Source: Candidatus Zhuqueibacterota bacterium
Lineage (GTDB): Bacteria; Zhuqueibacterota; Zhuqueibacteria; Residuimicrobiales; Residuimicrobiaceae
Assembly (NCBI GenBank): GCA_963169875.1
Contig: CAUJEL010000040.1
Location: 16,323-80,322, forward strand
Length of the DNA: 64,000 nt
Direction of reading: 5' to 3'
How positions within the stretch are numbered: the first letter of the stretch is position 1; every line of letters begins with the position of its first letter. The position numbers were made by a program, and so were the translations under genes. The notes beneath the pieces are model-generated. The model did not search any database and was not told the origin of the DNA. It was given only the letters and a program-made list of their open reading frames with translations. This document shows, piece after piece, positions 1 to 64,000 of this stretch.

Positions 1-2436
1 GATAATGGTGTTTGGGATCGAGTTCGGCGCGGTGGCGCGCCAGATCCGCCACCCTGGGACTGGCGGTTTCGCGCGATTTTGGGAACGTATGCGCCGCCAG
101 AAACAGGCCTGCAGCCCCATCACGGAGGAGAAAATAGGCAGCGGATTTTACACATTTTAATTCCGGCATGGGGACCGGATCCGCCTTGGGCGGCGCCACC
201 TCGCCACTGCGCAGCAGCTTGCGGGTATTCCTGCACTCCGGATAGCGGCTGCAGCCGAAATATTTGCCAAAACGGCCGGTTTTCAGCTGCATCTCGGCAC
301 CGCACTTGTCGCACGGCACCACAGGACCATCGTACCCTTTTAATTTATATTGGCCCTCTTCGATTTCCCAGCCGTCGCAATCCGGACTGTTGCCGCAGAC
401 GTGCAGTTTGCGATGGCTGTCGAGCAAATAGCTGTCCATGGCCGCGCCGCATTTGGAACAGCGGCGTTTGGCGAGCAGTTCCTCGGCATTACCCTCTTCC
501 TCTCCCTCCAGCTCTTCGCGCTGCGGTTTGGCGGTGGCGGCCTCGTCGCCGGGTATGAGATTGATGGTGCTCTTGCAGCGCTCCTTGGGGGGCAGGTCAT
601 ATCCGGAGCAACTCATAAAGACGCCGGTTCCCGCGGTGCGAATCACCATGGGCCGGCCGCAAGCCGGGCAGGTGATATCGGTGGGCACCGGCTCATTGCG
701 ACGCATATGTTCGGCCGCGTGACCCAGTTGGCCTTTAAAATCCGCATAGAACTCATCGAGCGTCCCGCGCCAATCGGCTGATCCTGCAGCTATGACGTCC
801 AGCTTCTCTTCCATGCCCGCGGTGAAGCCATAGTCCATGAGATCGGTGAAATTATGCACCAGCCGGTCCGTGACGATCTCGCCGATCTTTAGCGCATAAA
901 AGCGCCGGCTGACGAGCTTGACGTAGCCACGTTCCTGAATGGTGGAAATAATGGACGCGTAGGTGGACGGGCGGCCGATGCCGCGCTTCTCCAGCTCGCG
1001 CACCAGGCTGGCTTCGGTGTAGCGCGCCGGCGGTTTGGTGAAATGCTGGCTCGGATCCAGTTTCACCAGTTGAAGAATATCACCCACCGCCAGATCCGGC
1101 ATCTCGGTCTCGTCTTCTTTGCGCACCGGCGGCAGCACTTTCATCCAGCCATCGAACCGCATCACCCGCCCGCGGGCGCGCAGTTCATAATCACCAGCTT
1201 TTATGGTGATCACAGTCGTGTCGAATTCGGCTGGCTTCATTTGACTGGCGACGAACTGGCGCCAGATGAGATCGTAAAGCCGTTCCTCGTCGCGTTCGAG
1301 TCCGGGCAGTGCACCCGGCAGCGCCCCCACATGGGTGGGGCGAATAGCCTCATGCGCCTCCTGGGCGCCGGCTTTGCTGGCGTAGAAATTGGGTTTTTCC
1401 GGGAGATATTTCTGCCCAAATTCCTGCTGGATAAATTTGCGGCATCCGGCCACGGCCTCGGGCGAAAGGTTGAACGAATCGGTACGCATGTAGGTGATGT
1501 GCCCCGCCTCATACAGCCGCTGCGCCAGCAGCATGGTTTTCTTGACGCCGAATCCCAAACGGACGCTGGCAGCCTGCTGCAGGGTGGTGGTGATGAATGG
1601 CGGATAGGGACGCGATACCACCGGCGCGTCCTTGCGTTCGGTAATTTGATAGGTGGCTGGACGCAGATCAGCAAGGGCCTTGTCTGTGTCGCTTTTGCTG
1701 CCGGGGCGGAAACTTACACCATTCCACTTTACCACCTGGGCGCGAACCGGATTTTTACCTTTGAGATCGGCCCATATCTCCCAGTACTCATCGGGCACAA
1801 AGGCGCGGATTTCGCGCTCACGCTCCACCACCAGACGCACGGCCACGGATTGCACCCGGCCTGCCGAGAGGCCGCGGGCAATTTTCTGCCACAGCAGAGG
1901 CGACACCATATAGCCGACGACACGGTCGAGAAAACGCCGCGCCTGTTGCGCGTTGACGCGGTTCATGTTGATGGTTCCCGGCTGGCTGAACGCGTGCTGG
2001 ATCGCTGTTTTGGTGATCTCGCTGAAAGTCACACGGCGGTAGCGCTCCGGATCGCCGCCGATGGCCTCGCGCAGATGCCAGGCAATCGCCTCTCCTTCCC
2101 GATCCAAATCCGTGGCGAGATAGATGGTGTCGGCGCTTGCGGCGGATTGTTTCAATTCTTTCAAAACCTTGAGTTTGCCGGGCAGGATGACATAGTGGGC
2201 TTGCCAGCCGTGCTCCGGATCGACGCCCATGACGCGCACGAGATTGCGCTGCTTCTTCTGTGCGCTGTCGAGCTTGACGCCCTCCTCCTCTTTGGTTGAC
2301 TTGGCTTGGGCTGCGCTGGGCGGCAAATCGCGGATATGACCTACGGATGATTTGACGATATAATCGCTGCCGAGGTATTTGTTGATGGTCTTGGCCTTGG
2401 CAGGCGACTCAACGATGACAAGATGCTTGGCCATGA
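1..2436 (-). CDS. topA: DNA topoisomerase I (N-terminal 812 codons; C-terminal zinc-ribbon region runs off the window start)
   Basis: Reverse-strand translation from the ATG at 2434-2436 reads [38 protein letters not shown]..., a TopA TOPRIM N-terminus. The frame stays open to position 1 and contains repeated C-x2-C zinc-ribbon motifs near the window start. It is missing from the ORF track because there is no stop inside the window; the listed + ORF 1043..2299 is its antisense shadow. Confidence 0.9.
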
Positions 2437-2674
2437 AAATATCCTTAAAAAGTAATACTTGAAAGCGTATAATGAAACAAAATCATATTAAAATAATCTT
2501 TACCCCGTTAGGATGCAACGGTTTTCTTGGACAAATTTCACCACCCTGATGCGAGCGACGCTAAGGCAAATCAGGAGTATAATTTTCAATAACCACCCGA
2601 TTTTTTAGTGGCAATTGACAAAATTAATAAATACTATGTATGGACATTGACAATTTACAAGAAAATCTGACTGT

Positions 2675-3778
2675 ATGAATCGAAAAAAATATTTGCACCT
2701 CATTCGCTGCCTGTTTCTATTTTATATCGGTTACGTGGCATGTAGCTGGAACGGAGTATTGGAGAAAGATCGTTTTTGGCATGACGCTATTGCTCCTCAA
2801 AAGATCGGCCGCATGGTCACCGACGATCTGCTCAGCCGCGAGGAATTCATGATGTATCGCACATCGCACTATACCGGCATCCATTACGCTGAAGCTTGCG
2901 CCGGCTTCGGCGCTGTGCGACTGGCGGGCCTGCTGAAAGATAGAGAATTACTGGAAAAATTATCCGGCCGCTACCGCACGGCATTCCGCGATAGTCTGGT
3001 CAAGGACGCCGGTCATGTCGATGCCAACGTATACGGGATCTTGCCGCTCGAACTCTTTCTGCAAACACGGGATGAGGCTTTCCTCAAGCAGGGTATGGAT
3101 TTGGCGTCGCGCCAGTGGCTGAATCCCACAGCAGATGGCTTGACCCATGAGGCGCGCTATTGGGTCGATGATATCTGGATGATCGCCAGTCTGCAGGTGC
3201 AAGCCTTTCGCGCAACGGGCGATACCATGTATCTGGATCGCGCTGCCCGGGTTATGATTGCGTATCTCCACAAATTGCAGCAGCCCAACGGACTCTTTTT
3301 CCATGGCGCCAATGCGCCATTTTATTGGGGCCGGGGCAACGGCTGGGCGGCAGCCGGAATGGCTGAACTGCTCACCGCACTGCCACAGACACATCCTGAC
3401 TTTGAATATATTCTGAAGGGTTACCGAAAAATGATGCATGCACTACGGCGCTTTCAGGCAAAAGATGGCATGTGGCGGCAGTTGCTGGATAATGAAGCGT
3501 CCTGGCCGGAGAGTTCCTCCACCGCGATGTTCGGTTATGCAGTATGCGCAGGCGTAAAAAAGGGTCTGTTAGAGAAGGAAGAATTCCAAACCGTTTATCA
3601 GAATGCCTGGGTGGCACTGGCAGGGTATGTCAATGAAAAAGGGCAGCTGCGGCAGGTCTGTAGCGGCACCGCCAAAAGCGATCAGATCGATTATTATCTC
3701 AATCGTCCCCGCGTCACCGGTGATCTCCACGGCCAGGCGCCGTTGTTATGGTTTGCAGCCAGCCTGCTGCAGGAATGA
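2675..3778 (+). CDS. Glycoside hydrolase family 88/105-like (unsaturated glucuronyl/rhamnogalacturonyl hydrolase)
   Basis: 367-aa ORF. Motifs WVDDIWM, GNGWAAAG and WRQLLD fit the (alpha/alpha)6 UGL/YteR family by eye. N-terminal hydrophobic segment. RBS-like sequence upstream. Confidence 0.55.
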   Translation: MNRKKYLHLIRCLFLFYIGYVACSWNGVLEKDRFWHDAIAPQKIGRMVTDDLLSREEFMMYRTSHYTGIHYAEACAGFGAVRLAGLLKDRELLEKLSGRYRTAFRDSLVKDAGHVDANVYGILPLELFLQTRDEAFLKQGMDLASRQWLNPTADGLTHEARYWVDDIWMIASLQVQAFRATGDTMYLDRAARVMIAYLHKLQQPNGLFFHGANAPFYWGRGNGWAAAGMAELLTALPQTHPDFEYILKGYRKMMHALRRFQAKDGMWRQLLDNEASWPESSSTAMFGYAVCAGVKKGLLEKEEFQTVYQNAWVALAGYVNEKGQLRQVCSGTAKSDQIDYYLNRPRVTGDLHGQAPLLWFAASLLQE

Positions 3779-3803
3779 TAACAACGAAAGAACACATCGA
3801 TGG

Positions 3804-4553
3804 TCACAACGCCAAACCCGAAACGGGATCGATTCCTTCAAAAATAATATTCTGAGCATATTTTTTCGCTTTATGAAACAGCGCTTCTGAAGAAACTGTC
3901 CAGGCGATGATGGGGATGTGCATGGAATGGAGGCGGCTGGTGAAACGGTTGGGCATGCCATGGATGTCATAGGCGACAAACATAGGCGAATTTAGAGTGA
4001 GAAAATACATACTCCGCAACAGCAATTTTTTGTATGCGCCCATGCTGATGTCCTGCAACTCACAAGCGAGCTGCCCCCGGATTATTTCCGGCGCGTGTTT
4101 TTTGAACCACTGGATGGTTAACGGATTAAACGATTGCACCGCAAACTCTCCGCTATATCCTCTCAGTTTATCCAAAAGTGATCGTTCCAGAACACCAACT
4201 GTACCCTCATTTTTTACTTCGATGAGGATGGGGATTTTACCGGCAATTACTTCGAACACCTCTTCGAGCCTGGGGATGGTTTGATCTGTGTCATAGAGAT
4301 GTAATTTTTTAAGGGAATCCCTGCTCTGTGCCGCCAGTGCGCCCCTGGTGCCGGTCAGCCGCAACAGATCATCATCATGAAAAACAGCGATGCCGCCGTC
4401 GGCGAGCAGGTGCACGTCCAGCTCCACGGGATGTCCTTTTGCAGCTGCGTGTTCAAAGGCCTGCAGGGAATTTTCCGGCACAGACCTGCCCTGGTGCAAT
4501 CCGCGGTGGGCGATGGGCCGCTGCAGCAGCCAATGCTCGTGCGCGAGTTTCAT
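3804..4553 (-). CDS. Glycerophosphodiester phosphodiesterase family protein
   Basis: IAHRG, PENSLQAFEHA and VELDVHLLADG motifs of the GP-PDE fold. The stop abuts the upstream MocA-like gene. Confidence 0.8.
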   Translation of the reverse strand: MKLAHEHWLLQRPIAHRGLHQGRSVPENSLQAFEHAAAKGHPVELDVHLLADGGIAVFHDDDLLRLTGTRGALAAQSRDSLKKLHLYDTDQTIPRLEEVFEVIAGKIPILIEVKNEGTVGVLERSLLDKLRGYSGEFAVQSFNPLTIQWFKKHAPEIIRGQLACELQDISMGAYKKLLLRSMYFLTLNSPMFVAYDIHGMPNRFTSRLHSMHIPIIAWTVSSEALFHKAKKYAQNIIFEGIDPVSGLAL

Positions 4554-5165
4554 TTACCGGTGCCCCACCGGATATTCCATTTCATGGAGATCTTGCCATT
4601 CATTGATATTTCTTAAAATGCCGGGATCCGCCACATCGACATACTCGGTCGGGCCGCCAATATGTTTTAAAATCATGCGCAAAGAAGAATCCAATGCTGC
4701 ATCCTGGATATGTGCAAAGAGTCGCTGCGGGAGGATGATGGGATGACCGGATTTTTTCTGATAACAGGGTTTAACAACTGCATCGGGATATCTCACAAAA
4801 GTGTCCTTCAGGCTGCGAAATGTCTGCACCGAGATAAAAGGATGATCCACCGGCACAATAAAGAGGCCGGCACAATCATGCAATGCCGCAATGCCTGTCC
4901 GTATCGAGGACAACATCCCTATCTCCGGATTTGGATTGATGCAGATAGCCGTCTTTGCGTCGTACTGCCGCGCCCAATCCGATTCCGACTGTGCAACGAC
5001 GCTGATGATAGTGGTGATTTCAGCTTGCCGGAGTTGATCGAGAAGTCGCTCGAAAAAGCTCTCGCCGTTCTGACAAAGTCGAAGTTTGGGCATGCCCATG
5101 CGGGAACCGCGCCCTGCTGCCAGGATCACGGCGCCCAATTGACTATCATCCATAGATCCCGTCAT
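4554..5165 (-). CDS. MobA/MocA-like molybdenum cofactor nucleotidyltransferase (YgfJ/MocA-like)
   Basis: N-terminal AVILAAGRGSRMG-PK NTP-transferase motif and a GHPIL motif shared with E. coli MocA. It sits inside a molybdenum hydroxylase locus. Confidence 0.7.
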   Translation of the reverse strand: MTGSMDDSQLGAVILAAGRGSRMGMPKLRLCQNGESFFERLLDQLRQAEITTIISVVAQSESDWARQYDAKTAICINPNPEIGMLSSIRTGIAALHDCAGLFIVPVDHPFISVQTFRSLKDTFVRYPDAVVKPCYQKKSGHPIILPQRLFAHIQDAALDSSLRMILKHIGGPTEYVDVADPGILRNINEWQDLHEMEYPVGHR

Positions 5166-5170
5166 TGTTT

Positions 5171-6625
5171 CTAAGCCGCTGCAATCGCGGCGTTGAATGC
5201 TTCGATGAGGTGGTCAAAATAGATCACCTCCTCTTCAAATAAGCGCTGCCAGTAGGCGGGATCCCACTGCGCCAGTATCTCTTCGTAGGTCTTGCCCTGC
5301 TGCTCCACCCAGGTATAATATTTCAGATTGTGAATCGCCTTGCGCTCCGCATAGGTCAATTCCTTGAAATAATCGATGCATTGATGCGCCAGGGGTCCGG
5401 CGTGATCGCGCAGCGCATCATCGCGGTGATAGGCGCCGCGTTCCGCATTGAGTTCAGCCAGACGCGACTGATACAAATCCACTGAATCGGTAAAAATGGT
5501 AAAAATCACATCTTCTTCGCCCAGATCATAGTATTTGGCTGTTTTGATCGCAGCCAGCAGGTTGGCGATGCTGGAGATGCCCAGCAAACTGAGCGAATCG
5601 ACCTGCTGCGCATCGAGGCCGAGGGTGCCGAGACAAACACGGCCTGCCTCCTCGTTGAAGAGCCGCAGCAGACGCATGCAGTCCTCATCGTCAATGGCCG
5701 CGACCGCGTCGGTATTGCGGACGTTGTGCACCCAGGGCACATGCTTGTCGCCGATGCCTTCAATGCGATGCCCGCCAAAGCCGTTCATGAGCAGCGTCGG
5801 GCATTGCAGCGCCTCGCTGGCCACAATTTTTAGATGTGGATAATGCTTCTTGAGATAATCGCCTGCGGCGATGGTGCCAGCGGAACCCGTCGCTGAAATG
5901 TATGCAGCCGGACGCACCGAGTCCCCCAGGCGTGCCAGCACCTCCTCGATGGCCGGCCCGGTGACCGTATAGTGAAAGATGGGATTGCCGAACTCATCGA
6001 ATTGATTAAAAATGATATTCAGAGGATCATTTCGCAGTTCCCAGCACTTGTCATAGATTTCCTTGACGTTGGATTCACACCCCGGGGTGGCTATGACTTC
6101 GGCGCCGATCTCCTTGAGCCAGGTGAAACGCTCGCGCGACATTTCTTCGGGCAGAATGGCCACGGCTGTACACCCCAGCAGGGCGCAATCAAAGGCCCCG
6201 CCGCGGCAGTAGTTGCCCGTCGAGGGCCACACGGCTTTGTGGCGTTCGGGATCGAACTCGCCGCTCACCAGTCGCGGCACCAGACAGCCGAATGCGGCGC
6301 CGACCTTGTGCGCGCCGGTGGGGAAATATTTGCCCACAAGTCCGATGATGCGCGCCTTGACGCCGGTCAACGCGGCGGGGATTTCAACAAAATTTACACC
6401 GCCGAACAATCCGGTCTTGATATCGTTTTTCCAGGTGATGCGGTAAAGATTGAGGGGATTGACATCCCAAAGACCAACCAGCTTTAATTTTTCCAACACC
6501 TCACGTGGCAGACTGGCTGGTTCCCGCATTTGTTTAAAGGTGGGAATTGTGATGCCCAGCCGTTTGCAGCGCGCGGCGGTTTTTTTAATAGTCTCCTGAT
6601 CAAGGCTTTTGATGATCTGTGACAT
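5171..6625 (-). CDS. PLP-dependent enzyme, tryptophan synthase beta (TrpB-like) superfamily
   Basis: 484-aa ORF with a PTGAHKVGAAFG lysine motif resembling TrpB HTGSHK, and a Gly-rich loop ATGSAGTIAAG. Substrate unknown. Confidence 0.55.
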   Translation of the reverse strand: MSQIIKSLDQETIKKTAARCKRLGITIPTFKQMREPASLPREVLEKLKLVGLWDVNPLNLYRITWKNDIKTGLFGGVNFVEIPAALTGVKARIIGLVGKYFPTGAHKVGAAFGCLVPRLVSGEFDPERHKAVWPSTGNYCRGGAFDCALLGCTAVAILPEEMSRERFTWLKEIGAEVIATPGCESNVKEIYDKCWELRNDPLNIIFNQFDEFGNPIFHYTVTGPAIEEVLARLGDSVRPAAYISATGSAGTIAAGDYLKKHYPHLKIVASEALQCPTLLMNGFGGHRIEGIGDKHVPWVHNVRNTDAVAAIDDEDCMRLLRLFNEEAGRVCLGTLGLDAQQVDSLSLLGISSIANLLAAIKTAKYYDLGEEDVIFTIFTDSVDLYQSRLAELNAERGAYHRDDALRDHAGPLAHQCIDYFKELTYAERKAIHNLKYYTWVEQQGKTYEEILAQWDPAYWQRLFEEEVIYFDHLIEAFNAAIAAA

Positions 6626-6797
6626 TGCTCATTCCTATTCTATCATTATTTTCCCAAGAAAATTGTCGGGCGAGTCGTTACCCTTTGCAATGTTATTCTT
6701 AAAAACGATAATACTGAGGTCGATGATTTTCATCGACACGCCTAGACTTCATTCAAATCTGATCCGTTTACAACGAAACACGAGCCATTTAAAGCCA

Positions 6798-8003
6798 TCA
6801 AGCAATAATCTGCGCCAGTTTTTCCTGAAAATTCCTGATTCGGGTCATGACGATCATCGCTGCAATAATAAAAGGCTTATAGCCCGCTTCCCGGTAGGTC
6901 TGCAGGCGGTATTTTTCAAACACACCTTTTGATACCTCTCCCTGCGCACAGCTCACACCCGAGATGTCAGCCGGCAGGCAGTGCATATAGAGCGCCTCTC
7001 CTCCCCGGGTGCACTTCATCCTGGTCTCATCGCATTCCCAGTTTTTAAAGCGCGCATTGTTGACGAGGCACTCTTTTTCCAATGCCTTGAGTCCGTCGCG
7101 GTCATTGTTCTTGAGCAGCTCCGTGCGCCGTTCCATCACCTGATAAGGGGCCCAGGATTTGGGGTAAACGATATCCGCATTTTCAAAAGCCTCCTCCATG
7201 CTGGCGGCGATTCTGAATTGGCCCCCGCTGGCTTGACTGTTTGCACGTGCCAGATCGATCACATCGGGGATCAGTTCGTAGCCTTCGGGATAAGCGAGAT
7301 CGACCTCCATGCCGAACCGCGTCAAAAGTCCGATGATGCCCTGGGGCACGGAGAGCGGTTTGCCATAGCTGGGAGAATAGGCCCAGGTCATGGCGATTTT
7401 TTTGCCCCTCAAGGCCTCCAGGGAGCCGAAGTGGTTTTTAATATGCAAAAGATCGGCCGCGGTCTGCGTCGGATGATCGATGTCGCACTGCAGATTGATG
7501 ACCGCCGGACGCTGATGCAGGACGCCCTGTTCAAAACCCTCCTGCACGGCTGCGGCCACTTCTCGCATGTATTTATTGCCCTCACCCAGAAACATGTCAT
7601 CGCGGATGCCGATGACCTCGGCGAGAAAGGAGATCATGTTGGCGGTTTCACGCACGGTCTCGCCATGGGCGATCTGCGACTTGACCTCATCCAGTTCGGA
7701 GAGTCCCAGTCCAAGGGCATTGACCGCCGATGCAAAGCTGAAGCGGGTGCGCGTCGAATTGTCGCGAAAAATGGAGATGGCCAGACCGGAATCGAACGTC
7801 CGCAATGACTTTTTCTGCTGATGCAGTTCCGAAAGGATTTCCGCCACCAGCAACAGCGCCTCTATCTCGGCAGCGGTTTTCTCCCAGGTGAGTAAAAAAT
7901 CTTTGTTATAGGTATTAGCCTTCAATTTCTGTAACGCCTGTAAATGGTGGTGCATGAGATCCATAAGATGCCTCCGATATGTGAAAAATGTCATTGCAAG
8001 CAC
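6798..8003 (-). CDS. ygeW: Knotted carbamoyltransferase YgeW
   Basis: From my memory of E. coli YgeW, roughly 70% identical over the alignable region: DFLLTWEKT, FRDNSTRTRFSFASA, SQIAHGETVRETANMISF, NLQCDIDHPTQ, WAYSPSYGKPLSVPQGIIGL, EALYMHCLPADISGVSC. The true start is probably an internal Met at about 7964. Confidence 0.85.
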   Translation of the reverse strand: MLAMTFFTYRRHLMDLMHHHLQALQKLKANTYNKDFLLTWEKTAAEIEALLLVAEILSELHQQKKSLRTFDSGLAISIFRDNSTRTRFSFASAVNALGLGLSELDEVKSQIAHGETVRETANMISFLAEVIGIRDDMFLGEGNKYMREVAAAVQEGFEQGVLHQRPAVINLQCDIDHPTQTAADLLHIKNHFGSLEALRGKKIAMTWAYSPSYGKPLSVPQGIIGLLTRFGMEVDLAYPEGYELIPDVIDLARANSQASGGQFRIAASMEEAFENADIVYPKSWAPYQVMERRTELLKNNDRDGLKALEKECLVNNARFKNWECDETRMKCTRGGEALYMHCLPADISGVSCAQGEVSKGVFEKYRLQTYREAGYKPFIIAAMIVMTRIRNFQEKLAQIIA

Positions 8004-8040
8004 AGGAATATTTATCTGGTATTGTCACACAACTGCGATG

Positions 8041-8194
8041 GAGCGAAGCAATCTCCGCCAAAAGGGCTGGCGGCAGATCAACGCCTTACCGCGGGGATCG
8101 CTTCGTTCAAACTCAAGCACGCCTGCATGTCCAGGTTCGATACCTCCGTTCGCAGTACGTGAAAAGAGCCACTGGGATTGCTTCGTTCGCCTCA
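8041..8194. promoter_or_regulatory. Three copies of a ~16-nt motif GG(A/G)GAT(T/C)GCTTCG(C/T)TC in the ygeW upstream / FeS-subunit downstream intergenic region
   Basis: 8041-8056 (inverted), 8092-8110 and 8174-8194 share GATYGCTTCGYTC. Candidate operator array or terminator-associated repeat. Confidence 0.25.
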
Positions 8195-8662
8195 TTTTTT
8201 CCCATAAAACGACGCCGCCATCTCCACGGCATCGATGATCTGCTGATAGCCGGTGCAGCGGCAGAGATTGCCATGGATGGCGCGGCGGATTTCCGCGCGC
8301 GTCGGCGCCGGATTGCTCAACAGCAGCGCATGCGCCACCAGGATCATCCCGGGTGTGCAGAAACCGCATTGCACCGCTCCCGCATCGATGAACGCCTGTT
8401 GCAGCGGATGCAGCGTACCGTCCTGCGCGGCCAATCCCTCGATGGTTAATATCGACGCATCCGCTACTTCGTTGACGCGTTTCAGACATGATTTGACGGG
8501 ACGATCATTTACAAGAACCGTGCACGTGCCGCAGGCGCCCACCTCGCAGCCGATCTTGGCGCCGGTCAGGTCGAGATCTTCGCGCAGGTAATCGATGAGG
8601 CGTTTCTCCGCCTGCGCCCGCGTGATGTCGCGCTGGATGCCGTTCACCGTCAGCTTCATCAC
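8192..8662 (-). CDS. Molybdenum hydroxylase (2Fe-2S)-binding small subunit
   Basis: GCEVGACGTCTV and CGFCTPGM...NLCRCTGY motifs of XDH/CoxS-type ferredoxin subunits. The start overlaps the stop of the Mo subunit (ATGA). Confidence 0.85.
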   Translation of the reverse strand: MMKLTVNGIQRDITRAQAEKRLIDYLREDLDLTGAKIGCEVGACGTCTVLVNDRPVKSCLKRVNEVADASILTIEGLAAQDGTLHPLQQAFIDAGAVQCGFCTPGMILVAHALLLSNPAPTRAEIRRAIHGNLCRCTGYQQIIDAVEMAASFYGKK

Positions 8663-10941
8663 CGGCCTCCTTTTGTGCTATCCTGTGCGGTGATTTTTAT
8701 TGGCAGCTTGTAATGCCGCACCCCGGTCGCGTGGAATATGGCATTGGCGATGGCCGGCGCCATGATTTCGTTGGTGGGCTCGCCAATGCTCTTGGCGCCC
8801 GTGGGCGATACCGCGTCGTAATTTTCAACCACCACAGCCTTCATCTCGGGCAAATCCAGCGCGCGCGGCAGATGGTAGCGATTCAAATTGCCATGGCTGA
8901 TTTTCCCATCCACAACATTCAGGTCTTCATGCAGCGCATAGCCCGTGCCCATGGCCATGCCGCCGAAAAACTGGCCCACGAGCATGGTGTTGTTGATGGC
9001 TTTACCGACATCGTGGCAGGCCACCGCGTTGAGCAACTTTACTTTTCCCGTCGTTTTATTCACGGTGAGTTCAACCGCCTGACAGCCGTACACCCAGGTG
9101 AAGTAGGCGTTGCCCTGCCCAATCTCCTCGTCCCACGTCACCTGCGGGGCGCGGTAGACGCCCAGGGCATACGGGAATTGCTGCATCTGAAACATGCGCC
9201 GGATCGCTTCCGCAAAGGGGAGCGATTTTTTTTCGTCTTTGCCAATAAGTTGATTTGCTACGAAGCGGACCTCTTCCGGTGCACAATCCAGTTCCGCTGC
9301 AAAAAGTTTGGCGATTTTCAACTTGAGCTCCCGCGCTGCCAGCGCAACCGCGCCGCCTCCCATGATGGTGCCGCGCGATGCCACCGTGGTGCCGCTGTCA
9401 GGGATGGTCGAGGTGGAAGAACGTTTGTAGTGAATGACATCAAGATCAATCCCCAGCTCCTGCGCCAGGATAAGCGACATGGCGGTTTCAGAGCCCTGAC
9501 CGTTCTCATGCACGCCGACATCGAGAATGACCGAGCCATCCGCCTGGACGTTGATGATGGCGGCGCAAAAGTCCACCCCTTCCGCGCCCAGGCTGACGCC
9601 GCGGTAGCTCATGGCCAGGCCGATGCCATAAAGCTCCTCCCCATCGCCCTGGCCATGACTGCAGCACCCCAGTTTTTTTTCATAGCCGATTTCCTGGAAC
9701 ACCGTATCCAGCACCTGTTCCATGGAAACCGTGTGATTATCCAGCTTCTGGCCGGTGATGGTGACGCTGCCCTGCCGCACCATGTTTCTGCGCCGCAGTT
9801 CGATGGCCGGCAATCCCAGTTCTGCGGCCGCCTCTTCGATGATCGACTCGATGACGAAGTTCATCTGCGGCGAACCAAAGCCGCGCATGGCGCCCGTCAC
9901 CACGTTATTGGTGTAGACGCCCCAGGTATCGCAGTGCACATGTTCCACAGCATAGGGTCCGCAGCACTGCACAGTGGAGCGCCAGGTCACCCAGGGCGTC
10001 ACCGAACAGTAGGCGCCGCCATCGGCGATGATTTTGCACTGCACGGCTCTTATTTCGCCTGTACGAGTCAGGCCCATTTTATAATAGACGCGATAGGGGT
10101 GACGCTTGTAGCTCTCGCGGATCGACCATTCGCGGCTGTAGGCCATTTTCACGGGCCGGTTCAGCAGCCTGGCGGCCAGGGCCGTGCGCGCGCAGACGAT
10201 GGCCGCGGTATCGTCCTTGCCGCCGAATCCACCGCCCAGCGGCATGCCCACCACCTCCACCGCAGCCAGCGGCACGCCGAGACAGGTAGCCACAAAACGC
10301 CGCGTGCTGAAGGGATGCTGCATGCTGCCGCGGACTTCCATAACGCCATCCGGACGCGGCAGGCAAACAGATACTTCCGGTTCCATGTAGGCGTGCTCGA
10401 TGAACTGCGTCTCATAGACCCGCTCGAGGATGAGTTCCGATACGGCGAAACCTTTTTCGATATCGCCGCGGCGCACATGGTGGGTGTTGATGATATTGCT
10501 GCCATGATTCTCGTGGACCAGGATGGCATCCGGCCGCAGTGCTTCCTCCGCATCCAGCAGGGCGGGAAGCGGCTCGGCCTCGATGCGCACCCTGGCGGCC
10601 GCCTGCAACGCCTGCGCGCGGGTCTCCGCCACTACCATGGCTACGACATCGCCGTGATAGCGAATCTTGTCATCGGCGAAAATGCGGAAATCCCTGATGA
10701 TCTGGCCAAAATGGTTGCTGCCCGGCACATCCCGGCTGGTCAGCACTTTGACAACGCCCGGACTTGCCTCCGCTTCTGCGGTGTGCACCTGCACCAATTT
10801 GGCATGGACGTAATCCGAATAAACCGGAACGGCATGAAGCATGTTGACGAATTTCAGATCATCGCTGTATTTGGCTTTGCCGGTCACCTTGGCGTACGCA
10901 TCGTTGCGCCAGCCCTTTTCTTTCACGTCAGGCATAAGCAC
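8659..10941 (-). CDS. Molybdopterin-binding large subunit of a xanthine-dehydrogenase-family hydroxylase (no FAD subunit adjacent)
   Basis: 760-aa ORF with aldehyde-oxidase/XDH a/b hammerhead and MoCo-binding regions. It overlaps the hydantoinase stop by 19 nt and the FeS subunit start by 4 nt, suggesting translational coupling. Confidence 0.85.
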   Translation of the reverse strand: MLMPDVKEKGWRNDAYAKVTGKAKYSDDLKFVNMLHAVPVYSDYVHAKLVQVHTAEAEASPGVVKVLTSRDVPGSNHFGQIIRDFRIFADDKIRYHGDVVAMVVAETRAQALQAAARVRIEAEPLPALLDAEEALRPDAILVHENHGSNIINTHHVRRGDIEKGFAVSELILERVYETQFIEHAYMEPEVSVCLPRPDGVMEVRGSMQHPFSTRRFVATCLGVPLAAVEVVGMPLGGGFGGKDDTAAIVCARTALAARLLNRPVKMAYSREWSIRESYKRHPYRVYYKMGLTRTGEIRAVQCKIIADGGAYCSVTPWVTWRSTVQCCGPYAVEHVHCDTWGVYTNNVVTGAMRGFGSPQMNFVIESIIEEAAAELGLPAIELRRRNMVRQGSVTITGQKLDNHTVSMEQVLDTVFQEIGYEKKLGCCSHGQGDGEELYGIGLAMSYRGVSLGAEGVDFCAAIINVQADGSVILDVGVHENGQGSETAMSLILAQELGIDLDVIHYKRSSTSTIPDSGTTVASRGTIMGGGAVALAARELKLKIAKLFAAELDCAPEEVRFVANQLIGKDEKKSLPFAEAIRRMFQMQQFPYALGVYRAPQVTWDEEIGQGNAYFTWVYGCQAVELTVNKTTGKVKLLNAVACHDVGKAINNTMLVGQFFGGMAMGTGYALHEDLNVVDGKISHGNLNRYHLPRALDLPEMKAVVVENYDAVSPTGAKSIGEPTNEIMAPAIANAIFHATGVRHYKLPIKITAQDSTKGGR

Positions 10942-12266
10942 GCTCCCGTGGGATTGCTGGTGTTGCAGAGCCGCCCGTCCCGGGCTGCGAGAACACCGCG
11001 AAGGAACACATATTTGATATCAAGGGTGGATGTCAGGTCCGGATAGGTCTCCCAGGCATCGGCCAGGGTTGAAAGTACAGGCTTGGCCGCACCCCGGGGC
11101 TGCAGAACCACCAGGTCGGCGTCCGCGCTCGCCTGGATGGCGCCCTTGCGCGGATAAAGACCGGTCACCCTGGCCGGATTGGTGCAGAGTTGTCGGCTGA
11201 TTTGCACCAGGGTTTTCTCCGTGAGAACATCCTGGTACAACTTGAAAACAAGGTGCGGCAAGGCGCCGATGCCGGCCACGCCGCCGGGGACGCGGCGGAT
11301 GTCGCCGCCCCAATCATCTTTGTCTTTTTTCAGGAAGGCGCAGTGATCCGTGGCGAAGAGATCGATCGCACCGTGCCTCGCCAGTTCACATAACTTCTGC
11401 CGTTGTTCTGCCGTGCGCAGCGGCGGCGCGCAGATCCAGTGGTATCCATCGGGCCGTGCCAGATAACCTGCATCGAGAAAGAGATAGTGCGGGCAGGTCT
11501 CGCAGGTGACGCGCGTATCGGGTGCGGAGCGGATGGCTTCCACGCCTTCAGGTGTCGAAACGTGCACAATGTGAATCTGCGCCCCGGTCTTGCGCGCCAA
11601 ATCGATGAGGCGCAGGATGGCCGTCACTTCCGCGGCAGCGGGACGGAGTCGAACGTGCGACATGGGATCGCGCCAATCGATATTCCCACCCTGGGTTTGC
11701 GTTAGCAATTGATCATCTTCGCAGTGCACCAGCACGGTGCAGCCGAGTTGATGCAGGCGGCTGATCCGTTCCTCCAGTTCATCGTAGGATGAATAGATAC
11801 CCGCATTTTTATAGGTCGTGTAGAACTTGAAAGTACGCATTCCTTGTTCAATGCAGGCTGCAATCTCTTCCCAACCGGGCTTATCAAAGCGCACGGGCGT
11901 CAGGTGCCACAGGTAATCGCAATGGGATTTGCCGGACGCTTTGATTCTCGCGCGTTCAACCGCCGCGGTCAGGGATTCGTCCGGCTCCTGGGTGATGAAC
12001 GAACCCAGGGTGGTGATGCCGTTTTGCAAGGCATGCTGCGAGCCGCTGGACCAGGTGTCGGCCAGATATTTGCCGGCGATGACGTCATCCAGATGGGTGT
12101 GGATATCGATGAATCCGGGGAAGATATAGCAATCCGACGCATCGATGGTTTGATCAACCTGGTGATGAGCGCCCAGAGCGGCAATGCGATCATTTTCAAT
12201 CAAAAGATCGGTGTGGATGATATGATCTTCCAGGACGATGGTGCCGTTGTGGATGCAGGTTTTCAT
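10923..12266 (-). CDS. Cyclic amidohydrolase (dihydropyrimidinase/D-hydantoinase-like, HyuA-like)
   Basis: GFIDIHTHL metal-binding motif, KFY, HCED, and a C-terminal hydantoinase-like fold. This is the position of hyuA in the E. coli-type locus. Confidence 0.8.
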   Translation of the reverse strand: MKTCIHNGTIVLEDHIIHTDLLIENDRIAALGAHHQVDQTIDASDCYIFPGFIDIHTHLDDVIAGKYLADTWSSGSQHALQNGITTLGSFITQEPDESLTAAVERARIKASGKSHCDYLWHLTPVRFDKPGWEEIAACIEQGMRTFKFYTTYKNAGIYSSYDELEERISRLHQLGCTVLVHCEDDQLLTQTQGGNIDWRDPMSHVRLRPAAAEVTAILRLIDLARKTGAQIHIVHVSTPEGVEAIRSAPDTRVTCETCPHYLFLDAGYLARPDGYHWICAPPLRTAEQRQKLCELARHGAIDLFATDHCAFLKKDKDDWGGDIRRVPGGVAGIGALPHLVFKLYQDVLTEKTLVQISRQLCTNPARVTGLYPRKGAIQASADADLVVLQPRGAAKPVLSTLADAWETYPDLTSTLDIKYVFLRGVLAARDGRLCNTSNPTGACLCLT

Positions 12267-12473
12267 GGATGATTGATCAGTGAATTTTGGATTTTATCAA
12301 GTGCTGAATGGCACTTTGGATAACGTATCGGAATTGCAGTGCTTATATATAGGAAAATGTATCATGAACAGCAAGATATATTTTTTTAGACGGGGAAACC
12401 GTGGCCGCAAGCAGGCGCATGATCGTCCCAGGGTTCCCGCCCCGGGACGGGTCTCGCTTAAAGGTTCCACCCC

Positions 12474-12690
12474 GGGGCAGGAATAGCGGAGTGATGATGG
12501 TGGGCTCCACCTGCTGTTGGTGGGGCCCACCTGAAGCGGATGCATCGAGTTGGGCCCCATCAAAAAGAGATGGAGCTCAACCGCTTGTCCTCAGGGGATG
12601 CGGCAGCCTGACAGCTCCAGGTTTCCGCATCCCTTAAAAGTGAATACGTCAGCAATATGAAAGGGAACTGAAAGGATGCGGAATCCGCAA
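12474..12690. repeat. Structured ~220-290-nt repeat element, copy 1 (two-hairpin domain architecture)
   Basis: Shares with copies at 16673-16899 and 19569-19857 the blocks GCAGGAAT...GATGGTGGGCTCCAC...GTTGGTGGGGCC...AGTTGGGCCCCATC...AGATGGAGC(T/C)CAA...CCTGACAGC...GGTT(T/G)CCGCATCC...GGATGCGG(A/C)A. Confidence 0.6.
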
Positions 12691-12816
12691 GTGCGCAACA
12701 AAATGAAACAAGAGACGCAGATTTTCAGTACATAATAATAAAGGCGGCTGATATTTTTATGGCCAGCCACTCGAGAGTCTCCGGATTTTAATGGTTTCAT
12801 AATTATTGAGTTAACC

Positions 12817-14088
12817 ATGTGTGCTGTATCCCGTAAAGAGAAATCCCCTTTCGTACCATTGCTCTCCAACAAGCTTGGAGACATGCAAGCGCGGATTGAC
12901 GTGTACAAACAAAAGTATCAAGAGCTCTGGCTCGATACCCCGGTGACGTTTCCTGAATTCGAAAAAAGCTATGCCCGGAAAGAGAAGCGCGAGCTGGAGC
13001 AGACTGCCTCTGCACTGCTGCAACAGATCGGAGAAATAGAGAAAAATAACAACCTGGACAAAGAAACCATGCTGGCCTATGGCGATGAGATCATCCAGCT
13101 CTGCGGTCAAGCCGGGCTCCATTTCGATCGATCCTTTTCCGATGGCTTTGGCCGCGCCTCCAGGGAATTTCTGCGAATGGCAAGAGCCTTTGATGCGCAG
13201 CTGCAGCCGGAAGAGATCTATCAGGCCCTGCGCAATGTCTGGATCGCCAACTCGCTGCAGGTGTTGATGGGACAGGAGATGCACTGCAGCGCGCCGCTGT
13301 TCGCCTACAGCATGCTCTACCCCTACTCCGACAACATCATTGATGATCCTGAATTGTCTTTCTCTGACAAGCTGAATATGAACGTTCATTTCAAGAAATG
13401 GCTGCAGGGTGAGACCTGTCCCGCTGCGAATGGCACTGAGGAAAAAATACACGCGCTGGTTGAATTGATTGAAAAAGAATTTCCCCGTGACTGTTATCCG
13501 CGCGTTTTTCAGGGCCTGCTCGCTATTTTCAACGGCCAGATCAAGAGCCTGATGCAGCAGAAACAACATACAGGTCTTGAGGCCATCGACCTGCTCGACA
13601 TCAGCCTCGAAAAAGGCGGCACCTCCGTGCTCGCGGATGGCTATTTGCTCGGCGGCACCCTGGACGACCGCTGGGAAGATTTCTGCTTCGGTTACGGCGC
13701 TTTCCTGCAATTTGCCGACGATCTGCAGGATGTGGCCGATGATCTGGGAAATGGCCATCAAACCCTCTACTCGCTGGCAGCAGCCAAAGGTCCGCTCGAT
13801 GCCCAGGCGAACCGGTTACTCCATTTCATGAGACGCGTCGTCGATGAACATCTCGCCGGGCCGGACTTTCAGGGTTGCAGAGAGATGATTGTCAAAAATT
13901 GCCTCTTTATGGTTCAGGAAGCGATCCTGAAAACAGCGCCTTTTTATTCAGCGGATTATCTCCGCGCCATGGAGCGCCACTTCCCAATCAGCTTTCCTTT
14001 TTATCGCCAGGTAAAAAACCACCTCAAGCAGATGCTCTTCTCTCGCGCCGCTGAGCTGGTGAAAATGGAGATCAAGCCCTTGTGCTAA
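12817..14088 (+). CDS. Hypothetical protein; C-terminal ~290 aa resemble the squalene/phytoene-synthase (head-to-head isoprenoid synthase) fold
   Basis: Protein-like 423-aa ORF; the overlapping minus ORF is an antisense shadow. Two Asp-rich motifs ~128 aa apart, LFAYSMLYPYSDNIIDD and GYGAFLQFADDLQDVADD, resemble the CrtB/SQS motifs ADDIVDD and LQLTNILRDVxED. Confidence 0.55.
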   Translation: MCAVSRKEKSPFVPLLSNKLGDMQARIDVYKQKYQELWLDTPVTFPEFEKSYARKEKRELEQTASALLQQIGEIEKNNNLDKETMLAYGDEIIQLCGQAGLHFDRSFSDGFGRASREFLRMARAFDAQLQPEEIYQALRNVWIANSLQVLMGQEMHCSAPLFAYSMLYPYSDNIIDDPELSFSDKLNMNVHFKKWLQGETCPAANGTEEKIHALVELIEKEFPRDCYPRVFQGLLAIFNGQIKSLMQQKQHTGLEAIDLLDISLEKGGTSVLADGYLLGGTLDDRWEDFCFGYGAFLQFADDLQDVADDLGNGHQTLYSLAAAKGPLDAQANRLLHFMRRVVDEHLAGPDFQGCREMIVKNCLFMVQEAILKTAPFYSADYLRAMERHFPISFPFYRQVKNHLKQMLFSRAAELVKMEIKPLC

Positions 14089-14452
14089 ATAAAATGCCTC
14101 ACCCACCTCACGTCAGCAAAAAAACTGCAAAGTATTTCCTTTTAATGAATTCGATTTGTATATTTCAACAGCCCTTTCGAGATTGAGGCAGACGATTTTC
14201 CGTTCGGAAATGACAGCAGTTCAGATACTACATTCCGATCCATGTGAGAGATAGATATCCGGTCGATTTTCCCGCTTGACGAAAAATATAGCAATTTAAC
14301 GCACGTCCTCCTGGCCCTGGACAAAAATATTACATACGATTATATTTGCGAAACAGCGAGTGCCCAAAAACTGATCCGATGAGTAGCGAACAATTCTTCC
14401 TTTCAAGTTATCGGATGTGATCCGGTTCAATGAACTATGAATGGAGGTCGTA

Positions 14453-16624
14453 ATGAATCGCACACAGCTTTCCCGCAAATGCATTGCAGCTTTGTTCTTC
14501 TTCATCCTCCTCGTCAGCATCATTATTTTGGATTCCTTCGATCCGCACGCTTGGGCGCGAAATCGAATCTCATCCAGCCAAAATCCTGTAACCATTTCGA
14601 GCACAGACTCGGTATTGTATGCAGCCGTCCACCTGAACGGCACCATCACGAATCAAACACTGGCTTTCGTGAGCCGCGATGAAGGTATCCTGGTTGATGC
14701 CAGGTCCTTTTGTGCGCTGACCGGCTGCAACTACTACCCTTTTTTTGCCAATTCAGGGTTGACGGTTCAATACGGCAAAATCATCTCATTTGCAGCGGTT
14801 CACTACAATAGGGGTTTTGTGGCCTGCCAGATGGTCGATATGCTGCCGCCGGCAGAACCCATGCAGGATGGCGTCTATGCGCCGCTCGATTTTCTCGCCA
14901 GGGCTATCGCTGGATCGGCACAATTCCATGCGGCCGATACATCAATACATATAACTGCCAATCCCGCGGCTCAGATCGGCGATATTATTTCACAAACCAA
15001 AGGCCTCGCCGATGCCTTGCGTCAATCACAGAACATCGTGCAGCAAGGTTCCATAAACCGTGTCAATCCCATAGAGATGTATTATGCCGGGTATACGCCC
15101 GATTGCCAGGGCAACAACGTCAATGCGCCCTATTTCCTCATCCAAACGCCGCCGGCACCCGGAATGCCATTCGTTTATGCCATACCCGCCATCCACTACA
15201 TGCGCGCCGATGAAGCCTTTGTCATCATCGGCCGCACGCCGCCCGAATGCGCCTACTACAGTTACCGCAGTTATCTGGTGAACCGCTATTATGAGGACGC
15301 CACGCCGCATCGCAAAAAAATTTATGCCAGTCTGGGCGACACGCAAAATGCTTACAACATCCCTGAAGGACGAATTAATACCCAGGCTTTCAACCGTTTT
15401 ATTGTGATCATTTCAACGGCAGACCAAAAAATCGCCACAGCCATCAAAAGCGCGGCCGCGCAGGCGGGCATCCCGGAAGATGATATCTATCTCGACATCT
15501 ATCCCAGTGAAATTGTCCATTTGGGCATCGATCAAAAAGCGGATTTTTTGGGCTATATCCATCGCACCTCCCTCTTTGCCAACCAACAGGATGCGGAGCG
15601 CTATCTGCAAAATCCAACGCTGGAAATTCTCCGCATCACGCCCGAAAGTCCTGTGACACCCGATTTTTTCCCGACCCCGACACTGCGCACAAGAGGAACG
15701 GGGACGACAGAATTTCATTTGAATGAAGGCATGGCGCAGCTCAGACAAGCCATCATCGACCAACACGGTAGCGGCTGCGAAGTGATGGAGTTGCAGACAT
15801 CGATCTGGGGTGCGGAGTGGCTGCTGGAAGGATGGGAAGCCATTCGCCAGGGCGCCAATACACTGGCTGAGGTGCGCGACACCATATACATGCTGACCGA
15901 AACGTTCGAATTCAACCAGGATGACAGAGTCGTAGCCTATGGCGTGAACCATACCAAAACGAACAAAGCGATATACTGTAATGCCAGTTTTTATGGCCGC
16001 ACGGTATGGAACGGTGTCGGCACTATCACGGATCGAGCCTATGCAGGCAGCGCCACGGCTTATCTGGGAGACACAACTCTGGCGGATAGTTTTTACGTCT
16101 GCAAGTTTGCGCGTACCGCGATCGATCAGGCCACGATCGTGATTCCGACAGATGTTGAAAAAAATTATACGGGCGTCGATTATGGCGCCCCATCAGTCGT
16201 TGGCTTTCGCGCCTATGTCGAGCCGGCAACCATGGTGGGCTGCGCACCGGAGGAGATCATCTGGGACCGCGCCATTCTCTTCCGGCCGCAGAATACCCGG
16301 GTGAAGAAAAATCAGCAAGAGATCAAACCGCACCAGGCCGAATTATCCGCTTTTCCCAATCCATTCAATGCACAAACCGGCATTAATCTGAACGTGCCGG
16401 AAAATGCGAAGGTTCGGGTGCACATTTTCAATCTGCAGGGCCGGCTGGTCAGGGAACTATGGGCAAGGGAGAATTTTGCCGGCGCCGCTGCGCTTCATTG
16501 GGACAGCCGCGATGCGGCCAACCGGCTGGTCAGCAGCGGCCTTTATGTGATTGCCGTTGATCTCGTGAATCTGAATTCAAATGAACAGGTTAGATTAGCT
16601 CGAAAGATACTCCTTGTTCGTTAA
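14453..16624 (+). CDS. Secreted protein of unknown function with a T9SS C-terminal sorting domain
   Basis: RBS GGAGG 5 nt upstream of the ATG at 14453 (MNRTQLS...). N-terminal hydrophobic signal/anchor. The C-terminus FPNPFNAQTGINLNVPENAKVRVHIFNLQGRLV...GLYVIAVDLV is a type-A CTD. Confidence 0.75.
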   Translation: MNRTQLSRKCIAALFFFILLVSIIILDSFDPHAWARNRISSSQNPVTISSTDSVLYAAVHLNGTITNQTLAFVSRDEGILVDARSFCALTGCNYYPFFANSGLTVQYGKIISFAAVHYNRGFVACQMVDMLPPAEPMQDGVYAPLDFLARAIAGSAQFHAADTSIHITANPAAQIGDIISQTKGLADALRQSQNIVQQGSINRVNPIEMYYAGYTPDCQGNNVNAPYFLIQTPPAPGMPFVYAIPAIHYMRADEAFVIIGRTPPECAYYSYRSYLVNRYYEDATPHRKKIYASLGDTQNAYNIPEGRINTQAFNRFIVIISTADQKIATAIKSAAAQAGIPEDDIYLDIYPSEIVHLGIDQKADFLGYIHRTSLFANQQDAERYLQNPTLEILRITPESPVTPDFFPTPTLRTRGTGTTEFHLNEGMAQLRQAIIDQHGSGCEVMELQTSIWGAEWLLEGWEAIRQGANTLAEVRDTIYMLTETFEFNQDDRVVAYGVNHTKTNKAIYCNASFYGRTVWNGVGTITDRAYAGSATAYLGDTTLADSFYVCKFARTAIDQATIVIPTDVEKNYTGVDYGAPSVVGFRAYVEPATMVGCAPEEIIWDRAILFRPQNTRVKKNQQEIKPHQAELSAFPNPFNAQTGINLNVPENAKVRVHIFNLQGRLVRELWARENFAGAAALHWDSRDAANRLVSSGLYVIAVDLVNLNSNEQVRLARKILLVR

Positions 16625-16672
16625 ATTCACGTCTTTTACCTTCTGGACGTGGATTGAACCCTCCGGGATCTC

Positions 16673-16899
16673 CGCACCCGGTGCAGGAATCCCGGCGCGA
16701 CAATGGTGGGCTCCAGCTGCCGTTGATGAGTCCCACATTTGGCAGATTAAAAGAGTTGGGCCCCATCGTAAACAGATGGAGCCCAATAGTTCAGCCTTTA
16801 GGCATGCCGTAACCTGACAGCACCAGGTTGCCGCATCCCGTAAGGCCGATGACATTAGCCGCGTGCACCAGTACTGGCAGGATGCGGCAACCCTGGTTG
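16673..16899. repeat. Structured repeat element, copy 2
   Basis: It begins 49 nt after the stop of the preceding gene. It contains a perfect 13-bp stem GGTTGCCGCATCC/GGATGCGGCAACC around a 45-nt loop. It lies inside a 568-bp block bounded by direct repeats at 16584-16604 and 17152-17172. Confidence 0.6.
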
Positions 16900-17170
16900 A
16901 AAACTTGCCAATTTGCGGGGTGATAACTATTTTTAAAGAGGAATAGGATTTTATCCACCCAAGACTGCTATAGGCGACAGTTGAGTTGATTCTATTCATC
17001 AACCACCGAGTGTGCAGTGCCCGCCGAGCTGTTTTGTTGGTATTATAGAACACATTATATTTTGAGTTTCATCTCAATATTGAAGGTTTTAGCCAGTTCA
17101 ACTTTACACTTTTCTTTCTTTGCGTATCTCTGCGTTCTCGGCGGTGAATGATTCAGGTTAGATTGACTCG

Positions 17171-19540
17171 ATGAAAATTGCTTGCGAGAGTGATTTTAAC
17201 TTTTATGAATCCCAGTCAACTCTATCCCAACCGATTCAAAAGAATTCTCCATTAATCAAAACTTCTTTTTCTCGAAATTCTGGGGTGGCAGCAATGAACA
17301 GAGAAAAATCAATGACGAGATGGTTGGTTGCCCTGCTGATCCTGGCCAGTCTGGCAGGCACCCATCGTGCCGGAGCTGCGAGCGGCAAAGTTTGCGGCAC
17401 CATCAAAGACCGGCGCATGCAGCCTGTGGCAAATGTCGAAGTGACGGTTCAAAATGCGGCTTTTATGGATGCCGTCATGGCCCATACCACAAGTAACAGA
17501 GACGGCTACTTTGAGGTCTGGGCCGACACCAAAGTCGAAGCCTCTGCACAGACCAAACCGGGCAGCTATCAGCTGTTCCAGAATTACCCCAATCCCTTCA
17601 ATCCTTCAACCCGGATCGTCTATAACCTCAAAAAGAATGCGCTGGTGTCCCTGCGTGTCCATAATATCAAGGGACAGCTGGTACGAAAGCTGATTCATTC
17701 TGAATACCGCACCGCGGGTGAGCATTGGGCGCAGTGGGACGGTCTGGATGACGCCGGCAGGCCCACGGCCGCGGGCATCTATCTCTATACCCTCGATACC
17801 CCGGAATTCTCAACCACCGGGAAAATGACCAAACTGGATGGCGGCGGGGATATCAACAGGCTCTTCGGGGAACAGTCCGCTCTGGGGAAAACAGCCACTG
17901 AAATAGAGCAAAGCGGCAGCGCCGACCTGATTCATATCTTTTTATCCGGACCCCATATTGAGGACAAATCCGTACTGAACCGCAAGCTGGGCGATGTCGT
18001 CAGGGTGGACGAGGTCGTGAATGTCAGACCGGTGATCTTTTTCAGCGACCGGGTGGTCATGTATCCGGACGAAACCAGAGTGCTCGACAGTCTGGTGGCG
18101 CGAAAGCAGATATACGATCCGGATGGATATGAAGAGGAACCAGGCCGGCCGCAGAACATGTTCTGGGAGCTGGCATGCGATTGTGATTATGCAACATGCA
18201 CCATTATACCCTATATGGCAACCAGCGCCATCCAGGTGCGGCTGACGCAAAATTTTATCGGTCAGAGAGAAATCCCCATCAAAATCCGCCAGGCGCCCGA
18301 ACCGGGAGAGACCATACCGCACCAGTGGAGCGAAGGGATTATTCCTATTGAGGTCGATGGTTCCCTCTTCAAATTCACACCCACAGATTATGAAGGCACG
18401 CCGCTTTCCGGTTCTTTTGACATCAGCATAAGGAATAAGGAGATCGCCCCAGCCGCCCTGAGGGACAGCATCCCCTACTGGTACCATCTCACCATGCAGG
18501 AGGGTCAGTCCTTTTATATAAAAAAAGGGATCTATGATGTGATCATCCGGGATGAAGTGGAGACCTTTAACTATTATCCCAAGCTGCCCACCGAGCCCTT
18601 CGATCCCCGGGAATATCTGAAAATCGGCAACTGGTACGACAAGCGTTTTCTCGATCTGGATCTCCATGCGGATTTTCTCCAGCCGGTTCCCTTCCTCCAC
18701 GAGACCGTGGATCTCACCGCGACCAACTTTGCCGAGGTCCTCGCCGAATTCGATCTGCCCACCTATATGTGGATGAGTTCGATGTATCTGTTCTACAGAC
18801 GCATTGGAGGCCCGATGAATGGCGCCACCAAGTCATTCAGATACCTTGATCCGGCAGGCACCATACCGCTGCCCTTCCGGATGAATATCCCGCACTGGGA
18901 AGTGGATTTCAAGCGCGGCGAGCGCATCTGCGTGCTGGTGGACAGCGCGGCGCTCTACAGTCAGATCGTCCCCCTGAACGATAATCGCGAGCACCTGATA
19001 GAAACCGTGCTTCTGCATCTGGATGCCATTAAAAAGATTTTTGCCGAGGCCGATCCTGATAGCAAATACTACAGGTTGGTTATGAGTCCGGGCGAAAAAA
19101 CGGAACCCTATATCCATCTGCAGTTTACGACGAATAATAGTATGCTCGACAGCATGATTCTGGATCAAGCTTATAACCTGCGGGGCGTGCATTATCTAAT
19201 CGAAAACAATTATGGGCAGTACGGCAATCCGGTCATCGCACAAGTTATTCAGAGGATTGAAAGGTGTCTACGCGGACATTTCTTCGGATTTCATTCGGGC
19301 ACAACTTTTTTACAGGATCTGCCGAGAGATGACAGCTATCGCTGGCCCTATTTGAAGGGCTACAATGGCATCCCCAGGGACCAGGTGACGGTATGGCGCG
19401 CCTGGGCTGCCATACCGGAAAATTCCCCTTTTGAAGGGGACTTTATGGGTCCGGAAAGTTTTGTCGCGCGCGACCTCACCCAACTCTACTATTTCCTCGA
19501 ATTCGGCGGCGAAGATCCCGCGGCCAATATGCTGGATTGA
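17171..19540 (+). CDS. Large secreted protein with a carboxypeptidase-regulatory-like domain and an internal T9SS-CTD-like domain, followed by a ~580-aa unknown domain
   Basis: Continuous 789-aa ORF. A signal-peptide-like segment MTRWLVALLILASLAG starts ~47 codons in, so an alternative start is at 17294. The CTD-like sequence QNYPNPFNPSTRIVYNLKKNALVSLRVHNIKGQLV...AGIYLYTLDT lies at residues ~135-215 rather than at the C-terminus. Confidence 0.7.
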   Translation: MKIACESDFNFYESQSTLSQPIQKNSPLIKTSFSRNSGVAAMNREKSMTRWLVALLILASLAGTHRAGAASGKVCGTIKDRRMQPVANVEVTVQNAAFMDAVMAHTTSNRDGYFEVWADTKVEASAQTKPGSYQLFQNYPNPFNPSTRIVYNLKKNALVSLRVHNIKGQLVRKLIHSEYRTAGEHWAQWDGLDDAGRPTAAGIYLYTLDTPEFSTTGKMTKLDGGGDINRLFGEQSALGKTATEIEQSGSADLIHIFLSGPHIEDKSVLNRKLGDVVRVDEVVNVRPVIFFSDRVVMYPDETRVLDSLVARKQIYDPDGYEEEPGRPQNMFWELACDCDYATCTIIPYMATSAIQVRLTQNFIGQREIPIKIRQAPEPGETIPHQWSEGIIPIEVDGSLFKFTPTDYEGTPLSGSFDISIRNKEIAPAALRDSIPYWYHLTMQEGQSFYIKKGIYDVIIRDEVETFNYYPKLPTEPFDPREYLKIGNWYDKRFLDLDLHADFLQPVPFLHETVDLTATNFAEVLAEFDLPTYMWMSSMYLFYRRIGGPMNGATKSFRYLDPAGTIPLPFRMNIPHWEVDFKRGERICVLVDSAALYSQIVPLNDNREHLIETVLLHLDAIKKIFAEADPDSKYYRLVMSPGEKTEPYIHLQFTTNNSMLDSMILDQAYNLRGVHYLIENNYGQYGNPVIAQVIQRIERCLRGHFFGFHSGTTFLQDLPRDDSYRWPYLKGYNGIPRDQVTVWRAWAAIPENSPFEGDFMGPESFVARDLTQLYYFLEFGGEDPAANMLD

Positions 19541-19568
19541 AGGCGCTGATCCTTTGAGGGGAGTAATC

Positions 19569-19857
19569 CACACCGGTGCAAGAATCCCGGCGCGACGATG
19601 GTGGGCTCCACCTGCCGTTGGTGGGGCCGACCTTAGGCGGACTAAAAGAGTTGGGCCCCATCAAAACAGATGGAGCCCAACAGCGCGTTAGCAAGGCATG
19701 CTGCAACCTGACAGCCCGTGGCGTGCAGATTCTGTAGCTGGCGCCACCTGCAAGGCTGAAGGTGACTGCTGTGTCCAGGTTCTGTGGTTGCCGCATCCCT
19801 CAAGGACGATGACGTTAACAGCGCGCACAGGAACTGGCAGGATGCGGCAACCCTATG
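19569..19857. repeat. Structured repeat element, copy 3 (carries a ~60-nt internal insertion)
   Basis: It begins 29 nt after the stop of the 17171..19540 gene and ends 15 nt before the thrC-like stop. It has the same conserved blocks as copies 1 and 2. Confidence 0.6.
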
Positions 19858-19872
19858 GAATCCGAGCCGTGC

Positions 19873-21120
19873 TCATTTCAATCCGACAACCTCTTCCACC
19901 CGCTCCAGCACCGGTTCCACAGCCTCGGGAATCTTGACCTGCGTCATCGCAGCGCCAACGTCCTTCAAACCATGGCCGGTGATGAGCAGGACGATCTGCT
20001 CCTTTGCATGCAATCGTGCATCTCCGGAAAGTCTCAGCAAAGCCGCGGCAACCGCCGCGGCTGCCGGCTCGGCAAAAATGCCCGTCGTCTCCGCCAGACT
20101 TCGCTGACCCCGCAAAATTTCTTCGTCCGAAACCGTGATCGAAAATCCCCCGGAATCCAGGACCGCCTGCCGCGCCATGGAGGCATTGCTGGGCGCGGAC
20201 ACGGAAATGGAATCCGCAATGGTAGTGGGCTGGTCCGCATTGCGATACACACCGGTCGCGATGAAACGATGGATGGCATCCGAGGTCTCGGCCTGCACCG
20301 CCACCAGCCGCGGCAGTTTTTCGATCAACCCCGATTCTCTCAGGTCATAAAAAGCTTTGTACACGCCGCTGATGATCACCCCATCCCCCACGGGCACGAG
20401 AATGACATCGGGAATTACCCCTGCATTCTGCTGGAAAATCTCGAATCCCACCGTCTTCTTTCCTTCAATGGTCAGGGGATGATAGGCGGTGTTGCGGTTC
20501 ATGCCCCCCCTCTTTTCGCTGTATTGCAATGAAAGACGAAAGGCGTCGTCGTAAGTGCCGTTGACGGGAATGACGCGCGCGCCGTGCAGGATCATCTGCA
20601 CCAGTTTGGCCCGGGGCGCCGACGCCGGCACAAAGATGACTGCATCGAGACCGGCCGCAGCGCATATAGCCGCCAGGGAACTGGCAGCATTGCCGGTTGA
20701 GGCAGCTACAATGGTTTTGGCGCCGATGCGGTTGGCCTCCGCCGCAACCAGAAAAGAGGCCCGATCCTTGAGTGAACCGCTGGGATTGAGGCCGTCGTTT
20801 TTGACAAAAACGTTGGTAAAACCAGCTAGTGCAGCAAATCGATCAATACGCGTGAATGGGGTATTACCCACCGCATAGGGCGGAAAGTATTTCGCCTCCA
20901 CTGCAGACCACAGCGTCCAGTCGATGGCTTTTCCTTGCAGCCGGGCGCGGATGGCGTCATAATCAAACTCAACCCGCAGCACGCCCGGCAGCGGCATGCC
21001 GGGCTTGTAGCCGGTGGCGCAGACCGGGCAGAGATAGGTCACCTCATCGCGCGCATAAGCGCGGCCGCACTGCGTGCAGCGATAGGCGAAGGGAATGCGC
21101 ACCGGATCACGCCTTGCCAT
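19873..21120 (-). CDS. Threonine-synthase-family PLP enzyme with an N-terminal zinc ribbon
   Basis: CTQCG...CPVC ribbon, followed by the NPSGSLKDR lysine motif (threonine synthase NPTGSFKDR). Its start overlaps the ygeY stop by 14 nt. Confidence 0.8.
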   Translation of the reverse strand: MARRDPVRIPFAYRCTQCGRAYARDEVTYLCPVCATGYKPGMPLPGVLRVEFDYDAIRARLQGKAIDWTLWSAVEAKYFPPYAVGNTPFTRIDRFAALAGFTNVFVKNDGLNPSGSLKDRASFLVAAEANRIGAKTIVAASTGNAASSLAAICAAAGLDAVIFVPASAPRAKLVQMILHGARVIPVNGTYDDAFRLSLQYSEKRGGMNRNTAYHPLTIEGKKTVGFEIFQQNAGVIPDVILVPVGDGVIISGVYKAFYDLRESGLIEKLPRLVAVQAETSDAIHRFIATGVYRNADQPTTIADSISVSAPSNASMARQAVLDSGGFSITVSDEEILRGQRSLAETTGIFAEPAAAAVAAALLRLSGDARLHAKEQIVLLITGHGLKDVGAAMTQVKIPEAVEPVLERVEEVVGLK

Positions 21121-22315
21121 TCAGCGTGGCCACCAGGGCGGCGTAAAACACCGCAGCGGCGCTGAGATGTTCGACAGGACACGCCTCGTTGACGGCATGG
21201 GCATAGACCTCATGGCCCGGTCCCAGCCCGAGGCAGGGAATGTTATTCATCCCGGCGATGGCGATGGCGTTGGTGCTGAAGGTCCATTTGTCCACAAGAG
21301 GTTGCTTGTTGAATACGCCCTGGTAAGCGGCAATGGCCTGCTGCAGATAGGGCGATTTTTCATCCAGTACCCAGGTTGGATAGTACTTTTCCGTTGGATA
21401 GATTTTTCCGGTATAGGCCGGCTCTTCATAGGTCAACACCATCACCTTGGCATCTGCTACGCCCGCTTGCCGCGCGGCTTCCTCAACTTCGGCGACGGCG
21501 CTCTCTTTGGTTTCACCCAGCGTCAGGCGCCGGTCGAGATGAATCGAGGCCGCGTCGGGCACGGCGCACAAAGACGGCGATGCGGAGCGCGTCTCGGTCA
21601 CGGTGATGGTGCCCTTGCCGAGGAAGGGGTCGAAGCGCAGCCGTTCATTGAGCTTTTCGATCTCCAGCGCGATGCGCGCCACCTTGTACACGGCATTGTC
21701 GCCGCGCTCCGGCGCCGAGCCATGGCAACTCACGCCCTTGACCTCGACGCGCATCTCCATGCGGCCGCGATGGCCGCGATAAATGTTCATGTTGGTGGGC
21801 TCGGTGATGACCACCAGTTCGGGCCGGATTTTCTCTTCCTTGATCAGGTACTGCCAGCACAAGCCGTCGCAATCCTCTTCCATCACCGTGCCGGTGAAAT
21901 AGATGGTGAACTGGTCATTCAGTCCCAGTTCCTGGATGATTTTTGCCGCATAGACCATGCTGGCCATGCCGCCTTTCTGGTCCACGGTGCCACGGCCCCA
22001 CACCTTGCCATCTTTGATGAAAGGCGTGAACGGATCGAAATCCCACTGGCTGAGATCGCCGGGATAGACGGTATCGATATGCGCGTCGAAAGCGATGACG
22101 CGGGGACCATGGCCGATGCGGCCGACGATGCTGCCCAATCCATCGATGCGAATTTCGTCGAATCCCACTTTTTCCATCTCGCTTTTGATGACCTGGATGA
22201 CGGCTTCTTCCTTGCTCGAGAAAGAGGGCGTGGAGACCAGGTCCATGAGGAATTCCACGATCTCATTTTCGAGTTCCCGGGCGCATTGTGAAATTTGCGA
22301 ATGGTATGAATCCAT
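21107..22315 (-). CDS. ygeY: M20-family hydrolase YgeY (selenium-metabolism-associated peptidase family)
   Basis: M20 metal ligands in HIDTV, GTVDQKGG and EEDCDG. Overall similarity by eye to E. coli YgeY. Confidence 0.85.
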   Translation of the reverse strand: MDSYHSQISQCARELENEIVEFLMDLVSTPSFSSKEEAVIQVIKSEMEKVGFDEIRIDGLGSIVGRIGHGPRVIAFDAHIDTVYPGDLSQWDFDPFTPFIKDGKVWGRGTVDQKGGMASMVYAAKIIQELGLNDQFTIYFTGTVMEEDCDGLCWQYLIKEEKIRPELVVITEPTNMNIYRGHRGRMEMRVEVKGVSCHGSAPERGDNAVYKVARIALEIEKLNERLRFDPFLGKGTITVTETRSASPSLCAVPDAASIHLDRRLTLGETKESAVAEVEEAARQAGVADAKVMVLTYEEPAYTGKIYPTEKYYPTWVLDEKSPYLQQAIAAYQGVFNKQPLVDKWTFSTNAIAIAGMNNIPCLGLGPGHEVYAHAVNEACPVEHLSAAAVFYAALVATLNGKA

Positions 22316-22702
22316 TTGTATACTTCTCCTGTTCTGGTATTCACCTGATGCGGTGTTAACGATGGACGTAATCGTAGTTCAGTGCACCCATAGGGCGCGG
22401 GCATGCAATTACTGTGGCCCAGTTTACAAAGAATCCGATCATTCGTTGCTCATCGCCTAAATATAGCCCAAATAGTATTTTTTTTCAAGTCCTTTATGAT
22501 GCATTTTTGATCTTTGGGTCAATGACAACACCTCGCCGCTCCGTCGTCCAGCTTACCTGTATGAAAAACCTGTTCGTATGGAAATAATGCATTCCCTTTT
22601 TGGGCCGCCCATTCCGGATACATTTTTTCCAGATTTGCCTTGACTCATATCTCCTGATTGGCTATTTTTCATAAGGGTTATCACGTAAAATGGAGAAATG
22701 GA

Positions 22703-25594
22703 ATGGGGAAAAAAATTCTGCTAACAGGAGATGTAGTCGTCGATCATCATATTTATACTGGTGAGCGCACCAAAGCTTCAATGACGGGCCAACGGGGCGT
22801 CAAGACCGTGCGGGAGCTCGGCGGCGCCAATAATGCAGTAAAGCTGATCAATGAGATGATCAACCAGGCGGTTGAACACAATTCCCAAGAGATGAAAGAA
22901 TTGCAGGCGAATCGGGATCGATGTCTGAAAGCCAGAGACGAAGCCAAAAAAGATTATGAAAAAATGATCAAAGCAGGCAAACCGGAGACCTGCATCGCCA
23001 AAAAGGCAAAGGTCCTCGAGATCGCCGAAGAAAATCTCGACACTGCTGCAAAAAAGCTGCAAAAAAACACATCAGCGATTGAAGAGGGCTGGTCCGTAGA
23101 GTATGCGCTGGAACAGCCGAATTTGCACGAAAAACCCTGCGGGCATCATGCCTTTGCCGTGTGGAAACCGTGCGCCCTATGTCCTGAAAAGAAAGATACA
23201 AAAGATAAAGTCTGGAGAGCGGCCCCCCTGTTGGGCTATGGCCACGAAACAGCCTTGAATCCTTGCGACATTCCGGAGGCTCAACCTTTTGTCCCCACCC
23301 CTAAACCCAAGGGGAAGGAACAGGATATCCTGGTGATCGATGACGCCGGCACAAGTTTCCGCACAGAAAAACACAAGGCCTGCTGGATGCTGCCATCACC
23401 CCAAAACAGCAAACCCGAATGGATTCTCCTGAAAATGTCCTCGCCAGTCTGCCGCGGCGATCTCTATAATGAATTAATCAAAAATTATAGTAAGAGATTG
23501 ATTGTCCTGGTCTCAGCCAAAGAGCTTCGGTTGGAACACGTGAATATCAGCAATGGGCTCTCATGGGAATTGACGGTCGAAACCCTGCGCGACTCGCTGC
23601 ACCGCAATCCGCTTCTCAAGGAACTTGCTGAATGGTGCAAACACCTGATCATCATCTTTTCCGGTGATGGCGCCCTGTGGCTGGACCGCACCAAAGTCGG
23701 CAAACCGAGGGCGACCCTGGTCTATTCGCCGGGGAGTATCGAGGGGATGTCAACGGAGGACTGCGAAGGTGAATCCCTGGGATACATGGCCTGCATTATC
23801 GCCGCGCTGACGCGCGAGATTATCGCCATGCAGCAACGTATCGGCGAAAAAGAAAAGGAACAATCACCGCATTTTGATCAAGCCCTCAAGGCTGGACTCG
23901 GCGCCATGCGCGATCTGCGCTATAATGGCCACGGCATTGTTGGTCAGCCGGACTCCGCTGCCGGATTCCCGGCTGCACGGTTGGCCAAGGAACTCCTAGC
24001 AGGCACGAAGGTATTTAAAGAGGCCTTTGTTCCCTGGAGCGACGCGGAGATTCGCCAAGCCGGCAGCTGGTCCATCCTGGAACAATCCCAACGTCCGGTC
24101 GATCAGGACATCCGGCCCTCCCTGATCGGGCTCGCCAAATTGGCGACCGTGATGGGTACGGTGGCCCTGGAAAAATATCCGTTTGCGCGATTTGGCAATT
24201 TGTTCACCGTTGACCGCAAAGAGATAGAATGCCTGCGCGCCATGCGCAAACTCATGCGTGAATACAAAAATGGCGACCAGAAAAAACCGCTTTCCATCGG
24301 CGTATTCGGTCCGCCGGGTGCGGGAAAATCCTTCGGCGTCCGGCAAATTGCCAATGAAATATTTGGCAAGGAATCCTGGATTGAATTCAATCTGTCCCAA
24401 TTCAATGATGTGGAGGATCTGACCGGCGCCTTTCATCAGGTTCGTGATGTGGTCCTCGGCGGCATCACGCCTGTCGTGCTCTGGGACGAGTTCGATTCGC
24501 AGCAGTATAAATGGCTGCAGTATCTGCTGGCCCCCATGCAGGACGGCAAATTCCAGGAAGAACAACTCACCCACCGCATCGGCCGCTGCGTTTTCGTTTT
24601 TGCCGGCGCCACCAGTTTCAGTTTTAAAACGTTCGGCCCCAAACCGGCGCAAGAGGGTTGGACTAATTTTAAGCTGGCCAAAGGCCCTGACTTTCACAGC
24701 CGGCTGGATATCTATTATAATGTGCTCGGTCCCAATCCACGACTGCTCTCCGAAGCTCCTGATTCAGACAAGGCAGATCCCATGGATAAATGCTATCCCC
24801 TGCGGCGAGCCATCCTCCTGCGCAGTTTTCTCATGAAAGATCCTAATAAAATGCTGGATATTGACAACGGCCTGGTCTCCGCCCTGATTGAAATTCCGTG
24901 GTACCGGCACGGCGCGCGTTCTCTGGAAAAAATTGCGGATTACCTGAAACCCAGGCAGAAGGGAGATTCCGTACGTTGCTCTGCGCTGCCAGCGCCCACC
25001 ACCTTGGCCATGCACCTCGCCGCTGAAATCAACAGGGCGCTGCAGGACGAGACGGATGAAAACCAGGGCGTGGCAAAATTCTACGAGCTCGCAAACCAGG
25101 ACATGAAATTCAAAATTCCGGCTGTTACCGAAAAACTGGCGCCCGCCATTCATGAAACCTGGCGCGAACTGGGCAGGAAAGAAGGCTGGCTGAAGAAGCA
25201 GAATGACGTTGATTACAAAAAACTTTCGGAATTTCTTAAAAACTCCAACAAGGCCGCCGCGCAGCGCATGTCAGATATCCTGAGTTATGTGGGTTTGCGT
25301 CTGCAGCCGGGCGCCGCCACGCCGGCGGAGAGAGAACTGGTGCAAAAGTATCTGGAGCATCACGTGGAATTGCTGGCCGAACTGGAGCACATCGGCTGGA
25401 AGAATTGGCATGAGGCGCAGGGCTGGAAGTACGCTGCTGTACGCAATGACGCCAACCAGGAACATGATTGTCTGAAGGACTTTGATGAACTGACCGAAAA
25501 GGATAAAGGCAAAGACCGGGAACAAGTTCTGCACTTTCCGGATTTTGCGGAAAAAGGCGGATTAAAAATTGTCTTCGCCGTAGCGGCGAAATAA
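22703..25594 (+). CDS. Multidomain protein: N-terminal PfkB/ribokinase-like domain (tentative), central P-loop AAA+ ATPase, two C-terminal RyR-like domains
   Basis: GGAGA RBS 6 nt upstream of the ATG at 22703 (MGKKILLTGDVVVDHHIY...GGANNAVKL, PfkB-like N-terminus). Walker A GVFGPPGAGKS at 24301-24340; Walker B VVLWDEFD at 24472-24495. RyR-like repeats at about 25140-25270 and 25380-25530 (NWHEAQGWKYAAVRND...DELTEKDKGKDRE). Confidence 0.8.
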   Translation: MGKKILLTGDVVVDHHIYTGERTKASMTGQRGVKTVRELGGANNAVKLINEMINQAVEHNSQEMKELQANRDRCLKARDEAKKDYEKMIKAGKPETCIAKKAKVLEIAEENLDTAAKKLQKNTSAIEEGWSVEYALEQPNLHEKPCGHHAFAVWKPCALCPEKKDTKDKVWRAAPLLGYGHETALNPCDIPEAQPFVPTPKPKGKEQDILVIDDAGTSFRTEKHKACWMLPSPQNSKPEWILLKMSSPVCRGDLYNELIKNYSKRLIVLVSAKELRLEHVNISNGLSWELTVETLRDSLHRNPLLKELAEWCKHLIIIFSGDGALWLDRTKVGKPRATLVYSPGSIEGMSTEDCEGESLGYMACIIAALTREIIAMQQRIGEKEKEQSPHFDQALKAGLGAMRDLRYNGHGIVGQPDSAAGFPAARLAKELLAGTKVFKEAFVPWSDAEIRQAGSWSILEQSQRPVDQDIRPSLIGLAKLATVMGTVALEKYPFARFGNLFTVDRKEIECLRAMRKLMREYKNGDQKKPLSIGVFGPPGAGKSFGVRQIANEIFGKESWIEFNLSQFNDVEDLTGAFHQVRDVVLGGITPVVLWDEFDSQQYKWLQYLLAPMQDGKFQEEQLTHRIGRCVFVFAGATSFSFKTFGPKPAQEGWTNFKLAKGPDFHSRLDIYYNVLGPNPRLLSEAPDSDKADPMDKCYPLRRAILLRSFLMKDPNKMLDIDNGLVSALIEIPWYRHGARSLEKIADYLKPRQKGDSVRCSALPAPTTLAMHLAAEINRALQDETDENQGVAKFYELANQDMKFKIPAVTEKLAPAIHETWRELGRKEGWLKKQNDVDYKKLSEFLKNSNKAAAQRMSDILSYVGLRLQPGAATPAERELVQKYLEHHVELLAELEHIGWKNWHEAQGWKYAAVRNDANQEHDCLKDFDELTEKDKGKDREQVLHFPDFAEKGGLKIVFAVAAK

Positions 25595-25655
25595 CCCCAT
25601 CAAAACGTGCTGCATGTACGATGAGGGCGATCCGCTGAACGGGTCGCCCTTTTTT

Positions 25656-26981
25656 CTACAGCCTCTCCCACAACGCCGCCACCCGTTCTCTCGCCCGGAG
25701 ATAAACCTCTCTCTCATCCAGATCCAGCAACAGTTTTTTATCCCGCATCAGCACCCTGCCCGCCACGATGGTCGTATCCACCGTTGCCTGCGACACCCCG
25801 AATACGATCTGCCCCATCCAGTTTTCTTGATGGAGCGGCGTCGCGGGATCATAATCGACGAATATGAGATCCGCCGCAGCGTCCACCGCGATCTCTCCGA
25901 GGGGGGCAGCAAATATCCGCCGGGCAATTTTTGCGTTATGGAGCAGCAGCGCAGAGACCGCTGCATCAAATCCAACGGAGGGATTGTTATGCAGAAAATG
26001 CTGACACCAGATCGCCGCGCGCACCTCTTCGCTCATGCGTGTGGTCATGGCGTCGGTGCCCAGGCCGACCAGGATTCCGTGTTTCTGCATGGCAACAATA
26101 TCGGCGATGCCCACGGCGTTGTTCAAATTCGACTGTGGATTGTGCACCACGGCCGCGCCGGACTGCGCCAGCAGCGCCATCTCTTTTTCGTCGACCTGCA
26201 CCGCATGCGCGGCGATGGAACCGGGCACGAGTATACCCTGCTCGTATAAGCGCTCCACCACGCCTTTTCCATATTGCGCCCGGGTGTATTCCTGATCAGC
26301 GATGGATTCCGCCACATGGATGTGAAATCCCGTGCCAAGGCCGCTTCCCAGCCTGGCCGCCGCTTTCAATGTGACATCGGTTAGCGTGAAAGAGGCATGC
26401 AAGCCGAAAAGAGCCTTTATGAATGGATCGTTCCGTTCTTTACAGGCCAGGATAAAGTCGCGGTTCTCTTCCAGTCCCTCCTGCGTCGCCCGGGCGCCGT
26501 CGCGGTCGGAGACTTCATAGCAGAGACAGCCGCGCAAGCCGGTTTCGCGAAAAGCCCGGGCAATGGCGTCGAGCGACCCGCGGATGGCGCAGGGACTGGC
26601 GTGATGATCGATCAACGTGGTGGTGCCGTGACGGATCGCCTCCAGCAGCACCACCAGGGCGCTGTAATAGCAATCCTCCAGACTCAAGGCTTTATCCAGG
26701 CGCCACCACAAATTCTTCAAGACCGGGAGAAAAGATGAGGCCGGCTCGGTTTTGGTCAATCCCCGCGCAAAGGTGCTGTAGCAGTGCATGTGGGCATTGA
26801 TAAAGCCGGGCAATACGATTTTACCGGAAGCGTCCAGTTTCTGATCGGCTTTCCGGTTCACAGAGGCGGCAATTTCCCGGATAAGGCCGTCTTCAATATA
26901 GATATCCTGATCGTTCAAGACGCGGCAAGATGCGCCCAGCGTGATGAGCGTCGCATGGGTGATGAGCAAAGAATCGGACAT
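25656..26981 (-). CDS. ssnA: Amidohydrolase SsnA (chlorohydrolase/deaminase family)
   Basis: PGFINAHMHCYST and HVAES metal-binding motifs. Length matches SsnA (441 aa). It lies directly downstream of the ygfK-like gene, as in E. coli. Confidence 0.85.
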   Translation of the reverse strand: MSDSLLITHATLITLGASCRVLNDQDIYIEDGLIREIAASVNRKADQKLDASGKIVLPGFINAHMHCYSTFARGLTKTEPASSFLPVLKNLWWRLDKALSLEDCYYSALVVLLEAIRHGTTTLIDHHASPCAIRGSLDAIARAFRETGLRGCLCYEVSDRDGARATQEGLEENRDFILACKERNDPFIKALFGLHASFTLTDVTLKAAARLGSGLGTGFHIHVAESIADQEYTRAQYGKGVVERLYEQGILVPGSIAAHAVQVDEKEMALLAQSGAAVVHNPQSNLNNAVGIADIVAMQKHGILVGLGTDAMTTRMSEEVRAAIWCQHFLHNNPSVGFDAAVSALLLHNAKIARRIFAAPLGEIAVDAAADLIFVDYDPATPLHQENWMGQIVFGVSQATVDTTIVAGRVLMRDKKLLLDLDEREVYLRARERVAALWERL

Positions 26982-26990
26982 AAATCTCCA

Positions 26991-29477
26991 TCAACCTTCA
27001 TGAAGCGCGGCGTGCTCCGCGGCTGTGCGCTCCCGCATATAAATCGCGCCGCTGAAACACTTTTGCGCGCACAGCGAGCAGCCGACGCAGCGGGCCGCGT
27101 CAAAATGCGGCATCCGTTTCTCGTCCAGCGCAATGGCCTGATAGGGACAGCGCGTGCAGTTGCCGCAGTGCTCACACAGGGCGGCCTCCACGGCGGGAAG
27201 CATCTTACGCGAGGTCAGCGTCTCGAACGGCGTCACCGGATTGGGCAGCGCCGAGCCGATCAGCTCACGCACCGAGCGCAAACCGCGCGCCTGCATCAGG
27301 AAACTGAGACCGCTATGGAGATCATCGACGATGCCATAGCCGTATTTCATGACGATGGTGCAGAATTGTACGGTCTCCGCGCCCAGGGCGAGAAAATTCG
27401 CCGCGGCTTTGTAATGCATGGGGCCGCCATTCCCCGAAACCGCGATCCCCATGCCCGCCACTTTGGCCAGGGTGAGATTGCTGATGGGCAGCACACCATC
27501 GCCGGACATGCCGACAACAACTCCTTCTTCCCAAATACTCCCCGCATTTTTTCGAAAAGCCATCGCTGGAAAACTGTTGGCCAAGGTGACACCGGCCCGC
27601 TTCTCAGGATGGCGCCGCAAAACTTCCTGGATGCTCTCGATGATCGGCCGGATGGCAGTTACCGCTGCAGTGAGCTTGAACAATTTGGGCACCGCGCCGT
27701 CGCCGCTCTGCAGCACCCACTCGATGATCTTTGCGGTCAATTCGGCGACCTGCGACACCACATCGCCTCTGGTGCCGTCGCCCCCCTGGGGGCAGGAGAG
27801 GCTGTACTCGATCCCCATGGTGCCGGCCGCTTCCAGTTTGCGCGTATTGGATTGCCAGACTTTGCGGTCCGCTTCGTCGTGGCCGGTCACGGGTCCGCCG
27901 GTGGAGGCCATGGTGAGCCGGTCCGGGAACTCGCTGACGAGCCGTTCCACCTCGCGGCAGACGCGATCGAGTGGGTGGCCGGAGACGTTGTCGCAGTTGC
28001 CATAGGTGGTGGGCGCCAGCACAAACATATAGGATCCGGGGATGTGGATGGGGACATTGTCAAAGGCGGTCTTCATCACGGCGCCGGCCCAGCCTTTTTC
28101 ATAGGCCATCTTCATCTGGGCGTAGCCGTCCGTGTGCGGTGCGGCTGAAATCAGAAAGGGAGAATTAATCTTGCGGCCAAAAAATTCAGTCTCCAGGGGC
28201 ACCGGCCGCAGATTTCTGCCCGCCAGAATGGCGTATCCCTTGGCGCGGTTTATAATCCTGGGCTTTTTTTCTCCGCGGATGAATGCATCGGCTTCCAGGG
28301 CGGCGTTTTTGCCCGAAGCAACCGACTCCACCACGGTCGATGATCCCAGGACGAGATCGCCGGCGTAGAAGACGCCTTTTGTTTTTTGCACCGGAATGCC
28401 GGCGCGGCTGCCGATGGCAGCAATGACAAGGTCAAAACTACGGAACTGCGGGCGTTCGCCGGGGATGGGGATGAAATTTTGCGGCGACGGCGGCAGGCCG
28501 GGCGGGAGCATCATTTTTTCCAGCCGCAGGCCAATGACCCGGCCCTGGCGCACAACAACCTGCAAAACCCGGGAACAGGTCGAAACTTCGATGCCATGGC
28601 GCAGCAGCAAATCTCTTTCATATCCGGTTACCGGCATGTTTGCAAATTTACGGCGGTAAATCAATTCGACATGACCTGCACCGCGACGTCTGGCGCTAAC
28701 TGCACAATCGACGGCCACGGCGCCGCCGCCGATCACGGCAACGCGCTGGCCTTTGAGATCGGTCTGTTTGCTGTTTTCAAGAAAAGAGTGCCACGGCAGC
28801 GCCGCTCCATCGCCTCTGACGCCCAATCCAATAGGGTGATCAAGACCGCTGCAGACCACCACCGCATCGTAGGCGCCTGTTGTCAGAAGCGAGAGCGGAT
28901 CAGCAACCGGTTTATGCACCATGGTGATGTTACCGAGGGAGAGAAAAAAACGGAAATCCGAGTCCAGCACTTTTTTATCGAGGCGGAAATCGGGGATTAG
29001 GCGGGCGGCACCTCCGCCCTTGCGGTTCTGTTCATACACTTCAACCTTGTAGCCTTTTTGCGCCAGCACCGCCGCGGCGCCGATGCCCGCGGGGCCGGCG
29101 CCGATGACCGCCACGCGTTTGCCATTGGAGGCCATGGGATCAAAAGCGGGAAGACCAAATTCTTTGGCTTTGCGGATGATGGTCGCTTGTACCGAGGGAA
29201 TGTTCACAGGAGTGGTAAATTTGGCATGGACACAGGCGGCCATGCAGAAAGAGTCGGGGCAGACCAGTCCGCAGACACCGCCAAGCGGGTTGGCGGCCAT
29301 GATGAGCGCTGCGGCGCGCTGGAGATCTGATTTCTCGCCGACGCGCGCCGCCATGATGAAATCCGCCGGCGAGCAGTGCGCCGGACACGCTTCACGGCAC
29401 GGCTTTTCTTCGCAGTATTCGCATTTTTCCAACTCGGCCTTGAGTTGGGCGTCGGTCAGGAATCCCTCTTTTTTCAC
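26991..29477 (-). CDS. ygfK: YgfK-like / dihydropyrimidine-dehydrogenase-like oxidoreductase (FAD/NAD(P) domains, DHOD-like TIM barrel, 4Fe-4S clusters)
   Basis: N-terminal Cys cluster, VAVIGAGPAGIGAA and VAVIGGGAVAVDCA dinucleotide folds. C-terminal ferredoxin motif CEHCGNCTRCPYQA...CVGCSLCAQKC. Confidence 0.8.
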   Translation of the reverse strand: MKKEGFLTDAQLKAELEKCEYCEEKPCREACPAHCSPADFIMAARVGEKSDLQRAAALIMAANPLGGVCGLVCPDSFCMAACVHAKFTTPVNIPSVQATIIRKAKEFGLPAFDPMASNGKRVAVIGAGPAGIGAAAVLAQKGYKVEVYEQNRKGGGAARLIPDFRLDKKVLDSDFRFFLSLGNITMVHKPVADPLSLLTTGAYDAVVVCSGLDHPIGLGVRGDGAALPWHSFLENSKQTDLKGQRVAVIGGGAVAVDCAVSARRRGAGHVELIYRRKFANMPVTGYERDLLLRHGIEVSTCSRVLQVVVRQGRVIGLRLEKMMLPPGLPPSPQNFIPIPGERPQFRSFDLVIAAIGSRAGIPVQKTKGVFYAGDLVLGSSTVVESVASGKNAALEADAFIRGEKKPRIINRAKGYAILAGRNLRPVPLETEFFGRKINSPFLISAAPHTDGYAQMKMAYEKGWAGAVMKTAFDNVPIHIPGSYMFVLAPTTYGNCDNVSGHPLDRVCREVERLVSEFPDRLTMASTGGPVTGHDEADRKVWQSNTRKLEAAGTMGIEYSLSCPQGGDGTRGDVVSQVAELTAKIIEWVLQSGDGAVPKLFKLTAAVTAIRPIIESIQEVLRRHPEKRAGVTLANSFPAMAFRKNAGSIWEEGVVVGMSGDGVLPISNLTLAKVAGMGIAVSGNGGPMHYKAAANFLALGAETVQFCTIVMKYGYGIVDDLHSGLSFLMQARGLRSVRELIGSALPNPVTPFETLTSRKMLPAVEAALCEHCGNCTRCPYQAIALDEKRMPHFDAARCVGCSLCAQKCFSGAIYMRERTAAEHAALHEG

Positions 29478-29795
29478 GTTTTACGTCCCGTCTTGACACT
29501 GGTAAATAGGAGCGTGTTTGCATGAATATAGCGGTTTAATATATGGAGATCAAGTTTTTTATATGCTTCGTTGTACGGATACGCCCACCCCGATTCGGTG
29601 CCTGCACGCCAGTTCGGCAACCTCCGGGGTGGCACAACACCAGTTTAATTGTCCCATTAACATCGAATCGGGCACTCATGCAATTTCATGCATTTGCATA
29701 ATTTAGCTTGACTTGATTGCCTTTTATCTTTATAATACAGTACTTGCTTATACGAATCAGCAGCCGCTGTCTTGCCTGATATTTCTTCCATGTAG

Positions 29796-31289
<1,494 letters not shown>

Positions 31290-31626
31290 AAAACGGGGCT
31301 GCCTGCTAGGTGCCTAAAAATGGTCTGAAAGGCCGCAAGCTATCTGCCCACGCCGCACGGACTTGCCGAAAATAGCTTCAAAAGATGAATCTGTTTGATT
31401 ATTGCTGGTTTTTATAAAGGAATTAAAAGCAACATCACAAACAAGCCAAAGCTTGTACTCAAACATATTCAATAAATTAGGAGTGCTTGTTTAAGTTCAG
31501 CCTTTGAGCTGGACCATGTGATCTCACTCTTTTATATTCACAAATGCCATCATATTTGAGGATATTCCCATTCAGAGCTTGTTTAAACGGGTATCAATCT
31601 CTCTGATCATCTGATCCTTTCATTAG

Positions 31627-32559
31627 TCAACCTCCATTTCGAACCTGAATGATTTCCGCTGCAATGCTGACCGCGATCTCTGCCGGTGTGTGGCTATGAA
31701 TAGGCAGGCCAATGGGCGTCCGGACATTTTGCAGAACCTGTTTGCTGATACCCTCGCTGAGCAGATTGGTGAGAATCTGCTGTGCTTTTACCCGGCTCGC
31801 CATCAGGCCGAGATAGCGAAATGAATGCGGGATCAACCACCGTAAGACCACTTCGTCCGCCCGATGTGATGGCGTCATGATGACGACATAGCTGTGGTCG
31901 CCCGGCGGAACGAAAGAGGCAACCTTTTCCATGGGCGTGATGATGATATCATGGGCAAAAGGGTTCTTCTTCAGGGCATCCAGTTCCGGCCGGTCGTCGA
32001 GAATGACGATGCGCACATCCAGCGTGGATAAAATCAGCGACAAGGCGGAAGCGACATGGCCGCCGCCGATGAGGTAAACCGTATCTTCATATCCCAATCT
32101 TTCTTCATAAAGACTTGAAGGATCTTCTTCGATCTCCGCCGTCCATTGTATCTCTTGTCCCGCGATCCTCATCAAGCTGGGCTGATTACCAGTAATGCCC
32201 TTTTTGATCTGCTGCACCGCAGCGAGATGGCGGCTGCTGCACGGAAAGGTGAGCACCGTCTGGCTGCCGCCGCAGATCATGCCCGATGTTTCCGCAGACG
32301 CACCGCCATCATGAAGCATGCATTGGATGTTCTGTCTGACCCCGCCACTTTGTAGCTGTTGTTTGATGGATTCTGCCAGATCATACTCGACTGCACCGCC
32401 GCCAATGGAACCGCAGAGCCGGCCATCCTGGGCAACCGCCATTTTAAAGCCTGTTTTGCCGGGCGTGGAGCCTTCATGCGCGATGACCAGCAGCAGCACC
32501 ACGGGTCTGTGGTTCAGTAATTCTTCCTCGATGAATGACCAAAAGCCCACCTGATTCAT
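31627..32559 (-). CDS. xdhC: XdhC/CoxI-family molybdenum hydroxylase maturation factor
   Basis: N-terminal XdhC/CoxI domain (VVLLLVIAHEGSTPGKTGFKMAV) plus a Rossmann-like domain (VYLIGGGHVASAL). Located downstream of xdhA and xdhB. Confidence 0.8.
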   Translation of the reverse strand: MNQVGFWSFIEEELLNHRPVVLLLVIAHEGSTPGKTGFKMAVAQDGRLCGSIGGGAVEYDLAESIKQQLQSGGVRQNIQCMLHDGGASAETSGMICGGSQTVLTFPCSSRHLAAVQQIKKGITGNQPSLMRIAGQEIQWTAEIEEDPSSLYEERLGYEDTVYLIGGGHVASALSLILSTLDVRIVILDDRPELDALKKNPFAHDIIITPMEKVASFVPPGDHSYVVIMTPSHRADEVVLRWLIPHSFRYLGLMASRVKAQQILTNLLSEGISKQVLQNVRTPIGLPIHSHTPAEIAVSIAAEIIQVRNGG

Positions 32560-32612
32560 TATGGAAAAACCTCCCGATCAAAATTACCTGATGGCGGGCG
32601 GCCCCCCACCCT

Positions 32613-32701
32613 GCCGTCACCCCGGGAACGCCGGGCGCAAATTCGGCAACGGCGCTTCCAGGCTGCCGCCATCCTGCAGTCACCCCGGGAACGCCGGGTG
32701 C
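32613..32701. repeat. Two direct copies of a 23-nt hairpin-forming motif GTCACCCCGGGAACGCCGGG(C/T)GC in the xdhB-xdhC intergenic region
   Basis: 32613-32638 and 32679-32701. Each contains a CCCGG-GAACG-CCGGG stem-loop. Confidence 0.3.
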
Positions 32702-32724
32702 CAGATGGCGAACTGACGCCCGCC

Positions 32725-35004
32725 CTACCCGTGCAACGCCAGCAACACGCGTTCCGGCGTCAGCGGTGCGGTGTATTCCACCTGCCAATCCGGCCGGAAC
32801 ACTTTGATGGCATTGATCAGGGCAAAATAACCGGCAATGCCGTACATGAACGGTGGCTCGCCGATGGCCTTGCTGTGAAACGGTCCCGGCGGATTGAAAG
32901 AATCCGGCAAAAAATGCACATCGATCACCTTCGGCGCAAAAAAGATATCCGGCACCTTGTAGGTCGTCAGGCTGTCGGCCAGGAGACGGCCGGTTTTATC
33001 ATGAATAGTTTCTTCCAGCGTCAGCCATCCCAATCCCTGCACCACGGCGCCTTCCACCTGCCCCTGATCGATTAACGGGTCCAGCGACTGCCCCACATCG
33101 TGCACCAGGCGCACGGCATCGAAGCGGTATGTCCCGCGCACCACATCCACTGTCGCTTCCACCATGGCGGCGCCATAGACATGATAGGCAAAGGCATCGC
33201 CCTTGTTTTTGTCGCGATCGAAAAAGATATGCGGAGTGGCATAATGGGCATGGGCGGACAAATTGATGCGGCTGCAATAGGCCTCCCGAATCAGCGTCGG
33301 CCAATCCCAGTCAATCCTTTTTCCATCAATCAACACCTGTTCATCGAGAATGGCAACCTGATCCGGCTGATCCAGGCCGCGTAAAACCGCCAGAAAAGAC
33401 TTCAGTCGTAACAAAATGCTCTCACAGGCAAGTCGGGTGGCATTGCCGTTGAGATCGGGTCCGGTGCTGGCAGCTGTGGCCGAGGTATTGGCATTGCGCG
33501 TGGTATTGGTGCTCTCCATGCGGATGCGACCCACCGAAATGCCGAGAACGCGGGCGGCGATGCCTCTGATCTTCTCATGGGTGCCCTGCCCCATTTCCAC
33601 CACGCCGGTGCTCACGCCCACACTGCCATCGGAGTAGACATGCACCAGCGCGTTGGCCTGATTGAGCAGGGTATTGGTGAAAGAGATGCCGAAACAGATT
33701 GGCATGACGGCAATCCCTTTTTTCTCGAAGGGATGAGCTGCATTGAATCGAGCCGCATCCGCGCGCAGTTTTTCCGTTTCGCAGCGTTCCTCCAGAATTT
33801 GCCAGCATTTGCGGATGTGCGGATTGACGGCCTTCTGACCATAGGGAAATTCATCCCCCTCGCGCAGCAGATTGGCGTGCTGGATGACCGAAGCGTCAAC
33901 GCCCAGTGCTTGCGCCGCCCGATGGATGGCGGATTCGATGACGAACATGGCCTGGGGTCCACCAAATCCGCGAAAGGCGGTGTTGGGTGCACAGTTGGTG
34001 CGGCAGCTGTAGCCCGTGGCGCGGACATTGGGGATGTGATAACAGTTGCTGGTGTGAAACAGCGTCCGGTCCAGGATGGCGGGAGAAAGATCGGCCGCGG
34101 CGCCGGCATTTTGATAGAAGGAGACCTCATACGCGAGAATTTTGCCGACGGCATTCAATCCTATCTTATAATCCGAAGAATAGGGATGGCGTTTGCCGGT
34201 ATAGCGCATATCTTCATGGCGGCGCAGCACCAGTTTGACGGGCTTTTTCATCTTGAAAGCAGCCAGGGCTGCCAAAGCCGCCCAACAGCTGGCCTGATCT
34301 TCCTTGCCGCCGAACGCACCCCCGAGCCGCAGGACTTCCACCTCGATGTGATGCATGGGCAGATTCAGCACGCGCGCCACCGTTTTTTGCACACTGGTCG
34401 GAGATTGTGTGGCCGAGAAGAGCTTGATGCCGCCGTCTTCCCGCGGCAGGGCGATGGCACCCTGGGTTTCGAGATAGAGGTGTTCCTGACCGCCGGAATC
34501 GGCGCGGCCGCTGATGATATACTCGCACTGCGCCCAGGCGGCATCCACATCGCCGCAGGCGAAGACCCGAGGCGGCTGGATGAGTTGATTGTGCGCATAG
34601 GCTTCACGCGGATCGAGGATGGGCTTTTTTTCCTTGATCTCCGCCGTGACCAGCCGGACAGCCCGCCGCGCCGCATCTGCGGTTTTCGCAACCACGAGGG
34701 CGATGGGCTGACCTGCGAAATCCACGCCCTTTTCAGCCAGGAGCACTTCGTCGCGAATGATGCCGCCGATCTGGTTTTCGCCGGGAATGTCCGCCGCCGT
34801 CAGAATGCCCGCCACATCAGGCGTGTGTGCAGCTGCTTCGATATCGAGGTTTTTCAAGACGCCATGGGCGACGGGTGAAGCGAACACCGCCGCGTGCAAA
34901 CAACCGGATGGCAGGGTGTGATCATCGATGTAAATCGATTCGCCGCGAACATGCAGGGTTGCGTCATGATATTTCATAAAAAATCCTGCGTTAGCAAATG
35001 ACAA
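32725..35004 (-). CDS. xdhB: Xanthine dehydrogenase molybdopterin-binding subunit
   Basis: 759-aa ORF with typical XDH Mo-subunit features, including GGAFGGKE, the QGxxQ-type loop (METQGAIA...) and GEPP near the C-terminus. Confidence 0.85.
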   Translation of the reverse strand: MSFANAGFFMKYHDATLHVRGESIYIDDHTLPSGCLHAAVFASPVAHGVLKNLDIEAAAHTPDVAGILTAADIPGENQIGGIIRDEVLLAEKGVDFAGQPIALVVAKTADAARRAVRLVTAEIKEKKPILDPREAYAHNQLIQPPRVFACGDVDAAWAQCEYIISGRADSGGQEHLYLETQGAIALPREDGGIKLFSATQSPTSVQKTVARVLNLPMHHIEVEVLRLGGAFGGKEDQASCWAALAALAAFKMKKPVKLVLRRHEDMRYTGKRHPYSSDYKIGLNAVGKILAYEVSFYQNAGAAADLSPAILDRTLFHTSNCYHIPNVRATGYSCRTNCAPNTAFRGFGGPQAMFVIESAIHRAAQALGVDASVIQHANLLREGDEFPYGQKAVNPHIRKCWQILEERCETEKLRADAARFNAAHPFEKKGIAVMPICFGISFTNTLLNQANALVHVYSDGSVGVSTGVVEMGQGTHEKIRGIAARVLGISVGRIRMESTNTTRNANTSATAASTGPDLNGNATRLACESILLRLKSFLAVLRGLDQPDQVAILDEQVLIDGKRIDWDWPTLIREAYCSRINLSAHAHYATPHIFFDRDKNKGDAFAYHVYGAAMVEATVDVVRGTYRFDAVRLVHDVGQSLDPLIDQGQVEGAVVQGLGWLTLEETIHDKTGRLLADSLTTYKVPDIFFAPKVIDVHFLPDSFNPPGPFHSKAIGEPPFMYGIAGYFALINAIKVFRPDWQVEYTAPLTPERVLLALHG

Positions 35005-35143
35005 ACTTACTATTCCAAGCCATTTAATCTGTTCAATTCATGCCCGGATTCTATGCCAACTCAACCTGCGTATGCAAATGTATTCACCACAAGGAGTAAT
35101 TGGAATGAGCTCAAAGCGACCTCTGACACCGCGGATGAATCAA

Positions 35144-36544
35144 TCATGGATACAGAAACCGATGCAGCTGCGCCCGAATTAATTGGCCCAGCAACAGCTT
35201 TTTATATCGCGCTGACCCGCGGACGTCACTGATGGGTGATATCTCCGTGAGCGCGCACGCCACCGTCCGGGCGACGGTTTCCTCGTTGATTTTGCAGTTG
35301 CGCAACAGGAGCGAAGTTTTGCTCAAATAAAGTGGTATGGGTGCCACCCCTCCCGCTGAAACATGCGCCGTTATAACCATGCCTCCCTGAATATCCAACA
35401 ACATGGCTGAATTCACCGAAGCGATATCCAGATAGGTTCTTTTGCTGACCTTTTCAAAAGAAAAACGGGCGGATGCCGGAGGTATCGCAAAAGAGAGCGC
35501 GGTCACCAGTTCCTCATCATGACGCTGCATGGTTTTGTAGCCGGTGAAAAAATGGCGCAGCGGCAGGGAGCGCTGTTGTTTTTCATCAAAGGATCGCAGG
35601 TGGATGTGGGCATCCAGGGCGAGCAGCATGATGGTCAGATCCCCGATCGGCGAGGCATTGATGATATTTCCGGCAACGGTGGCACGATTGCGGATTTGCG
35701 TGGATGAGACCAGCTCCAGGCTGGCTGCGAGTTGCGGCAGAACTTCATGAAGGATGCCCGAGCGGCGCAGGGTTTCCACGGTGACAGCAGCGCCGATGCT
35801 GCAAATACCCTCGTGAACCTGGATCCTTTTCAAATCGGGGCGATCTGCCAGCAGCCCCACATGGCGATTCTGCAGGTCTTCACCGCGCTGCACATAGATA
35901 TCCGTGCCGCCGGCGACCAACGCCTGCGTATCCATCGTTTGCATTTGCGGCGACAGGCCCATTTTTTTCAGCTCCGCAGCCACCGTGGCGAAATATTCAG
36001 GCAAAAAGCCGGATGCAATCAATGCGGTTATGCGCTGCGGCGTGGACGGATCGCTGGAGAAAAGGCCGGGGGGAACGATGTCGAGCACTCTCTCAATGGC
36101 GCGGCGGATACCCGAGTATCCGGTGCAGCGGCAGATATTGCCGGCCACGCTCATGACGGCCTCGCCCACATCCGCGGAAGTTGCGTTGATCAGGTACGCG
36201 GTCATGGACATGACCAGACCCGGTGTGCAGAAGCCGCACTGAACCGCCCCTGCCTCGATCAACGCACGCTGCAGTGGGCTCGGATCGGCCGTGTTCAGGC
36301 CTTCGATGGTGACCACCTGTTTCCCGGTGCAATCGCCCACCGGCATGAGGCAGGAGTCGACTGCGTCATAGACGATGCGATCGTTCTCCATCCGGCCTAT
36401 CAGAACGGTACAGGCGCCGCAATCTCCCTCGCGGCATCCTTCCTTGGTGCCTTTCAAATCGAGCGTATCGCGAAGCACATCCAGCAGAACACGTCCGGTT
36501 GGCAGCTGCAACTCCAGGACTTGCTGATTGATCATGACCTGCAT
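35144..36544 (-). CDS. xdhA: Xanthine dehydrogenase small subunit (fused 2Fe-2S and FAD-binding domains)
   Basis: N-terminal CREGDCGACTV / CGFCTPG / CRCTGY ferredoxin motifs, followed by the FAD-binding (CO dehydrogenase flavoprotein-like) domain AGGTDIYV. Confidence 0.85.
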   Translation of the reverse strand: MQVMINQQVLELQLPTGRVLLDVLRDTLDLKGTKEGCREGDCGACTVLIGRMENDRIVYDAVDSCLMPVGDCTGKQVVTIEGLNTADPSPLQRALIEAGAVQCGFCTPGLVMSMTAYLINATSADVGEAVMSVAGNICRCTGYSGIRRAIERVLDIVPPGLFSSDPSTPQRITALIASGFLPEYFATVAAELKKMGLSPQMQTMDTQALVAGGTDIYVQRGEDLQNRHVGLLADRPDLKRIQVHEGICSIGAAVTVETLRRSGILHEVLPQLAASLELVSSTQIRNRATVAGNIINASPIGDLTIMLLALDAHIHLRSFDEKQQRSLPLRHFFTGYKTMQRHDEELVTALSFAIPPASARFSFEKVSKRTYLDIASVNSAMLLDIQGGMVITAHVSAGGVAPIPLYLSKTSLLLRNCKINEETVARTVACALTEISPISDVRGSARYKKLLLGQLIRAQLHRFLYP

Positions 36545-36912
36545 AGTATGATAATCCCTTCACCTGTTTAACCACCGCAGCGAATTAATATTATCATGTA
36601 ATTATGATACTATTTCCAGCGGATAATGTCAAGAAATATCTCGAAAACCTGTTTTATCATCTGCAGCCGCTTCGAAAAGCGCCTTGAGATAGACGATACT
36701 CATCAAAGTGCAATTCAGGTCGACGCCAATCCTGCTGCGATTGCATTTTTTCTATTGAGAGGTAAAAGTGAATTCATTATCTTAATAAAAACAAAGTATA
36801 TAGTTCCGAATCGGTATTTGCTGGCTGGTACGGTAAACCCGGTGGCGTGGCAACAGCTTATGGTTAGTTTGCCAGTTACCAGCAATTATGCGCGTAAAAT
36901 TGAGGTTCGATT

Positions 36913-37614
36913 ATGCCAGGCGAAACATTCACCGGATTCTCAAAGGATGCGGTTCAATTCCTCATGGATTTGCGGGAAAACAACAATCGCACCTGGTTTG
37001 AAGCCAATAAATCCCGCTATCTACAGGAAGTTTTGCACCAGGCGCAGCGGTTTGTACTGGACTTGGGCGGCCGGCTGCAGAAAGAATATGGGGACATTCA
37101 TGCCGATCCGCGCACCAATGGCCAGGGTTCGATTTTCCGGATCTATCGCGATGTCCGTTTCAGCAAGGATAAGAGTCCCTACAAAACCAATCTGGGGATC
37201 TTTTTCTGGCACGGTAGTGCAGAACGGAATCAGCGGCCCGGGTTCTATTTCCATCTCGAAGGGGATCATTTCGCTTTGTACAATGGTGTTTACGAGTTCA
37301 CAAAAGCCGGGCTGGAACGCTATCGTCAAGCTGTGGCCAGCCCCATCATCGGCCCCAAACTTATCCAGGCTATCCGCGTGATCCAAACGGCAGGACCCTA
37401 CGTCGTGGGCGGTCACCATTACAAGCGCATCCCGCCCGGCTACGAGGTGCCCCCGGATCGCAGCGAATATCTGTGCTTCAATACCATTTACACCATGCTG
37501 GAACTGCCGCTGCTGGATGTTCTCTTCACCGCCGGCCTGGTGGACTTTTGTCTGGAGCATTATGGCAGGATGTATCCGCTGCTGCAGTGGCTGGTGGAGG
37601 ATCTGGGAATATAG
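36913..37614 (+). CDS. DUF2461 (TIGR02453) family protein
   Basis: FSKDAVQFLMDLRENNNRTWFEANKSRY N-terminal signature of this family. Ends with TAG. Confidence 0.7.
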   Translation: MPGETFTGFSKDAVQFLMDLRENNNRTWFEANKSRYLQEVLHQAQRFVLDLGGRLQKEYGDIHADPRTNGQGSIFRIYRDVRFSKDKSPYKTNLGIFFWHGSAERNQRPGFYFHLEGDHFALYNGVYEFTKAGLERYRQAVASPIIGPKLIQAIRVIQTAGPYVVGGHHYKRIPPGYEVPPDRSEYLCFNTIYTMLELPLLDVLFTAGLVDFCLEHYGRMYPLLQWLVEDLGI

Positions 37615-37814
37615 GTGAACGCCCGTGCACAAGTGCCCTTTTCCTGCGGTTTGCCATGATCATGACAAGGTGCCGGACCTCTGCTGGCATTCAGCACGCA
37701 GGAGCAGCCGGCCAGTATCCCCGCACAGCAAGGCTGTGTGAAATCGAACTGTCCCTGGATGTCCCGGCGGCTGTTGCAGGTGTCTCATATTCATAAATAG
37801 TGTCATACGGGAGA

Positions 37815-37860
37815 CTCCGGGGTCGCATAAAACGCGACGCCCGGGTTTTATCTGGTGTTT
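37815..37860 (+). terminator. Candidate rho-independent terminator between convergent genes
   Basis: CCGGGGTCGC-ATAAAAC-GCGACGCCCGGG stem-loop followed by TTTTATCTGGTGTTTT. Confidence 0.4.
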
Positions 37861-37932
37861 TCGACAGGATAGCAGCGAAGGGTCCTTCATCATGGATTAC
37901 CATGTCTTGCGCCAGAGGGATAATAGCCCACT

Positions 37933-39081
37933 CTACGGATTTACCTGCCCCAGCGCCTGTTCCATATCCGCGATCAAATCATCAATATGCTCCAACCCGA
38001 CGGACACACGGATCAAATCTTGCGTGATTCCTATCGCCGCTCGCACCTCTTCAGGCATGCTGGTGTGCGTCATGCTCCATGGCTGCTCCATCAGCGACTC
38101 AACGCCTCCCAGCGACACTGCCAATGTGAAGACTTGTACATTGCGCAGCAGGGCAAAGGCTCCCTCCTGCCCCCCTTTGACCCGGAACGAAAACGTGCCG
38201 CCATACCCGCTCATCTGTCGCTGCGCCAAATCATGCTGCGGGTGGCTCGCCAGTCCCGGATGTAATACCCGTTCGATCCTGGGGTGATTTTCCAGCCATA
38301 CGGCCAAAGCCAGCGCGTTACGATGATGTTCCTCCATGCGCACACCCAGCGTCTTGATGCCGCGGAGAACCAGATATGAATCGAAGGGACCGAGACAGGT
38401 GCCCATGGTTTTTTGATAGAACTGAAGCTGTTCAGCCAGATCTGCATCCTTGACGATCAACGCTCCGGCGACGACATCGGAATGACCATTGATGTACTTG
38501 GTCATCGAATGCATGACAATATCGATGCCCAAAGACAAGGGCTTCTGAAAGTAGGGACTGGAAAAGGTATTATCGCAAATGCTGATGCAGCCGTGTTCCC
38601 GGGCTACGCCGGCTATGGCCGCCAGGTCCAGCAGATTCATCAACGGATTGGTGGGCGTCTCGGTCCAGATGCCTTTGGTGTTGGGTTTGATGGCCGCCCG
38701 CAGCGCATCCATGTCGCGCAGATTGACGAAATCGAACGTGACCCCGTGCTCGCTGGAAATGGAAACGAGATAACGATACGTCCCGCCATAGAGATCATCG
38801 TGGATGATGAGATGATCGCCCTGTTTGAACAACTCCAACACTGTCGCCACCGCCGCCATGCCGGTGGCCAGAGCAAAGCCGTGGGTGCCGCCCTCGAGCG
38901 CGGCCAGACAATCCTCCAAAGCCTTGCGCGTCGGATTGCCGCTGCGCGAATAATCAAAGGGACCAGGCTGATTGACATCCTGAAAGGCAAAGGTGGAAGT
39001 CTGATAGATCGGGGTCATCACGGCGCCATAATTCTGCTCCGGCGCTTGGCCGGCATGAATGGCCAGGGTCTTGAAGTGCAT
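37933..39081 (-). CDS. Cys/Met-metabolism PLP enzyme (cystathionine gamma-synthase / beta-lyase / methionine gamma-lyase family)
   Basis: 382-aa ORF with SGNPTR, DNTFSSPY and HSMTKYINGHSDVVAG (PLP-lysine) motifs. Confidence 0.8.
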   Translation of the reverse strand: MHFKTLAIHAGQAPEQNYGAVMTPIYQTSTFAFQDVNQPGPFDYSRSGNPTRKALEDCLAALEGGTHGFALATGMAAVATVLELFKQGDHLIIHDDLYGGTYRYLVSISSEHGVTFDFVNLRDMDALRAAIKPNTKGIWTETPTNPLMNLLDLAAIAGVAREHGCISICDNTFSSPYFQKPLSLGIDIVMHSMTKYINGHSDVVAGALIVKDADLAEQLQFYQKTMGTCLGPFDSYLVLRGIKTLGVRMEEHHRNALALAVWLENHPRIERVLHPGLASHPQHDLAQRQMSGYGGTFSFRVKGGQEGAFALLRNVQVFTLAVSLGGVESLMEQPWSMTHTSMPEEVRAAIGITQDLIRVSVGLEHIDDLIADMEQALGQVNP

Positions 39082-39119
39082 GGTCTCTCCTTGATATTAT
39101 ACAATTTTCAATGTCAATA

Positions 39120-39400
39120 GGGGAACCGAATGATTTCGGATTGCAGAAAGGATTTCGGAATTCGGAAAAATATCTCCGCTTGCGGAGAAGATTTCTGAAT
39201 TCGGAACTCGGAAAATTGTCTTGGATTACGGAAAAGATTTTCGTCATTCGGCTCGGGATTTCGGAAACTAGTGTCTTTACTTCCGAAACCCGAAATCACA
39301 GGTCGAAATCTTTATTTTCCGCAATCAAAGTGATCCAAAATCACAAATCCAAAATCTCGGTCAACTGCCTGCAATCCGGCAGCGGTGCTCCCTGGGCATC
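39120..39400. promoter_or_regulatory. Low-complexity array of at least 6 (A/G)ATTTCGGAA / TTCCGAAA boxes, plus an ATCTCCGC-TTGC-GGAGAAGAT palindrome, upstream of the cystathionine-synthase-family gene
   Basis: GATTTCGGAT, GGATTTCGGAATTCGGAAAAAT, TCTGAATTCGGAACTCGGAAAAT, GGGATTTCGGAAACT and ACTTCCGAAACCCGAAATCAC recur every ~30-60 nt. Purely noncoding. Confidence 0.3.
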
Positions 39401-39401
39401 C

Positions 39402-40823
39402 CTATTTCTTGATCTGTGAGATGAATTCCTCCACCTCGGGGATGCCGCCCTGGAAAATCAGATAGCCGTTTGAGGGCTCGCGCTCGGTGATCTCGCCGTT
39501 GATGGGGGTGTACATGATTTTTTTCACTTCCGCCAAATCCTTGCTCTGCCCCAGGGCCCAGCCCAGTTTGACATAAGCGACTTCCGGCAGCATGTTGGCC
39601 ATGGGCACTACGCCGAGTTCCATCATGTCGCGGCCGGTGTCGTATACATACATCTGCACATAACCCCACAAGGTCTGCACGGTCATATAGACCGCGATGT
39701 TTTTCTCCTGGGCGCGTTTCAGGGCCGGATAGAGCGGTTTGTTGACGTGCCCCAGACCGGTTCCGGCTATGATGATACCGCGATAACCGTGGTCGATCAG
39801 CGCGTCGATGATGTCCGGTTTCATATTGGGATAATAATAGACAATACTCACCTTTTCCTCGAACGCGGTGTTGATCACCACATGACGATCATTTCGGCGG
39901 CGTCTGTAATCCTGGCGCAGGGGTGTGATCTTCTCGCGACTCACCATGGCCAGGGGAATGTCGCCGATGGTGCGAAACGTGGAGCGATAGCTGGAGTGCA
40001 TCTTGCGCACGCGGGTGCCGCGGTGCAGCAGGCCATAGACATCCGAAGTCGGACCGAACATGCACACCATCACCTCCGCGATGTTGGATTCCGCGGCGGT
40101 TTTCACCGAATGCATCAGATTGAGCGCGGCATCGGATGAAGGACGGTCTGAGGAGCGCTGCGATCCCACCATGACGATGGGCACCGGCGGATTCTGCACC
40201 ATGAAGGAGAGAATTGCGGCGGTGTGGTGCATGGTATCGGTGCCGTGGCCGATGACGATGCCCTGCACACCTTTTTCGATCTCGCGGCCGATGGCCTGGG
40301 CCGTGCCGATCCACTGCTCCGGTCCCATATTCTCGCTGAAAACGCCGTAGAGCTTTTCCGTCTCCAGATTGCAGATATCAGCCAGCTCCGGCACCGAACC
40401 GTACAGTTCACCCGGCGAAAAGGCGGGAATCACCGCACCGGTGCGGTAGTCGAGCCGCGAAGCGATGGTGCCGCCGGTGCCCAAAAGTTTCACGCGCGGC
40501 TTTCGCGGTTCATAGGGGAATTCCTTTTCCGGGATTTTATAGTGCGCCTCCTTGCGTCCCAGAATCTCGATGGCGGTGATGGTCTCCGCGCGAATGCCGA
40601 TATTATAGCCCGAACGGAGTTTGATGACAACATGCAGGGGATCCGCGGTTTCCGAACGCGGCAGGACTATGCCGGCATAATTCCCTTTCAAGGTCGTTAT
40701 CTTGACATCGCTCCAGATCGGCGTGTTGAAATTCTGCAACGCCGCCAGAGCTTCACCGCGATACCCTTTATAAGCTTCTTGCGTGGACATGGGCTCAATT
40801 CCTGCCTTCTGATACGTGTTCAT
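39402..40823 (-). CDS. gatD: Glu-tRNA(Gln) amidotransferase subunit D (archaeal-type, asparaginase-domain)
   Basis: ~95-aa GatD-specific N-terminal domain (NYAGIVLPRSETADPLHVVIKLRSGYNIGI). Asparaginase domain with LLGTGGTIAS and GIVIGHGTDTM. Confidence 0.75.
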   Translation of the reverse strand: MNTYQKAGIEPMSTQEAYKGYRGEALAALQNFNTPIWSDVKITTLKGNYAGIVLPRSETADPLHVVIKLRSGYNIGIRAETITAIEILGRKEAHYKIPEKEFPYEPRKPRVKLLGTGGTIASRLDYRTGAVIPAFSPGELYGSVPELADICNLETEKLYGVFSENMGPEQWIGTAQAIGREIEKGVQGIVIGHGTDTMHHTAAILSFMVQNPPVPIVMVGSQRSSDRPSSDAALNLMHSVKTAAESNIAEVMVCMFGPTSDVYGLLHRGTRVRKMHSSYRSTFRTIGDIPLAMVSREKITPLRQDYRRRRNDRHVVINTAFEEKVSIVYYYPNMKPDIIDALIDHGYRGIIIAGTGLGHVNKPLYPALKRAQEKNIAVYMTVQTLWGYVQMYVYDTGRDMMELGVVPMANMLPEVAYVKLGWALGQSKDLAEVKKIMYTPINGEITEREPSNGYLIFQGGIPEVEEFISQIKK

Positions 40824-40937
40824 TTCATCACCCCAAATTCGGAAAAATCTGAATCATGACGGGTGTTTTGCCCCACCAGGGTTTGCGAAGCAACCCGCAG
40901 ACGCTGAATCAGTGATCCTTAATCAGGCGTGTGAACA

Positions 40938-41846
40938 TCAGGTTTTTTTCATAACTGTTGTTTGTAATCCCGCTGCGCCAACAATCTCCGGCGTGATGCT
41001 CTCCCACATCACCGGCATGATGTGAATGCCAGCGACTCCTTTCATGCGCCGCACTTCCTTGATGATCTCCACGGCCATGGCGGCCCCCTCCTCTTGCGGC
41101 GCCGAGGCATTTTTCATGCGCTGCAGGAAATCAGGACAAATCCGCATGCCCGGCACCTCAGCTTGCATGTATTCCAGCGCTTTAACGGATTTGACCGGCA
41201 GAATGCCCGCCAGAATGGCCGTCTTTTCATGCAAGCCGCGCTCGCGGACCAGATTCATCCATTTTGAAAAACGCTCGAGATCAAAGACCGGCTGGGTTTG
41301 AATGAACGCGGCCCCAGCCCGGACCTTTTTCTCCAGCCGGATCAGCCGCATCTCCAACGGCTCTCCGCAGGGATTGGCCGCAGCACCAATAAAAAAATGC
41401 GGCGCTTTCTTCAAAGGCTGTCCTGACAACAACGTGCCGCTGTTCATCTGCGCCAGTGTGGCGATGAGTTGTATGGAATCCAGATCAAATACGCCCCTGG
41501 CTTCGGGATGATCGCCGAAACGCTGATGGTCCCCGGTGAGGCAGAGCACGTTCTCAATGCCCAGAGCCGCGGCCCCGAGCAGATCGCTCTGAATGGCGAT
41601 GCGGTTGCGGTCCCGGCAGGTCACTTGCATGATTGGCTCAAGGCCTTGCTCGAGCAATATTTTGGCGGCGGCAATGCTGGAGAGGCGCACGATGGCGGTT
41701 TGATTGTCCGTGATATTCACGGCATCAACAACACCTGTGAAGTACGCCGCTTTCTTGCGGATGACATCGGCATCGCAGCTTTGCGGCGGTCCCATTTCGG
41801 CGCACACGGCGAATTCGCCTCTGGCAATTTTTTCTCGTAATGACAT
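40938..41846 (-). CDS. metF: Methylenetetrahydrofolate reductase
   Basis: MTHFR TIM-barrel sequence starting at the internal Met MSLREKIARGEFAVCAEMGPP. The ORF track extends it 29 codons upstream. Confidence 0.75.
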   Translation of the reverse strand: MSLREKIARGEFAVCAEMGPPQSCDADVIRKKAAYFTGVVDAVNITDNQTAIVRLSSIAAAKILLEQGLEPIMQVTCRDRNRIAIQSDLLGAAALGIENVLCLTGDHQRFGDHPEARGVFDLDSIQLIATLAQMNSGTLLSGQPLKKAPHFFIGAAANPCGEPLEMRLIRLEKKVRAGAAFIQTQPVFDLERFSKWMNLVRERGLHEKTAILAGILPVKSVKALEYMQAEVPGMRICPDFLQRMKNASAPQEEGAAMAVEIIKEVRRMKGVAGIHIMPVMWESITPEIVGAAGLQTTVMKKT

Positions 41847-41991
41847 GAATGGCTTTCGTTTCAAGTTTGCTGCATTTGGCAAAGAAAGAGTTACGGAACA
41901 GTGAAAAAAAGTGGCTGCATGGTTTACCAGCAAAGGTCGTTTAAAAAAATCAAATAAACTGATTCCTTTCTACCCTGTTCCATTCATTCGT

Positions 41992-42399
41992 TCACTCGTC
42001 CCGCGGCACCCGCCACTTGGGTGCTTCGGTGCGGCCGGTGAACACGTTCAACCAGGCGGACGTTTTTTCCAGGTTCCAGTCGTGTATCTTTTCGATGCGA
42101 TATAATAACTTGATGCGGCCGAAGAGCCGGGCGCGGCGATAGACCAGATACCAGATGCACAGGCGTTCCGGATAGACCTCGCAGCGCCCATCCTCACCCG
42201 TGCCGCCGCAGGGGCCATTGCGCAGCCGCTTCGGACAGCGCTGCGAACAGACAAATCCCGTATGGCTGAGGATGCATTCCCCACAGCGCTGACAATGAAA
42301 AAGGGGCACTTTGATAACATCTTCCCAGAAGAGCATCATATGGGACAGGGTGCGTTCCCAGCGGTTGTGGCGTTTCTTCTGGCGCGTAACAATCTCCAT
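41992..42399 (-). CDS. MetV-like Cys-rich zinc-ribbon protein (MTHFR C-terminal-domain-like), immediately upstream of metF
   Basis: Cys motifs CQRCGECILSHTGFVCSQRCPKRLRNGPCGG. Small protein. Co-oriented with metF and 145 nt upstream. Confidence 0.55.
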   Translation of the reverse strand: MEIVTRQKKRHNRWERTLSHMMLFWEDVIKVPLFHCQRCGECILSHTGFVCSQRCPKRLRNGPCGGTGEDGRCEVYPERLCIWYLVYRRARLFGRIKLLYRIEKIHDWNLEKTSAWLNVFTGRTEAPKWRVPRDE

Positions 42400-42460
42400 A
42401 GGTTCCGATTCCTCTCTTGACCACGAGGTAATTATCACAAAAATCTGTCTTTCGCCCTAT

Positions 42461-43966
42461 CTATTGGCCAAACTCAGACTTGATGGCTTGGGCCATTTCA
42501 ACCAGCCGCCAATAGGGCGGCATATATCCCTGTTCATTCATAAAGTTTTGCACCTGTACCTCCAGCCGGCGCTTGATCCGGCTGTGCAGGCTGGTGTACC
42601 ATTGATTGCGCAGGGCCGATGTGGCGCTCATGCCCTCCGGCACCGGGCCGACGCCGCCAAACGCATTCAAGATCATGCTGTACGTTTTAGCCAGACGGGC
42701 CAGCGGCAATAAAAATCGATTATAATGTAGTGGCTCGCCAATATGGGCGCCATCGAGCAAAATTTCGGTCACGGCATTATCAATATGATCCTTGCGCAGG
42801 GTTTCGAGATCACGCCATTCCGCGACCACCTGAAGCTGCGGATCGTACTCGAGATCGGAGGGTTCCTGGGTGGTGAAGTGGCGCACGCCAAATCCCGCCA
42901 GCCAACGCCGCAAGCCCGTCGAAGAGATCTGCGACAGGCTCATCCACAGGTCGATGCCCAGGTTACGGTAGGCGGCCGAGGCCACTTCCGAGCAGAACAG
43001 TTTGCTGCTGTCGCTGAAATCCATGGCAAAGTCATAGGGAATATGTTGCTGTTGCGCCCGTTCCAGGGCGCGTTCAGCAGCACGATGCGGCAGCAGGGGA
43101 TCAGCGGCCATTGCCGGCAGATCGGCGCGCAGCCGCAAAACCAGGACGCGCAGTTTGATATCCTGCAGATAATCCTGCAAGGAGGAGATAGTCACGCCGC
43201 GTTCGATATGGCTCTCGAGGATGCTGGCCAAATGGGTCTTGGGATGCACATAAACCAGGGCGACGTGGGAAAAATTACCGGCAAAATCATTGCCGCGCGC
43301 GATCAGGGCCGACGTGGCGGCGCCGCCGCGGGAGACGAGCATGTCCCCACTGTGGATTTTCACGCCGAGGATGCTCGCCCACGGCGTCTGGCTGGGTTCG
43401 TCCACGCCCATCATAAGCGGCTGCAACGCAAATTGCGGCGGCACCTGCAGCATGACCTCTTCGACCGCCGCCCGGCCACCGTAGAGAAGCCGGTACAGTG
43501 TGATGCGCGACGGCGATTGCGTCATATCCCATCTCAAGGATTGGCGCTTCATTTGCATGCGCATCCGGTTCACGGCATCGCTGAAAGCGTTGAGGTGTTG
43601 CGGACAGGCTGCGACCAGAGGCGCCGTTTCGAACAACGCAGCTTCCAAGTCGCGATAAAAAGCGTCTTGAGGCGGCAGGTTGCGGTCGTCCAGGGAATCG
43701 ATCATGTGATTGAGGAAAAACAACTGCGAGATAATCCGCTCCCGCGCCGACGTGCAGCCCAGCTCCCGCGTCTGCTGAAATTCGCCCTCGAGTGCGCGCC
43801 AGAAAGCATCCTGCTTCCAGGCAAAGGGCTGGCTCTCCGCCGGCCGATTCACCGCCACAGTGCCAGGCGCATCCGATTCCGGTATGAATAATAAAAGATA
43901 CACCAGGCAAAGAACGCCCGCCGCGATGATTATCCGGCGATAATATGTCTGTTTTTGGGGTCTCAA
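42461..43966 (-). CDS. Membrane-anchored YiiX/DUF830-like permuted papain-fold hydrolase
   Basis: N-terminal transmembrane helix. Motifs HSGDMLVSRGG...SALI...FSHVALVYV and YDFAMDFSDSSKLFCSEVASAAY match E. coli YiiX QTGDIIF...SHTGMLV and DFSFSWSDDRQYCSEVVWKVY. Confidence 0.5.
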   Translation of the reverse strand: MRPQKQTYYRRIIIAAGVLCLVYLLLFIPESDAPGTVAVNRPAESQPFAWKQDAFWRALEGEFQQTRELGCTSARERIISQLFFLNHMIDSLDDRNLPPQDAFYRDLEAALFETAPLVAACPQHLNAFSDAVNRMRMQMKRQSLRWDMTQSPSRITLYRLLYGGRAAVEEVMLQVPPQFALQPLMMGVDEPSQTPWASILGVKIHSGDMLVSRGGAATSALIARGNDFAGNFSHVALVYVHPKTHLASILESHIERGVTISSLQDYLQDIKLRVLVLRLRADLPAMAADPLLPHRAAERALERAQQQHIPYDFAMDFSDSSKLFCSEVASAAYRNLGIDLWMSLSQISSTGLRRWLAGFGVRHFTTQEPSDLEYDPQLQVVAEWRDLETLRKDHIDNAVTEILLDGAHIGEPLHYNRFLLPLARLAKTYSMILNAFGGVGPVPEGMSATSALRNQWYTSLHSRIKRRLEVQVQNFMNEQGYMPPYWRLVEMAQAIKSEFGQ

Positions 43967-43978
43967 CGATTCATTCCA

Positions 43979-45883
43979 TCAAACCATCTTCTTAACGCGT
44001 GCAGCCAACTGACTCGCATCAGTACGGCCTGCATATAAATCCATCATGTGTCCCATGAGCCAGCGCCAACGCGCTGCAATCTCTGTGCTTGAAACCGTGG
44101 ACAGCAATTTCATCGCATCCTTCAGCGCGTTTTCAAGGTCTTCAGCCGGCAATGGCGTCTGCCACGATTCCCACATCATTTCCTGATCCAGCAGCCATTT
44201 CTCCATCGCAAGGAGAACCCCTTCCTTGTACAGCTTTCCAGAGGCGATGGCCTGCAATAGCGCGGCCATAAAGTCGGGCGTCAATTGCTGGGTTTCGAAG
44301 CTCTTTTTATGCAGCCGCTTCGGATAGTGGGTGAGAATCACTGCAGCCAGTCCGGGCGCCACGCCCCATTCTTTCACAGCCCGCGCAAAGATCGTCGCAT
44401 ACGGGGAGCAGGCCAGCGGTTTGATGGTGTCCTGGGGCAGCGCCAGACTCTGATACCAGGCTTCGCGCTCCCAAACCGGTTGCGGCAGTGTGGCGCGAAT
44501 GCGTTCGATACGATCCACCGTGATGCGTTTGGGCGGCAGATCGGTGTCCGGATACATGCGATCCGGTCCCGGGAGAATCCGCTCAAAGCCGTTGGTGCCA
44601 TCTTCCAGGGCCTGCCGCGTTTCGGAAGGAATGCCGATGGTCGCTTCCCGGGCGCGGATAATAATCTCCCGGGCGCCCATCTCCGCATCCGCGGGCGGCC
44701 CCCACACCAGGACCAGCGTGTCGTCCTCTGTCGCGTTGAGGATTTTGCGCAGATTCAGCCATTCCGAGCTGGCCAGCGTCTCGCCGGGCGAATCCGAGTG
44801 GACGATGTTGGGCAGCGTCGTCAGGCAGGCGATAACGCGGACGCGGTCGGATATCTCGCGGGCGAAATAGGTGTCGGTTTGGGTTTGCCAGCGCAGCAGC
44901 CCGCGGAAGCCCTGCAGCACCACGCCGTGGACGTCCATGCCGCCGGCGATGGCCTGTGAAATCGGATAGAACCGCGTCTTGCGCAGCAGCTTGTTGACAT
45001 TCTCGTGATGGCCTTTGCAGGTCTCCGCCGTGATGCCGCGCTTGTTCAATTCATCGCGCAGCCGCAGCAGATTCCACTGCCGCATGGCCTCATTGTAAGT
45101 GAGGAGCGGGATTAAGGGAATCCGCGAGACGCCTTTGATTTCGATGCGTGTGCCGCCGGTGACGCTGACATTGACATCCTGCCGCGCCGCGCCAATGCCC
45201 GTGCGCACCCGGCCGGTGGAACGCACGAGGCGCCGCAGCATCTGCGCCACCTCAGCGACTTCCTGCGGCGTCTTCATCTCCGGCGCAGTCACGGTCTCGA
45301 TCAGCGGCATGCCGAGGCGGTCGGTGATGTAAACGCGGCGATGGCCGGCATCGCTCACCTCACGGCAGGCATCCTCCTCCAATCCGAGTTGAATGATGTG
45401 AATCATGCGATCTTTATAGGGGATGGCACCATCCACGCCGACGATGGTCGTACGCTGAAAACCCGTGGGGATGCTGCCGTCGAGGTACTGTTTGCGCGCG
45501 ATATGCAATTCATCCACCAGCACGCAGTTGTAGAGCATGGCGATGGCCAGCGCATTATCCAGCGCTTGTTCGTTGAGTTCAAAGGGCGGCGTATCATCCA
45601 TTTCGTAGGTGCACACGGTTTCACGGTTGATCTGATAGATGATCTCTTTTCGCGTCTTGAACTCCATCAACGCAGTACCATCATACTCTCCCAACTCGGA
45701 TAGCGTGGGACGCATGTGGCGCAGAATTTCCGCATCATAGTCGTCGCTGTAGCGGCCGGCTGGACAGCGGCAGAAGAGTTTTTTATCGGTGAAAAGTTGT
45801 TGATGGATTTCCAGTCCGGATTTGAATCCAACCGCTTGATAATCCTTTTCGTGCATCTCTTCGAACGGCTTAAACATGAACAT
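43979..45883 (-). CDS. gatE: Glu-tRNA(Gln) amidotransferase subunit E (archaeal-type)
   Basis: N-terminal GFKSGLEIHQQL...KLFCRCPAG GatB/GatE catalytic motif. 634 aa with a GatE-specific insertion domain and a C-terminal GatB/YqeY-like tail. Confidence 0.8.
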   Translation of the reverse strand: MFMFKPFEEMHEKDYQAVGFKSGLEIHQQLFTDKKLFCRCPAGRYSDDYDAEILRHMRPTLSELGEYDGTALMEFKTRKEIIYQINRETVCTYEMDDTPPFELNEQALDNALAIAMLYNCVLVDELHIARKQYLDGSIPTGFQRTTIVGVDGAIPYKDRMIHIIQLGLEEDACREVSDAGHRRVYITDRLGMPLIETVTAPEMKTPQEVAEVAQMLRRLVRSTGRVRTGIGAARQDVNVSVTGGTRIEIKGVSRIPLIPLLTYNEAMRQWNLLRLRDELNKRGITAETCKGHHENVNKLLRKTRFYPISQAIAGGMDVHGVVLQGFRGLLRWQTQTDTYFAREISDRVRVIACLTTLPNIVHSDSPGETLASSEWLNLRKILNATEDDTLVLVWGPPADAEMGAREIIIRAREATIGIPSETRQALEDGTNGFERILPGPDRMYPDTDLPPKRITVDRIERIRATLPQPVWEREAWYQSLALPQDTIKPLACSPYATIFARAVKEWGVAPGLAAVILTHYPKRLHKKSFETQQLTPDFMAALLQAIASGKLYKEGVLLAMEKWLLDQEMMWESWQTPLPAEDLENALKDAMKLLSTVSSTEIAARWRWLMGHMMDLYAGRTDASQLAARVKKMV

Positions 45884-46402
45884 ACTTTTGAACTCGCTGT
45901 AATGGGGTTTATAAATTGATCATTTTGAGGATTCAACCGTGTTTAAAAAACGCTGCCTGCAAATCGCCCTGCACCGTCATGAGGCGGCCAAGGGCTTCAA
46001 TCCGAGCTTTGCGCATGGCTGCTCGCATCTGAAGCACGATATGCGACTCTAAGATAAGATGAATTAGTATAAATTCAAAAGTTTTTATCATCACAGACCA
46101 TAACAAATAAAAATGTTGGAATAAAAAAATGACAAGATGGGTATTAGAATATAGAGAATTGTTTCGGAAATACGAAATTGTATTACACCCGCAACAATTC
46201 TTGTGACAAAACCGTCAGAGGAGACGGTTCCAGAATTCCCCCCAAAAATCAGATGCTGTAATCGTGATTGCATTCCAATCTGCGGATTGTGGTACCTGCA
46301 GAAAAAAGGCAATCACGGAATGGATTTGTACAACCCCTAATCAACCAGTTAATACCCTAATTAGCTCCAGAGAAGTGTATATATACAGAGCAGGAGTCAA
46401 AT

Positions 46403-48007
46403 ATGAAAAAGGTTAATGTAAAATCGCTTGCACTGTTTGCCCTCGTGGCATTTTATGTGCATTTGGCCGCGCCAGGCACTGTGACGGCGCAGCAGTTTGA
46501 GTTTGATGGCTGGAATTACAACGGCAGCCATTCAGTCTATAATTATACATTTACATCCGGTACACAACCGGCCATCAGCCATAGCGGTTTACAGGGATTT
46601 TGCGTGGGCTCGGAGGATATCATTTCCGTAGAGTTGTCTTTGAATGGCGCAACGTATAATCCTGTTTCTTCAGAAATAATCATCAAAACAAATAGCCAGG
46701 AACCCTTGTGCCTGGCTGATTTCCCGGCACTGAAGTTTAATCAGGGCTTTCAGGATGGGCAAACGATTAATTTTCGCCTGACGTTGAACGGGTACTTTCC
46801 CCCGAAGATGGGGCAAGGATGGTGGAAGGGCGGCACGACAGGCGCCTGCTTTGAGATACAGGTGCCCGACTGCGATCAGACCAGCGCCAATCCAATGATA
46901 GATATCGAGAAAGCTGTTAATGGAGAGGATGCGGACGCCCCAACCGGCCCCATGATCCCCATCGGCAGTGCTGTTAACTGGACGTATGTGGTCACCAATC
47001 CCGGCACTGTTGCGCTGTCTAATGTGACCGTGGTTGATGATATGGGTGTGGTTCCGGTTTATCAATCTGGAGATTTGAACAACAACGATTCGCTTGATAC
47101 AGATGAAACCTGGATTTACACCGCGTCGGGCATCGCTGTTCAAGGCCAATATAAAAACATCGGCACAGCAACGGGCACCTTTGATGACCAAACCGTGCGC
47201 GATGATGACCCGGCGCATTATTTCGGCATTGCACGAAGCGCACCTGGCATTAAAATCGTCAAGTATGTCAACGAGGAAGATGCCAATGAGCCCACTGGTC
47301 CTGTTGTAACAGTCGGTTCAACCGTGACCTTCACTTATGTCGTCACCAATACCGGCAACGTGCCGCTCGCCGATGTCTCTGTGGACGACGACAAGCCGGG
47401 CGTCAATCCCGCGTACCAATCAGGAGATGCCAATGAGGATGGCCTCCTGGACACGGATGAGACCTGGATTTATACGGCAACCGCCGCCGCCGTGGAAGGC
47501 CAATACAAAAACATCGGTACAGTGACGGGTACCTATGAAGACCAAACAGTAAACGATGATGATCCGGCCCACTATTTCGGCGAATACGAGACGGGTTGTG
47601 TCGATGGCACGGTTTACAGCAATGGTCAACCCCAGGCGAATGTTTTGGTACGCCTCGAAACACCCGGCCGTAAAGCGGCCAAGCAGCACACCGACGGCAA
47701 TGGTTACTATCGTTTTGATAATGTCATCCGCGGGTTTGAGTACACCCTCACGGTGAACGGCCAGCCGGAACTGACGCGCACCGTGGTGGTAGATGATCAG
47801 TTGGCCTGCCAGACCCAGGATCTCTTCGGCGGCGGCTGCAAGCCGGTTTTCGCCCTGTACCAGACCTGGTACGGCAACGCAGAAAACGATTCCACCCTGC
47901 GTTACTGGGCCACATCCAACAAAGGCGGTATAACCGATACATCCGTGGTTGGATTTTACGATTCTCACGATGAAAAAATCATGGAGTACCATGTGCTGCT
48001 GGCCTAG
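46403..48007 (+). CDS. N-terminal portion of a large T9SS surface protein (signal peptide, two DUF11-type repeats, CarbopepD_reg-like domain, start of a GH99-like domain), ending at an in-frame TAG
   Basis: AGGAG RBS. Signal peptide MKKVNVKSLALFALVAFYVHLAAPGTVTA. Tandem repeats IDIEKAVNGEDADAPTGP...QGQYKNIGTATG. YQTWYGN motif. Stops at TAG 48005-48007, which lies inside a 10-bp palindrome GGCCTAGGCC. Confidence 0.6.
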   Translation: MKKVNVKSLALFALVAFYVHLAAPGTVTAQQFEFDGWNYNGSHSVYNYTFTSGTQPAISHSGLQGFCVGSEDIISVELSLNGATYNPVSSEIIIKTNSQEPLCLADFPALKFNQGFQDGQTINFRLTLNGYFPPKMGQGWWKGGTTGACFEIQVPDCDQTSANPMIDIEKAVNGEDADAPTGPMIPIGSAVNWTYVVTNPGTVALSNVTVVDDMGVVPVYQSGDLNNNDSLDTDETWIYTASGIAVQGQYKNIGTATGTFDDQTVRDDDPAHYFGIARSAPGIKIVKYVNEEDANEPTGPVVTVGSTVTFTYVVTNTGNVPLADVSVDDDKPGVNPAYQSGDANEDGLLDTDETWIYTATAAAVEGQYKNIGTVTGTYEDQTVNDDDPAHYFGEYETGCVDGTVYSNGQPQANVLVRLETPGRKAAKQHTDGNGYYRFDNVIRGFEYTLTVNGQPELTRTVVVDDQLACQTQDLFGGGCKPVFALYQTWYGNAENDSTLRYWATSNKGGITDTSVVGFYDSHDEKIMEYHVLLA

Positions 48008-48028
48008 GCCTCTGATATCGATGCGCTG

Positions 48029-49708
48029 GTGGTGGACTGGTACGGCATGGATTCCTTTGAAGATGGTCCGACGCATAAACTGCTGAACACGGTGGAACGG
48101 CTTTACAAGCAATACCATCATCTTGGTTTCAGTTTCAACATCATTGTTTCCTATAATGAAGAAGCCTCAGGCGATCTGGCGGCGAATTTAAAGTTCCTGG
48201 CGGATTCTATCCTGACGCACCCCGGCTATTATGGGACCTTTGAGAAAAAACCAAAACCCGTGTTTGTTCATACACATCACAGCGAATTCGCAGAACAATT
48301 TCTGGCGTTGGCCAAAATATACCTGCCCAGCGATGTGCAGATACTGCTGAATTATGAAGAGGCCAATCTGGCTCTGGCGCCCCAGGTAACGGGCTTTTAT
48401 CCCCACCTCACCGATGCCGAGGACATTCATGATCCCCAAGGCAGAGAATGGGGCGAAAAGTACCTCACGGATTTCTACAACTCGGACACCAGAAATATGC
48501 CACTGCAAGTCGGCGGAACCTGGCCCGGATTGGACGACCGCCAGTGGGTGCAAGGCAGAGGGCTGTATGTAGATCGCCAGGACACCATGGTTTATGACAA
48601 GACCTGGGAGAAGGCGTTCGAGAATCAGCCGGATTGGATGCTCATTCAGTCCTGGAATTCGTTCAACCAGACCACCCAGATCGAAGTGTCCGAGCAGGAA
48701 GGTTACAAATTCGTCAAGATGTCGCGCAACAAGGCGGTCTTGTGGAAATCCGGCTGCGCCCGCGAAGTGGATGACCTGGGCTTGACGGTCCCGCAAGCGG
48801 TTCTGGAAGCCCGTACCCGCGGCATCGACAGTTTGTATGTCGAACAGGCTTTGTTGGAATTCTTCCAGCGTAACTATGACCAGGCGTTGGCGATTCTCGA
48901 CATTGCAGGACCTGGCCCGGAGCAAAGTCAGCCGGTGAGCGACCGCGATGATCAGCTGGTTTTTGTGGAAGGGTCTGACACCAATAAAAAACAGAACTGG
49001 GACAATGCGGTGGATGGAGAGGTGAACGGATGGAAAGCCACCACCACGGCCAAGTGGAACGGCGGTGCGGGAAATACCTACGCCATCTTAAAATTTGCCG
49101 ATCAGGGCAAATATCTGTTCAACAGCGTCTATTTGCAGACCGACAACGGCACGGATGACGATGCCTACAGCAGCCGTCAGGCGACCGACGTCGAAATCCT
49201 GGTTTCCACAACCGGCACCAATCCCCAGGATTTTCAATCCGTGATACGTTTCCAGCCGCGCGATGGCGCCATGCGGATCTACAAATTAAACCGCTACGTT
49301 ACCGCGGCCTATGTCAAGATCGTTCTTCACGGCCCGGACTATGGCCAGGGTGGATGGGTTCAGGTGGTTGAATTCGGTGTTGCAAGCGATGGCAAATATG
49401 CAGCCACGCCGGTGACCGAGACTGCAGCGGTTGCTGCGATTCCGCTGTCGTTCAGTCTGGAACAGAATTACCCCAACCCCTTTAACCCGGGCACGACGAT
49501 CCGTTATGATCTGCCGGAGCAGGCGAGGGTCGTGTTGAAGATCTATGATCTGACCGGCAGAGAGGTCGCCACGCTGGTGGACGAGGTTCAGGAAGGCGGG
49601 CAGCATACTACGACCTGGAATGCATCCTCCCTTGCGTCCGGCACCTATCTCTATCAACTGCGCGCGGGTGCCAATACCGCCGTGAAACGGATGACCCTCG
49701 TGAAATAA
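48029..49708 (+). CDS. C-terminal portion of the same protein (rest of the GH99-like hydrolase domain, discoidin-like domain, T9SS CTD)
   Basis: Same reading frame as 46403..48007, 7 codons after the TAG. It begins with GTG, and has no RBS and no signal peptide even though it ends in a CTD (LEQNYPNPFNPGTTIRYDL...GTYLYQLRAG). The module QTDNGTDDD...YVKIVLHGP is paralogous to the one in the ubiquitin cargo protein. Confidence 0.6.
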   Translation: MVDWYGMDSFEDGPTHKLLNTVERLYKQYHHLGFSFNIIVSYNEEASGDLAANLKFLADSILTHPGYYGTFEKKPKPVFVHTHHSEFAEQFLALAKIYLPSDVQILLNYEEANLALAPQVTGFYPHLTDAEDIHDPQGREWGEKYLTDFYNSDTRNMPLQVGGTWPGLDDRQWVQGRGLYVDRQDTMVYDKTWEKAFENQPDWMLIQSWNSFNQTTQIEVSEQEGYKFVKMSRNKAVLWKSGCAREVDDLGLTVPQAVLEARTRGIDSLYVEQALLEFFQRNYDQALAILDIAGPGPEQSQPVSDRDDQLVFVEGSDTNKKQNWDNAVDGEVNGWKATTTAKWNGGAGNTYAILKFADQGKYLFNSVYLQTDNGTDDDAYSSRQATDVEILVSTTGTNPQDFQSVIRFQPRDGAMRIYKLNRYVTAAYVKIVLHGPDYGQGGWVQVVEFGVASDGKYAATPVTETAAVAAIPLSFSLEQNYPNPFNPGTTIRYDLPEQARVVLKIYDLTGREVATLVDEVQEGGQHTTTWNASSLASGTYLYQLRAGANTAVKRMTLVK

Positions 49709-49727
49709 ACTCTCAATCAACGAACCA

Positions 49728-49768
49728 TAAAAAAAAGGCCGCGTAGATGCGGCCTTTTTTTTATCTCT
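49728..49768 (+). terminator. Rho-independent terminator
   Basis: AAAAAAAAGGCCGCGTAGATGCGGCCTTTTTTTTAT: a GC stem flanked by an A-tract and a T-tract, which could be bidirectional. Confidence 0.7.
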
Positions 49769-49794
49769 TGACTCTTATACGCTTCTTTAGTATC

Positions 49795-50454
49795 ATGAAA
49801 AAAGGGGGTAAATCGGAGGTATTTGTGCATCAGCTGCAGCAACTCTTCGAAAATAACCTGCGATGGGCGCAACGGATCAAACAGAACGATCCGGAGTTTT
49901 TTTCCAGACTATCCCGACAGCAAAACCCGGAATATCTGTGGATCGGCTGTTCTGACAGCCGCGTCCCCTCCACGCAAATTGTCGATCTCTTACCCGGGGA
50001 AATATTCGTCCATCGCAACATCGCCAATGTGGTGGTGCACACGGATCTCAATTGCCTTTCCGTGATTCAGTATGCGGTTGAACGGCTTAAGGTAAAACAC
50101 ATCATCATCTGTGGTCACTATGGATGCGGCGGGATCCGGGCGGCGTTGGAGAACCGCAGTCACGGTTTGATCGACAACTGGCTGCGTCACATCAAAGATA
50201 TTTATCGCTGTCATCAGGACAAAATCGATGCCCTGCCGGATGAAACAGCGCGGCAAAACCTGCTCTGTGAATTGAACGTGATCGAGCAGGTCGCCAATGT
50301 CTGTCACACGACCATCGTGCAGAATGCGTGGAATGCAGGCATGGACCTGACTGTCCATGGATGGATCTACAGCATTGATGACGGCATCCTCAAAGACCTC
50401 AAAGTGGCCGTACGCCAACTGGACGATATTTCTGTCACCCACCGGTTGAAATAA
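49795..50454 (+). CDS. Beta-class carbonic anhydrase
   Basis: LWIGCSDSRVP and HYGCGG zinc-ligand motifs. The start is probably MKKGGKSEV at 49795, right after the terminator. Confidence 0.85.
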   Translation: MKKGGKSEVFVHQLQQLFENNLRWAQRIKQNDPEFFSRLSRQQNPEYLWIGCSDSRVPSTQIVDLLPGEIFVHRNIANVVVHTDLNCLSVIQYAVERLKVKHIIICGHYGCGGIRAALENRSHGLIDNWLRHIKDIYRCHQDKIDALPDETARQNLLCELNVIEQVANVCHTTIVQNAWNAGMDLTVHGWIYSIDDGILKDLKVAVRQLDDISVTHRLK

Positions 50455-50500
50455 TAAAAGCGGAACAATCTTGTAAAAATGTTATTTGGAGACAAGAATC

Positions 50501-51793
50501 ATGAAAAACCGGATTGTCCTGTTGATGTTCTGTTTGACCACCTGGCTCGTGGCACAAGAAGAGTCAGGAAAAGCCCGGCGTATGGCCTGGTTCCAGAATG
50601 CACGTCTCGGCATCTTTATCCATTGGGGCATCTATGCGGTGAACGGCATTGATGAATCGTGGTCGTTTTACAATGGATATATCCCCTATGCGGAATACAT
50701 GAAGCAGGCCTCCGGATTCACGGCTTCCCGCTATGATCCCGACGCCTGGGCGCAGCTGATCGCCGCCAGCGGCGCACGCTACGCCGTCCTGACCAGCAAA
50801 CATCACGATGGCATGGCGCTGTGGCCGACGCAGGCTAATGATTTGCATGTAGTGCAAAGGACACCGGCCGCCAGGGATTTGATCAAGCCCTTCTGTGAGG
50901 CGATGCGCCGCCACGATCTCAAAGTAGGGCTTTATTTTTCCCATCTCGATTGGTCCCACCCGGACTATCCCTTTTTCACCCGCACAGAGAAACGTTATGA
51001 AAACGATCCACAGCGCTGGTCTCGATTCCTCGCCTTTCGCGAGAAACAGATCGAAGAATTGGCGCACGCCTATCATCCCAACCTGTTGTGGTTCGACGGC
51101 GACTGGGATTTCGACGCCGAACGCTGGCAGTCGGAATCCTTGCGGGAAAAAATCGATAGCTGGCTGCCCCATGTTATCGTCAACGCACGCATCAATGGAT
51201 ACGGTGATTACGAAACGCCGGAACAGGGTGTTCCCATCACCCAACCGGCGGCGCCCTTTTGGGAACTCTGCATGACCATGAACGATTCATGGGGATATCA
51301 GGGGAACGATAAAAACTATAAAACGCCTCACCAGATATTGCAGATTCTGGTGGATTGCATAAGCATGGGCGGAAACCTGCTCCTGGATATCGGGCCCCGG
51401 GCCGATGGGACCATTCCGGAAGAACAACAGGCGATACTGAAGGAAGTAGGGCGCTGGACCCATAAACATCAGGAAGCAATCTATGGGACGTTATCCGGAA
51501 TCCCCAAAGACCATTTTTATGGCCCGACTGCTTTGTCGAAGGACCGGCAGATTCTTTATCTATTTCTTGACGCGGCGCCCAAAGGCCCCCTCTTTATCAA
51601 GGGTTTGAAGAATCGCGTCAACCGCGTCTGGGTGGTTGGCAACGGCACCAGGTTATCTGCACAAGTGCTCATGAAGCAGTATTGGAGTTCGCTGCCGGGC
51701 ATCGTGTACATCACCGTGCCGGAGGAGGTGATGGATCCAGCCATCACGGTGGTGGCCGTGCTGCTGGAGGGTCCTGTCGAGCTGCAGAAATGA
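50501..51793 (+). CDS. Alpha-L-fucosidase (GH29), secreted
   Basis: Signal peptide MKNRIVLLMFCLTTWLVAQ. The GH29 signature ARLGIFIHWGIYAV and HHDGMALWPT. Confidence 0.85.
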   Translation: MKNRIVLLMFCLTTWLVAQEESGKARRMAWFQNARLGIFIHWGIYAVNGIDESWSFYNGYIPYAEYMKQASGFTASRYDPDAWAQLIAASGARYAVLTSKHHDGMALWPTQANDLHVVQRTPAARDLIKPFCEAMRRHDLKVGLYFSHLDWSHPDYPFFTRTEKRYENDPQRWSRFLAFREKQIEELAHAYHPNLLWFDGDWDFDAERWQSESLREKIDSWLPHVIVNARINGYGDYETPEQGVPITQPAAPFWELCMTMNDSWGYQGNDKNYKTPHQILQILVDCISMGGNLLLDIGPRADGTIPEEQQAILKEVGRWTHKHQEAIYGTLSGIPKDHFYGPTALSKDRQILYLFLDAAPKGPLFIKGLKNRVNRVWVVGNGTRLSAQVLMKQYWSSLPGIVYITVPEEVMDPAITVVAVLLEGPVELQK

Positions 51794-52078
51794 TAAAGTG
51801 TTGCGCAAATTCCATTCAGGATGACGCGCCTGGGCCGATGTACCCTGCGACGTATAATATGCCGAACCGGCTTTAATAAAAATGATATTTTTGTTGTATT
51901 GTTTGACCATAAAGCCTACATTAAGCAACCATGGGAGATAAACAAGCTCAAGCACTGTATAAGCGCACCGCATTTATTTCCAGCACGCAGTCATCGAGCT
52001 TAATACTCCGGGAAGCGGGACATGAGATACATATCCCGTTGGTGTGGCTATTTTCACAAACCATCAAAGGAGGGTGTC

Positions 52079-52363
52079 ATGGATTTAGTATCACTGCTCA
52101 TCCAGCTCATCAGTGGGGCTGTTGGTGGTAACGTAGCGGGATCCTTGTTGAAAAAATTGTCCCTGGGTTCTGTGTTGAACTCTGTCATCGGAATACTCGG
52201 TGGTGGCCTCGGCGGACAGCTGCTCGGCATGCTCGGCGTTGGCACGACGACGGGCGGCGTGGATCTGGCCAGCATCATCGGCGGCATCGCCGGCGGCGGT
52301 GTCGGTGGCGGCGTCCTGCTGGCCATCATCGGTTTCCTCAAGAACCTGTTCACAAAAAAATAG
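52079..52363 (+). CDS. Small Gly-rich membrane protein (GlsB/YeaQ/YmgE-like)
   Basis: 94 aa from the internal Met MDLVSLLIQLISGAVGG. Gly-zipper transmembrane segments. Confidence 0.45.
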   Translation: MDLVSLLIQLISGAVGGNVAGSLLKKLSLGSVLNSVIGILGGGLGGQLLGMLGVGTTTGGVDLASIIGGIAGGGVGGGVLLAIIGFLKNLFTKK

Positions 52364-52421
52364 GCGGCATCACACCACTTCAAAAGCAATCACCACGCAA
52401 ATATCTGCAAAACCCCGGATT

Positions 52422-53801
52422 TCAATTTTTTATCATTCCGGGGTTTTCTTTTTCGTGCCTGCCCCGAAGCGTCTGCAGTGGCCCAGCCAGTATAAAAGCG
52501 GCCAATCCCAGAAACAGCAGAGAACTGAGCAAAATAATTCCGGATAGCAGCATCGGCTGCACCAGGCGAATGTCCAGCTTGAGCCAGAATAGAATATTCG
52601 GCGCCCGGAACAGGAAAACCAGCAGAACCGCAAAATAAACGACCACAAAATATTTTATTTTATCGGATGCCGTTGTCCGATCCAGCCAGAATGGCAGAAC
52701 CGGAATAAATGCGAGCAGATCGAAGGCATGATATTCATGCATCAGATTCCCGAAACCAATGCCCTGCAGGACAAAAGCGATCGCCAGCGGCAAACTGGCT
52801 GAGGCAAATCGCCGCGCCCGCTCGTCCTGCCTGAGGCGCAGCAGAAGAACGGCGATACAAATCGTCGAGAGGTAGGGAATGGCTTTTGCCAAAGCGCCGG
52901 GCATAAGATAAGAAAAGCTGTAACCGAGCGGCTCATTGACTTCGAATTCATAATGCCTGACGACCTCTATATACGCCAGCAGCTGCGAAGGAAAAGCGGC
53001 CAACAGTACAAGCATCACGCCACCGATGAGGAGGATTTTTTTGCGCTGCGTAGCGCTCGAAAACATGAAGATCAGCAACCCAAATGTTGACAGGAATGGC
53101 AAAGTGGACCATTTCATGGAAGCCAGAATCCCGCACAGAACGGCTAGGATGTAACCACTGCGTTCCAGGTTAAGCGTGAGCATGAAAAGCATGAGCGCAG
53201 CCGCGACAAAAATTTCAAATTGGCCGCGTTCGAAATGAATCAGTCCAATGGGTGTGTAAAAAAACAGCAGGATAACCAGGCCTGCCATGGGCCAGAATCG
53301 CTGTCGCTGTTGCATCTTGCTAGCGTACAGGAACAGACACAGAAGAAACATACCAATCCCGGCCAGAGTATGAATAAGGAACGCCTGCGTATATGGCAGA
53401 AAGGTGAGCGCCTGGTATAACCAGTTCATGAAGGGTGGGTAGCCCGGCGGCCGGCCAAAACGATCCCGATATGAGGGTGTGACCGGCTTGTAGCCCGATT
53501 CGCCATGACGCAACGCCAGAGAGGCAAAATAGACCTGGCTGAAATCTGCCCCTAACGGTTTTGCGGCCGGCGTAGCGGGATTGGTGTCCGGAACTGGTAG
53601 AGGAGTGCCATACTGCCTTGGATAAGGCGGGGACTGCTGTCCGCTGATCAAAAAATCAGCATACCATTTGATCTGCATGAGGGCATAGCTGCCAAGAATG
53701 GCACTCACGATGATGACCGCAAACAGCCTGAAAAGATGATTCGTCTCAACAACCCGCATCGCACGCACCTCCCGATCAATGGTACATCCCTGGTCCCGCA
53801 C
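52422..53801 (-). CDS. Polytopic integral membrane protein of unknown function (possible GT-C/DUF2029-like glycosyltransferase)
   Basis: At least 10 predicted hydrophobic helices. Start ambiguous (alternative at MRVVETNH, ~53759). Confidence 0.5.
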   Translation of the reverse strand: MRDQGCTIDREVRAMRVVETNHLFRLFAVIIVSAILGSYALMQIKWYADFLISGQQSPPYPRQYGTPLPVPDTNPATPAAKPLGADFSQVYFASLALRHGESGYKPVTPSYRDRFGRPPGYPPFMNWLYQALTFLPYTQAFLIHTLAGIGMFLLCLFLYASKMQQRQRFWPMAGLVILLFFYTPIGLIHFERGQFEIFVAAALMLFMLTLNLERSGYILAVLCGILASMKWSTLPFLSTFGLLIFMFSSATQRKKILLIGGVMLVLLAAFPSQLLAYIEVVRHYEFEVNEPLGYSFSYLMPGALAKAIPYLSTICIAVLLLRLRQDERARRFASASLPLAIAFVLQGIGFGNLMHEYHAFDLLAFIPVLPFWLDRTTASDKIKYFVVVYFAVLLVFLFRAPNILFWLKLDIRLVQPMLLSGIILLSSLLFLGLAAFILAGPLQTLRGRHEKENPGMIKN

Positions 53802-53973
53802 TGGTCTGTTTTTTGGCCAGTTTTGGATGAACTATTAACGCATGCAATCTCTTCCGGCAGGCATTATCCGTTTCAGCTATCTCTCAATTTTTCAAAACGA
53901 TTTTGCAGGATCGTCTTTGCAGTTTGATTTCAAGCTGGCAAGATGGACGGTCTTGCCAGCCACGACAACGGTT

Positions 53974-56900
53974 TTAGCGCAGCAGCAGCATCTTTTGCCC
54001 GGTAATCACCTGGCCATCGACGCGCAGCTGACAATAATAGACACCCGAAGGCAAAGACCGATGGGTATCATCATCGCCCTGCCACATGATAAGATGATCG
54101 CCCGCAGCGACCTGGCCATCGACCAAAGTATTCACCTTGCGGCCGCGTAAGTCAAAAATATCCAGACGAACCACACCCGAACTTTGCAGCTGATAGGATA
54201 TCCTCGTGCCGGCGTTGAACGGATTGGGGTAATTGGCGTGGAGCATGTGACTGCCGGGCTGCTGGCCGCTTTCCGGCGTTGCCACGTCCAGGTCGTAATT
54301 GCCACCGATGACCAGCCACTTTGGATACCGCGCCCCGGTGGACAGGGTAAGTTCCTGCAGCGTCATCGATGCAATATCACATATCAAAAGCCTGGCATCG
54401 CTGAAGCGGTCGACGACAAACTGCCGGTCATCCGGTGAAAAAGAGGGGCGCTGCACCTGGCGGCCGGGAAAGGCAATTCCCTTGTCGTCATTGGGCTGAT
54501 TGAAATCATGAATGACGATGTCCCAATTGTTCGCCTCGATATGGCTGTAGATGATGACATCCGGATCCGTGGAGCTGTACTGCACATTGCCCGCATCAAC
54601 GCCATCCGGCTGCGCCGGCAGCATGGCGATGATGCGCGGCAGGTCCCCGCTGAGATCAATCTCACCCATGCTCCACCAGCTGCGCACACCGCCGCCGGCG
54701 AGTGATATCTCATTATAAGCGTCGAACGCCAGGCGCGGATACTTGGTATTGGGCGACCATGAGATCACATCGGGATATTGAATGGTATTGCGCGTGATGC
54801 CCGGCTGCGTACTGGGCAGCTCGAGGGTGATCGGGTAGATCTGATCACCGATCAGGAAATAGATGCGGTTGTCATTGGCATACGCGGAGGTGAAAGCGAG
54901 AAAATAATTGTCGCGCGTGACCGCCACATTCCAGATGTCACCCGGCTGCTGGACATAGATATAATCAAACACCTCATAGTTGTAGGTATACGGTATGCCG
55001 GAAATGGTCAGGCGTGCGATATAGCCGTCCTGGTTAACAAAGTAGAGATATCCCCCGTCCGCGGTAGCCGTGAACTGGCTGAAGTTGTTGTTTTTAGCCT
55101 GTACATACACATCGGAGAAATAATAATCCTGGCCGTCACTGAGATTATACATGCCGACGCGCTGATCATCGCGGACAAAAGCGATCCACTGATTGCCGCC
55201 GCTGGTGGCTCTGACATTGTCATCCTGGAGGGGATCAGTACCGCCGCCGCCTTCGGTGATCTGCACCTGGTCAAAAGCACTTTGTACGGCCTGGACTTCG
55301 GCGCTGCTGTAGAGATCGGTGGCGCTCTGCTGCAACGCCCGCCGCGCATCGAGGAATTCCGATTGCCTGGTCAGGTACGACTTTAATGCACGATAATAGA
55401 TCCGCTCCGTTTTTTCGCGGCCGATCTGATTGGCGATGAGATAAGAGGCGCGGTTGATGATGCCGCAATTGGTATGAACGCCGCCTTGATCTTCCTGGGT
55501 ATCATAATAATCGCTCATCCTGGCGGGCAAGGGGCTTAAAACGGCGGGATTGCCCGGATTGGCAATATCGCGCAGCGCTGAACCGCCTCCGGATCGGATG
55601 ATATCTTCTCCCATAAACCAGTCATCGCGGTCGACCATGGCGCCGAAAAAGTCCGAAATGGCCTCGTTCAAGGCGCCCGATTGATCCTGATAGATGAGAT
55701 TGGCGGAGTATTCAGTGACGCCGTGGGTATATTCGTGCGCCGCAACATCCAATGCCTGGGCCAGCGGCTTGAACTTGTTGTTGCCGTTGCCCCAAAACAT
55801 GGCGCGCCCGTTCCAATAGGCATTATCCATGGCTGCGCCGTCTTCGGTGACATTGACCACGGAAATAAGCGTGGAAGCCTTGTCGTCAATGGCACGCCGT
55901 CCATGGGCATTCTGATAATATTGATAGGTCGCGCCGAGGTTGTACAGAGCGGATACAGCAGCAGGATCATTCCAGTATGCGGCTGAAGTCGACGTGACAT
56001 AATAAAAATTCGCATAATCGCTGGGATCGTTATTCTGCAGATCCAGGATCAGCATCCCGCCGCTCGGGTTTTCGGGCAAGTTGGCAGCACCACCGGAGAG
56101 CTCATTGACATCGCTGAGCAGATAATAAGTACCCTGCTGTTCATAGGCGCGGAACGGCCGCGTCACGCCGCGAAGGTCGGTGCCGGAAGCATTCACCACG
56201 CCTTCATAGGCGGTATTGCATAGCTGATGTCGCAATTCGCCGCTCTGGGCATCGATGAACAGGGTATAGTTTTCTCGCACATTGGCATAGAGATCCACCT
56301 GCCACACCAGATGGGGTTGCGCCTGCTTGTCGATCCAGATGGCCTTTCCCACGCGTGGCTCCGGAATTTGCAGCAGTTTTTGAATGCGGGGCTCGATGGG
56401 CTTTAAAAGTCCGCGCATGTGCAGATAGGCACGGCCAGCCTGCAAGGCCTGATCTGCAGAGAGCTGTGCATCGGTGCTGGTGATGGCACGCGGCGTGTTG
56501 GCATAGCGGCCGTTCACGGCGTAAACCTCATCCTGTGCATTGATGTGCACATAGAGATCATTGGCCCAGACCGGCACACCCAGATGATGCTGCTGCAAAC
56601 GGACATGGCGGTGGCCCAACTCATCGGTTTCGCAGCGCCACGCCTGCAGCTCTGCAACGGGTTGATCCAGTCCCAACTGAGCAGCAAACGTGTCCAGCCA
56701 GCTCAGGGCGAGCACCACAGCCGCTGATTTGGCAAGTGTGGAGTTGATCTGCACCCTGGCAGGGGATACTTGCTGCAATTGTGCTGCTGTGCCGAGGCGT
56801 CCGCAAAGGAACGCGAGAGTGCCATTGGGTGCCATGGCGACGGAGGTTGCGACGAGTCCACGGCGCGCCAGAGAATACTGTAACGCCTCAGCCGGGCGTT

Positions 56901-57114
56901 GATCGCGGCTGAGGCGGCCAACGATTTTGTGCGAGGCCCGCAGTGAGGCAGCGTGCTGATGCAGGGGATCAAGGTTGATGAATGCCGGAAACGGACGCTG
57001 GACAGCGGGCAAAAGCTGCGTTTTGCCGCCAGCGTTTACATCATGCCGCAACGCAGCCAAGGCGGACAGAAAAAGGCACAGCATCAAGGACGCAACCAAT
57101 AATACTTTTTTCAT
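53974..57114 (-). CDS. Secreted M4 (thermolysin-like) metalloprotease with N-terminal propeptide, C-terminal beta-propeller-like region and T9SS CTD
   Basis: Signal peptide MKKVLLVASLMLCLFLSALA. HEXXH motif in VAAHEYTHGV. GALNEAISD third-ligand motif. CTD HANYPNPFNAGTRISYQL...GVYYCQLRV. Confidence 0.85.
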   Translation of the reverse strand: MKKVLLVASLMLCLFLSALAALRHDVNAGGKTQLLPAVQRPFPAFINLDPLHQHAASLRASHKIVGRLSRDQRPAEALQYSLARRGLVATSVAMAPNGTLAFLCGRLGTAAQLQQVSPARVQINSTLAKSAAVVLALSWLDTFAAQLGLDQPVAELQAWRCETDELGHRHVRLQQHHLGVPVWANDLYVHINAQDEVYAVNGRYANTPRAITSTDAQLSADQALQAGRAYLHMRGLLKPIEPRIQKLLQIPEPRVGKAIWIDKQAQPHLVWQVDLYANVRENYTLFIDAQSGELRHQLCNTAYEGVVNASGTDLRGVTRPFRAYEQQGTYYLLSDVNELSGGAANLPENPSGGMLILDLQNNDPSDYANFYYVTSTSAAYWNDPAAVSALYNLGATYQYYQNAHGRRAIDDKASTLISVVNVTEDGAAMDNAYWNGRAMFWGNGNNKFKPLAQALDVAAHEYTHGVTEYSANLIYQDQSGALNEAISDFFGAMVDRDDWFMGEDIIRSGGGSALRDIANPGNPAVLSPLPARMSDYYDTQEDQGGVHTNCGIINRASYLIANQIGREKTERIYYRALKSYLTRQSEFLDARRALQQSATDLYSSAEVQAVQSAFDQVQITEGGGGTDPLQDDNVRATSGGNQWIAFVRDDQRVGMYNLSDGQDYYFSDVYVQAKNNNFSQFTATADGGYLYFVNQDGYIARLTISGIPYTYNYEVFDYIYVQQPGDIWNVAVTRDNYFLAFTSAYANDNRIYFLIGDQIYPITLELPSTQPGITRNTIQYPDVISWSPNTKYPRLAFDAYNEISLAGGGVRSWWSMGEIDLSGDLPRIIAMLPAQPDGVDAGNVQYSSTDPDVIIYSHIEANNWDIVIHDFNQPNDDKGIAFPGRQVQRPSFSPDDRQFVVDRFSDARLLICDIASMTLQELTLSTGARYPKWLVIGGNYDLDVATPESGQQPGSHMLHANYPNPFNAGTRISYQLQSSGVVRLDIFDLRGRKVNTLVDGQVAAGDHLIMWQGDDDTHRSLPSGVYYCQLRVDGQVITGQKMLLLR

Positions 57115-57126
57115 ATCATCTCCATT

Positions 57127-57771
57127 CTAATATCTGCGCAGATCGTGTTTGAGCAAAATTTCTCCCGTATCAGCGGCCACCATGAATTCCCATCGTATAG
57201 CGCCGCTTGCAAGTATGAGGTGATAAGCCGGTCTCAAGTCCGCTCCGGCCGCGTACCAGCAGGGTTTGTTTTCTTCTATGGTCTGAAGCGGCAAATCTGC
57301 ATGGTGCGTTCGCGCGATTTCTGCCGCCTTTTCGGTGCTGATGAGAAACGCTCCATTTTGCTTGCTGCTGGCATGGTATTGTCCGTTGATCAAATAGAGC
57401 TGTGACTCTTTATTGATGTGCACAACAAGTTCATCATTCCATATCGGAATTTTCTCATGCAGGCGGGCGTAGCGCAGATGATGAAATCCCATCTCATCCT
57501 GTTCATCTTCCAGCAGCAGCAGTTCGTTTCGGGGCTGTTCAATGCGGAACAGGGCGGTGTTTGCGCCTAAAAATTCCAGGACCATTTCAGCGCGATTTTC
57601 CTTTTTTATGCCCGATAAATCCAGTAAAGACCCTTGAATCCATTCGGGCGTGCCATACGCAACATGGGTTTTGATCTGCAGCGAATTCGGATTCTCAATT
57701 GCCATGTTTTTGATCTTGTTATGTGAACACCCGAGCATAAAAAGGATCATGAATAAACATGCAGCGCGCAT
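57127..57771 (-). CDS. Lipoprotein resembling an M4 protease propeptide (FTP/PepSY-like), encoded just upstream of the M4 protease
   Basis: Lipobox LFMILFMLGCS. Its sequence parallels the N-terminal pro-region of the downstream protease (ELLLLEDEQDEMGFHHLRYARL..., compare CETDELGHRHVRLQQ). Confidence 0.55.
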   Translation of the reverse strand: MRAACLFMILFMLGCSHNKIKNMAIENPNSLQIKTHVAYGTPEWIQGSLLDLSGIKKENRAEMVLEFLGANTALFRIEQPRNELLLLEDEQDEMGFHHLRYARLHEKIPIWNDELVVHINKESQLYLINGQYHASSKQNGAFLISTEKAAEIARTHHADLPLQTIEENKPCWYAAGADLRPAYHLILASGAIRWEFMVAADTGEILLKHDLRRY

Positions 57772-58153
57772 AGGACAGTCTCCCTCGCAGCAAAACACAC
57801 AACGTGCGATGGTTTGAGTAGACTCTGATCGCGGGAATCGGCGGGAAGCAAATTCGCAGAGTGCCAGGCCCGGTGATGCGGCCTCATGAAACCTGTCAAA
57901 TTCTCTTCACGAGTACCCCTGTTTCGTCCATAATATAATTCAACAACATGAATAATGCAATTTTATTATACCCTGTGATGCGGCACTTGCAGAGGAATCT
58001 ATTAGCAGATGTCCAGTGGAGATTGCGTCTTTGATGGCCCCGGTGCAGGCATACTTTTGCAGCCCCAGCCCGGGTGGCACGCGCGACTTGTTGATATTTT
58101 TCAGCAACGATCCCTTGCATTGACGAGATTCGTCGAACTCCGCTTCCTTGTGT

Positions 58154-58394
58154 TCTGGAGAGGGCGCCTGCCAAGTGATCTCAAAATACCGGTGCAGGGC
58201 TCTCCAGAACCCGACGAAGCGCGACAGCAACTTCGGGATGCGGCATGCCATCGGGACAAATAAATTTGACGCCACCCAGCGGCCTTAAAGAACGCCGCAC
58301 CCCGGATAAATCGCGCTCTGGAGAGGGATCCTGGCAAGTTTTCGCAAAATACTGGTGCAGGAGACTACAGAGACCGATACGCGACAAGATGGCC
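58154..58394. repeat. Two ~78-nt direct repeats (~75% identical) in the noncoding region between the ABC permease 3' end and the lipoprotein/M4 operon 5' end
   Basis: 58154-58230 and 58317-58394 both begin TCTGGAGAGGG...CAAGT...AAAATAC(C/T)GGTGCAGG. The first can fold as TCTGGAGAG...CTCTCCAGA. A third partial GGTGCAGG copy lies at ~58040. Confidence 0.35.
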
Positions 58395-58565
58395 ACAAAA
58401 TCTCCTCTGTGTCTTCGTACCTCAGTGTTGAAAAGGATTTGCCACAGGGACACAAGAGGCAGCGAAAAAAATCGGCTAACACGGCCTCACACGGTATGAG
58501 ATGCCAGGTGTGTTCTGGAACGCGCTCCTGCCTATCTATTTTTAAATATCTTGCTGGATTCCGGC

Positions 58566-60221
58566 TCAAACCTCAATTCTCCCCAGCCAGCGCGGTGCCG
58601 ATGTCTGCAGGATTCTGTGCAACACGGCATTGGCTGCGATCAAGGCGCTGGTCAGCAGCAGCACCAGGGTCCACCCCATCTCCCGGTAATGGATCGCCAG
58701 CAGGATCGTCCCGATCCCCAATCCGGAGCAAACCAGCATATTCAGTATCAGGCTCCAGCTCTGTTTCACCGCCTTGTATTCGTTATCCCATACTAATTTG
58801 GGGAAATGGATGTCGAACAGCATGCCGGTTTGTGCAGCCAGCATATTTCCAAGAGAAGCGCCCGCCAAGGCCACAGCAACCGGTACAAAACCGAGTTTCA
58901 ACATCCAGGCCAGAGCCACGACAAGGGCGACGAAACCGCAGAAACTGAGCGCAAAAGCAATCGCCATTTTCGCGTTTATTTGCACGCGATAGTCAGCCGG
59001 GAGCGTTTTGCTGAAATAGAACTGCGCGCCCTCGCGGGACAAGCCGGTCGCGCTGGTGCCATTCATGCCTCCGGTCAACAGGCCGACACCAAGGGCCAGC
59101 AGGATGAATAATTCCACAGGCGTGTTCTCCCCCAGAAAAGCGCGCAATTGTGTCAATTGATCGGAACTGCCCGATAGAACGGCGAACAGAAAAATCAGCG
59201 GCCACATGAAATTGACCAGCACGCAATTCATGAAATAGGCCGGCGTCCGGATCAACACAAGCCATTCCTTGAGAAACAGCGCCCGAAAAGGCGACTGGGA
59301 GGTCTTCAATTTTTCCATATCGGTGGTATTGACGCCGCGCTTCGCCCCTTGACTTTCGCTGCCGCCCATGGCGCCGCGAAAATAAAAGCGGTTGCCCAAT
59401 AGCAGTAATGCCGTCAAAATGACCACAGCCAGCAGCATAAAAAGAACGGCATATCCCCATCCCGCCAGTGCCCCCTTCTGCAGCAGCGCGGCAACCCCCC
59501 AGTGAATGCCTGGGAAAAGACGCGTCACCAGTTGCACCATGCTGTTCTTCCCCGACTGCAGTAATGCGATGATCTCCTCCGGTTTCATCTTTCCGAAAGA
59601 TTTTTGCAGAATAAAATTAAATCCCAATGCCAGAAACAATCCCAGCGACCCGGCCCAGATGCGAAATGCATCCTTATTGCGGGCAATGGGCAGCAGGCTC
59701 ATCAGCATCATGGCCAGCAAGGCGGCGAGCACCAGCGGAACAATGGGCAGCATTAAAAACACAACCGCAGCCAGGAAATAATAATTTACGCCGGCCTGAC
59801 TCATCACCCCATAGGTGATGAGCAGGGGCGCCAGAATGAGCAATTGCGTCAGATATTCGAAAAGAAGCGTGACGGCAAATTTGGCGCCCATGATGTGCCA
59901 GGGTTTGAGGGGCAGGGGCAGCAGCAGGTCAATGTCCTGGGCGAAATAAAACACATTGATGACGTAAAAAATGCCAAAGAAAAAAATCATCAGACTCGAG
60001 AGGGCGCACCCCAGACCAAGGATCACGCCCTCCTGACCGATGGCGGCCATGGGTGCATAGAGTTTGCTGATCAGCATGACGACCATAGTGATCCATGGGA
60101 TCAGAGAGATGACAACAAGGGCCAGCAGCGCCAGAACCTTAAACCGGCTTGCCTTGCCGCTTGCCAGAGGCGTGTAGCTGTTGATCAGCAGTGTTCGGAT
60201 GAGCGAAACGTATTTATTCAT
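58566..60221 (-). CDS. ABC transporter permease (multi-TM, ABC-2-like exporter)
   Basis: 551 aa, about 12 or more hydrophobic segments. Translationally coupled (8-nt overlap) to the upstream ATPase gene. Confidence 0.7.
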   Translation of the reverse strand: MNKYVSLIRTLLINSYTPLASGKASRFKVLALLALVVISLIPWITMVVMLISKLYAPMAAIGQEGVILGLGCALSSLMIFFFGIFYVINVFYFAQDIDLLLPLPLKPWHIMGAKFAVTLLFEYLTQLLILAPLLITYGVMSQAGVNYYFLAAVVFLMLPIVPLVLAALLAMMLMSLLPIARNKDAFRIWAGSLGLFLALGFNFILQKSFGKMKPEEIIALLQSGKNSMVQLVTRLFPGIHWGVAALLQKGALAGWGYAVLFMLLAVVILTALLLLGNRFYFRGAMGGSESQGAKRGVNTTDMEKLKTSQSPFRALFLKEWLVLIRTPAYFMNCVLVNFMWPLIFLFAVLSGSSDQLTQLRAFLGENTPVELFILLALGVGLLTGGMNGTSATGLSREGAQFYFSKTLPADYRVQINAKMAIAFALSFCGFVALVVALAWMLKLGFVPVAVALAGASLGNMLAAQTGMLFDIHFPKLVWDNEYKAVKQSWSLILNMLVCSGLGIGTILLAIHYREMGWTLVLLLTSALIAANAVLHRILQTSAPRWLGRIEV

Positions 60222-60942
60222 CGTCGGTCATCTCCAGAAACATCTTTTCCAGCGATTCGTTGGCTTTGAAATGCTCGCGCATCTCCGCGATGCTGCCGTT
60301 GAACAGAAGTTTGCCTTTGTGGATGATGGCGACGCGGTCGCAGAGTTTTTCGGCCACATCCAGTACGTGCGTGGAGAAGAACACGGTTTTGCCCTGTTGC
60401 GCCCGCTCACGCAGGATGCTTTTGAGCAGAAAAGAGGATTTTGGATCGAGTCCGGTCAATGGCTCATCAAGAATCCACACTTCGGGATCGTGCAGCAATG
60501 CGCCGATGAGGACGACCTTTTGCCGCATGCCGTGCGAATAGCTCATGATCTTGTTGCCCAGCACATTGCCCAATTCAAACTTTTCGGCATAATCAGCGAT
60601 GCGTTGTTTGCGCAGGTCGGCGGGCACCTGGTACATATCGGCCATGAAGCGCAAATATTCCAGGCCCTTCAAACGCAGAAAAACATCCGGATTGTCCGGA
60701 ATATAGCCTATCTCTTTTTTCGCCTCCAGCGGCCGCTCGGCCAGGTTGATGCCGTTGACGCGGATGTCGCCCGCATCGGCATTGAGAATGCCGGTGATCA
60801 TTTTCAGGGTGGTGGTCTTTCCGGCACCGTTGGGTCCGAGGAATCCGACGATTTCACCAGCCGGTACCGTGAGGGTGAGTTCATCAACCGCCTTTACTGC
60901 GCCGTTGTAGGTTTTGCTGACCCGTATCAGCTCTATCATGAC
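60214..60942 (-). CDS. ABC transporter ATP-binding protein
   Basis: Walker A GPNGAGKTT, signature LSGGMRQK-like (YSHGMRQKV), Walker B VWILDEPLTGLD, counted from the internal start MIELIRVSKTYNG. Confidence 0.85.
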   Translation of the reverse strand, partial: VMIELIRVSKTYNGAVKAVDELTLTVPAGEIVGFLGPNGAGKTTTLKMITGILNADAGDIRVNGINLAERPLEAKKEIGYIPDNPDVFLRLKGLEYLRFMADMYQVPADLRKQRIADYAEKFELGNVLGNKIMSYSHGMRQKVVLIGALLHDPEVWILDEPLTGLDPKSSFLLKSILRERAQQGKTVFFSTHVLDVAEKLCDRVAIIHKGKLLFNGSIAEMREHFKANESLEKMFLEMTDDE

Positions 60943-61499
60943 ATGCTCCTCCACTGCGAGTTCGTTGGATCGTGGATTGTTGTGATTATGCAAATTTAAC
61001 AACTCTGGAGACAATTCGCAGCAAAAAAATGCAAATCCGCGATTTTTACCCTCCTTATTACATCCATCGGCGCATGATCCGGCTTGCATAATAGGCTCCG
61101 GCTCATTATATTTATTATCTAAATTGAACTAATCACCACAGAGACACGGAGACACCGAGGTTAGAAAAAGTCCCCGGCTGTTTGACGAGCTTATGCCCGA
61201 TTAATTTGGCTAAAGTCATTGAGTAATGTGGCCGAACAATCCACGAGAGAAAGCTCGTGGCAACGTTGTTTTTCAATGAAAAACTTGCGCTGTCATCGCA
61301 ACAAAAACTGCGCGACGGGCTCTGCGCGCTCGGCGGTTTATCAACAGTACAGCCTAATTCACTGCACAAGTGCATCGCACTTTCATAACCCCGGAGACCC
61401 ATCATCACCGCTGCATCGCAAAATCAGGAAGCCGAAGCGCTGTACGTCTACCTGCAAAAACTGCTGGGTCCGGAAACGGCCGCTTTCATAGGTGCACCG

Positions 61500-62849
61500 T
61501 TGGAGCCCCCGAGTCTGCGCATCAACACGCTCAAAACATCCCGCAGCCGATTTGGCGGCAAATTGACGGCATGGCAGATCACCGCATCGCCGCACCCTTT
61601 CCATCCTGATGGCTTGATTCTGGCCGACGACCCATTGCCGCTCAGCCACACCCTGGCCTTTTTTCGCGGTGAATTTTTCTATCAGGGCATCTCTTCGCAG
61701 CTGCCCGTCATCGCCCTCGATCCGCAGCCGGGCGAGACCATCCTCGATATGTGCGCGGCGCCCGGCAGCAAATCCACGCAAATCGCCGCGGCCATGGCCA
61801 ACCAGGGCCGGCTGTGGATTAATGACGCCTCCACCAAACGGCTGCAAGCACTCATGGCCAACCTCACCGCCGCCGGCGTGATGAATGACATCGTCACCGC
61901 CCTGCCAGGTCAGCTCATCGGCCGTCTCCTGCCGGAGCAGTTCGACCGCATTCTCGTGGATGCACCCTGCTCAGCCCTGAGCAACTGGCCCAAACGTATT
62001 AAAGAAGCGCACTGGTCGCCGGCCTATCTGAACAAGATAAGCTATCTGCAGGAGCAGCTGCTGATTTCGGCGATCAAAGCGGCCAGGGTGGGCGGCATTA
62101 TCGTCTACTCGACCTGCTCGATATGTCCGGAAGAGGACGAAATGGTCCTCGAGCGCATCCTCGCGCGCTATCCGGTCGAGATGGAGCCACTGCCCTTTTC
62201 CCCGGCTCCCTTCGTGCGTCCGGGGCTTTCCGGCTATGCAGGTCACTCCTTTGCCAGGCAGATCGAATGTGCCGGCCGCGTCCATCCCTATCCCCTGCCC
62301 TACGAAGGTTTTTTTGTCGCCCGGCTGCGCAAAACCGGACCCTTGCCCATCCGCCCGGTGACTACGCCGCTGCAGTATCAACCGACTCTCGCGGCAGATG
62401 CCCCCGAGATTGCGGCGATTTTATCCCATCTGCACGATCACTGGGGCATCGATCCGGCGGTTTTGCAGAACTATCGCTTCATCGTCAACAAAAACCGTAT
62501 CTGGATGATGGACAGCGCCTGGGAGCAGACGCCGGATCGCACATTCATGATGGCGGGATTACCATTGGCCTTGCGCAAAAGCCACGCCTGGAGGCTGCTC
62601 AATCAATCCGTTCAATTCCTCGACGCGCAGGTCAGCAAACGGCACCTGGAGCTGAGCGACCAGGATCTGCTCGCGCTGTTCGAGCACGGCCACATACCAG
62701 CGCCTCATGGTCCCCTCAGCTATCACGCCCTGACTCTGGGGGGACGTCCCATCGCTGCGCTGGCCCAAGCCGATGGCTGTTTCAGTATACACCTGCCGCA
62801 TCACTTCCACATCCGGCCCGAAACACTCGCTGCCGAACGCGGCCTGTAA
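61500..62849 (+). CDS. RsmB/RsmF-family rRNA (cytosine-C5) methyltransferase
   Basis: PSLRINTLK, DMCAAPGSKS (SAM-binding), LVDAPCSA and YSTCS catalytic Cys motifs. TTG start in the ORF track; the true start is uncertain (no upstream ATG before a stop at 61386). Confidence 0.7.
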   Translation: MEPPSLRINTLKTSRSRFGGKLTAWQITASPHPFHPDGLILADDPLPLSHTLAFFRGEFFYQGISSQLPVIALDPQPGETILDMCAAPGSKSTQIAAAMANQGRLWINDASTKRLQALMANLTAAGVMNDIVTALPGQLIGRLLPEQFDRILVDAPCSALSNWPKRIKEAHWSPAYLNKISYLQEQLLISAIKAARVGGIIVYSTCSICPEEDEMVLERILARYPVEMEPLPFSPAPFVRPGLSGYAGHSFARQIECAGRVHPYPLPYEGFFVARLRKTGPLPIRPVTTPLQYQPTLAADAPEIAAILSHLHDHWGIDPAVLQNYRFIVNKNRIWMMDSAWEQTPDRTFMMAGLPLALRKSHAWRLLNQSVQFLDAQVSKRHLELSDQDLLALFEHGHIPAPHGPLSYHALTLGGRPIAALAQADGCFSIHLPHHFHIRPETLAAERGL

Positions 62850-63065
62850 TTTATGAGACGCTCCACCCTTCTGATGGGGAAAACTTGCATTTTTGTTGAT
62901 AAATGGTTACTTTTAGTCGATGTGATTAGCCGCCGGTTCAAAGCGGATGTCGATGATGGCCTGAATTGAGCGATTTCGGACGACAGGGGCACTCCTGCAA
63001 AAAGCGCAAAGCTCCGCCGCAACAAAGCCTCCGCCCGGCTCAGGTTTAAATTAAAGGAATCGAAA

Positions 63066-64000
63066 ATGCACGCTGATGTTGATGAAAAAGAGCTGCTCTT
63101 TGAACAGCTCTATAAAAAGTTAAGGAATGTCATTCCCGTCGCCGAAATCCGCCACAAAGCAAAGCTGGCCGCAGAGATCAACCGCCTCAAACAGGCGCGC
63201 AACGCGGTCATCCTCGGCCATAATTACATGGAACCCGCCCTGTATCACTCCGTACCGGATTTTCGCGGGGATTCCCTTGAACTGAGCCGCCGCGCGGCGC
63301 AAACGGACAAGGATATCATCATTTTTTGCGGCGTGCGTTTCATGGCCGAGACCGCCAAAATCCTCAGTCCGCAAAAAACCGTATTGATTCCATCCTCCAA
63401 AGCGGGCTGCTCCCTGGCGGAGAGCATCACCGCCGAGGATGTTCGCCAGCTGAAAAAAATGTATCCCGGTGTGCCCGTCATCACCTATGTCAATACCTAT
63501 GCCGATGTCAAAGCGGAATGCGATATCTGTTGCACCTCCGGCAATGCCGCGGCCGTGGTGCGTTCCTTCAAGGATGAGACAGTCATCTTTCTGCCGGATC
63601 AATACCTCGCCAGCAATGTGGCGCGCGAAACCGGCAAACATATTGTTTTTCCTGTGAAAAGTGCGGCTGGTTTGATCAAACCGGATCCCAATCTCGATTA
63701 TGCCATGATCGGCTGGCAGGGGCGCTGCGAAGTGCACGAAAAATTTACGGTGGAAGATATCGTCAACATTCGCGCCCAATTTCCGGACGTGGTCATCCTG
63801 GCACATCCGGAGTGCAGTCCGGAGGTGGTGGCTGCAGCCGATTATTCCGGCAGCACTTCGGCGATGATCCGCTACGTTCAGGAGACCAAAGCGCCGCACT
63901 ATCTGCTGCTGACCGAATGCAGCATGGGCGACAACATCGCCGCGGAGAATCCGGAGAAAGAGATGCTGCGCTTATGCTCGGTGCGCTGTCCCCATATGAA
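63066..64000 (+). CDS. nadA: Quinolinate synthase NadA (3' end runs off window)
   Basis: MHADVDEKELLFEQLYKKL...AVILGHNYMEPALY...FCGVRFMAETAKIL...ECSMGDNI, a type NadA. No stop inside the window, so it is absent from the ORF track; the - ORF 63120..63899 is its antisense shadow. Confidence 0.85.
   Translation, partial: MHADVDEKELLFEQLYKKLRNVIPVAEIRHKAKLAAEINRLKQARNAVILGHNYMEPALYHSVPDFRGDSLELSRRAAQTDKDIIIFCGVRFMAETAKILSPQKTVLIPSSKAGCSLAESITAEDVRQLKKMYPGVPVITYVNTYADVKAECDICCTSGNAAAVVRSFKDETVIFLPDQYLASNVARETGKHIVFPVKSAAGLIKPDPNLDYAMIGWQGRCEVHEKFTVEDIVNIRAQFPDVVILAHPECSPEVVAAADYSGSTSAMIRYVQETKAPHYLLLTECSMGDNIAAENPEKEMLRLCSVRCPHM

What the first reader, a model, noticed from the sequence alone, without database searches (positions are those of the whole stretch)
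12474..19857. Three copies of a ~230-290-nt structured intergenic element with compensatory base changes
- Copies at 12474-12690, 16673-16899 and 19569-19857 share ordered sequence blocks that fold into an outer hairpin (TGGGCTCCA / TGGAGCCCA) enclosing an inner hairpin (GGTGGGGCC / GGCCCCATC).
- A third hairpin is long and perfect in copies 2 and 3 (GGTTGCCGCATCC…GGATGCGGCAACC around a 45-nt loop).
- In copy 1 the third stem has the paired change ttGccg→ttTccg on the 5' arm and gcggCaa→gcggAa on the 3' arm. That preserves pairing. The element also contains G•U-compatible substitutions. Both point to selection on RNA structure.
- Copies 2 and 3 sit 49 nt and 29 nt after the stop codons of consecutive + genes. 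Copy 3 carries a 60-nt internal insertion.
- No coding potential.
- The element could be a MITE-like mobile element, a 3'-UTR or sRNA family, or a recombination site. It is confined to the accessory insert inside the purine-catabolism locus.
Basis: seen in the sequence. Interest (0 to 1): 0.7.

Follow-up and report, generated by a model that had tools for sequence, protein, structure and literature searches.

The report
Mosaic REP-like intergenic repeat family
The three look-alike intergenic stretches are real. They are best read as copies of a lineage-specific palindromic DNA repeat of the REP/REPIN/BIME kind, which marks where extra genes and a foreign DNA tract join the chromosome, and not as a new structured RNA.

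Summary
There are three co-oriented copies (about 12421-12686, 16649-16892 and 19545-19852), 70-86% alike, and no others in the 64 kb.

**Anatomy**
- Each copy has two ~33-nt imperfect palindromes in inverted orientation, which is a REP-doublet (REPIN-like) layout.
- A three-arm module follows, whose last two arms form the 13-bp hairpin with a 45-nt loop.

**Structure evidence**
- The doublet shows no compensatory change in seven sequences.
- The long-loop hairpin has three compensated pairs in five sequences, which a DNA palindrome explains equally well.
- Rfam has no match. There was no DNA match in the plasmid, phage or E. coli collections.

**Relatives**
- Modules of the family lie in unrelated housekeeping intergenic regions of related uncultured bacteria (UBA2214, probably KSB1). 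They occur in variable tandem numbers, and contigs often end inside them.
- A sister lineage lacks the doublet at the copy-1 site and lacks genes B and C.
- Right of about 19597, inside copy 3, the window is 99.5% identical to that lineage for 11.5 kb. Left of it identity is 78-87%. This is either a recombination junction or an assembly chimera at the repeat.

**Verdict**
This is a new member of a known kind and of modest interest. Mobilisation by a RAYT-like enzyme is inferred, not shown.

The parts
12421..12686 (+). Copy 1 of the composite repeat, in the divergent ssnA-like / gene A intergenic region. Components: leader hairpin 12425-12450; arm A 12499-12511; arm B 12519-12531; arm C 12549-12561; arm D 12569-12581; E1 12596-12608; F 12620-12632; E2 12674-12686.
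   Evidence: The leader's homology to the sister-lineage element is shown.
12386..12618 (+). Unaligned gap between the two blast matches to the sister lineage. About 210 nt of it (roughly 12383-12594: leader plus REP doublet) is absent there, where about 20 nt take its place. The sister lineage keeps an E1-like arm and the F/E2 hairpin.
   Evidence: Blast coordinates, alignment. Sister-lineage loci are L029-L033.
16649..16892 (+). Copy 2, between gene B (14441-16624) and gene C (17171-19540). Components: A 16705-16717; decayed B 16725-16737; C 16755-16767; D 16775-16787; E1 16802-16814; F 16826-16838; E2 16880-16892.
19545..19852 (+). Copy 3, between the convergent gene C and ygeX-like gene (19873-21120, minus strand). 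Components: A 19600-19612; B 19620-19632; C 19650-19662; D 19669-19681; E1 19696-19708; extra segment 19718-19785; F 19786-19798; E2 19840-19852.
19573..19597 (.). Identity switch. To the right, the window is 99.5% identical to the sister lineage for 11.5 kb (to 31102). To the left there is no homology until gene A, and flanking genes are 78-87% identical. There are 3 mismatches within 19577-19597 and then none until 19809.
14033..19572 (+). Window-specific segment relative to the sister lineage: diverged 3' end of gene A, a 352-nt spacer, gene B (727 aa, FlgD_ig / type IX secretion (T9SS) tail), copy 2, and gene C (789 aa, an orphan apart from the FlgD_ig domain).
19650..19681 (-). The C/D unit read on the minus strand is a 13-bp stem followed by TCTTTTAGTC. 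This terminator-like site lies about 190 nt downstream of the ygeX-like stop codon. Copy 2 has the same feature at 16756-16786.
58141..58560 (+). Second, diverged cluster of three repeat units. It shares sub-motifs (AAAATACCGGTGCAGG; GCGCTCTGGAGAGGG) with the 5' edge of the element and with modules seen in relatives (L020, L022, L036).

Best explanation
The three copies belong to a lineage-specific family of mosaic, palindrome-built intergenic DNA repeats. The family is of the same kind as REP/REPIN, BIME, BOX and neisserial NIME elements.

**Architecture.** Each copy is a composite.
- A variable leader comes first.
- A REP-doublet follows: two ~33-nt imperfect palindromes, A-loop-B and C-loop-D, in inverted orientation about 17 nt apart. 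Single strands can therefore fold either as two local hairpins or as one long nested hairpin.
- A three-arm module (E1, F, E2) comes last. F and E2 close a 45-nt loop.

**Shown.**
- The units are modular.
- They vary in number and occur at unrelated intergenic sites in related genomes.
- The doublet is present or absent at an orthologous site.
- One copy coincides with a sharp switch in sequence identity to a sister lineage.

**Inferred.**
- Copies spread as non-autonomous elements through single-strand hairpin intermediates, using an enzyme supplied in trans (RAYT/IS200-like), or by recombination between copies.
- Once in place, they act as portable homology at which divergent DNA carrying extra secreted-protein genes (B and C) was joined to the chromosome.
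- Effects on transcripts (3' stem-loops, a terminator-like hairpin for the ygeX-like gene) would be secondary co-option.
For: 1. **Inverted units.** The first unit is 25/33 identical to the reverse complement of the second in copies 1 and 3 (21/33 in the decayed copy 2), including loops, against 19/33 in direct comparison. The reverse-strand self-hits of the profile and the model agree.
2. **Both folds available, no covariation.** Local and nested folds both appear in predictions. Neither has compensatory changes.
3. **Dispersal in relatives.**
   - L036 carries a doublet plus a 4x tandem 14-nt unit in the ygeW-Fer2 intergenic region.
   - UBA2214 carries modules next to the rimM-trmD-rplS operon (L018), and downstream of an acyl-CoA ligase-like gene that converges on an outer-membrane-protein-like gene (L020; gene names read from the ORF translations, not scanned).
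   - L022 carries 3-4 tandem first-type units after a sugar-kinase-like gene.
4. **Presence/absence.** About 210 nt (leader plus doublet) are missing at the copy-1 site in L029-L033, while the flanks align.
5. **Contig ends.** Contigs L018, L022, L028 and L043 end inside the element. L029-L031 end at a branch point just left of it, where L042 shows a different left flank.
6. **Identity switch.** Identity changes from 78-87% to 99.5% inside copy 3. Genes B and C are absent from the sister lineage.
7. **No known match.** No Rfam family matched. There were no matches in plasmids, phages or E. coli. Viral hits were seed-only chance matches.
8. **Literature.** The layout matches the published definition of REPINs: two inverted REPs, a spacer, and a hairpin in ssDNA or RNA (PMC3337134). 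Its position next to surface/secreted protein genes and variable gene content resembles NIME arrays (PMC1797815).
Against: - **Abundance unknown.** Only three full copies lie in 64 kb, and all are clustered in 7.4 kb. That is unlike the even, high-density scatter of classic REPs. Genome-wide abundance could not be measured.
- **No enzyme found.** No RAYT, IS200-like or other transposase or integrase domain was found in any window ORF of 100 aa or more.
- **No insertion footprint.** No clear target-site duplication or terminal inverted repeat marks the copy-1 insertion. Only a GGGG occurs on both sides.
- **Uniform architecture and orientation.** All four composite copies keep the same module order and the same orientation as the adjacent + genes. 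Duplication of one ancestral intergenic region, or a functional (RNA or cassette) role, would also produce this.
- **Covariation in hairpin 3.** Hairpin 3 has some covariation.
- **Possible chimera.** The identity switch may be an assembly chimera and not a biological event.
Confidence: 0.6

Rival explanations
1. A family of structured RNAs acting in cis on the flanking + genes. Candidates are 3'-UTR stabilisers, processing sites, terminators, or an sRNA. Selection would act on the RNA fold.
For: - All copies are co-oriented with genes A-C.
- In the two unambiguous cases, the element points the same way as both neighbouring genes: copy 2, and L036 between two minus-strand genes.
- Hairpin 3 has 3 compensated pairs, 93% of cells paired, and only 17 of 500 shuffles as good.
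- Folds are well below shuffled controls.
- The C/D unit read on the minus strand is terminator-like downstream of the ygeX-like gene.
Against: - There is no covariation in the 26-pair 5' domain in 7 sequences, and arm B decays freely.
- The mismatch and wobble pattern flips strand between the two units, as expected for inverted DNA copies and not for one transcript.
- Hairpin 3 folds equally well or better on the minus strand.
- Copy 1 lies upstream of gene A and 3' of no gene. Copy 3 has no downstream + gene.
- No T-run follows any + strand hairpin.
- Rfam gives no hit, even at E up to 10.
- In relatives the modules occur singly and in variable tandem numbers, which is unlike a fixed RNA architecture.
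Confidence: 0.15
2. Recombination sites of a gene-capture system, integron-like or NIME/dRS3-like. Each secreted-protein gene plus its downstream element would be a cassette, inserted by a site-specific recombinase that recognises the folded hairpins.
For: - The layout is gene + element: gene B-copy 2 and gene C-copy 3 in the window, and gene A-element in the sister lineage.
- Gene content varies at one locus between close relatives, and a third left flank is seen in L042.
- The junction of the identity switch lies at the edge of arm A.
- C/D carries GTTGGGC...GCCCAAC, which matches the integron core and inverse-core consensus strings (sequence; consensus from my own knowledge).
- Genes B and C are accessory. 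Gene C is an orphan.
Against: - No integrase or other recombinase lies in the 64 kb.
- No element lies between genes A and B.
- The order of the core-like strings is the reverse of attC (GTTRRRY first).
- The element is 250-310 nt, against 55-150 nt for attC.
- In relatives the modules sit next to housekeeping genes with no cassette-like genes.
- The cassettes would be 2.5-2.9 kb.
Confidence: 0.12
3. There is no mobility and no function. The copies are local duplications of one intergenic sequence made during rearrangement of this locus, and copy 3's context is an assembly chimera joined at the shared repeat.
For: - All full composite copies known are at this one locus, in the window and its sister lineage.
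- Module order is identical in all copies.
- The window to the right of 19597 is 99.5% identical to a co-occurring lineage while the left is 78-87%.
- No independent contig spans gene C to the ygeX-like gene. L028 stops at 18361, and exact look-ups of gene C and of its NCBI form P0121 found nothing.
Against: - Doublet modules occur at other loci in L036, L018, L020 and L022.
- Genes A, B and C are not paralogues. They share only a FlgD_ig domain, so this is not a simple tandem duplication.
- The longest identical runs between copy 2 and copy 3 are about 15-16 nt. A chimeric join would therefore need a much more similar, unseen copy.
Confidence: 0.13

Closest known systems
REP sequences / REPINs mobilised by RAYT transposases (Pseudomonas, Enterobacteria)
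   Same: - Short imperfect palindromes, about 33 nt here.
[quoted passage not shown]
- Extragenic, with variable spacers.
- Singlets, doublets and tandem clusters all occur (PMC3337134).
   Different: - No RAYT gene was seen.
- High copy number is not shown.
- The doublet is fused to an extra three-arm module with a 45-nt-loop hairpin.
- The host is an uncultured lineage (UBA2214/KSB1-like) where no such family has been described, to my knowledge.
BIMEs of E. coli and BOX elements of Streptococcus pneumoniae (from my own knowledge)
   Same: - Mosaic intergenic elements built from a few module types in fixed order with variable repeat number.
- Strong predicted stem-loops.
- Often located at 3' ends of genes.
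   Different: - No sequence similarity. The E. coli genome collection gave no match.
- Protein binding (IHF, gyrase) and effects on mRNA are untested here.
Neisserial intergenic mosaic elements (dRS3/RS arrays) and minimal mobile elements
   Same: - Intergenic repeat arrays that flank surface or secreted protein genes.
- Alternative gene content at a syntenic site between conserved genes.
- Proposed role as crossover points for imported DNA (PMC1797815).
   Different: - dRS3 is a 20-bp inverted repeat recognised by a phage recombinase. The units here are 33-nt palindromes with no known enzyme.
- Only one locus has been examined.
Integron attC sites
   Same: - Imperfect palindromes following promoterless-looking genes in one orientation.
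- The strings GTTGGGC and GCCCAAC are present.
   Different: - The order of the core-like strings is reversed.
- The element is 2-5 times longer.
- No IntI gene is present.
- The element is missing between genes A and B.
- Modules also lie beside housekeeping genes.

Membership tests
REP / REPIN | Short (about 20-40 nt) imperfect palindromic unit | tested here: met
   A-loop-B and C-loop-D are 32-33 nt with 13-nt arms. 88-92% of cells are paired across 7 sequences.
REP / REPIN | [quoted passage not shown] | tested here: met
   The first unit is 25/33 identical to the reverse complement of the second in copies 1 and 3, and 21/33 in copy 2. The spacer is 17 nt. The nested fold is the predicted minimum for copies 2 and 3. 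82.5% of cells are paired.
REP / REPIN | Extragenic and present in many copies dispersed over the genome | tested here: inconclusive
   All copies are intergenic. Modules occur at 4 unrelated loci in relatives. Only 3 clustered copies lie in this 64 kb, and whole genomes could not be scanned.
REP / REPIN | Cognate RAYT (HUH Y1 transposase) gene, typically flanked by the repeats | tested here: not met
   No Y1_Tnp or any other transposase domain was found in window ORFs of 100 aa or more. This does not settle the matter, because RAYTs are typically single-copy per genome (PMC5581495 abstract). The rest of the genome was not available.
MITE (miniature inverted-repeat transposable element) | Terminal inverted repeats matching an IS, plus a target-site duplication | tested here: not met
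   The ends of the copy-1 insertion share only GGGG, and no terminal inverted repeat is present. There was no similarity to plasmid or phage records, which carry many IS elements.
Integron attC | 5'-RYYYAAC ... GTTRRRY-3' order, 55-150 nt length, adjacent or genomic IntI | tested here: not met
   The order is GTTGGGC then GCCCAAC on either strand. The element is 250-310 nt. No integrase lies in the window. No attC covariance model was available to run.
Any Rfam RNA family | Score at or above the family's gathering threshold | tested here: not met
   There were 0 hits at gathering thresholds over the whole window. At E up to 10, the only match within the copies was an 18-bit chance hit on copy 1; the other two weak hits lie inside genes A and B.
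Structured RNA (generic) | Significant covariation supporting the fold | tested here: inconclusive
   The 5' domain has 0 compensated pairs out of 26. Hairpin 3 has 3 of 15 pairs compensated, with 17 of 500 shuffles as good, in only 5 sequences of which 2 pairs are near-identical or orthologous. E1:F has none.

The most novel reading that the evidence does not exclude
The composite hairpin elements would be the recognition sites of an undescribed gene-capture system in KSB1-like bacteria. It would work like integrons or neisserial NIME/dRS3 arrays but use a different, unlinked recombinase. It would load and swap genes for T9SS-secreted proteins (type IX secretion) at fixed chromosomal slots, and the junction at 19573-19597 would be one such event.
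Probability: 0.1. Interest if true: 0.7.

Novelty: new member of a known kind. Interest (0 to 1): 0.3.

Why it matters
- It documents a REP/REPIN-style mosaic repeat family in an uncultured lineage where none has been described, to my knowledge.
- It gives a concrete case where such a repeat coincides with the edge of a divergent DNA tract of at least 14 kb carrying two extra secreted-protein genes.
- In practice these repeats break or mis-join metagenomic assemblies. Several contigs end in them. Gene content and synteny calls around them, including this window's gene C / ygeX-like junction, therefore need read-level checking.
- The finding removes a candidate 'new structured RNA' from the list.

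Tried and rejected
- **Rfam.** No family matched at gathering thresholds or at E up to 10.
- **Viral contigs.** One pattern found nothing. The other gave 9 hits that match only the seed.
- **Genome and metagenome pattern scans.** 18 loci were returned, of which only L018, L020 and L022 are true relatives. L010-L017, L019, L021 and L023-L027 are chance hairpins, and the three inspected (L017, L021, L025) look like ordinary non-element sequence.
- **Other DNA collections.** E. coli genomes, plasmids and phages gave no match.
- **Tandem gene duplication.** Rejected. Genes B and C share only a 92-aa FlgD_ig stretch, and gene A shares nothing with gene C.
- **Conserved leader of gene A.** Rejected. 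The more distant orthologous locus L036 has other GC-rich repeats at that spot and no E1/F/E2 module.
- **Terminator/antiterminator switch (E1:F versus F:E2).** E1:F is only 80% paired with no covariation, and no T-run follows E2.
- **attC.** Rejected on string order, size and the lack of an integrase.
- **Diversity-generating retroelement repeats.** Differences between copies are not adenine-specific and the copies are non-coding.
- **Exact-protein look-ups.** Look-ups of gene C, the ygeX-like protein and P0121 found nothing.
- **Gene C homologue search.** It is an orphan, so no second context could be examined.

Full report
**Observation.**
- The three stretches are homologous and co-oriented on the + strand.
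- A profile of the three finds them at E 2e-81 to 5e-86 and nothing else in the window.
- A covariance model of the 5' domain run without filters gives 92-103 bits for the three. The next unrelated hit scores 11 bits at most.
- Pairwise identity is 71-86%.
- The extra piece in copy 3 spans 19718-19785, a net gain of about 66 nt.

**Neighbourhood.**
- The locus is a minus-strand ygeW/ygeX/ygeY/ssnA/xanthine-dehydrogenase-type cluster.
- Copy 1 lies between the ssnA-like gene (10923-12266, minus strand) and gene A (12817-14088, 423 aa, no Pfam match).
- Copy 2 lies between gene B (14441-16624) and gene C (17171-19540). Both carry a FlgD_ig domain. In gene B it is C-terminal and overlaps a weak type IX secretion (T9SS) tail match.
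- Copy 3 lies between gene C and the convergent ygeX-like gene.
- Genes A, B and C are not paralogues.
- No transposase, integrase or RAYT domain occurs in any ORF of 100 aa or more in the 64 kb.

**Anatomy.**
- The four 13-nt blocks are A GGTGGGCTCCACC, B GGTGGGGCCCACC, C GTTGGGCCCCATC and D GATGGAGCCCAAC.
- A-loop-B and C-loop-D are each an imperfect palindrome of about 33 nt.
- The second unit is the inverted copy of the first. The first unit is 25/33 identical to the reverse complement of the second in copies 1 and 3 (21/33 in the decayed copy 2), loops included, against 19/33 in direct comparison.
- This explains why two folds are possible.
- It explains why predictions switch between the two folds from copy to copy.
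- It also explains why the wobble pair sits on the + strand in one unit and on the minus strand in the other.
- Downstream lie E1 (GGATGCGGCAGCC-like), F (GGTTGCCGCATCC) and E2 (GGATGCGGCAACC).

**Covariation.**
- In seven sequences the 26 pairs of the doublet show no compensated change under either fold. Arm B varies by breaking pairs.
- F:E2 does better. It has 3 of 15 pairs with changes on both sides, 93.3% of cells paired, and 17 of 500 shuffles as good.
- However, that set has only five sequences, of which two are near-identical and two are orthologous. The same stem carries a U.U in copy 1 and a C.A in its orthologue.
- The stem folds slightly better on the minus strand than on the plus strand in each sequence. 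In the sister-lineage orthologue it is weak on both strands.
- E1:F has no support.
- The case for selection on an RNA fold is therefore weak, and a DNA palindrome explains the same data.
- Rfam has nothing.

**Relatives elsewhere.**
- Exact-pattern scans of the genome and metagenome collections returned 18 loci. Profile and model searches show three of them are true relatives.
  - L018 and L020 come from the MAG 'bacterium UBA2214'.
  - L022 comes from a JGI metagenome.
- A fourth relative, L036, turned up beside a 59%-identical gene A orthologue.
- In these relatives the modules lie in ordinary intergenic regions. The neighbouring gene names for L018, L020 and L022 are my reading of the ORF translations.
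  - next to the rimM-trmD-rplS operon
  - after an acyl-CoA ligase-like gene
  - after a sugar-kinase-like gene
  - between the ygeW-like and Fer2 genes
- Module numbers vary. L022 has three to four first-type units in tandem. L020 has a lone C/D hairpin followed by a long tandem array. L036 has a doublet followed by four 14-nt repeats and a GCCCTCTGGAGAGGGC hairpin.
- The window itself holds a second cluster of such sub-motifs at 58141-58560.
- Several contigs stop inside the element: L018, L022, L028 and L043. L029-L031 stop at a branch point where L042 shows a different left flank.
- UBA2214 is used as a class-level name in the one paper read (PMC10864421). My recollection that it belongs to phylum KSB1 fits the KSB1 names among gene A homologues but was not verified.

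**Comparison with the sister lineage.**
- Loci L029-L033 carry a 75%-identical gene A orthologue in the same place.
- At the copy-1 site about 210 nt (roughly 12383-12594: leader plus doublet) are replaced there by about 20 nt, while the E1-like arm, F/E2 and both flanks align.
- Downstream of gene A that lineage has one full element and then the ygeX-like gene. Genes B and C are absent.
- Gene A also lies between the ssnA-like and ygeX-like genes in the more distant L036. Gene A is therefore resident, and the window-specific segment is 14033-19572.
- Gene C has no homologue beyond its FlgD_ig domain.

**The identity switch.**
- From 19573 rightwards the window matches L042, from the same sample series as L029/L030, at 99.49% over 11,530 nt.
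- Leftwards, the shared genes are 78.6-87.4% identical.
- Mismatches fall at 19577, 19581 and 19597, and then none until 19809. The switch therefore lies at the 5' edge of arm A of copy 3.
- There are two possible readings.
  - Real recombination: a divergent tract of at least 14 kb, carrying genes B and C, has its right crossover in the repeat.
  - Chimeric contig: the assembly was mis-joined at the shared repeat.
- I could not separate the two readings. No independent contig spans gene C to the ygeX-like gene. The ygeX-like protein cluster holds no intermediate variant.
- Either way, the element behaves as shared repeated DNA between lineages.

**Mechanism.**
- Shown: modular palindromic units; an inverted doublet; dispersal in relatives; presence/absence at an orthologous site; coincidence with a junction.
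- Inferred: spread through single-strand hairpin intermediates using an enzyme in trans, as for REPINs and RAYTs, or by recombination between copies.
- Inferred: a role as portable homology for the import of accessory genes, as proposed for neisserial NIME arrays next to surface-protein genes (PMC1797815).
- Possible co-option: read on the minus strand, the C/D unit of copies 2 and 3 is a perfect 13-bp stem followed by a T-rich tail. In copy 3 it lies about 190 nt downstream of the ygeX-like stop codon.

**Rivals.**
- A cis-acting structured RNA (0.15) is favoured by co-orientation and by hairpin-3 covariation. Against it are the strand-flipping mismatch pattern, decaying arms, variable module number, and copy 1 lying 3' of no gene.
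- A cassette or recombination-site system (0.12) fits the gene-plus-element layout and the variable gene content. It lacks an integrase, lacks an element between genes A and B, and has the core-like strings in reverse order to attC.
- Local duplication plus an assembly chimera (0.13) cannot explain the modules at other loci.

**Verdict.** The element is a new member of the REP/REPIN/BIME/NIME kind of mosaic intergenic repeat in an uncultured lineage. Interest is modest (0.3). The most interesting open point is whether the junction in copy 3 is a real repeat-anchored gene import.

Noticed in passing
window 29802-31289 (+): A 495-aa protein carries a strong eukaryote-type ubiquitin domain (PF00240, E 1.9e-31, residues 36-105), followed by an SdrD_B domain and a T9SS (type IX secretion) C-terminal sorting tail. 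It looks like a secreted bacterial ubiquitin-domain protein.
   Followed up: no
window 39402-40823 (-) and 43979-45883 (-): A GatD-like protein (GatD_N + asparaginase domains) and a 634-aa GatB_N/GatE-like protein lie about 3 kb apart, separated by three other genes. This looks like an archaeal-type GatDE pair in what otherwise appears to be a bacterium with type IX secretion (T9SS).
   Followed up: no
window 58141-58560: Three diverged repeat units lie 163 and 197 nt apart, with inverted arms. They share AAAATACCGGTGCAGG and GCGCTCTGGAGAGGG sub-motifs with the element's 5' edge and with modules in L020, L022 and L036. The 111-aa ORF at 57940-58275 that overlaps the cluster has no Pfam hit and may not be a gene.
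   Followed up: partly
window 32603-32638 and 32666-32701: Two 36-nt GC-rich direct repeats, 89% identical, each containing a CCCCGGGAACGCCGGG hairpin. They lie in the intergenic region between the xdhC-like gene and a xanthine-dehydrogenase large-subunit gene.
   Followed up: no
window 19573-31102 versus L042; window 5787-14032 versus L029: Identity to one sister lineage is 99.5% on the right and 78-87% on the left. The source contig is either a genuine recombinant or a chimera of two co-occurring lineages.
   Followed up: partly
L042 11530-11630 (reverse strand) versus L032 2140-2200: The same element in the sister-lineage population has two different left flanks: gene A plus a hairpin, or an AT-rich ...TTTTTAGACAGCCA sequence. 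They diverge exactly at CGGGACTCACC, which is also where contigs L029-L031 end.
   Followed up: partly
L020 1800-2420: In UBA2214, about 600 nt of tandem and interleaved repeats (GCCCTCTGGAGAGGGC hairpins plus CTCCTGCAA-type units) fill the region between an outer-membrane-protein-like gene and an acyl-CoA ligase-like gene. The region contains runs of N, showing assembly trouble.
   Followed up: no
L037 7874-18435 and L038: A 56%-identical gene A homologue (P0015) sits away from the purine cluster. It is surrounded by four to five DDE transposase genes (ISL3, DDE_Tnp_1 types), so gene A can itself be in mobile contexts.
   Followed up: no
window 22658-25594 (+): A 978-aa protein with an AAA ATPase domain and a C-terminal RyR domain interrupts the minus-strand purine cluster. 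It is conserved at 99.5% DNA identity in the sister lineage.
   Followed up: no

Follow-up and report, generated by a model that had tools for sequence, protein, structure and literature searches.

What is a large three-module protein doing in the middle of an array of catabolic genes? In the 64-kb stretch of DNA analysed here, which we call the window, purine-catabolism genes surround an open reading frame for a 963-aa protein that combines a ribokinase/PfkB-like domain, an AAA+ module and a pair of RyR (R12) repeats. The initial annotation described this protein as an orphan inserted into the array, recognized no named system in its arrangement, and pointed to signalling or conflict systems as the setting in which RyR and AAA+ domains recur. 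We therefore consider in turn the gene itself, its three modules, its relatives and their neighbours, and the roles that the protein might play.

The gene and its expression signals

As first annotated, the gene is the only one on the + strand between the M20 peptidase gene (ygeY) and the ssnA-like amidohydrolase gene, and it has its own upstream region (Table 1). The gap measures 387 bp to the ATG, or 342 bp if counted to an alternative, in-frame TTG at 22658. Initiation at this TTG is unlikely because the homologs begin at MxKxILVTGD and because a GGAG stands 7 nt 5' of the ATG. The promoter-like site upstream (TTGACT-17-TATTTT) was identified by its match to the consensus alone, and the promoter type of this organism may differ. 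Downstream of the stop codon, a hairpin at 25623-25651 with a 12-pair stem, including 8 G-C pairs, is followed by TTTTTT. This is a real gene and, as far as its sequence can be read, one that is separately transcribed. The AlphaFold model of the complete protein has a pLDDT of 82.7 and a pTM of 0.83.

Table 1. Positions of the gene, its modules, its putative expression signals and the flanking genes in the window.
Feature	Position	Strand	Protein residues or detail	Evidence
Gene for the 963-aa protein (PfkB-like, AAA+, double RyR)	22703..25594	+	ATG to end of stop codon	ORF list, full-length homologs, AlphaFold
Ribokinase/PfkB-fold domain	22703..24112	+	aa 1 to ~470	
Long helical hairpin inserted in PfkB-like domain	22826..23065	+	aa 42-121	model helices 42-91, 95-121
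Clp/Hsp100 NBD2-type AAA+ module	24200..25042	+	aa ~500-780	
RyR repeat 1, degenerate	25115..25312	+	aa ~805-870	Pfam stretches, column profiles, alignment
RyR repeat 2, complete adenine-ribose pocket	25340..25576	+	aa ~880-958	alignment to RyR Tad gp68
Shine-Dalgarno GGAG	22692..22695	+	7 nt 5' of ATG	direct reading
Promoter-like site	22640..22668	+	5' of gene	consensus scan, 9/12 matches
Intrinsic-terminator hairpin and T-run	25623..25660	+	between the gene and the convergent amidohydrolase gene	stem scan
M20 peptidase gene	21107-22315	-		
Amidohydrolase gene, ssnA-like	25656-26981	-		

A Clp-type AAA+ module without a pore loop

The three modules named in the initial annotation were all recovered. 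The AAA+ module carries Walker A (GPPGAGKS, residues 536-543), Walker B (VVLWDEFD, 591-598), sensor-1 (T637), R667 within PDFxSRLD, and sensor-2 (GAR, 737-739). Sensor-1, the arginine finger and sensor-2 stand at the positions equivalent to those of Clp NBD2, in an NBD2-like fold, and the module is nearest to the NBD2 of ClpB and ClpC. For example, Walker A/B, an 'LLxxxxDG' element, sensor-1 and the sensor-2 GAR all align with the Clp/Hsp100 proteins ClpB, ClpC and CLPB, and PDFxSRLD aligns with PEFxNRID of Clp. Across 122 diverse representatives of the family, the catalytic residues, K542, D595 and E596 among them, are 99-100% conserved. Against the Pfam AAA model (PF00004) the window protein scores 20.5 bits, below the cut-off of 21.2, and some relatives pass it with 23.1-30.8 bits.

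Unlike the Clp/Hsp100 proteins, the window protein has a single AAA+ ring and lacks NBD1, Clp_N and the GYVG pore loop. The 'SQF'-'QVRD' segment contains no aromatic-hydrophobic-Gly motif, and it is 17 aa long in 108 of the 122 representatives; the matching stretch in full-length ClpC is longer, at about 27 aa. Since the pore loop is absent, unfoldase activity of the AAA+ ring is less likely than a role as a switch or scaffold driven by nucleotide.

A ribokinase fold with a conserved polar pocket

The N-terminal module adopts the alpha/beta fold of ribokinases, including the beta-sheet lid, and has a conserved polar pocket. The tentative, by-eye assignment to PfkB was correct for the fold, which comes without the sequence signature: Pfam PF00294 (PfkB) gave no match to the window protein at E≤1, and hhalign found none between a profile of the N-terminal domain and E. 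coli RbsK (its sequence checked against the PDB) in either global or local mode. Because hhalign gave no sequence bridge, the residue equivalences with PfkB proteins rest on the order of secondary-structure elements only. By this order, the invariant G9..D14 and G40-G41 are placed like G11..D16 and G41-G42 of ribokinase, an 'FSxDGALW' hairpin resembling TLGxxG lies at the expected place, and S271-x-x-[DE]274 stands where NXXE is expected. The domain also keeps D213-D214, K244, R276, S287-W288-E289 and E347.

In contrast to the ribokinase/PfkB kinases, the catalytic Asp of GAGD is not recognizable in this domain. No Asp stands ahead of the long helix, position 361 is Y, F, L or A among the representatives, and the GAGD-region segment contains E347-G348 (E347 is 96% conserved) and then an insertion. 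At position 342 the window protein has Ser, whereas 92% of representatives have Asp. The domain further differs from these kinases in its fusion to an AAA+ module and in its long helical hairpin. This hairpin had been taken for a coiled-coil linker between modules; it lies instead inside the PfkB-like domain, where it is a variable accessory element, the G41-G135 segment being 95 aa long in the window protein against a family median of 33 (range 18-133). The Cys/His-rich linkers that had also been proposed did not hold up, as there is no conserved metal motif and the cysteines vary across homologs.

A complete pocket in one of two RyR repeats

The C-terminal module was matched by Pfam RyR (PF02026) with 51.9 bits (cut-off 27.4) in two stretches, the best at 881-942, and it matched RyR repeats in the PDB with E-values down to 2e-13. 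Foldseek matched it to the R12 crystal structures 6uhi, 9ls7 and 6uhh (target TM-score 0.5-0.62 over 165-196 columns), with the two-repeat, pseudo-symmetric helical R12 fold. Repeat 1 keeps H817, W/Y820, N849 and R855, and is without the second His and the Lys-Asp pair. In repeat 2, H896, W899, R914, H921, K937 and D938 align to H129, W132, K147, H154, K170 and D171 of the phage protein RyR Tad (vB_PatP_CB1 gp68), six 3'cADPR-binding residues that were validated by mutation (bioRxiv 10.64898/2026.06.04.730250). The spacings in repeat 2 also equal those of H75/W78/H100/D117 in RyDEP (DyoEdafos gp78; PMC13232231). In RyR3, the counterpart of W899 is Trp880, which stacks on adenine, and that of R914 is Arg895, which contacts phosphate. 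The pocket residues of repeat 2 are 89-100% conserved in the 122 representatives, including H896 (100%) and D938 (96%), the counterparts of the RyDEP catalytic dyad H75/D117. Judged by these residues, it is the same type of pocket with which phage RyDEP and RyR Tad bind or cleave 2'/3'cADPR and animal RyR binds ATP/ADP.

Two 2026 preprints showed that R12 proteins of phages act on the cyclic ADP-ribose signals used in TIR immunity, either binding or cleaving them. The window protein shares with RyDEP and RyR Tad the R12 fold and the full ligand set of His-x2-Trp, Lys/Arg, His and Lys-Asp. However, these are small phage proteins with a single, homodimerising R12 unit, which act as anti-host sponges or glycosidases, whereas the window protein is a cellular ATPase of 963 aa that ends in a tandem R12 pair. 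Most phage homologs with the same residues as RyDEP are sponges and not hydrolases; thus, the pocket residues do not predict catalysis. In crystal structures of RyR3, R12 binds AMP-PCP and ADP. As R12 also binds plain ATP/ADP, the ligand of the window protein need not be an immune signal.

A common family beside TIR and DUF4062 genes

In its local context the protein is indeed an orphan, but its family is not. A word-indexed search yielded 23 proteins and the picture of a near-orphan family, which was overturned by an exhaustive search that returned 2,451 cluster representatives at E≤1e-30. These are patchily distributed over more than 10 phyla, a distribution of the horizontal-transfer type. 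Cultured strains with the gene include Humibacillus xanthopallidus DSM 21776, Clostridium magnum DSM 2767 and C. polyendosporum JCM 30710. Members are present on plasmids, and one of these lies beside IS elements and a gene for a 2,082-aa SIR2 protein. No member turned up in 50,697 phage genomes or in 2.9 million viral contigs (IMG/VR); a tblastn search with the RyR repeat gave weak phage matches, and DyoEdafos was not among the matches listed. NCBIfam and PADLOC contained no significant match for the window protein, and no ThsA model matched. Nor does PADLOC model the partner cassettes described below at the level of a system; their partner genes match TIR-domain-level models only. The family is common yet uncharacterised and unnamed, and no named system matches it. 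As the N-terminal fold is PfkB and the family uncharacterised, the initial annotation is not refuted on the terms that it set itself.

We examined neighbourhoods at the 34 loci whose flanks extend 3 kb or more to either side, using a crude greedy ORF picker for gene calls. A TIR or DUF4062 gene lies within 6 kb at 21 of these loci (62%), and a TIR, DUF4062, probable SLOG(-SLATT) or further RyR gene at 25 (74%); about 26% are solo, without an immune-type neighbour. Partners are mostly adjacent, making up 20.9% of ORFs within 1 kb versus 4.9% at 6-10.5 kb, and 43 of the 48 partners within 3 kb are co-directional with the family gene. The most common large neighbours are DUF4062 proteins, which have been experimentally shown to be TIR-like NADases in anti-phage defence (2026 preprints). 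Pfam confirmed the DUF4062-, TIR- and NB-ARC/NACHT-TPR/WD40 partners, and all 10 of 10 sampled matches to our home-made TIR profile were confirmed as Pfam TIR_2. Some proteins encoded downstream carry SLATT/DUF4231 membrane domains; the SLOG assignment of the downstream module is based on sub-threshold matches only, hence probable SLOG. An ORF 5' of P0003 that was considered as a NUDIX gene turned out to be the SLATT end of a SLOG-SLATT protein.

Some relatives are fused to the same domains. The family core occurs with a C-terminal TIR_2, behind an N-terminal TIR_2, and with NACHT-TPR, and one homolog locus encodes a TIR-NACHT-RyR fusion. The closest relatives of the window protein (53-59% identity) sit in cassettes. 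Relatives are operonically linked, and sometimes fused, to TIR/DUF4062 NADase sensors and probable SLOG(-SLATT) proteins, and the comparison of neighbours in other genomes strongly favours a defence or signalling setting.

The window copy is solo

Using partner proteins as tblastn queries, we found no partner genes or remnants in the 64-kb window; only the gene's own RyR module was recovered. The GC (z = -0.7) and GC3 (z = -0.8) of the gene are within the range of the window, and no direct or inverted repeats of note flank it. With no compositional or repeat signature, the 'insertion' into the catabolic array describes position only. Two further assemblies have a near-identical allele in this context, with 9 substitutions (5 synonymous, 4 non-synonymous); the resulting dN/dS of 0.23, compared to 0.32-0.60 for the flanking genes, has low power at this number. 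The only loci that share the window's context carry this same allele and belong to this organism or a close relative of it, and clustering of the neighbours of about 50 other homolog loci produced no group shared with the flanking catabolic genes. Since the window gene is solo, a signal would have to come from genes elsewhere in the genome, or from bulk ADPR.

A probable reader of NAD-derived signals

As the RyR pocket matches that of phage cADPR binders and relatives adjoin or are fused to TIR genes, the gene probably encodes, on balance, a signal reader or effector on the side of the host and not of phage, in TIR/DUF4062-type, NAD-derived nucleotide immunity. The signalling or conflict role raised by the initial annotation is strongly supported by the links or fusions to TIR, DUF4062-STAND and probable SLOG-SLATT, and is supported by the same pocket match as well. 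In the mechanism that we propose, infection would activate a TIR or DUF4062 partner to make ADPR or a cyclic ADPR isomer, and this ADPR-type nucleotide would bind RyR repeat 2. Binding could then switch the assembly or the ATPase cycle of the AAA+ ring, which in turn would control the ribokinase-fold heads; these would bind or phosphorylate a ribose-bearing small molecule. DUF4062 proteins (Swarozyc, Evangelion, DUF4062-STAND) are partners and not homologs of the family, and none is encoded in the window; the ADPR that they make is plausible as a ligand of RyR.

Such a pathway would resemble the Thoeris anti-phage systems, which pair a TIR sensor, ThsB, with an effector, ThsA, whose SLOG or Macro domain binds the signal. 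ThsB-like TIR_2 proteins are encoded beside relatives, the relatives' operons contain probable SLOG and SLATT modules, a domain for signal binding is joined to one for output, and NAD-derived, ADPR-type signalling chemistry is expected. However, the reader domain is RyR/R12 and not SLOG or Macro, the output is a ribokinase fold plus AAA+ in place of SIR2 or a TM-only effector, DUF4062- or TIR-STAND giants make up many of the partners where Thoeris has a small ThsB, and the window is without any TIR gene.

The same parts could instead serve to end a signal in the host. The RyR module would hydrolyse cADPR isomers to ADPR, like phage RyDEP, and the ribokinase fold would phosphorylate ADPR or ribose for recycling, which would limit autoimmunity or restore NAD after TIR/DUF4062 activation without executing defence. 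This possibility, which we consider unlikely, draws on the exact counterparts of the RyDEP dyad at H896 and D938, on a NUDIX gene or domain in cassettes L001, L008 and L017 (assuming ADPR hydrolysis), on small RyR proteins (93-96 aa) that stand alone, carry every one of the pocket residues and adjoin DUF4062-STAND genes, and on the place of the window gene among nucleotide-base catabolism genes. Yet an AAA+ motor under such strong conservation would be superfluous in a simple hydrolase-kinase, the protein lacks the canonical PfkB catalytic motif, and phage proteins with these residues are mostly sponges. Quite improbable, in our view, is a Clp-like remodelling ATPase outside immunity that is regulated by energy status or adenine nucleotides, with R12 sensing ATP/ADP, a function also proposed for animal RyR, and the ribokinase-like domain sensing a metabolite. 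The binding of AMP-PCP and ADP by RyR3 R12, the nearness of the AAA+ module to ClpB/ClpC NBD2, and the quarter or so of loci, including the window, that have no immune-type neighbour would all suit such a role; the strong, distance-dependent and co-directional linkage and the fusions to TIR, DUF4062, SLOG and STAND argue against it, as do the patchy distribution and the missing pore loop for substrate threading.

Two further explanations concern the window copy itself. It might be the stranded remnant of a lost cassette, no longer useful in this genome, given that no partner lies within 64 kb while its closest relatives do sit in cassettes, and that Ser replaces the prevalent Asp at 342. We regard this as very improbable, because the 963-codon ORF is intact with all other motif residues present, the gene has its own Shine-Dalgarno, promoter-like site and terminator, and its dN/dS, at low power, is below that of the flanking genes. 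Least credible of all is a sugar or nucleoside kinase working in the flanking purine/N-heterocycle catabolic array. The ribokinase fold and the location between the M20 peptidase and the amidohydrolase would fit, but the gene runs in the opposite direction and has a promoter region and a terminator to itself, it has no PfkB sequence signature, and its catabolic context is found only with the same allele and not among the other homolog loci.

R12 as a possible receptor domain

What is new here is that a large cellular ATPase, linked and sometimes fused to immune genes, carries an R12 pocket with the ligand residues of the phage proteins; host-encoded R12 proteins are not described in the 2026 preprints on phage R12 and DUF4062. 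If the immune-reader mechanism is correct, nucleotide-signalling immunity would gain R12 as a reader and, as an output architecture, the combination of a ribokinase fold with a pore-less Clp-type AAA+, both of them new, and the origin of the phage sponges would be explained. More tentatively, and with rather more doubt than confidence, we suggest that bacterial NADase-based immunity may have a widespread branch, so far undescribed, in which RyR/R12 serves as the receptor domain. An ADPR-type signal would be written by TIR or DUF4062 sensors, of which many are STAND NTPases. The readers, with at least three outputs, would be the PfkB-fold-AAA+ protein, TrkA_N membrane proteins and (NUDIX-)RelA/SpoT-LSDAT pyrophosphokinases, and host stand-alone R12 proteins and NUDIX proteins would act as buffers. 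If so, phage RyDEP and RyR Tad would be captured host receptors, and the R12 of the animal ryanodine receptor would descend from an ADPR/cADPR sensor. The animal R12 (Repeat1-2) has the same tandem-repeat architecture, but it is found in an ion channel and not in a soluble bacterial ATPase, and the bacterial family differs from it in keeping the full pocket in one repeat of the two.

A ribokinase-fold, AAA+ and RyR protein

In a confident AlphaFold model of the window protein, built with 23 homologs as input (pLDDT 82.7, pTM 0.83), Foldseek comparison with the PDB returned three classes of match: PfkB-family kinases, Clp/Hsp104/p97 AAA+ proteins, and the Repeat1-2 crystal structures of RyR. 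The three modules proposed in the initial annotation (PfkB-like, AAA+ and double RyR) are matched by the model, which establishes their fold identities. For the N-terminal domain, we found no Pfam match to PfkB at E<=1, and hhalign gave no signal against E. coli ribokinase (a sequence 100% identical to PDB 1GQT). Residue equivalences were taken from the order of secondary-structure elements. By this measure, G9..D14 lies at the place of the substrate Asp of ribokinase, G40-G41 at that of its GG switch, S271-x-x-[DE]274 at the expected NXXE place, and 'FSxDGALW' (319-326) is the counterpart of 'TLGSRGVW'. The family alignment has no Asp at the GAGD position; E347, which is 96% conserved, falls within the equivalent segment. 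Position 342 is Ser in the window protein and Asp in 92% of representatives, while every other conserved motif residue is kept. The coiled coil (residues 42-121), initially read as a linker between modules, is instead an insertion within the ribokinase-fold domain, where the G41-G135 segment measures 95 residues versus a family median of 33.

In the AAA+ module, Walker A, Walker B, sensor-1, R667 and sensor-2 GAR739 are all present and 96-100% conserved across 122 diverse representatives. R667 is located in PDFxSRLD, which aligns with Clp PEFxNRID. The GYVG pore-loop segment is absent, and the corresponding stretch has a fixed length of 17 residues in 108 of the 122 representatives. The AAA+ site is thus strongly constrained but has no pore loop, and we infer from the missing loop that the module is more likely a switch or scaffold driven by nucleotide than an unfoldase that threads its substrate.

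The RyR module exceeds its Pfam threshold (51.9 versus 27.4 bits), with two matching stretches. Two 2026 preprints define the role of this fold in phages: RyDEP cleaves 2'/3'cADPR via an H75/D117 dyad, with W78 stacking the adenine and H100 contacting the phosphates (PMC13232231), and RyR Tad (gp68 of phage vB_PatP_CB1) acts as a sponge for 3'cADPR via H129/W132, K147/H154 and K170/D171 (bioRxiv 10.64898/2026.06.04.730250). In a direct alignment of gp68, 6/6 ligand residues fall on repeat 2 residues (H896, W899, R914, H921, K937 and D938). By alignment offsets, W899 and R914 are also the counterparts of RyR3 Trp880 and Arg895, which stack the adenine and contact phosphate, respectively (PMC12627627). 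These ligand-type residues of repeat 2 are 89-100% conserved across the family; repeat 1 retains only H817 and W/Y820. By these alignments, the R12 nucleotide pocket of the window protein is intact and of the cADPR/ADPR-binding type.

Distribution and conserved neighbours

A word-indexed search recovered only 23 relatives. When 1.84 billion representatives were searched exhaustively with an HMM, 2,451 matched at E<=1e-30; the best 150 of these are essentially full length and score >670 bits each. Scanning species-representative genomes yielded 48 loci, in Planctomycetota, Acidobacteriota, Verrucomicrobiota, Chloroflexota, Bacteroidota, Actinomycetota, Clostridia, Cloacimonadota, Ignavibacteriota and Proteobacteria. 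Cultured carriers include Humibacillus xanthopallidus DSM 21776, Clostridium magnum DSM 2767 and C. polyendosporum JCM 30710. The gene also occurs on three plasmids, on one of them next to IS elements and a 2,082-residue SIR2 protein; it was not found in any phage genome or IMG/VR contig. The view that the protein belongs to no named system held up: neither NCBIfam nor PADLOC has a model for it, and family members appear in the sources under no other label than 'RyR domain-containing protein', 'Ryanodine receptor Ryr', 'AAA family ATPase' or 'hypothetical'.

The initial annotation suggested a signalling or conflict role and an inspection of neighbours. We called ORFs at all homolog loci and clustered those flanking the family gene. 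Among the 34 loci flanked by >=3 kb on each side, TIR or DUF4062 lies within 6 kb at 21 (62%); one or more partner classes are present at 25 (74%), and none at nine. Partners account for 20.9% of the ORFs lying within 1 kb, a share that falls to 4.9% at 6-10.5 kb, and 43 of 48 partners within 3 kb are co-directional with the family gene. All ten sampled matches to our home-made TIR profile were Pfam TIR_2. DUF4062 is a TIR-like NADase (NAD+ to ADPR and nicotinamide) in anti-phage defence (bioRxiv 10.64898/2026.05.01.722283). The recurrent ~185-residue module has the motifs GVTGHR, LAEGADR and WDG..GGT and only weak matches (DprA, in five members; YpsA, cpYpsA, YAcAr, SLOG cluster 4, and the YpsA structure 2nx2); since all converge on SLOG-superfamily members, it is probably a SLOG domain. 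Fusions join the family core to a C-terminal TIR_2 (P0035), an N-terminal TIR_2 (P0179) or NACHT-TPR (P0153). Operonic position and gene fusion link the family to NADase sensors of the TIR and DUF4062 kinds and to effectors that are probably SLOG-SLATT. PADLOC v2 holds no system-level model for these cassettes. L034 and L043 represent a type made up of the family gene, SLOG-SLATT and TIR; in L023 and L042 the family gene is accompanied by SLOG, TrkA_N and DUF4062-STAND.

Several neighbours carry RyR domains of their own. The stand-alone RyR proteins of L002 and L029 directly adjoin DUF4062-STAND genes. In alignment, they retain an H/W/H/D core along with most of the six ligand residues known from RyR Tad and RyDEP; as host-encoded proteins they might buffer the signal, either as sponges or as hydrolases. 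The recurrent cassettes with TrkA_N-RyR and RelA/SpoT-LSDAT-RyR suggest that several different outputs share the RyR reader. One STAND protein of L029 combines a presumed signal writer with a reader domain. A conserved TrkA_N-domain protein lies between a stand-alone SLOG-like gene and a DUF4062-STAND gene (L023, L042) or TIR_2 gene (L026). Divergently upstream of two family members are ubiquitin-like conjugation-type operons (ThiF E1, Prok-JAB, Pup-ligase-like, AAA and Prok-RING), which fit a defence-island setting.

Features of the window and of homolog loci (coordinates after an L-number are within that locus)
Feature	Location	Strand	Remarks
Family gene	window 22703-25594	+	
Promoter-like site	window 22640-22668	+	upstream of family gene; consensus match only, may not be host's promoter type
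Strong hairpin and T-run	window 25623-25651		3' of family gene's stop
M20 peptidase	window 21107-22315	−	
Amidohydrolase	window 25656-26981	−	
Catabolic island	window 8659-12266, 19873-22315, 25656-36544		
Second PLP enzyme	window 5171-6625		just outside island
Ubiquitin-domain protein	window 29802-31289	+	495 aa
GatD-like protein	window 39402-40823	−	GatD_N + asparaginase
GatE-like protein	window 43979-45883	−	GatB_N + GatB_Yqey, 633 aa
~185-aa module	L002, L023, L034, L043		0-60 bp downstream of family gene; by itself or in fusion with DUF4231/SLATT two-TM domains
STAND giants	L002, L004, L010, L029, L040		DUF4062-, TIR_2- or NB-ARC/NACHT-TPR/WD40
ThsB-like TIR_2	L017, L021, L025, L034		fused to WD40, PQQ-propeller, Laminin_G or FGE-sulfatase sensor domains
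Further RyR proteins	near family genes		TrkA_N-RyR; RelA/SpoT-LSDAT-RyR; NUDIX-RelA/SpoT-RyR; TIR-NACHT-RyR; stand-alone RyR (93-96 aa)
Stand-alone RyR	L002:9635-9916, L029:1356-1646		93-96 aa
TrkA_N-RyR, RelA/SpoT-LSDAT-RyR, NUDIX cassette	L001:5154-9947, L008:2-4763, L040:3244-8100, L017:3695-6610		upstream of family gene; NUDIX, RelA/SpoT and RyR parts are one fused protein in L017
TIR_2-NACHT-RyR fusion	L029:13545-15986		813 aa
TrkA_N-domain protein	L023:12931-13713, L026:11800-12576, L042:12934-13716		~260 aa
Conjugation-type operons	L006:2026-9217, L002:3594-5241		

A possible immune reader or effector

We consider it somewhat probable that the family acts as an immune reader or effector. 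RyR repeat 2 would bind ADPR or a cyclic isomer made by a TIR or DUF4062 protein, the ligand would gate the AAA+ ring, and the ring would control ribokinase-fold heads that bind or act on a ribose-bearing metabolite. A role as host signal terminator or salvage enzyme, to which the RyDEP-like His/Asp dyad together with a kinase domain and with NUDIX neighbours would point, seems unlikely to us. It is distinctly unlikely that the protein is a Clp-like machine fitted with a sensor of ATP/ADP energy status.

The window copy is solitary: no partner gene, intact or decayed, was found in the window. Two other assemblies have the same arrangement, with an allele nine nucleotides different and a dN/dS of 0.23 (low statistical power). 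The closest relatives are cassette members, P0002 (59% identity) following TrkA_N-RyR, RelA/SpoT-LSDAT-RyR and NUDIX genes, and P0003 (53%) a SLOG-SLATT gene. We regard a stranded remnant as very improbable. A catabolic kinase, in a gene flanked by catabolic enzymes, is barely credible.

We classify the family as TIR-type nucleotide-signalling immunity, itself already known, with RyR as a new reader domain and ribokinase-fold-AAA+ as a new output architecture. A full-text literature search for an RyR-Thoeris/TIR link returned only the two phage preprints, a 2021 axon-degeneration paper on NAD signalling and a general review of pattern-recognition receptors; it found nothing on host-encoded RyR effectors or a ribokinase-fold-AAA+ immune protein.

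The window gene and its surroundings

The ORF list includes the open reading frame first proposed by eye. ATG at 22703 is its likely start, since the MxKxILVTGD motif found there also opens the homologs and a GGAG lies 7 nt upstream. It is the sole + strand gene between the M20 peptidase and the amidohydrolase, and the promoter-like site and the hairpin with T-run argue for its being its own transcription unit. It had been described as inserted, which is true only in the positional sense: GC (z = -0.7) and GC3 (z = -0.8) are inside the window's range and no flanking repeats were found around it. Both flanking genes belong to a large purine/N-heterocycle catabolic island, which encodes two Mo-hydroxylase large subunits, an FAD/2Fe-2S subunit, XdhC, two amidohydrolases, a PLP enzyme, the M20 peptidase and a ygfK-like Fe-S flavoprotein.

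The window also encodes an archaeal-type GatDE amidotransferase pair amid bacterial T9SS and FlgD_ig secretion-type domains. A further gene, which the related Logan assembly L060 shares, encodes a ubiquitin domain of the eukaryotic type (Pfam PF00240, E 1.9e-31, residues 36-105), then SdrD_B and, at the C-terminus, the T9SS sorting domain Por_Secre_tail; its product would be a ubiquitin-like protein secreted by a bacterium.

What the first reader, a model, noticed from the sequence alone, without database searches (positions are those of the whole stretch)
39402..45883. Archaeal-type GatD and GatE in a bacterium, separated by metV-metF and a YiiX-like gene
- GatD and GatE form the tRNA-dependent Glu-tRNAGln amidotransferase that is characteristic of archaea. 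Bacteria normally use GatCAB.
- Evidence for GatD: the GatD-specific N-terminal domain followed by an asparaginase domain.
- Evidence for GatE: the GLEIHQQL…CRCP catalytic motif in a 634-aa protein.
- The pair is co-oriented but interrupted by three unrelated genes.
- This suggests inter-domain transfer, or an FCB lineage that retains GatDE.
Basis: partly seen in the sequence, partly recalled or inferred. Interest (0 to 1): 0.5.

Follow-up and report, generated by a model that had tools for sequence, protein, structure and literature searches.

The report
Archaeal-type GatDE amidotransferase in a bacterium
This bacterium carries intact genes for GatD and GatE, the enzyme that makes glutamine on its tRNA and that textbooks call exclusive to archaea; the pair belongs to a large, old, bacteria-only branch of the family, and here three unrelated genes have been inserted into what is normally a two-gene operon.

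Summary
Five co-oriented minus-strand genes lie at 39402-45883: gatE, a YiiX-like gene, metV, metF and gatD.

- **Identity.** Both Gat proteins pass NCBI's GatD and GatE equivalog cut-offs. They align over their full length to the archaeal GatDE crystal structures and keep the catalytic and GatE-specific residues. Both are under strong purifying selection.
- **Host.** The host is an FCB-group bacterium: the window encodes several T9SS-sorted proteins, and its closest relative is MAG UBA2214.
- **Not a one-off.** At least 80 bacterial species genomes carry close homologues. In 75 of them gatE and gatD are adjacent. Only the window's small clade has metV-metF inserted, and only the window and UBA2214 also have the YiiX-like gene.
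- **Phylogeny.** Bacterial GatE forms one clade (92-100% NJ bootstrap), distinct from archaeal GatE. Its nearest archaeal neighbours are Asgard sequences, with weak support. This favours one old archaea-to-bacteria transfer followed by vertical descent.
- **Status in the literature.** Reviews up to 2022 still call GatDE exclusively archaeal, although databases already label these proteins GatD and GatE.
- **Open question.** Two relatives encode an intact GlnRS beside gatD. Whether GatDE is the only route to Gln-tRNA(Gln) in these bacteria is unresolved.

The parts
43979..45883 (-). gatE: Glu-tRNA(Gln) amidotransferase subunit E (kinase/transamidase). It has a cradle domain, an AspRS-like insertion (about residues 275-416), a helical domain and a YqeY-like tail.
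   Evidence: NF003107 scores 526 bits (cut-off 456) and TIGR00134 scores 452 (cut-off 320). Full-length match to 1zq1_C (E 1e-100) and 2d6f_C. 74 of 86 archaeal-conserved columns are identical. The AF2 model's best PDB hits are 1zq1_C and 2d6f. The insertion gives a sub-threshold GAD hit (19.1 bits against 23.4) and the tail scores 27.2 against 27 for GatB_Yqey. dN/dS is 0.17 against L001.
42461..43966 (-). YiiX/YaeF-like permuted papain-fold (Peptidase_C92) protein, 501 aa, with a hydrophobic N-terminus. It is an inserted passenger gene.
   Evidence: PF05708 scores 46 bits. It is present only in the window and L001 among the related loci. dN/dS is 0.16.
41992..42438 (-). metV: small zinc-ribbon subunit of MetVF-type methylenetetrahydrofolate reductase.
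   Evidence: PF12225 scores 91 bits. It lies between gatE and gatD only in the window and L001-L004.
40938..41933 (-). metF: MTHFR catalytic subunit. The ORF as listed starts at a TTG; the likely true start is the ATG at 41849.
   Evidence: PF02219 scores 136 bits. NF006396 matches over its MTHFR part with 262 bits. 89% identical to the L001 homologue, dN/dS 0.055.
39402..40823 (-). gatD: Glu-tRNA(Gln) amidotransferase subunit D (asparaginase-fold glutaminase with the GatD N-terminal domain).
   Evidence: NF003217 scores 518 bits (cut-off 310) and TIGR02153 scores 512 (cut-off 324). Pfam finds GatD_N, Asparaginase and Asparaginase_C. Matches 1zq1_A at E 3e-121 with 49% identity. Motifs TGGTIAS (116), HGTDTM (193), SDRPSSDA (225) and RKMH (273) are intact. 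dN/dS is 0.048.
39173..39188 (-). Terminator-like hairpin followed by a T-run, about 214 nt downstream of the gatD stop. It is a possible operon end.
   Evidence: The total number of such sites in the region is no higher than in shuffled sequence, so this is weak evidence.
37933..39081 (-). Cys/Met-metabolism PLP enzyme (cystathionine gamma-synthase-like), downstream neighbour. Together with metVF it gives the locus a methionine-synthesis flavour.
   Evidence: PF01053 scores 513 bits. It is syntenic in L001.

Best explanation
The window encodes a functional, bacterial version of the heterodimeric tRNA-dependent amidotransferase GatDE.

**Expected mechanism, by analogy with the archaeal enzyme.**
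1. GatD, an asparaginase-fold glutaminase, releases ammonia from Gln or Asn.
2. GatE uses ATP to phosphorylate the gamma-carboxyl of glutamate that a non-discriminating GluRS has mischarged onto tRNA(Gln).
3. GatE then amidates it to give Gln-tRNA(Gln).

**Origin.** The genes belong to a large, monophyletic, bacteria-only GatDE clade found in FCB-group lineages. MAG labels include Ignavibacteria, Kapabacteria, KSB1/UBA2214, CSSED10-310 and other Bacteroidota-like names. Its ancestral arrangement is a two-gene gatE-gatD operon. The clade most likely arose from one ancient transfer from archaea and has since been inherited vertically.

**The interruption.** In the window's narrow lineage a metV-metF cassette inserted between gatE and gatD. 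A YiiX-like gene was added later. All five genes remain co-directional and were probably still co-transcribed, at least in part.

**Shown:** gene identity, domain architecture, conserved catalytic residues, purifying selection, synteny and the clade structure.
**Inferred:** enzymatic activity, tRNA substrate, direction and donor of the transfer, and co-transcription.
For: - **Family identity.** Equivalog HMM scores exceed the cut-offs for both subunits. GatD_N and both asparaginase domains are present. Both proteins match the archaeal GatDE crystal structures over their full length, while GatB and asparaginases match only in part.
- **Conserved residues.** 74 of 86 columns that are at least 90% conserved in archaeal GatE are identical here. 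These include residues shared with the GatB active site (E25, H27, K35, R130, K131, E169/170, R234, D236, N238, E248, K250) and GatE-only signatures (DGS 135-137, RT 144-145, G251, T447). The GatD motifs are intact.
- **Fold.** The AF2 model (pLDDT 77.6) hits 1zq1_C and 2d6f first, then GatB, then AspRS.
- **Selection.** dN/dS is 0.048 for gatD and 0.17 for gatE against L001.
- **Spread and synteny.** 341 matches in species-representative genomes; the best 80 are all bacterial. gatE and gatD are adjacent on the same strand in 75 of 80 loci. The insertion occurs only in L001-L004 and the window.
- **Phylogeny.** The bacterial clade has 92/100 support (GatB-rooted, 442 columns) and 100/100 (unrooted, 622 columns). 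Bacteria plus the Asgard-like group get 29/100 and 58/100. Archaea excluding bacteria are monophyletic in at most 3/100 replicates.
- **Composition.** GC and GC3 equal those of the neighbouring genes.
Against: - No biochemical data exist for any bacterial GatDE.
- I could not examine whole genomes. The presence or absence of GatCAB, GlnRS, a non-discriminating GluRS, and the identity elements of tRNA(Gln) are therefore unknown for this organism.
- Two GatDE-bearing relatives (L024, L043) encode an intact GlnRS, 57-59% identical to E. coli GlnS, directly beside gatD. GatDE need not be the sole or even the main route to Gln-tRNA(Gln).
- The archaeal tail motif GxxAxG, implicated in tRNA discrimination (PMC2811023), is replaced by an Arg-rich stretch. 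The conserved insertion-domain motif (GIFHxDE) has diverged. tRNA recognition may therefore differ.
- The trees are neighbour-joining only. The root position and the Asgard affinity are weakly supported.
Confidence: 0.75

Rival explanations
1. Vertical retention from LUCA. GatDE was present in the last common ancestor and survived in this FCB lineage while all other bacteria lost it.
For: Bacterial GatE is a single well-supported clade, clearly separated from every archaeal sequence sampled (at most 43% identity). Sheppard and Soll proposed that both AdTs were in LUCA, as quoted in PMC9499178.
Against: In the GatB-rooted tree the archaeal sequences form a clade excluding bacteria in only 0-3 of 100 bootstraps. 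The best tree nests the bacterial clade next to Asgard sequences. Every labelled member falls in FCB-type lineages or unclassified MAGs, so this scenario needs very many independent losses.
Confidence: 0.12
2. Repurposed enzyme. The bacterial GatDE clade has a changed substrate or role. Examples are Asp-tRNA(Asn) amidation and tRNA-dependent asparagine synthesis, a back-up Gln pathway, or altered tRNA identity rules, alongside a direct GlnRS pathway.
For: An intact GlnRS lies on the same Mb-scale contig and adjacent to intact gatE-gatD in L043, and also in L024. The tail GxxAxG motif is replaced and the insertion-domain motif has diverged across the bacterial clade. GatD is unusually conserved (median 85% identity) while GatE is only 65%.
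Against: The active-site residues and the GatE-specific residues around the pocket are conserved. Many bacteria keep an AdT together with GlnRS without any change in chemistry. The GlnRS adjacency is not conserved: 0 of 80 metagenome loci with related GlnRS carry gatD or gatE. No data bear on substrate.
Confidence: 0.12
3. Misannotation or artefact. The proteins are an ordinary type I asparaginase plus GatB, or the region is archaeal contamination or a chimeric assembly.
For: GatD also matches the type I asparaginase subfamily model (391 bits), and GatE matches GatB models in part.
Against: The GatD and GatE equivalog scores are higher and above cut-off, while the GatB scores are far below cut-off. 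The GatD_N domain and the GatE insertion are present. The genes sit between bacterial genes with the same GC3. The same operon occurs on closed bacterial chromosomes and Mb-scale contigs.
Confidence: 0.01

Closest known systems
Archaeal GatDE (Methanothermobacter thermautotrophicus, PDB 2D6F; Pyrococcus abyssi, PDB 1ZQ1)
   Same: The two-subunit composition is the same. GatD has the N-terminal domain plus the asparaginase fold, with the catalytic Thr/Thr-Asp/Lys motifs. GatE has the cradle domain, AspRS-like insertion, helical domain and YqeY-like tail. Alignment is full-length (GatD 49% identity to 1zq1_A; GatE 34-38%).
   Different: The host is a bacterium. The sequences form a separate bacterial clade. 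The tail GxxAxG motif is replaced by an Arg-rich segment, and the GIFHxDE motif of the insertion domain has diverged. In most bacterial carriers gatE and gatD form a tight operon. Some carriers also encode GlnRS, which reviews say no archaeon has (PMC9499178).
Bacterial GatCAB (GatB subunit; for example S. aureus 3IP4, T. thermophilus 3KFU)
   Same: The catalytic cradle and YqeY-type tail are homologous. The ATP-dependent phosphorylation and transamidation chemistry is the same. Active-site residues are shared.
   Different: GatB lacks the insertion of about 140 residues and the N-terminal GatE-specific segments. It pairs with the amidase GatA and with GatC, not with an asparaginase-type GatD. 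It matches only residues about 100-280 of the window protein, at E 1e-27 or weaker.
Type I L-asparaginase (AnsA; for example Pyrococcus 1WLS, 4Q0M)
   Same: GatD residues 109-447 have the same fold and catalytic motifs.
   Different: AnsA has no GatD N-terminal domain and no GatE partner. Scores are much lower (about 140 bits against 400+ for GatD structures).
MetVF-type methylenetetrahydrofolate reductase of anaerobes
   Same: The inserted pair has a PF02219 MTHFR subunit next to a PF12225 zinc-ribbon subunit.
   Different: No functional link to GatDE is evident. It is a passenger insertion found only in the window's small clade.

Membership tests
GatE (Glu-tRNA(Gln) amidotransferase subunit E) | Scores above the curated equivalog cut-offs (NF003107, TIGR00134) | tested here: met
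   526 bits against 456, and 452 against 320.
GatE (Glu-tRNA(Gln) amidotransferase subunit E) | GatB/GatE cradle domain with conserved catalytic residues | tested here: met
   PF02934 scores 162 bits. 74 of 86 archaeal-conserved columns are identical, including E25, H27, K35, R130, K131, E169/170, D236, N238, E248 and K250.
GatE (Glu-tRNA(Gln) amidotransferase subunit E) | AspRS-like insertion domain that is absent from GatB | tested here: met
   Residues 275-313 and 317-416 have no GatB counterpart. The GAD hit is sub-threshold (19.1 against 23.4) but covers the whole model. Relatives carry PF02938. AspRS structures appear among the fold hits. The archaeal GIFHxDE motif is not conserved.
GatE (Glu-tRNA(Gln) amidotransferase subunit E) | YqeY-like tail with the GxxAxG motif used for tRNA discrimination | tested here: inconclusive
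   The tail domain is present, at the cut-off (27.2-27.6 against 27). The LMGxxMxxxRGR segment is conserved, but GxxAxG is replaced by AARWRW.
GatE (Glu-tRNA(Gln) amidotransferase subunit E) | ATP-dependent amidation of Glu-tRNA(Gln) but not Asp-tRNA(Asn) | not testable with these tools
   This needs biochemistry.
GatD (Glu-tRNA(Gln) amidotransferase subunit D) | Scores above the curated equivalog cut-offs (NF003217, TIGR02153) | tested here: met
   518 bits against 310, and 512 against 324.
GatD (Glu-tRNA(Gln) amidotransferase subunit D) | GatD-specific N-terminal domain followed by asparaginase N- and C-terminal domains with the catalytic motifs | tested here: met
   PF18195 scores 53 bits, PF00710 188 bits and PF17763 112 bits. 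TGGTIAS, HGTDTM, SDRPSSDA and RKMH are intact.
GatDE system | Both subunits encoded in the same genome and co-inherited | tested here: met
   Same strand, 3.2 kb apart in the window. Directly adjacent in 75 of 80 related loci.
GatDE system | Archaeal host ('exclusively archaeal' in PMC2811023 and PMC9499178) | tested here: not met
   The window and all 80 best loci are bacterial. This is a statement about distribution, not a biochemical criterion, so it does not exclude membership.
GatDE system | Sole route to Gln-tRNA(Gln): no GlnRS, with a non-discriminating GluRS present | tested here: inconclusive
   No GlnRS, GatA or GatB in the 64-kb window or in L001-L004. An intact GlnRS lies beside gatD in L024 and L043.
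GatB (GatCAB subunit B) | Scores above the GatB equivalog cut-offs; no insertion domain; partners GatA and GatC | tested here: not met
   The best GatB model scores 138 bits against a cut-off of 338. The insertion is present. No gatA, gatB or gatC lies within 10 kb in any of the 80 loci.

The most novel reading that the evidence does not exclude
A core component of the translation apparatus, long treated as an archaeal signature, crossed domains once. The donor may have been an Asgard-related archaeon. The enzyme became a fixed, highly conserved housekeeping enzyme in a large part of the FCB superphylum. There it must have been re-tuned to bacterial tRNA(Gln), which has U1-A72 rather than the archaeal A1-U72. 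The rebuilt tail motif fits this idea. The enzyme may have taken on a shifted role, such as coexistence with GlnRS or possibly Asp-tRNA(Asn) or dual specificity. This would contradict the argument that co-evolution of GatDE with tRNA(Gln) blocks inter-domain exchange of the Gln-charging machinery.
Probability: 0.25. Interest if true: 0.75.

Novelty: new member of a known kind. Interest (0 to 1): 0.5.

Why it matters
GatDE is used as a textbook archaeal signature. From memory, its HMMs also serve as archaeal marker genes in genome-quality and taxonomy pipelines. Reviews up to 2022 state that it occurs only in archaea, and they build co-evolution arguments on that (tRNA(Gln) identity, absence of GlnRS in archaea).

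A large, conserved, monophyletic bacterial clade shows the distribution statement is outdated.
- It provides a natural experiment on how an amidotransferase adapts to foreign tRNA identity rules.
- It matters for domain-level marker sets and contamination estimates in MAGs.
- For this particular window, the split operon is a minor, lineage-specific rearrangement.

Tried and rejected
1. **tRNA(Gln) near the genes.** ARAGORN found no tRNA in the window and no tRNA-Gln in the 80 loci. The A1-U72 against U1-A72 question could not be tested.
2. **Rfam.** A gathering-threshold scan of the window found nothing, so there is no riboswitch or T-box upstream.
3. **GatB, GatA or GlnRS near gatED.** There is no GatB in any locus. 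One generic amidase occurs in L006. GlnRS occurs only in L024 and L043.
4. **Is the GlnRS-gatD adjacency conserved?** No. 0 of 80 metagenome loci with related GlnRS carry gatD or gatE, so the adjacency is incidental. It still proves co-occurrence on the same contig.
5. **Source contig.** Exact look-up of the window GatE to recover its source contig or organism failed; it is not on record.
6. **Cultured carriers.** I tried to show that Ignavibacterium album carries GatDE, in order to combine this with PMC3927822, which reports GlnRS in that species. No isolate name appears among the top hits, so this stays unresolved. The supplementary table of that paper is garbled, and I do not rely on it for GatCAB.
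7. **Conserved neighbours of gatED.** There are none beyond the two genes; the flanks vary.
8. **Promoter and terminator scan.** Counts equal those in shuffled sequence. Only one plausible terminator lies after gatD.
9. **Natrinema GatE from PLSDB.** It was dropped from the tree because its N-terminus looked frame-shifted.
10. **Contamination or recent-transfer reading.** Rejected on composition and on the presence of the operon in closed bacterial chromosomes.

Full report
**1.

The minus strand of 39402-45883 carries five ORFs in the stated order.
- **gatE, 43979-45883 (634 aa).** It passes both NCBIfam GatE equivalog models: NF003107 at 526 bits (cut-off 456) and TIGR00134 at 452 bits (cut-off 320). 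The best GatB model reaches only 138 bits against a cut-off of 338.
- **gatD, 39402-40823 (473 aa).** It passes both GatD equivalogs: 518 bits (cut-off 310) and 512 bits (cut-off 324). Pfam finds the GatD_N domain followed by the asparaginase N- and C-terminal domains.
- **The three genes in between.** A 501-aa Peptidase_C92 (YaeF/YiiX) protein at 42461-43966, a MetV-type zinc-ribbon protein (PF12225) at 41992-42438, and an MTHFR (PF02219) at 40938-41933.
- **Downstream neighbour.** A Cys/Met PLP enzyme lies at 37933-39081.
- **Quoted motifs.** GLEIHQQL is at residue 23 and CRCP at residue 38.

**2. These are true GatD and GatE**

- **Solved structures.** GatE aligns end to end with the two archaeal GatE structures, 1zq1_C (E 1e-100) and 2d6f_C. 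GatB chains match only residues about 100-280. GatD aligns with 1zq1_A (E 3e-121, 49% identity) and 2d6f_A, far ahead of any asparaginase.
- **Conserved columns.** I aligned 42 bacterial-type and 76 archaeal GatE representatives with four GatB sequences. 74 of the 86 columns that are at least 90% conserved among archaeal GatE are identical in the window protein. They include the residues shared with the GatB active site and residues specific to GatE: DGS 135-137, RT 144-145, G251, T447, and several in N-terminal segments that GatB lacks.
- **Insertion domain.** Residues 275-416 have no GatB counterpart. They give a sub-threshold but full-length GAD-domain match.
- **Predicted fold.** An AlphaFold2 model (pLDDT 77.6) hits 1zq1_C and 2d6f first, then GatB chains, then AspRS.
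- **GatD motifs.** TGGTIAS, HGTDTM, SDRPSSDA and RKMH are intact.
- **Selection.** Against the closest relative (L001), dN/dS is 0.048 for gatD and 0.17 for gatE, with synonymous sites near saturation. Both genes are under strong purifying selection.

**3. The host is a bacterium and the genes are at home there**

- The window encodes several proteins with T9SS C-terminal sorting domains, a YgeW/xanthine-dehydrogenase purine-catabolism cluster and an RsmF-like methyltransferase. T9SS sorting domains are characteristic of the FCB group (established knowledge).
- GC and GC3 of gatD and gatE (0.57-0.58 and 0.72-0.73) fall within the range of the neighbouring genes.
- The closest locus is 'bacterium UBA2214' (L001). 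Across six syntenic genes it is 74-93% identical at the protein level. UBA2214 is a GTDB class-level placeholder. From memory it sits in KSB1.

**4. It is a lineage-wide trait**

- A scan of one genome per species found 341 stretches that encode a relative. The best 80 (60-80% GatE identity) are all bacterial MAGs or chromosomes. Labels include Ignavibacteria, Kapabacteria, Melioribacteraceae, Bacteroidota, Chlorobiota and KSB1, plus some labels that are probably unreliable. The set includes closed chromosomes of 2.4-5.5 Mb and Mb-scale contigs.
- The protein database holds thousands of such proteins. NCBI and JGI already name many of them GatE.
- In 75 of the 80 loci gatE and gatD are directly adjacent on the same strand, with a median gap of about 25 nt.
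- The insertion is rare. L003 and L004 show gatE-metV-metF-gatD, and L002 shows gatE-metV-metF before its contig ends. L001 and the window also have the YiiX-like gene. L034 ends before gatD could be seen.
- The 'interruption' is therefore a two-step, clade-specific insertion into an ancestral gatED operon.
- GatD is strikingly conserved across these bacteria (median 85% identity), against 65% for GatE.
- No other neighbour is conserved.

**5. Relationship to archaeal GatDE**

- An exhaustive HMMER search of 1.84 billion cluster representatives gave two tiers: 43-61% identity, then 31-38%.
- The names that could be recovered assign the upper tier to bacteria: CSSED10-310, and Ignavibacteria and Kapaibacteriota for the divergent P0135 group.
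- The lower tier is archaeal: Ignisphaera, an unclassified archaeon, Heimdallarchaeota, Thorarchaeota and Odinarchaeota.
- Neighbour-joining trees give these supports:

| Grouping | GatB-rooted, 442 columns | Unrooted, 622 columns |
|---|---|---|
| Bacterial clade | 92/100 | 100/100 |
| Bacteria + the six Asgard-like sequences | 29/100 | 58/100 |
| Archaeal clade excluding bacteria | 0-3/100 | not applicable |

- This favours a single old archaea-to-bacteria transfer, possibly from an Asgard relative, over retention from LUCA.
- The method is simple and the support for the donor is weak.

**6. What may differ functionally**

- **Tail domain.** The segment LMGxxMxxxRGR is conserved in both groups. 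[quoted passage not shown] In the window it is replaced by an Arg-rich stretch, AARWRW, and by similar stretches across the bacterial clade.
- **Insertion domain.** The archaeal GIFHxDE motif has also diverged.
[quoted passage not shown] A re-tuned tRNA-recognition surface is therefore plausible, but I could not test it. No tRNA(Gln) gene lies in any sequence I could reach.
- **Coexistence with GlnRS.** Two relatives, L024 and L043, each on a contig of about 1 Mb, encode an intact GlnRS directly beside gatD. It is 57-59% identical to E. coli GlnS. In L043 all three genes are intact.
- The adjacency itself is incidental: 0 of 80 metagenome loci with related GlnRS carry gatD or gatE. It still shows that GatDE and the direct pathway can coexist in these bacteria.
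- Whether the window's organism has GlnRS or GatCAB is unknown. Neither is in the 64-kb window.

**7. Literature**

- Papers from 2009 and 2022 state that GatDE occurs exclusively, or now only, in archaea (PMC2811023; PMC9499178).
- Full-text searches combining GatDE or GatD with Ignavibacteria, Melioribacter, Kapabacteria, Calditrichota or KSB1 found nothing.
- The bacterial clade is therefore visible in database annotation but, as far as I could search, is not discussed in the literature. The Sheppard and Soll 2008 paper was not available.

**8. Verdict**

- The finding is a new, bacterial membership of a known enzyme family, not a new kind of system.
- The local oddity, the split operon, is a minor rearrangement.
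- The broader point deserves moderate interest: a large bacterial GatDE clade that contradicts the 'archaea-only' statement, has a rebuilt tRNA-recognition tail and sometimes coexists with GlnRS. The genome census and biochemistry listed under next steps would test it directly.

Noticed in passing
window 29802-31289 (+): A 495-aa protein with a signal-peptide-like N-terminus. Residues 34-109 are 69/76 identical to human ubiquitin, recalled from memory (Pfam ubiquitin 108 bits, E 2e-31). The C-terminal GG is replaced by AV. An SdrD_B-like domain and a T9SS C-terminal sorting domain follow. This would be a secreted, near-eukaryotic ubiquitin fusion in an FCB bacterium. The gene's GC3 (0.59) is below that of its neighbours (0.65-0.73). 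It is reminiscent of Bacteroides fragilis BfUbb (from memory) but much closer to eukaryotic ubiquitin.
   Followed up: partly
window 5171-36544: A large purine/pyrimidine catabolism cluster of the E. coli ygeW-xdh type. It includes the knotted carbamoyltransferase YgeW (6798-8003), a Mo-hydroxylase (8659-10941), a hydantoinase/dihydropyrimidinase (10923-12266), a PALP enzyme (19873-21120), an M20 peptidase (21107-22315), an amidohydrolase (25656-26981), a GltD-like/PreA fusion (26991-29477), and xdhC, xdhB and xdhA (31627-36544).
   Followed up: partly
L024 13291-14973 (-) and L043 about 13319-14968 (-): An intact bacterial GlnRS (57-59% identical to E. coli GlnS) lies convergent to, and abutting, gatD in two GatDE-bearing MAGs. 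The adjacency is not conserved in 80 metagenome loci with related GlnRS.
   Followed up: yes
window 22658-25594 (+): A 978-aa protein whose only Pfam match is a C-terminal RyR (ryanodine-receptor repeat) domain (52 bits). Its function is unknown.
   Followed up: no
window 14441-19540, 46403-49708 and 53974-57114: Several large secreted proteins carry FlgD-Ig or Por_Secre_tail (T9SS) C-terminal domains. Among them are an M4 thermolysin-like protease of 1046 aa and a DUF7507-repeat protein. This supports the FCB-group assignment of the host.
   Followed up: partly
L010, L015, L016, L021, L022, L032, L055, L056 (flanks of gatED): In eight Ignavibacteria-like loci a histidine/phenylalanine ammonia-lyase-like gene of about 507 aa lies within a few kb of gatE-gatD. 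I judged the family from the sequence by eye and did not run it through a family search.
   Followed up: no

What the first reader, a model, noticed from the sequence alone, without database searches (positions are those of the whole stretch)
46403..49708. Single in-frame TAG (inside the palindrome GGCCTAGGCC) splits a ~1100-aa T9SS surface protein
- ORFs 46403..48007 and 48029..49708 are in the same frame, separated only by TAG at 48005-48007 and 7 sense codons.
- The second ORF lacks an ATG, an RBS and a signal peptide, yet it ends in a T9SS CTD.
- A GH99-like motif series (YQTWYGN…/…IDALVVDWYG) straddles the stop.
- So this is one gene carrying either a nonsense mutation or sequencing error, or a programmed TAG readthrough. 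TAG is used as a genuine stop elsewhere in the window (37612-37614).
- The stop lies inside a 10-bp palindrome.
Basis: seen in the sequence. Interest (0 to 1): 0.5.

Follow-up and report, generated by a model that had tools for sequence, protein, structure and literature searches.

The report
Recent nonsense mutation in secreted glycosidase-like gene
A single G-to-A change has turned a strictly conserved tryptophan codon (TGG) into a TAG stop in the middle of an otherwise intact gene for a large secreted glycosidase-like protein, so this is an ordinary, very recent gene knockout (or, less likely, a base-calling error), not a recoding signal.

Summary
TAG at 48005-48007 lies inside GGCCTAGGCC and separates two same-frame ORFs that together encode one ~1101-aa protein: signal peptide, DUF7507 repeats, GH99-like barrel and a T9SS C-terminal sorting domain.

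- **One domain, cut in two.** The stop cuts the GH99-like domain. The Pfam score rises from 26 to 45.9 bits when the halves are joined.
- **Ancestral codon is Trp.** In two syntenic relatives the gene is one uninterrupted ORF (1200 aa at 93% identity; 963 aa at 70%). The codon there is TGG and the flanking codons match. The 35 closest of the 55 aligned homologues all have Trp in this column.
- **The palindrome is a by-product.** The ancestral sequence, GGCCTGGGCC, is not palindromic.
- **The stop is young.** The downstream half shows dN/dS 0.07, no further lesions and no excess of lineage-specific amino-acid changes.
- **TAG is a normal stop here.** It ends 8 other genes in the window, and it ends GatD at the same position in all three genomes.
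- **No readthrough signal.** No stimulatory RNA structure, tRNA or Pyl machinery was seen.
- **The base call is reproduced.** An independent Logan assembly (ERR10643344) carries the same TAG.

Verdict: a recent amber mutation giving a nascent pseudogene. A consensus error is the main rival, and programmed readthrough is unsupported. Interest is low.

The parts
46403..49708 (+). Whole disrupted gene: 1101 sense codons plus one internal TAG, ending in TAA
   Evidence: frame; 93% identity to the intact 1200-aa orthologue P0156/P0157 from PGIKIV... to the end.
46392..46396 (+). AGGAG ribosome-binding site, 6 nt before the ATG at 46403
   Evidence: read directly from the sequence.
46403..46492 (+). 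Sec-type signal peptide (MKKVNVKSLALFALVAFYVHLAAPGTVTAQ)
   Evidence: Judged by eye (basic n-region, hydrophobic core, VTA-Q); no predictor was run.
46416..47045 (+). Lineage-specific N-terminal region, not homologous to the N-terminal domain shared by the two orthologues
   Evidence: protein alignments; blastn homology to L002 breaks between 46416 and 47045.
47240..47551 (+). DUF7507 (CLIPPER_2/DUF11-type) repeat. A second, weaker copy lies upstream at about 46898-47236.
   Evidence: PF24346, 73 bits, 2 stretches, best aa 280-383. (TIGR01451).
47603..47812 (+). CarboxypepD_reg-like beta-sandwich; the match is below the Pfam threshold
   Evidence: PF13620, 24.6 bits against a cut-off of 32.3. 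The same family is precomputed on orthologues.
47828..48910 (+). GH99-like (beta/alpha)8 domain, cut by the stop after its first ~59 residues
   Evidence: PF16317, 45.9 bits on the joined domain. BtGH99 4ACY/4ACZ at E about 1e-6, aligned over chain residues 44-339; 563 homologues.
48005..48007 (+). In-frame TAG replacing the conserved Trp codon TGG (G to A at 48006)
   Evidence: TGG in L002 and L004, with the four codons after it and, in L002, the three before it identical. W in the 35 closest homologues.
48001..48010 (.). Palindrome GGCCTAGGCC, created by the mutation. It holds the only CCTAGG in the window and one of only 8 CTAG.
   Evidence: The ancestral GGCCTGGGCC is inferred from L002.
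48047..48049 (+). Internal in-frame ATG, used by the Logan gene caller as the start of a 553-aa product. GTG at 48029 is the first possible start. No signal peptide follows either.
48968..49162 (+). DUF7402-like region; weak match, below threshold
   Evidence: PF24135, 18.9 bits against a cut-off of 27.
49469..49705 (+). T9SS type A C-terminal sorting domain
   Evidence: PF18962, 41.7 bits. (TIGR04183, 42.9 bits).

Best explanation
The window carries one gene for a large secreted protein that would be sorted by the type IX secretion system (T9SS). Its layout is: signal peptide, lineage-specific N-terminal region, DUF7507 repeats, beta-sandwich, GH99-like barrel, DUF7402-like region, T9SS C-terminal domain.

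A single G:C to A:T transition at 48006 changed a strictly conserved Trp codon (TGG) to amber (TAG).

- **Effect on translation (inferred).** Translation stops after 534 residues. That product has the signal peptide but only the first ~59 residues of the barrel, and no sorting domain. It can cross the inner membrane but cannot be handed to the T9SS and cannot form the catalytic domain.
- **Downstream part (inferred).** Any product re-initiated at GTG 48029 or ATG 48047 lacks a signal peptide and the first strand/helix unit of the barrel, so it would stay in the cytoplasm.
- **Status.** The gene is therefore a null allele, a nascent pseudogene. The event is very recent, because nothing else in the gene has decayed.

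Shown here: the single-gene architecture, the ancestral TGG, the lack of decay, and normal use of TAG as a stop. Inferred: loss of function, and the mutational route. The changed base is the inner C of CCAGG on the minus strand. That is the classical 5-methylcytosine (Dcm-type) deamination context, but methylation in this organism is unknown.
For: - **One domain spans the stop.** GH99 scores 26 bits on the second half alone and 45.9 bits joined, with the alignment across the stop. BLASTP alignments to about 35 homologues run straight through the stop position.
- **Ancestral codon.** In a MAFFT alignment of 55 homologues the stop column is W in 37, including all 35 closest (motif ILLAW[AS]xIDAFVVDWYG).
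- **Intact syntenic orthologues.** P0156/P0157 (1200 aa, 93% identity) sit in MTHFR-DUF5981-C92-GatE-[gene]-carbonic anhydrase-fucosidase. P0159 (963 aa, 70% identity) comes from GCA_002327255.1 and shares the same upstream neighbours.
- **Codon-level comparison.** CTG CTG GCC TGG GCC TCT GAT ATC in L002 against CTG CTG GCC TAG GCC TCT GAT ATC here. The outgroup L004 also has TGG.
- **No decay.** The 566 codons after the stop have no further stop or frameshift. Against L002, dN/dS is 0.073 downstream and 0.144 upstream, compared with 0.07-0.16 for five neighbouring genes.
- **No relaxed selection on this lineage.** With L004 as outgroup, the window lineage has 42 synonymous and 15 non-synonymous changes downstream of the stop. 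The intact L002 lineage has 44 and 13 (Fisher p = 0.83).
- **TAG is a normal stop.** It ends 8 other genes of 41. GatD ends ...ISQIKK-TAG in all three genomes. C92 ends at TAG in this window and in L002, and at TGA at the same position in L004.
- **Reproduced base call.** The Logan assembly of run ERR10643344 is 6601/6601 identical to the window across the gene, TAG included.
- **Not a degraded assembly.** Of 41 predicted genes in the window, only this one is interrupted. The nine or so genes shared with L002 align without frame disruption.
Against: - No read-level data could be examined. The Logan contig and the NCBI contig (178,581 bp) probably derive from the same sample, so they are not independent samples of the population.
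- The complete lack of decay is equally what a base-calling error or a functional readthrough would give.
- No conspecific intact allele was found in the protein collection or in JGI metagenomes. The polymorphism cannot therefore be shown directly.
Confidence: 0.78

Rival explanations
1. Sequencing or assembly (consensus) error, or a minority variant promoted into the consensus. On this reading the organism's true codon is TGG and the gene is intact and functional.
For: - The gene shows no other sign of inactivation: dN/dS 0.07, no second lesion, and equal lineage-specific non-synonymous counts.
- The source is an uncultured-organism assembly, seen in only one run plus the NCBI record.
- The site is a CCWGG context. 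From my own knowledge, some long-read basecallers miscall such sites when they are methylated.
Against: - Two different assemblies give the same base, and 6601/6601 identity.
- The other 40 predicted genes in the window show no interruption, and those shared with L002 align without frame disruption, so the assembly is not error-ridden.
- 258 CCWGG sites are intact against only 6 CCTAG/CTAGG, so there is no sign of systematic CCTGG to CCTAG miscalls.
- Substitution errors in a short-read consensus are much rarer than real nonsense polymorphisms. This is a prior estimate, not measured here.
Confidence: 0.14
2. The TAG is translated, either by programmed or leaky readthrough, a suppressor tRNA, or pyrrolysine-type recoding. 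A full-length ~1101-aa protein would then still be made and exported by the T9SS.
For: - The downstream half is perfectly preserved and in frame.
- The rest of the genome could not be searched for tRNA(CUA) or pylTSBCD.
Against: - The in-frame stop is not conserved. Both syntenic orthologues and the 35 closest homologues encode Trp.
- From my own knowledge, no natural TAG-to-Trp decoding is known in bacteria, and near-cognate reading of UAG gives mainly Gln, Tyr or Lys.
- TAG ends 8 other genes in the window, at positions shared with orthologues. In-frame extensions after those TAGs are short or have negative coding scores.
- The 121 nt around and after the stop fold no better than shuffles (z = +1.15; 173 of 200 shuffles fold at least as well).
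- The window holds no tRNA and no Rfam element.
- The gene is not a methylamine methyltransferase, the usual Pyl context.
Confidence: 0.04
3. There are two genuinely separate, functional genes: a 534-aa secreted repeat protein and a 553/559-aa protein with the T9SS C-terminal domain.
For: - Automatic gene callers annotate two genes.
- In-frame GTG and ATG codons lie shortly after the stop.
Against: - One Pfam domain is split between them.
- The second product would carry a T9SS sorting domain but no signal peptide.
- No homologue among 150 representatives is split at this site. The one short homologue, P0019, starts 16 residues before the Trp and still contains it, so it looks like a fragment or a miscalled start.
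- Single-domain homologues begin the domain at the HYxGWYG strand, upstream of the stop.
Confidence: 0.02

Closest known systems
Amber (TGG to TAG) nonsense mutations giving nascent pseudogenes. The classical example is G:C to A:T hotspots at the inner cytosine of CCAGG (Dcm sites) in E. coli lacI (Coulondre et al., Nature 1978; cited from memory).
   Same: - A single G:C to A:T transition converts a sense codon to TAG.
- The mutated base is the inner C of CCAGG on the minus strand (ancestral plus strand GGCCTGGGCC).
- The gene is otherwise intact.
   Different: - Whether this organism methylates CCWGG is unknown. No methyltransferase or Vsr gene was seen in the window. CCWGG is neither depleted nor enriched (ratio about 1.1).
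- Plain cytosine deamination or a replication error would explain the change equally well.
Glycoside hydrolase family 99 endo-alpha-mannosidases (Bacteroides thetaiotaomicron GH99, PDB 4ACY/4ACZ; human MANEA, 6ZDC)
   Same: - The joined domain passes the Pfam GH99 gathering score (45.9 against 33).
- It aligns with BtGH99 over chain residues 44-339, including the YxxWYGN strand, the VxWWG/VDWYG strand and the ...TQIE motif.
   Different: - Very distant from BtGH99 (phmmer E about 1e-6).
- The two glutamates of the GH99 NEWHEG motif, which I recall as the catalytic pair, align with S and Q here (NSFNQT). They are not conserved in the closest subfamily either (WND/SFNR/Q).
- The conserved Trp hit by the stop aligns with Ile in BtGH99.
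- The activity is therefore unknown. This is a GH99-like domain, not a demonstrated endo-mannosidase.
T9SS type A cargo proteins of FCB-group bacteria (N-terminal Sec signal plus C-terminal Por_Secre_tail domain)
   Same: The reconstructed protein has a signal peptide and a C-terminal TIGR04183/PF18962 domain. Several other genes in the window have the same kind of CTD.
   Different: In this allele the signal peptide and the sorting domain lie on opposite sides of a stop codon. Neither fragment has both of the signals that T9SS export needs.
Programmed UAG decoding (pyrrolysine in methylamine methyltransferases; TAG-recoded phages; suppressor tRNAs)
   Same: Only the surface appearance is shared: an in-frame TAG with intact coding sequence downstream.
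   Different: - The stop is not conserved in orthologues.
- The ancestral residue is Trp.
- TAG is used as a normal terminator.
- There is no downstream RNA structure.
- The gene lies in a chromosomal housekeeping context.

Membership tests
Pseudogene by nonsense mutation | Orthologues and homologues carry a sense codon at the stop position, one nucleotide away from the stop | tested here: met
   TGG in L002 and L004 against TAG here, with matching flanking codons. W in the 35 closest homologues.
Pseudogene by nonsense mutation | The two ORFs together correspond to one uninterrupted gene at the same genomic position in relatives | tested here: met
   1200-aa and 963-aa single ORFs downstream of GatE in L002, L003, L004 and L005.
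Pseudogene by nonsense mutation | The fragments cannot function alone: a domain is split and the export signals are separated | tested here: met
   The GH99-like domain is split after ~59 residues. The signal peptide is only on fragment 1 and the CTD only on fragment 2. Loss of function itself is inferred.
Pseudogene by nonsense mutation | Signs of relaxed selection or further decay (expected only for old pseudogenes) | tested here: not met
   dN/dS is 0.073 downstream of the stop. Counts are 42 synonymous/15 non-synonymous here against 44/13 in the intact lineage (p = 0.83). No second lesion. The lesion is therefore recent, or not real.
Pseudogene by nonsense mutation | The stop is really present in the DNA of the organism (read support) | not testable with these tools
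   Only assembly-level agreement is available: the Logan contig equals the window, 6601/6601.
Programmed stop-codon readthrough or recoding (including pyrrolysine) | The in-frame stop is conserved at the same position in orthologues | tested here: not met
   Orthologues have TGG.
Programmed stop-codon readthrough or recoding (including pyrrolysine) | A stimulatory RNA structure lies downstream of the stop | tested here: not met
   The fold of 47990-48110 gives z = +1.15, and 173 of 200 shuffles fold at least as well.
Programmed stop-codon readthrough or recoding (including pyrrolysine) | Decoding machinery (tRNA with CUA anticodon, pylTSBCD) is present in the genome | not testable with these tools
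   The 64-kb window has no tRNA and no Rfam hit. The rest of the genome is not available.
Programmed stop-codon readthrough or recoding (including pyrrolysine) | TAG is avoided or ambiguous as a terminator in the genome | tested here: not met
   8 other genes of 41 end in TAG, at conserved C-termini.
Glycoside hydrolase family 99 (PF16317) | Sequence match above the Pfam gathering score | tested here: met
   45.9 bits against 33 on the joined domain. PF16317 is precomputed on the orthologues.
Glycoside hydrolase family 99 (PF16317) | Catalytic glutamate pair of the NEWHEG motif | tested here: not met
   The motif aligns to NSFNQT here. The pair is variable in the closest subfamily. Which residues are catalytic is recalled from the literature, not verified here.
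T9SS type A cargo | C-terminal Por_Secre_tail (TIGR04183) domain at the very C-terminus | tested here: met
   PF18962 at 41.7 bits and TIGR04183 at 42.9 bits, on residues 488-562 of 566.
T9SS type A cargo | N-terminal Sec signal peptide on the same polypeptide | tested here: not met
   In this allele the signal peptide is on the 534-aa fragment only. The condition would be met in the reconstructed or ancestral protein.

The most novel reading that the evidence does not exclude
The TAG is real and is nevertheless decoded at a useful level in this uncultured FCB-group bacterium, for example by a suppressor tRNA or by leaky termination. Full-length protein would still be exported. That would explain why the 566 downstream codons show no decay. 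It would be a natural case of a tolerated or suppressed amber codon at a Trp position in a bacterium that otherwise uses TAG as a stop.
Probability: 0.03. Interest if true: 0.6.

Novelty: already known. Interest (0 to 1): 0.12.

Why it matters
It matters little beyond annotation.

- **Annotation.** The two ORFs should be annotated as one disrupted gene (pseudogene, internal stop), not as two proteins. The second, 'signal-less T9SS' protein is an artefact of the split.
- **Method.** It is a clean example of separating a fresh nonsense mutation from recoding. The tests used were orthologue codon, synteny, lineage-specific dN/dS, and terminator usage in the same lineage.
- **If the allele is real.** It documents ongoing loss of a secreted GH99-like surface protein in a natural population. 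It occurs at a CCWGG-type site, which could be followed up as a deamination hotspot.
- **The gene family.** The GH99-like T9SS/DUF7507 proteins, which lack the canonical GH99 glutamate pair, are uncharacterised. They may deserve biochemical attention independently of the stop.

Tried and rejected
- A homologue search with the joined domain, with X at the stop, returned no hit. The cause is probably the word filter or the X. The later HMMER scan and the W-repaired query found many hits.
- Two exact-pattern scans of JGI metagenomes, with R at the mutated base (35-nt and 24-nt patterns), found nothing. No conspecific TGG allele could be shown.
- A genome-contig scan with P0157 found nothing. Because the pattern FENQPDWM also occurs in the window protein, the source genome is apparently not in that collection.
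- An alignment-based genome scan was swamped by T9SS CTD matches (QNYPNPFN). It gave no information about the GH99-like domain or the taxon.
- No paper mentions the run accessions.
- **Second recoding candidate.** The same-frame TAG pair 57798..57127 / 57114..53974 was considered because both ORFs have FTP motifs. It was rejected: the second gene has its own GGAG, ATG and signal peptide, and the first looks like a small lipoprotein (LGC lipobox).
- **Palindrome as a signal.** Rejected. It arises from the mutation, can form at most a 3-bp stem, and the region is not structured.
- **Systematic CCTGG to CCTAG miscalling.** No sign of it: 258 CCWGG against 6 CCTAG/CTAGG, and no other broken gene.
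- **Structure prediction.** Not run. The Pfam and PDB sequence matches already fix the fold and the position of the stop.


Full report
**1. The observation**

The sequence shows TAG at 48005-48007 within GGCCTAGGCC (48001-48010). ORF 46403..48007 (534 aa, ATG) and ORF 48029..49708 (559 aa, GTG) are in the same frame. Translating 46403-49708 gives 1101 sense codons with one internal stop...EYHVLLA*ASDIDALVVDWYG....

The first ORF has an AGGAG 6 nt upstream of its ATG and a typical signal peptide (by eye). After the stop the first possible starts are GTG 48029 and ATG 48047. The Logan gene caller used the ATG. Neither is followed by a signal peptide.

Same-frame neighbouring ORFs are frequent in this window, with 12 pairs. 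Being in frame is therefore not remarkable on its own. What is special is that one protein domain spans the stop.

**2. One gene, one domain**

- Pfam on the halves gives DUF7507 repeats and a CarboxypepD_reg-like segment upstream. Downstream it gives a sub-threshold GH99 match (26 bits, starting at profile position 84), a weak DUF7402 match and a T9SS Por_Secre_tail domain.
- On the joined domain the GH99 score rises to 45.9 bits (cut-off 33), and the alignment runs across the stop.
- phmmer against PDB aligns the joined domain with Bacteroides GH99 endo-alpha-mannosidase (4ACY/4ACZ) over chain residues 44-339.
- NCBIfam confirms the T9SS type A sorting domain.

**3. What relatives have at this position**

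- A HMMER scan of 1.84 billion representatives with the downstream part of the domain found 563 homologues. In the top hits the match starts hundreds of residues inside long proteins.
- BLASTP of the joined region against these shows alignments running uninterrupted through the stop position in about 35 of the closest.
- In a MAFFT alignment of 55 homologues the stop column is Trp in 37, including all 35 closest. The motif is ILLAW[AS]xIDAFVVDWYG.
- The 90% cluster of the second half contains two intact 1200-aa proteins, P0156 and P0157. They read ...KIMEYHILLAWASDIDALVVDWYGMDSFEDGPTHK....
- Their contigs (Logan SRR26159228/9; L002, L003) are syntenic with the window: MTHFR, DUF5981, peptidase C92, GatE, [the gene], carbonic anhydrase, alpha-L-fucosidase. 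Flanking DNA is 87-92% identical.
- A more distant orthologue, P0159 (963 aa, 70% identity, GCA_002327255.1; L004), has the same upstream neighbours and is also intact.
- At the codon level L002 has CTG CTG GCC TGG GCC TCT GAT ATC. The window has CTG CTG GCC TAG GCC TCT GAT ATC. L004 also has TGG.

The lesion is therefore a single G to A transition in a conserved Trp codon.

**4. Age of the lesion**

- From PGIKIV... to the end the window protein is about 93% identical to P0157. It has no further stop or frameshift.
- Nei-Gojobori dN/dS against L002 is 0.144 for the conserved part upstream of the stop and 0.073 for the 566 codons downstream (dS 0.27 and 0.45).
- Five neighbouring genes give dN/dS 0.07-0.16 at dS 0.28-0.45.
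- With L004 as outgroup, the window lineage has 42 synonymous and 15 non-synonymous changes downstream of the stop. The intact L002 lineage has 44 and 13 (Fisher p = 0.83).

No relaxation of constraint is detectable. The stop is either evolutionarily very young, not real, or read through.

**5. Is TAG decoded here?**

- By a codon-usage gene model, 41 genes in the window end in TGA (21), TAA (10) and TAG (10, including this one).
- TAG-terminated genes end where their orthologues end. GatD ends ...ISQIKK-TAG in all three genomes. Peptidase C92 (501 aa) ends in TAG in the window and in L002, and in TGA at the same position in L004. The Cys/Met PLP enzyme ends in TAG within two residues of its L004 orthologue's TGA stop.
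- In-frame extensions behind the other TAGs are short or have negative coding scores.
- The only other long same-frame continuation after a TAG (57798..57127 followed by 57114..53974) is two genes. The second has its own GGAG, ATG and signal peptide.
- The 121 nt around and after the stop fold no better than shuffled sequence (z = +1.15).
- The window holds no tRNA gene and no Rfam element.
- The ancestral residue is Trp. No natural bacterial TAG decoding that I know of inserts Trp.

Programmed readthrough or recoding is therefore not supported. It cannot be formally excluded, because the rest of the genome could not be searched.

**6. Is the base real?**

The Logan assembly of run ERR10643344 (L001, 6601 bp) is 100% identical to window 44761-51361, TAG included. 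The same proteins are on record from an NCBI contig of 178,581 bp. Two assemblies thus agree, although probably on the same sample.

- Of the 41 predicted genes in the window, only this one is interrupted. The nine or so shared with L002 align without frame disruption.
- There are 258 CCWGG against 6 CCTAG/CTAGG, so there is no hint of systematic miscalling.
- No conspecific intact allele was found.

I rate a genuine mutation at about 0.78, a consensus artefact at about 0.14, readthrough at about 0.04 and two functional genes at about 0.02.

**7. Consequence (inferred)**

The 534-aa product keeps the signal peptide, the repeats and only the first ~59 residues of the (beta/alpha)8 domain. It lacks the T9SS sorting domain. 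Any product re-initiated at 48029 or 48047 has the sorting domain but no signal peptide and an incomplete barrel. T9SS export needs both signals on one chain, so the allele should be null.

Single-domain homologues start the domain right after their signal peptide at the HYxGWYG strand. This confirms that the domain begins upstream of the stop.

**8. Mutational route (speculative)**

G to A at 48006 is C to T at the inner C of CCAGG on the minus strand. That is the Dcm-type 5-methylcytosine deamination context, known as an amber hotspot in E. coli lacI (own knowledge). No methyltransferase was seen in the window and CCWGG is not skewed (ratio about 1.1). An ordinary G:C to A:T transition explains the change equally well.

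The change creates one of only 8 CTAG in 64 kb (37 expected from a Markov model) and the only CCTAGG. A young lesion in a CTAG-avoiding genome fits that picture.

**9. What the gene is**

It is a GH99-like T9SS cargo protein. The closest named relatives are annotated as coming from candidate division KSB1. GatE homologues point to KSB1, Ignavibacteriae and Aminicenantes-type MAGs. The taxon is not settled.

The GH99 NEWHEG motif aligns to NSFNQT here and is variable in the closest subfamily. The Glu of ...TQIE is invariant. The enzymatic activity is therefore unknown.

The N-terminal ~215 residues of the window protein are not homologous to the N-terminal domain shared by both orthologues. The number of DUF7507 repeats also differs between genomes. 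The 5' part of this gene is evolutionarily plastic.

**10. Verdict**

The single-gene, nonsense-mutation reading is supported. The readthrough and palindrome ideas are not. This is an ordinary phenomenon of low interest. The practical outcome is an annotation fix: one disrupted gene rather than two proteins.

Noticed in passing
window 29802-31289 (+): A 495-aa protein has a signal peptide ending ...LTANLFA. It is followed directly by a ubiquitin domain 92% identical (69/75) to eukaryotic ubiquitin (PF00240, 108 bits), ending RIRA instead of RLRGG. After that come an SdrD_B domain, a region resembling the C-terminal part of the target gene (QTDNGxDDD...VLVS) and a T9SS CTD. It looks like a recently acquired, secreted eukaryote-type ubiquitin. 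It is far closer to ubiquitin than Bacteroides fragilis BfUbb, which I recall at about 63%.. The exact sequence is not in the protein collection.
   Followed up: partly
window 43979-45883 (-) and 39402-40823 (-): GatE and GatD, the 'archaeal-type' GatDE Glu-tRNA(Gln) amidotransferase, sit in a bacterium with T9SS cargo proteins. They are conserved in the syntenic relatives. Close GatE homologues (65-80% identity) are annotated in KSB1, Ignavibacteriae, Aminicenantes and Bacteroidota MAGs..
   Followed up: partly
window 46416-47045 (+), compared with L002 8428-9354 and L004 10001-10455: The N-terminal ~215 residues of the target protein are unrelated to the N-terminal domain (AAGGNSGAIWTT...QDANHYEIGE...) shared by both orthologues. 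The number of DUF7507 repeats differs (2 here, 3 in L002, 1 in L004). The 5' module has been replaced in the window's lineage..
   Followed up: partly
window 57127-57798 (-) and 53974-57114 (-): A small putative lipoprotein with an FTP propeptide motif ends in TAG. It is followed in the same frame, 12 nt later, by a 1046-aa M4 (thermolysin-like) protease with its own FTP motif and an FlgD_ig-type C-terminal domain. The pair looks like a second 'TAG split', but it is two genes..
   Followed up: yes
whole window: CTAG is strongly avoided: 8 occurrences against 37 expected from a Markov model and about 250 from base composition. It is the most depleted palindromic tetramer. CCTAGG occurs only once, at the mutation..
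   Followed up: partly
window 5171-12266, 25656-29477 and 31627-36544: A cluster of purine/pyrimidine-catabolism-type genes. It includes two xanthine-dehydrogenase-family molybdoenzymes with 2Fe-2S and FAD subunits, XdhC, a dihydropyrimidine-dehydrogenase-like flavoprotein, amidohydrolases, a carbamoyltransferase and an M20 peptidase..
   Followed up: no
window 22658-25594 (+): A 978-aa protein whose only Pfam match is a C-terminal RyR domain (PF02026, 51.8 bits)..
   Followed up: no
L002 7512-7979; L003 2557-4233: Gene-content differences between the window and its ~90%-identical relative. The relative has an acetyltransferase between GatE and the target gene, and a DUF1570/TPR gene between GatD and MTHFR. 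Both are absent from the window, and the acetyltransferase is also absent from L004..
   Followed up: no
protein collection (cluster of window:46403-48004): The 534-aa fragment is filed in a 90% cluster whose representative and other members are unrelated 48-50-aa peptides (MWVGGGG...). This looks like a clustering artefact..
   Followed up: no
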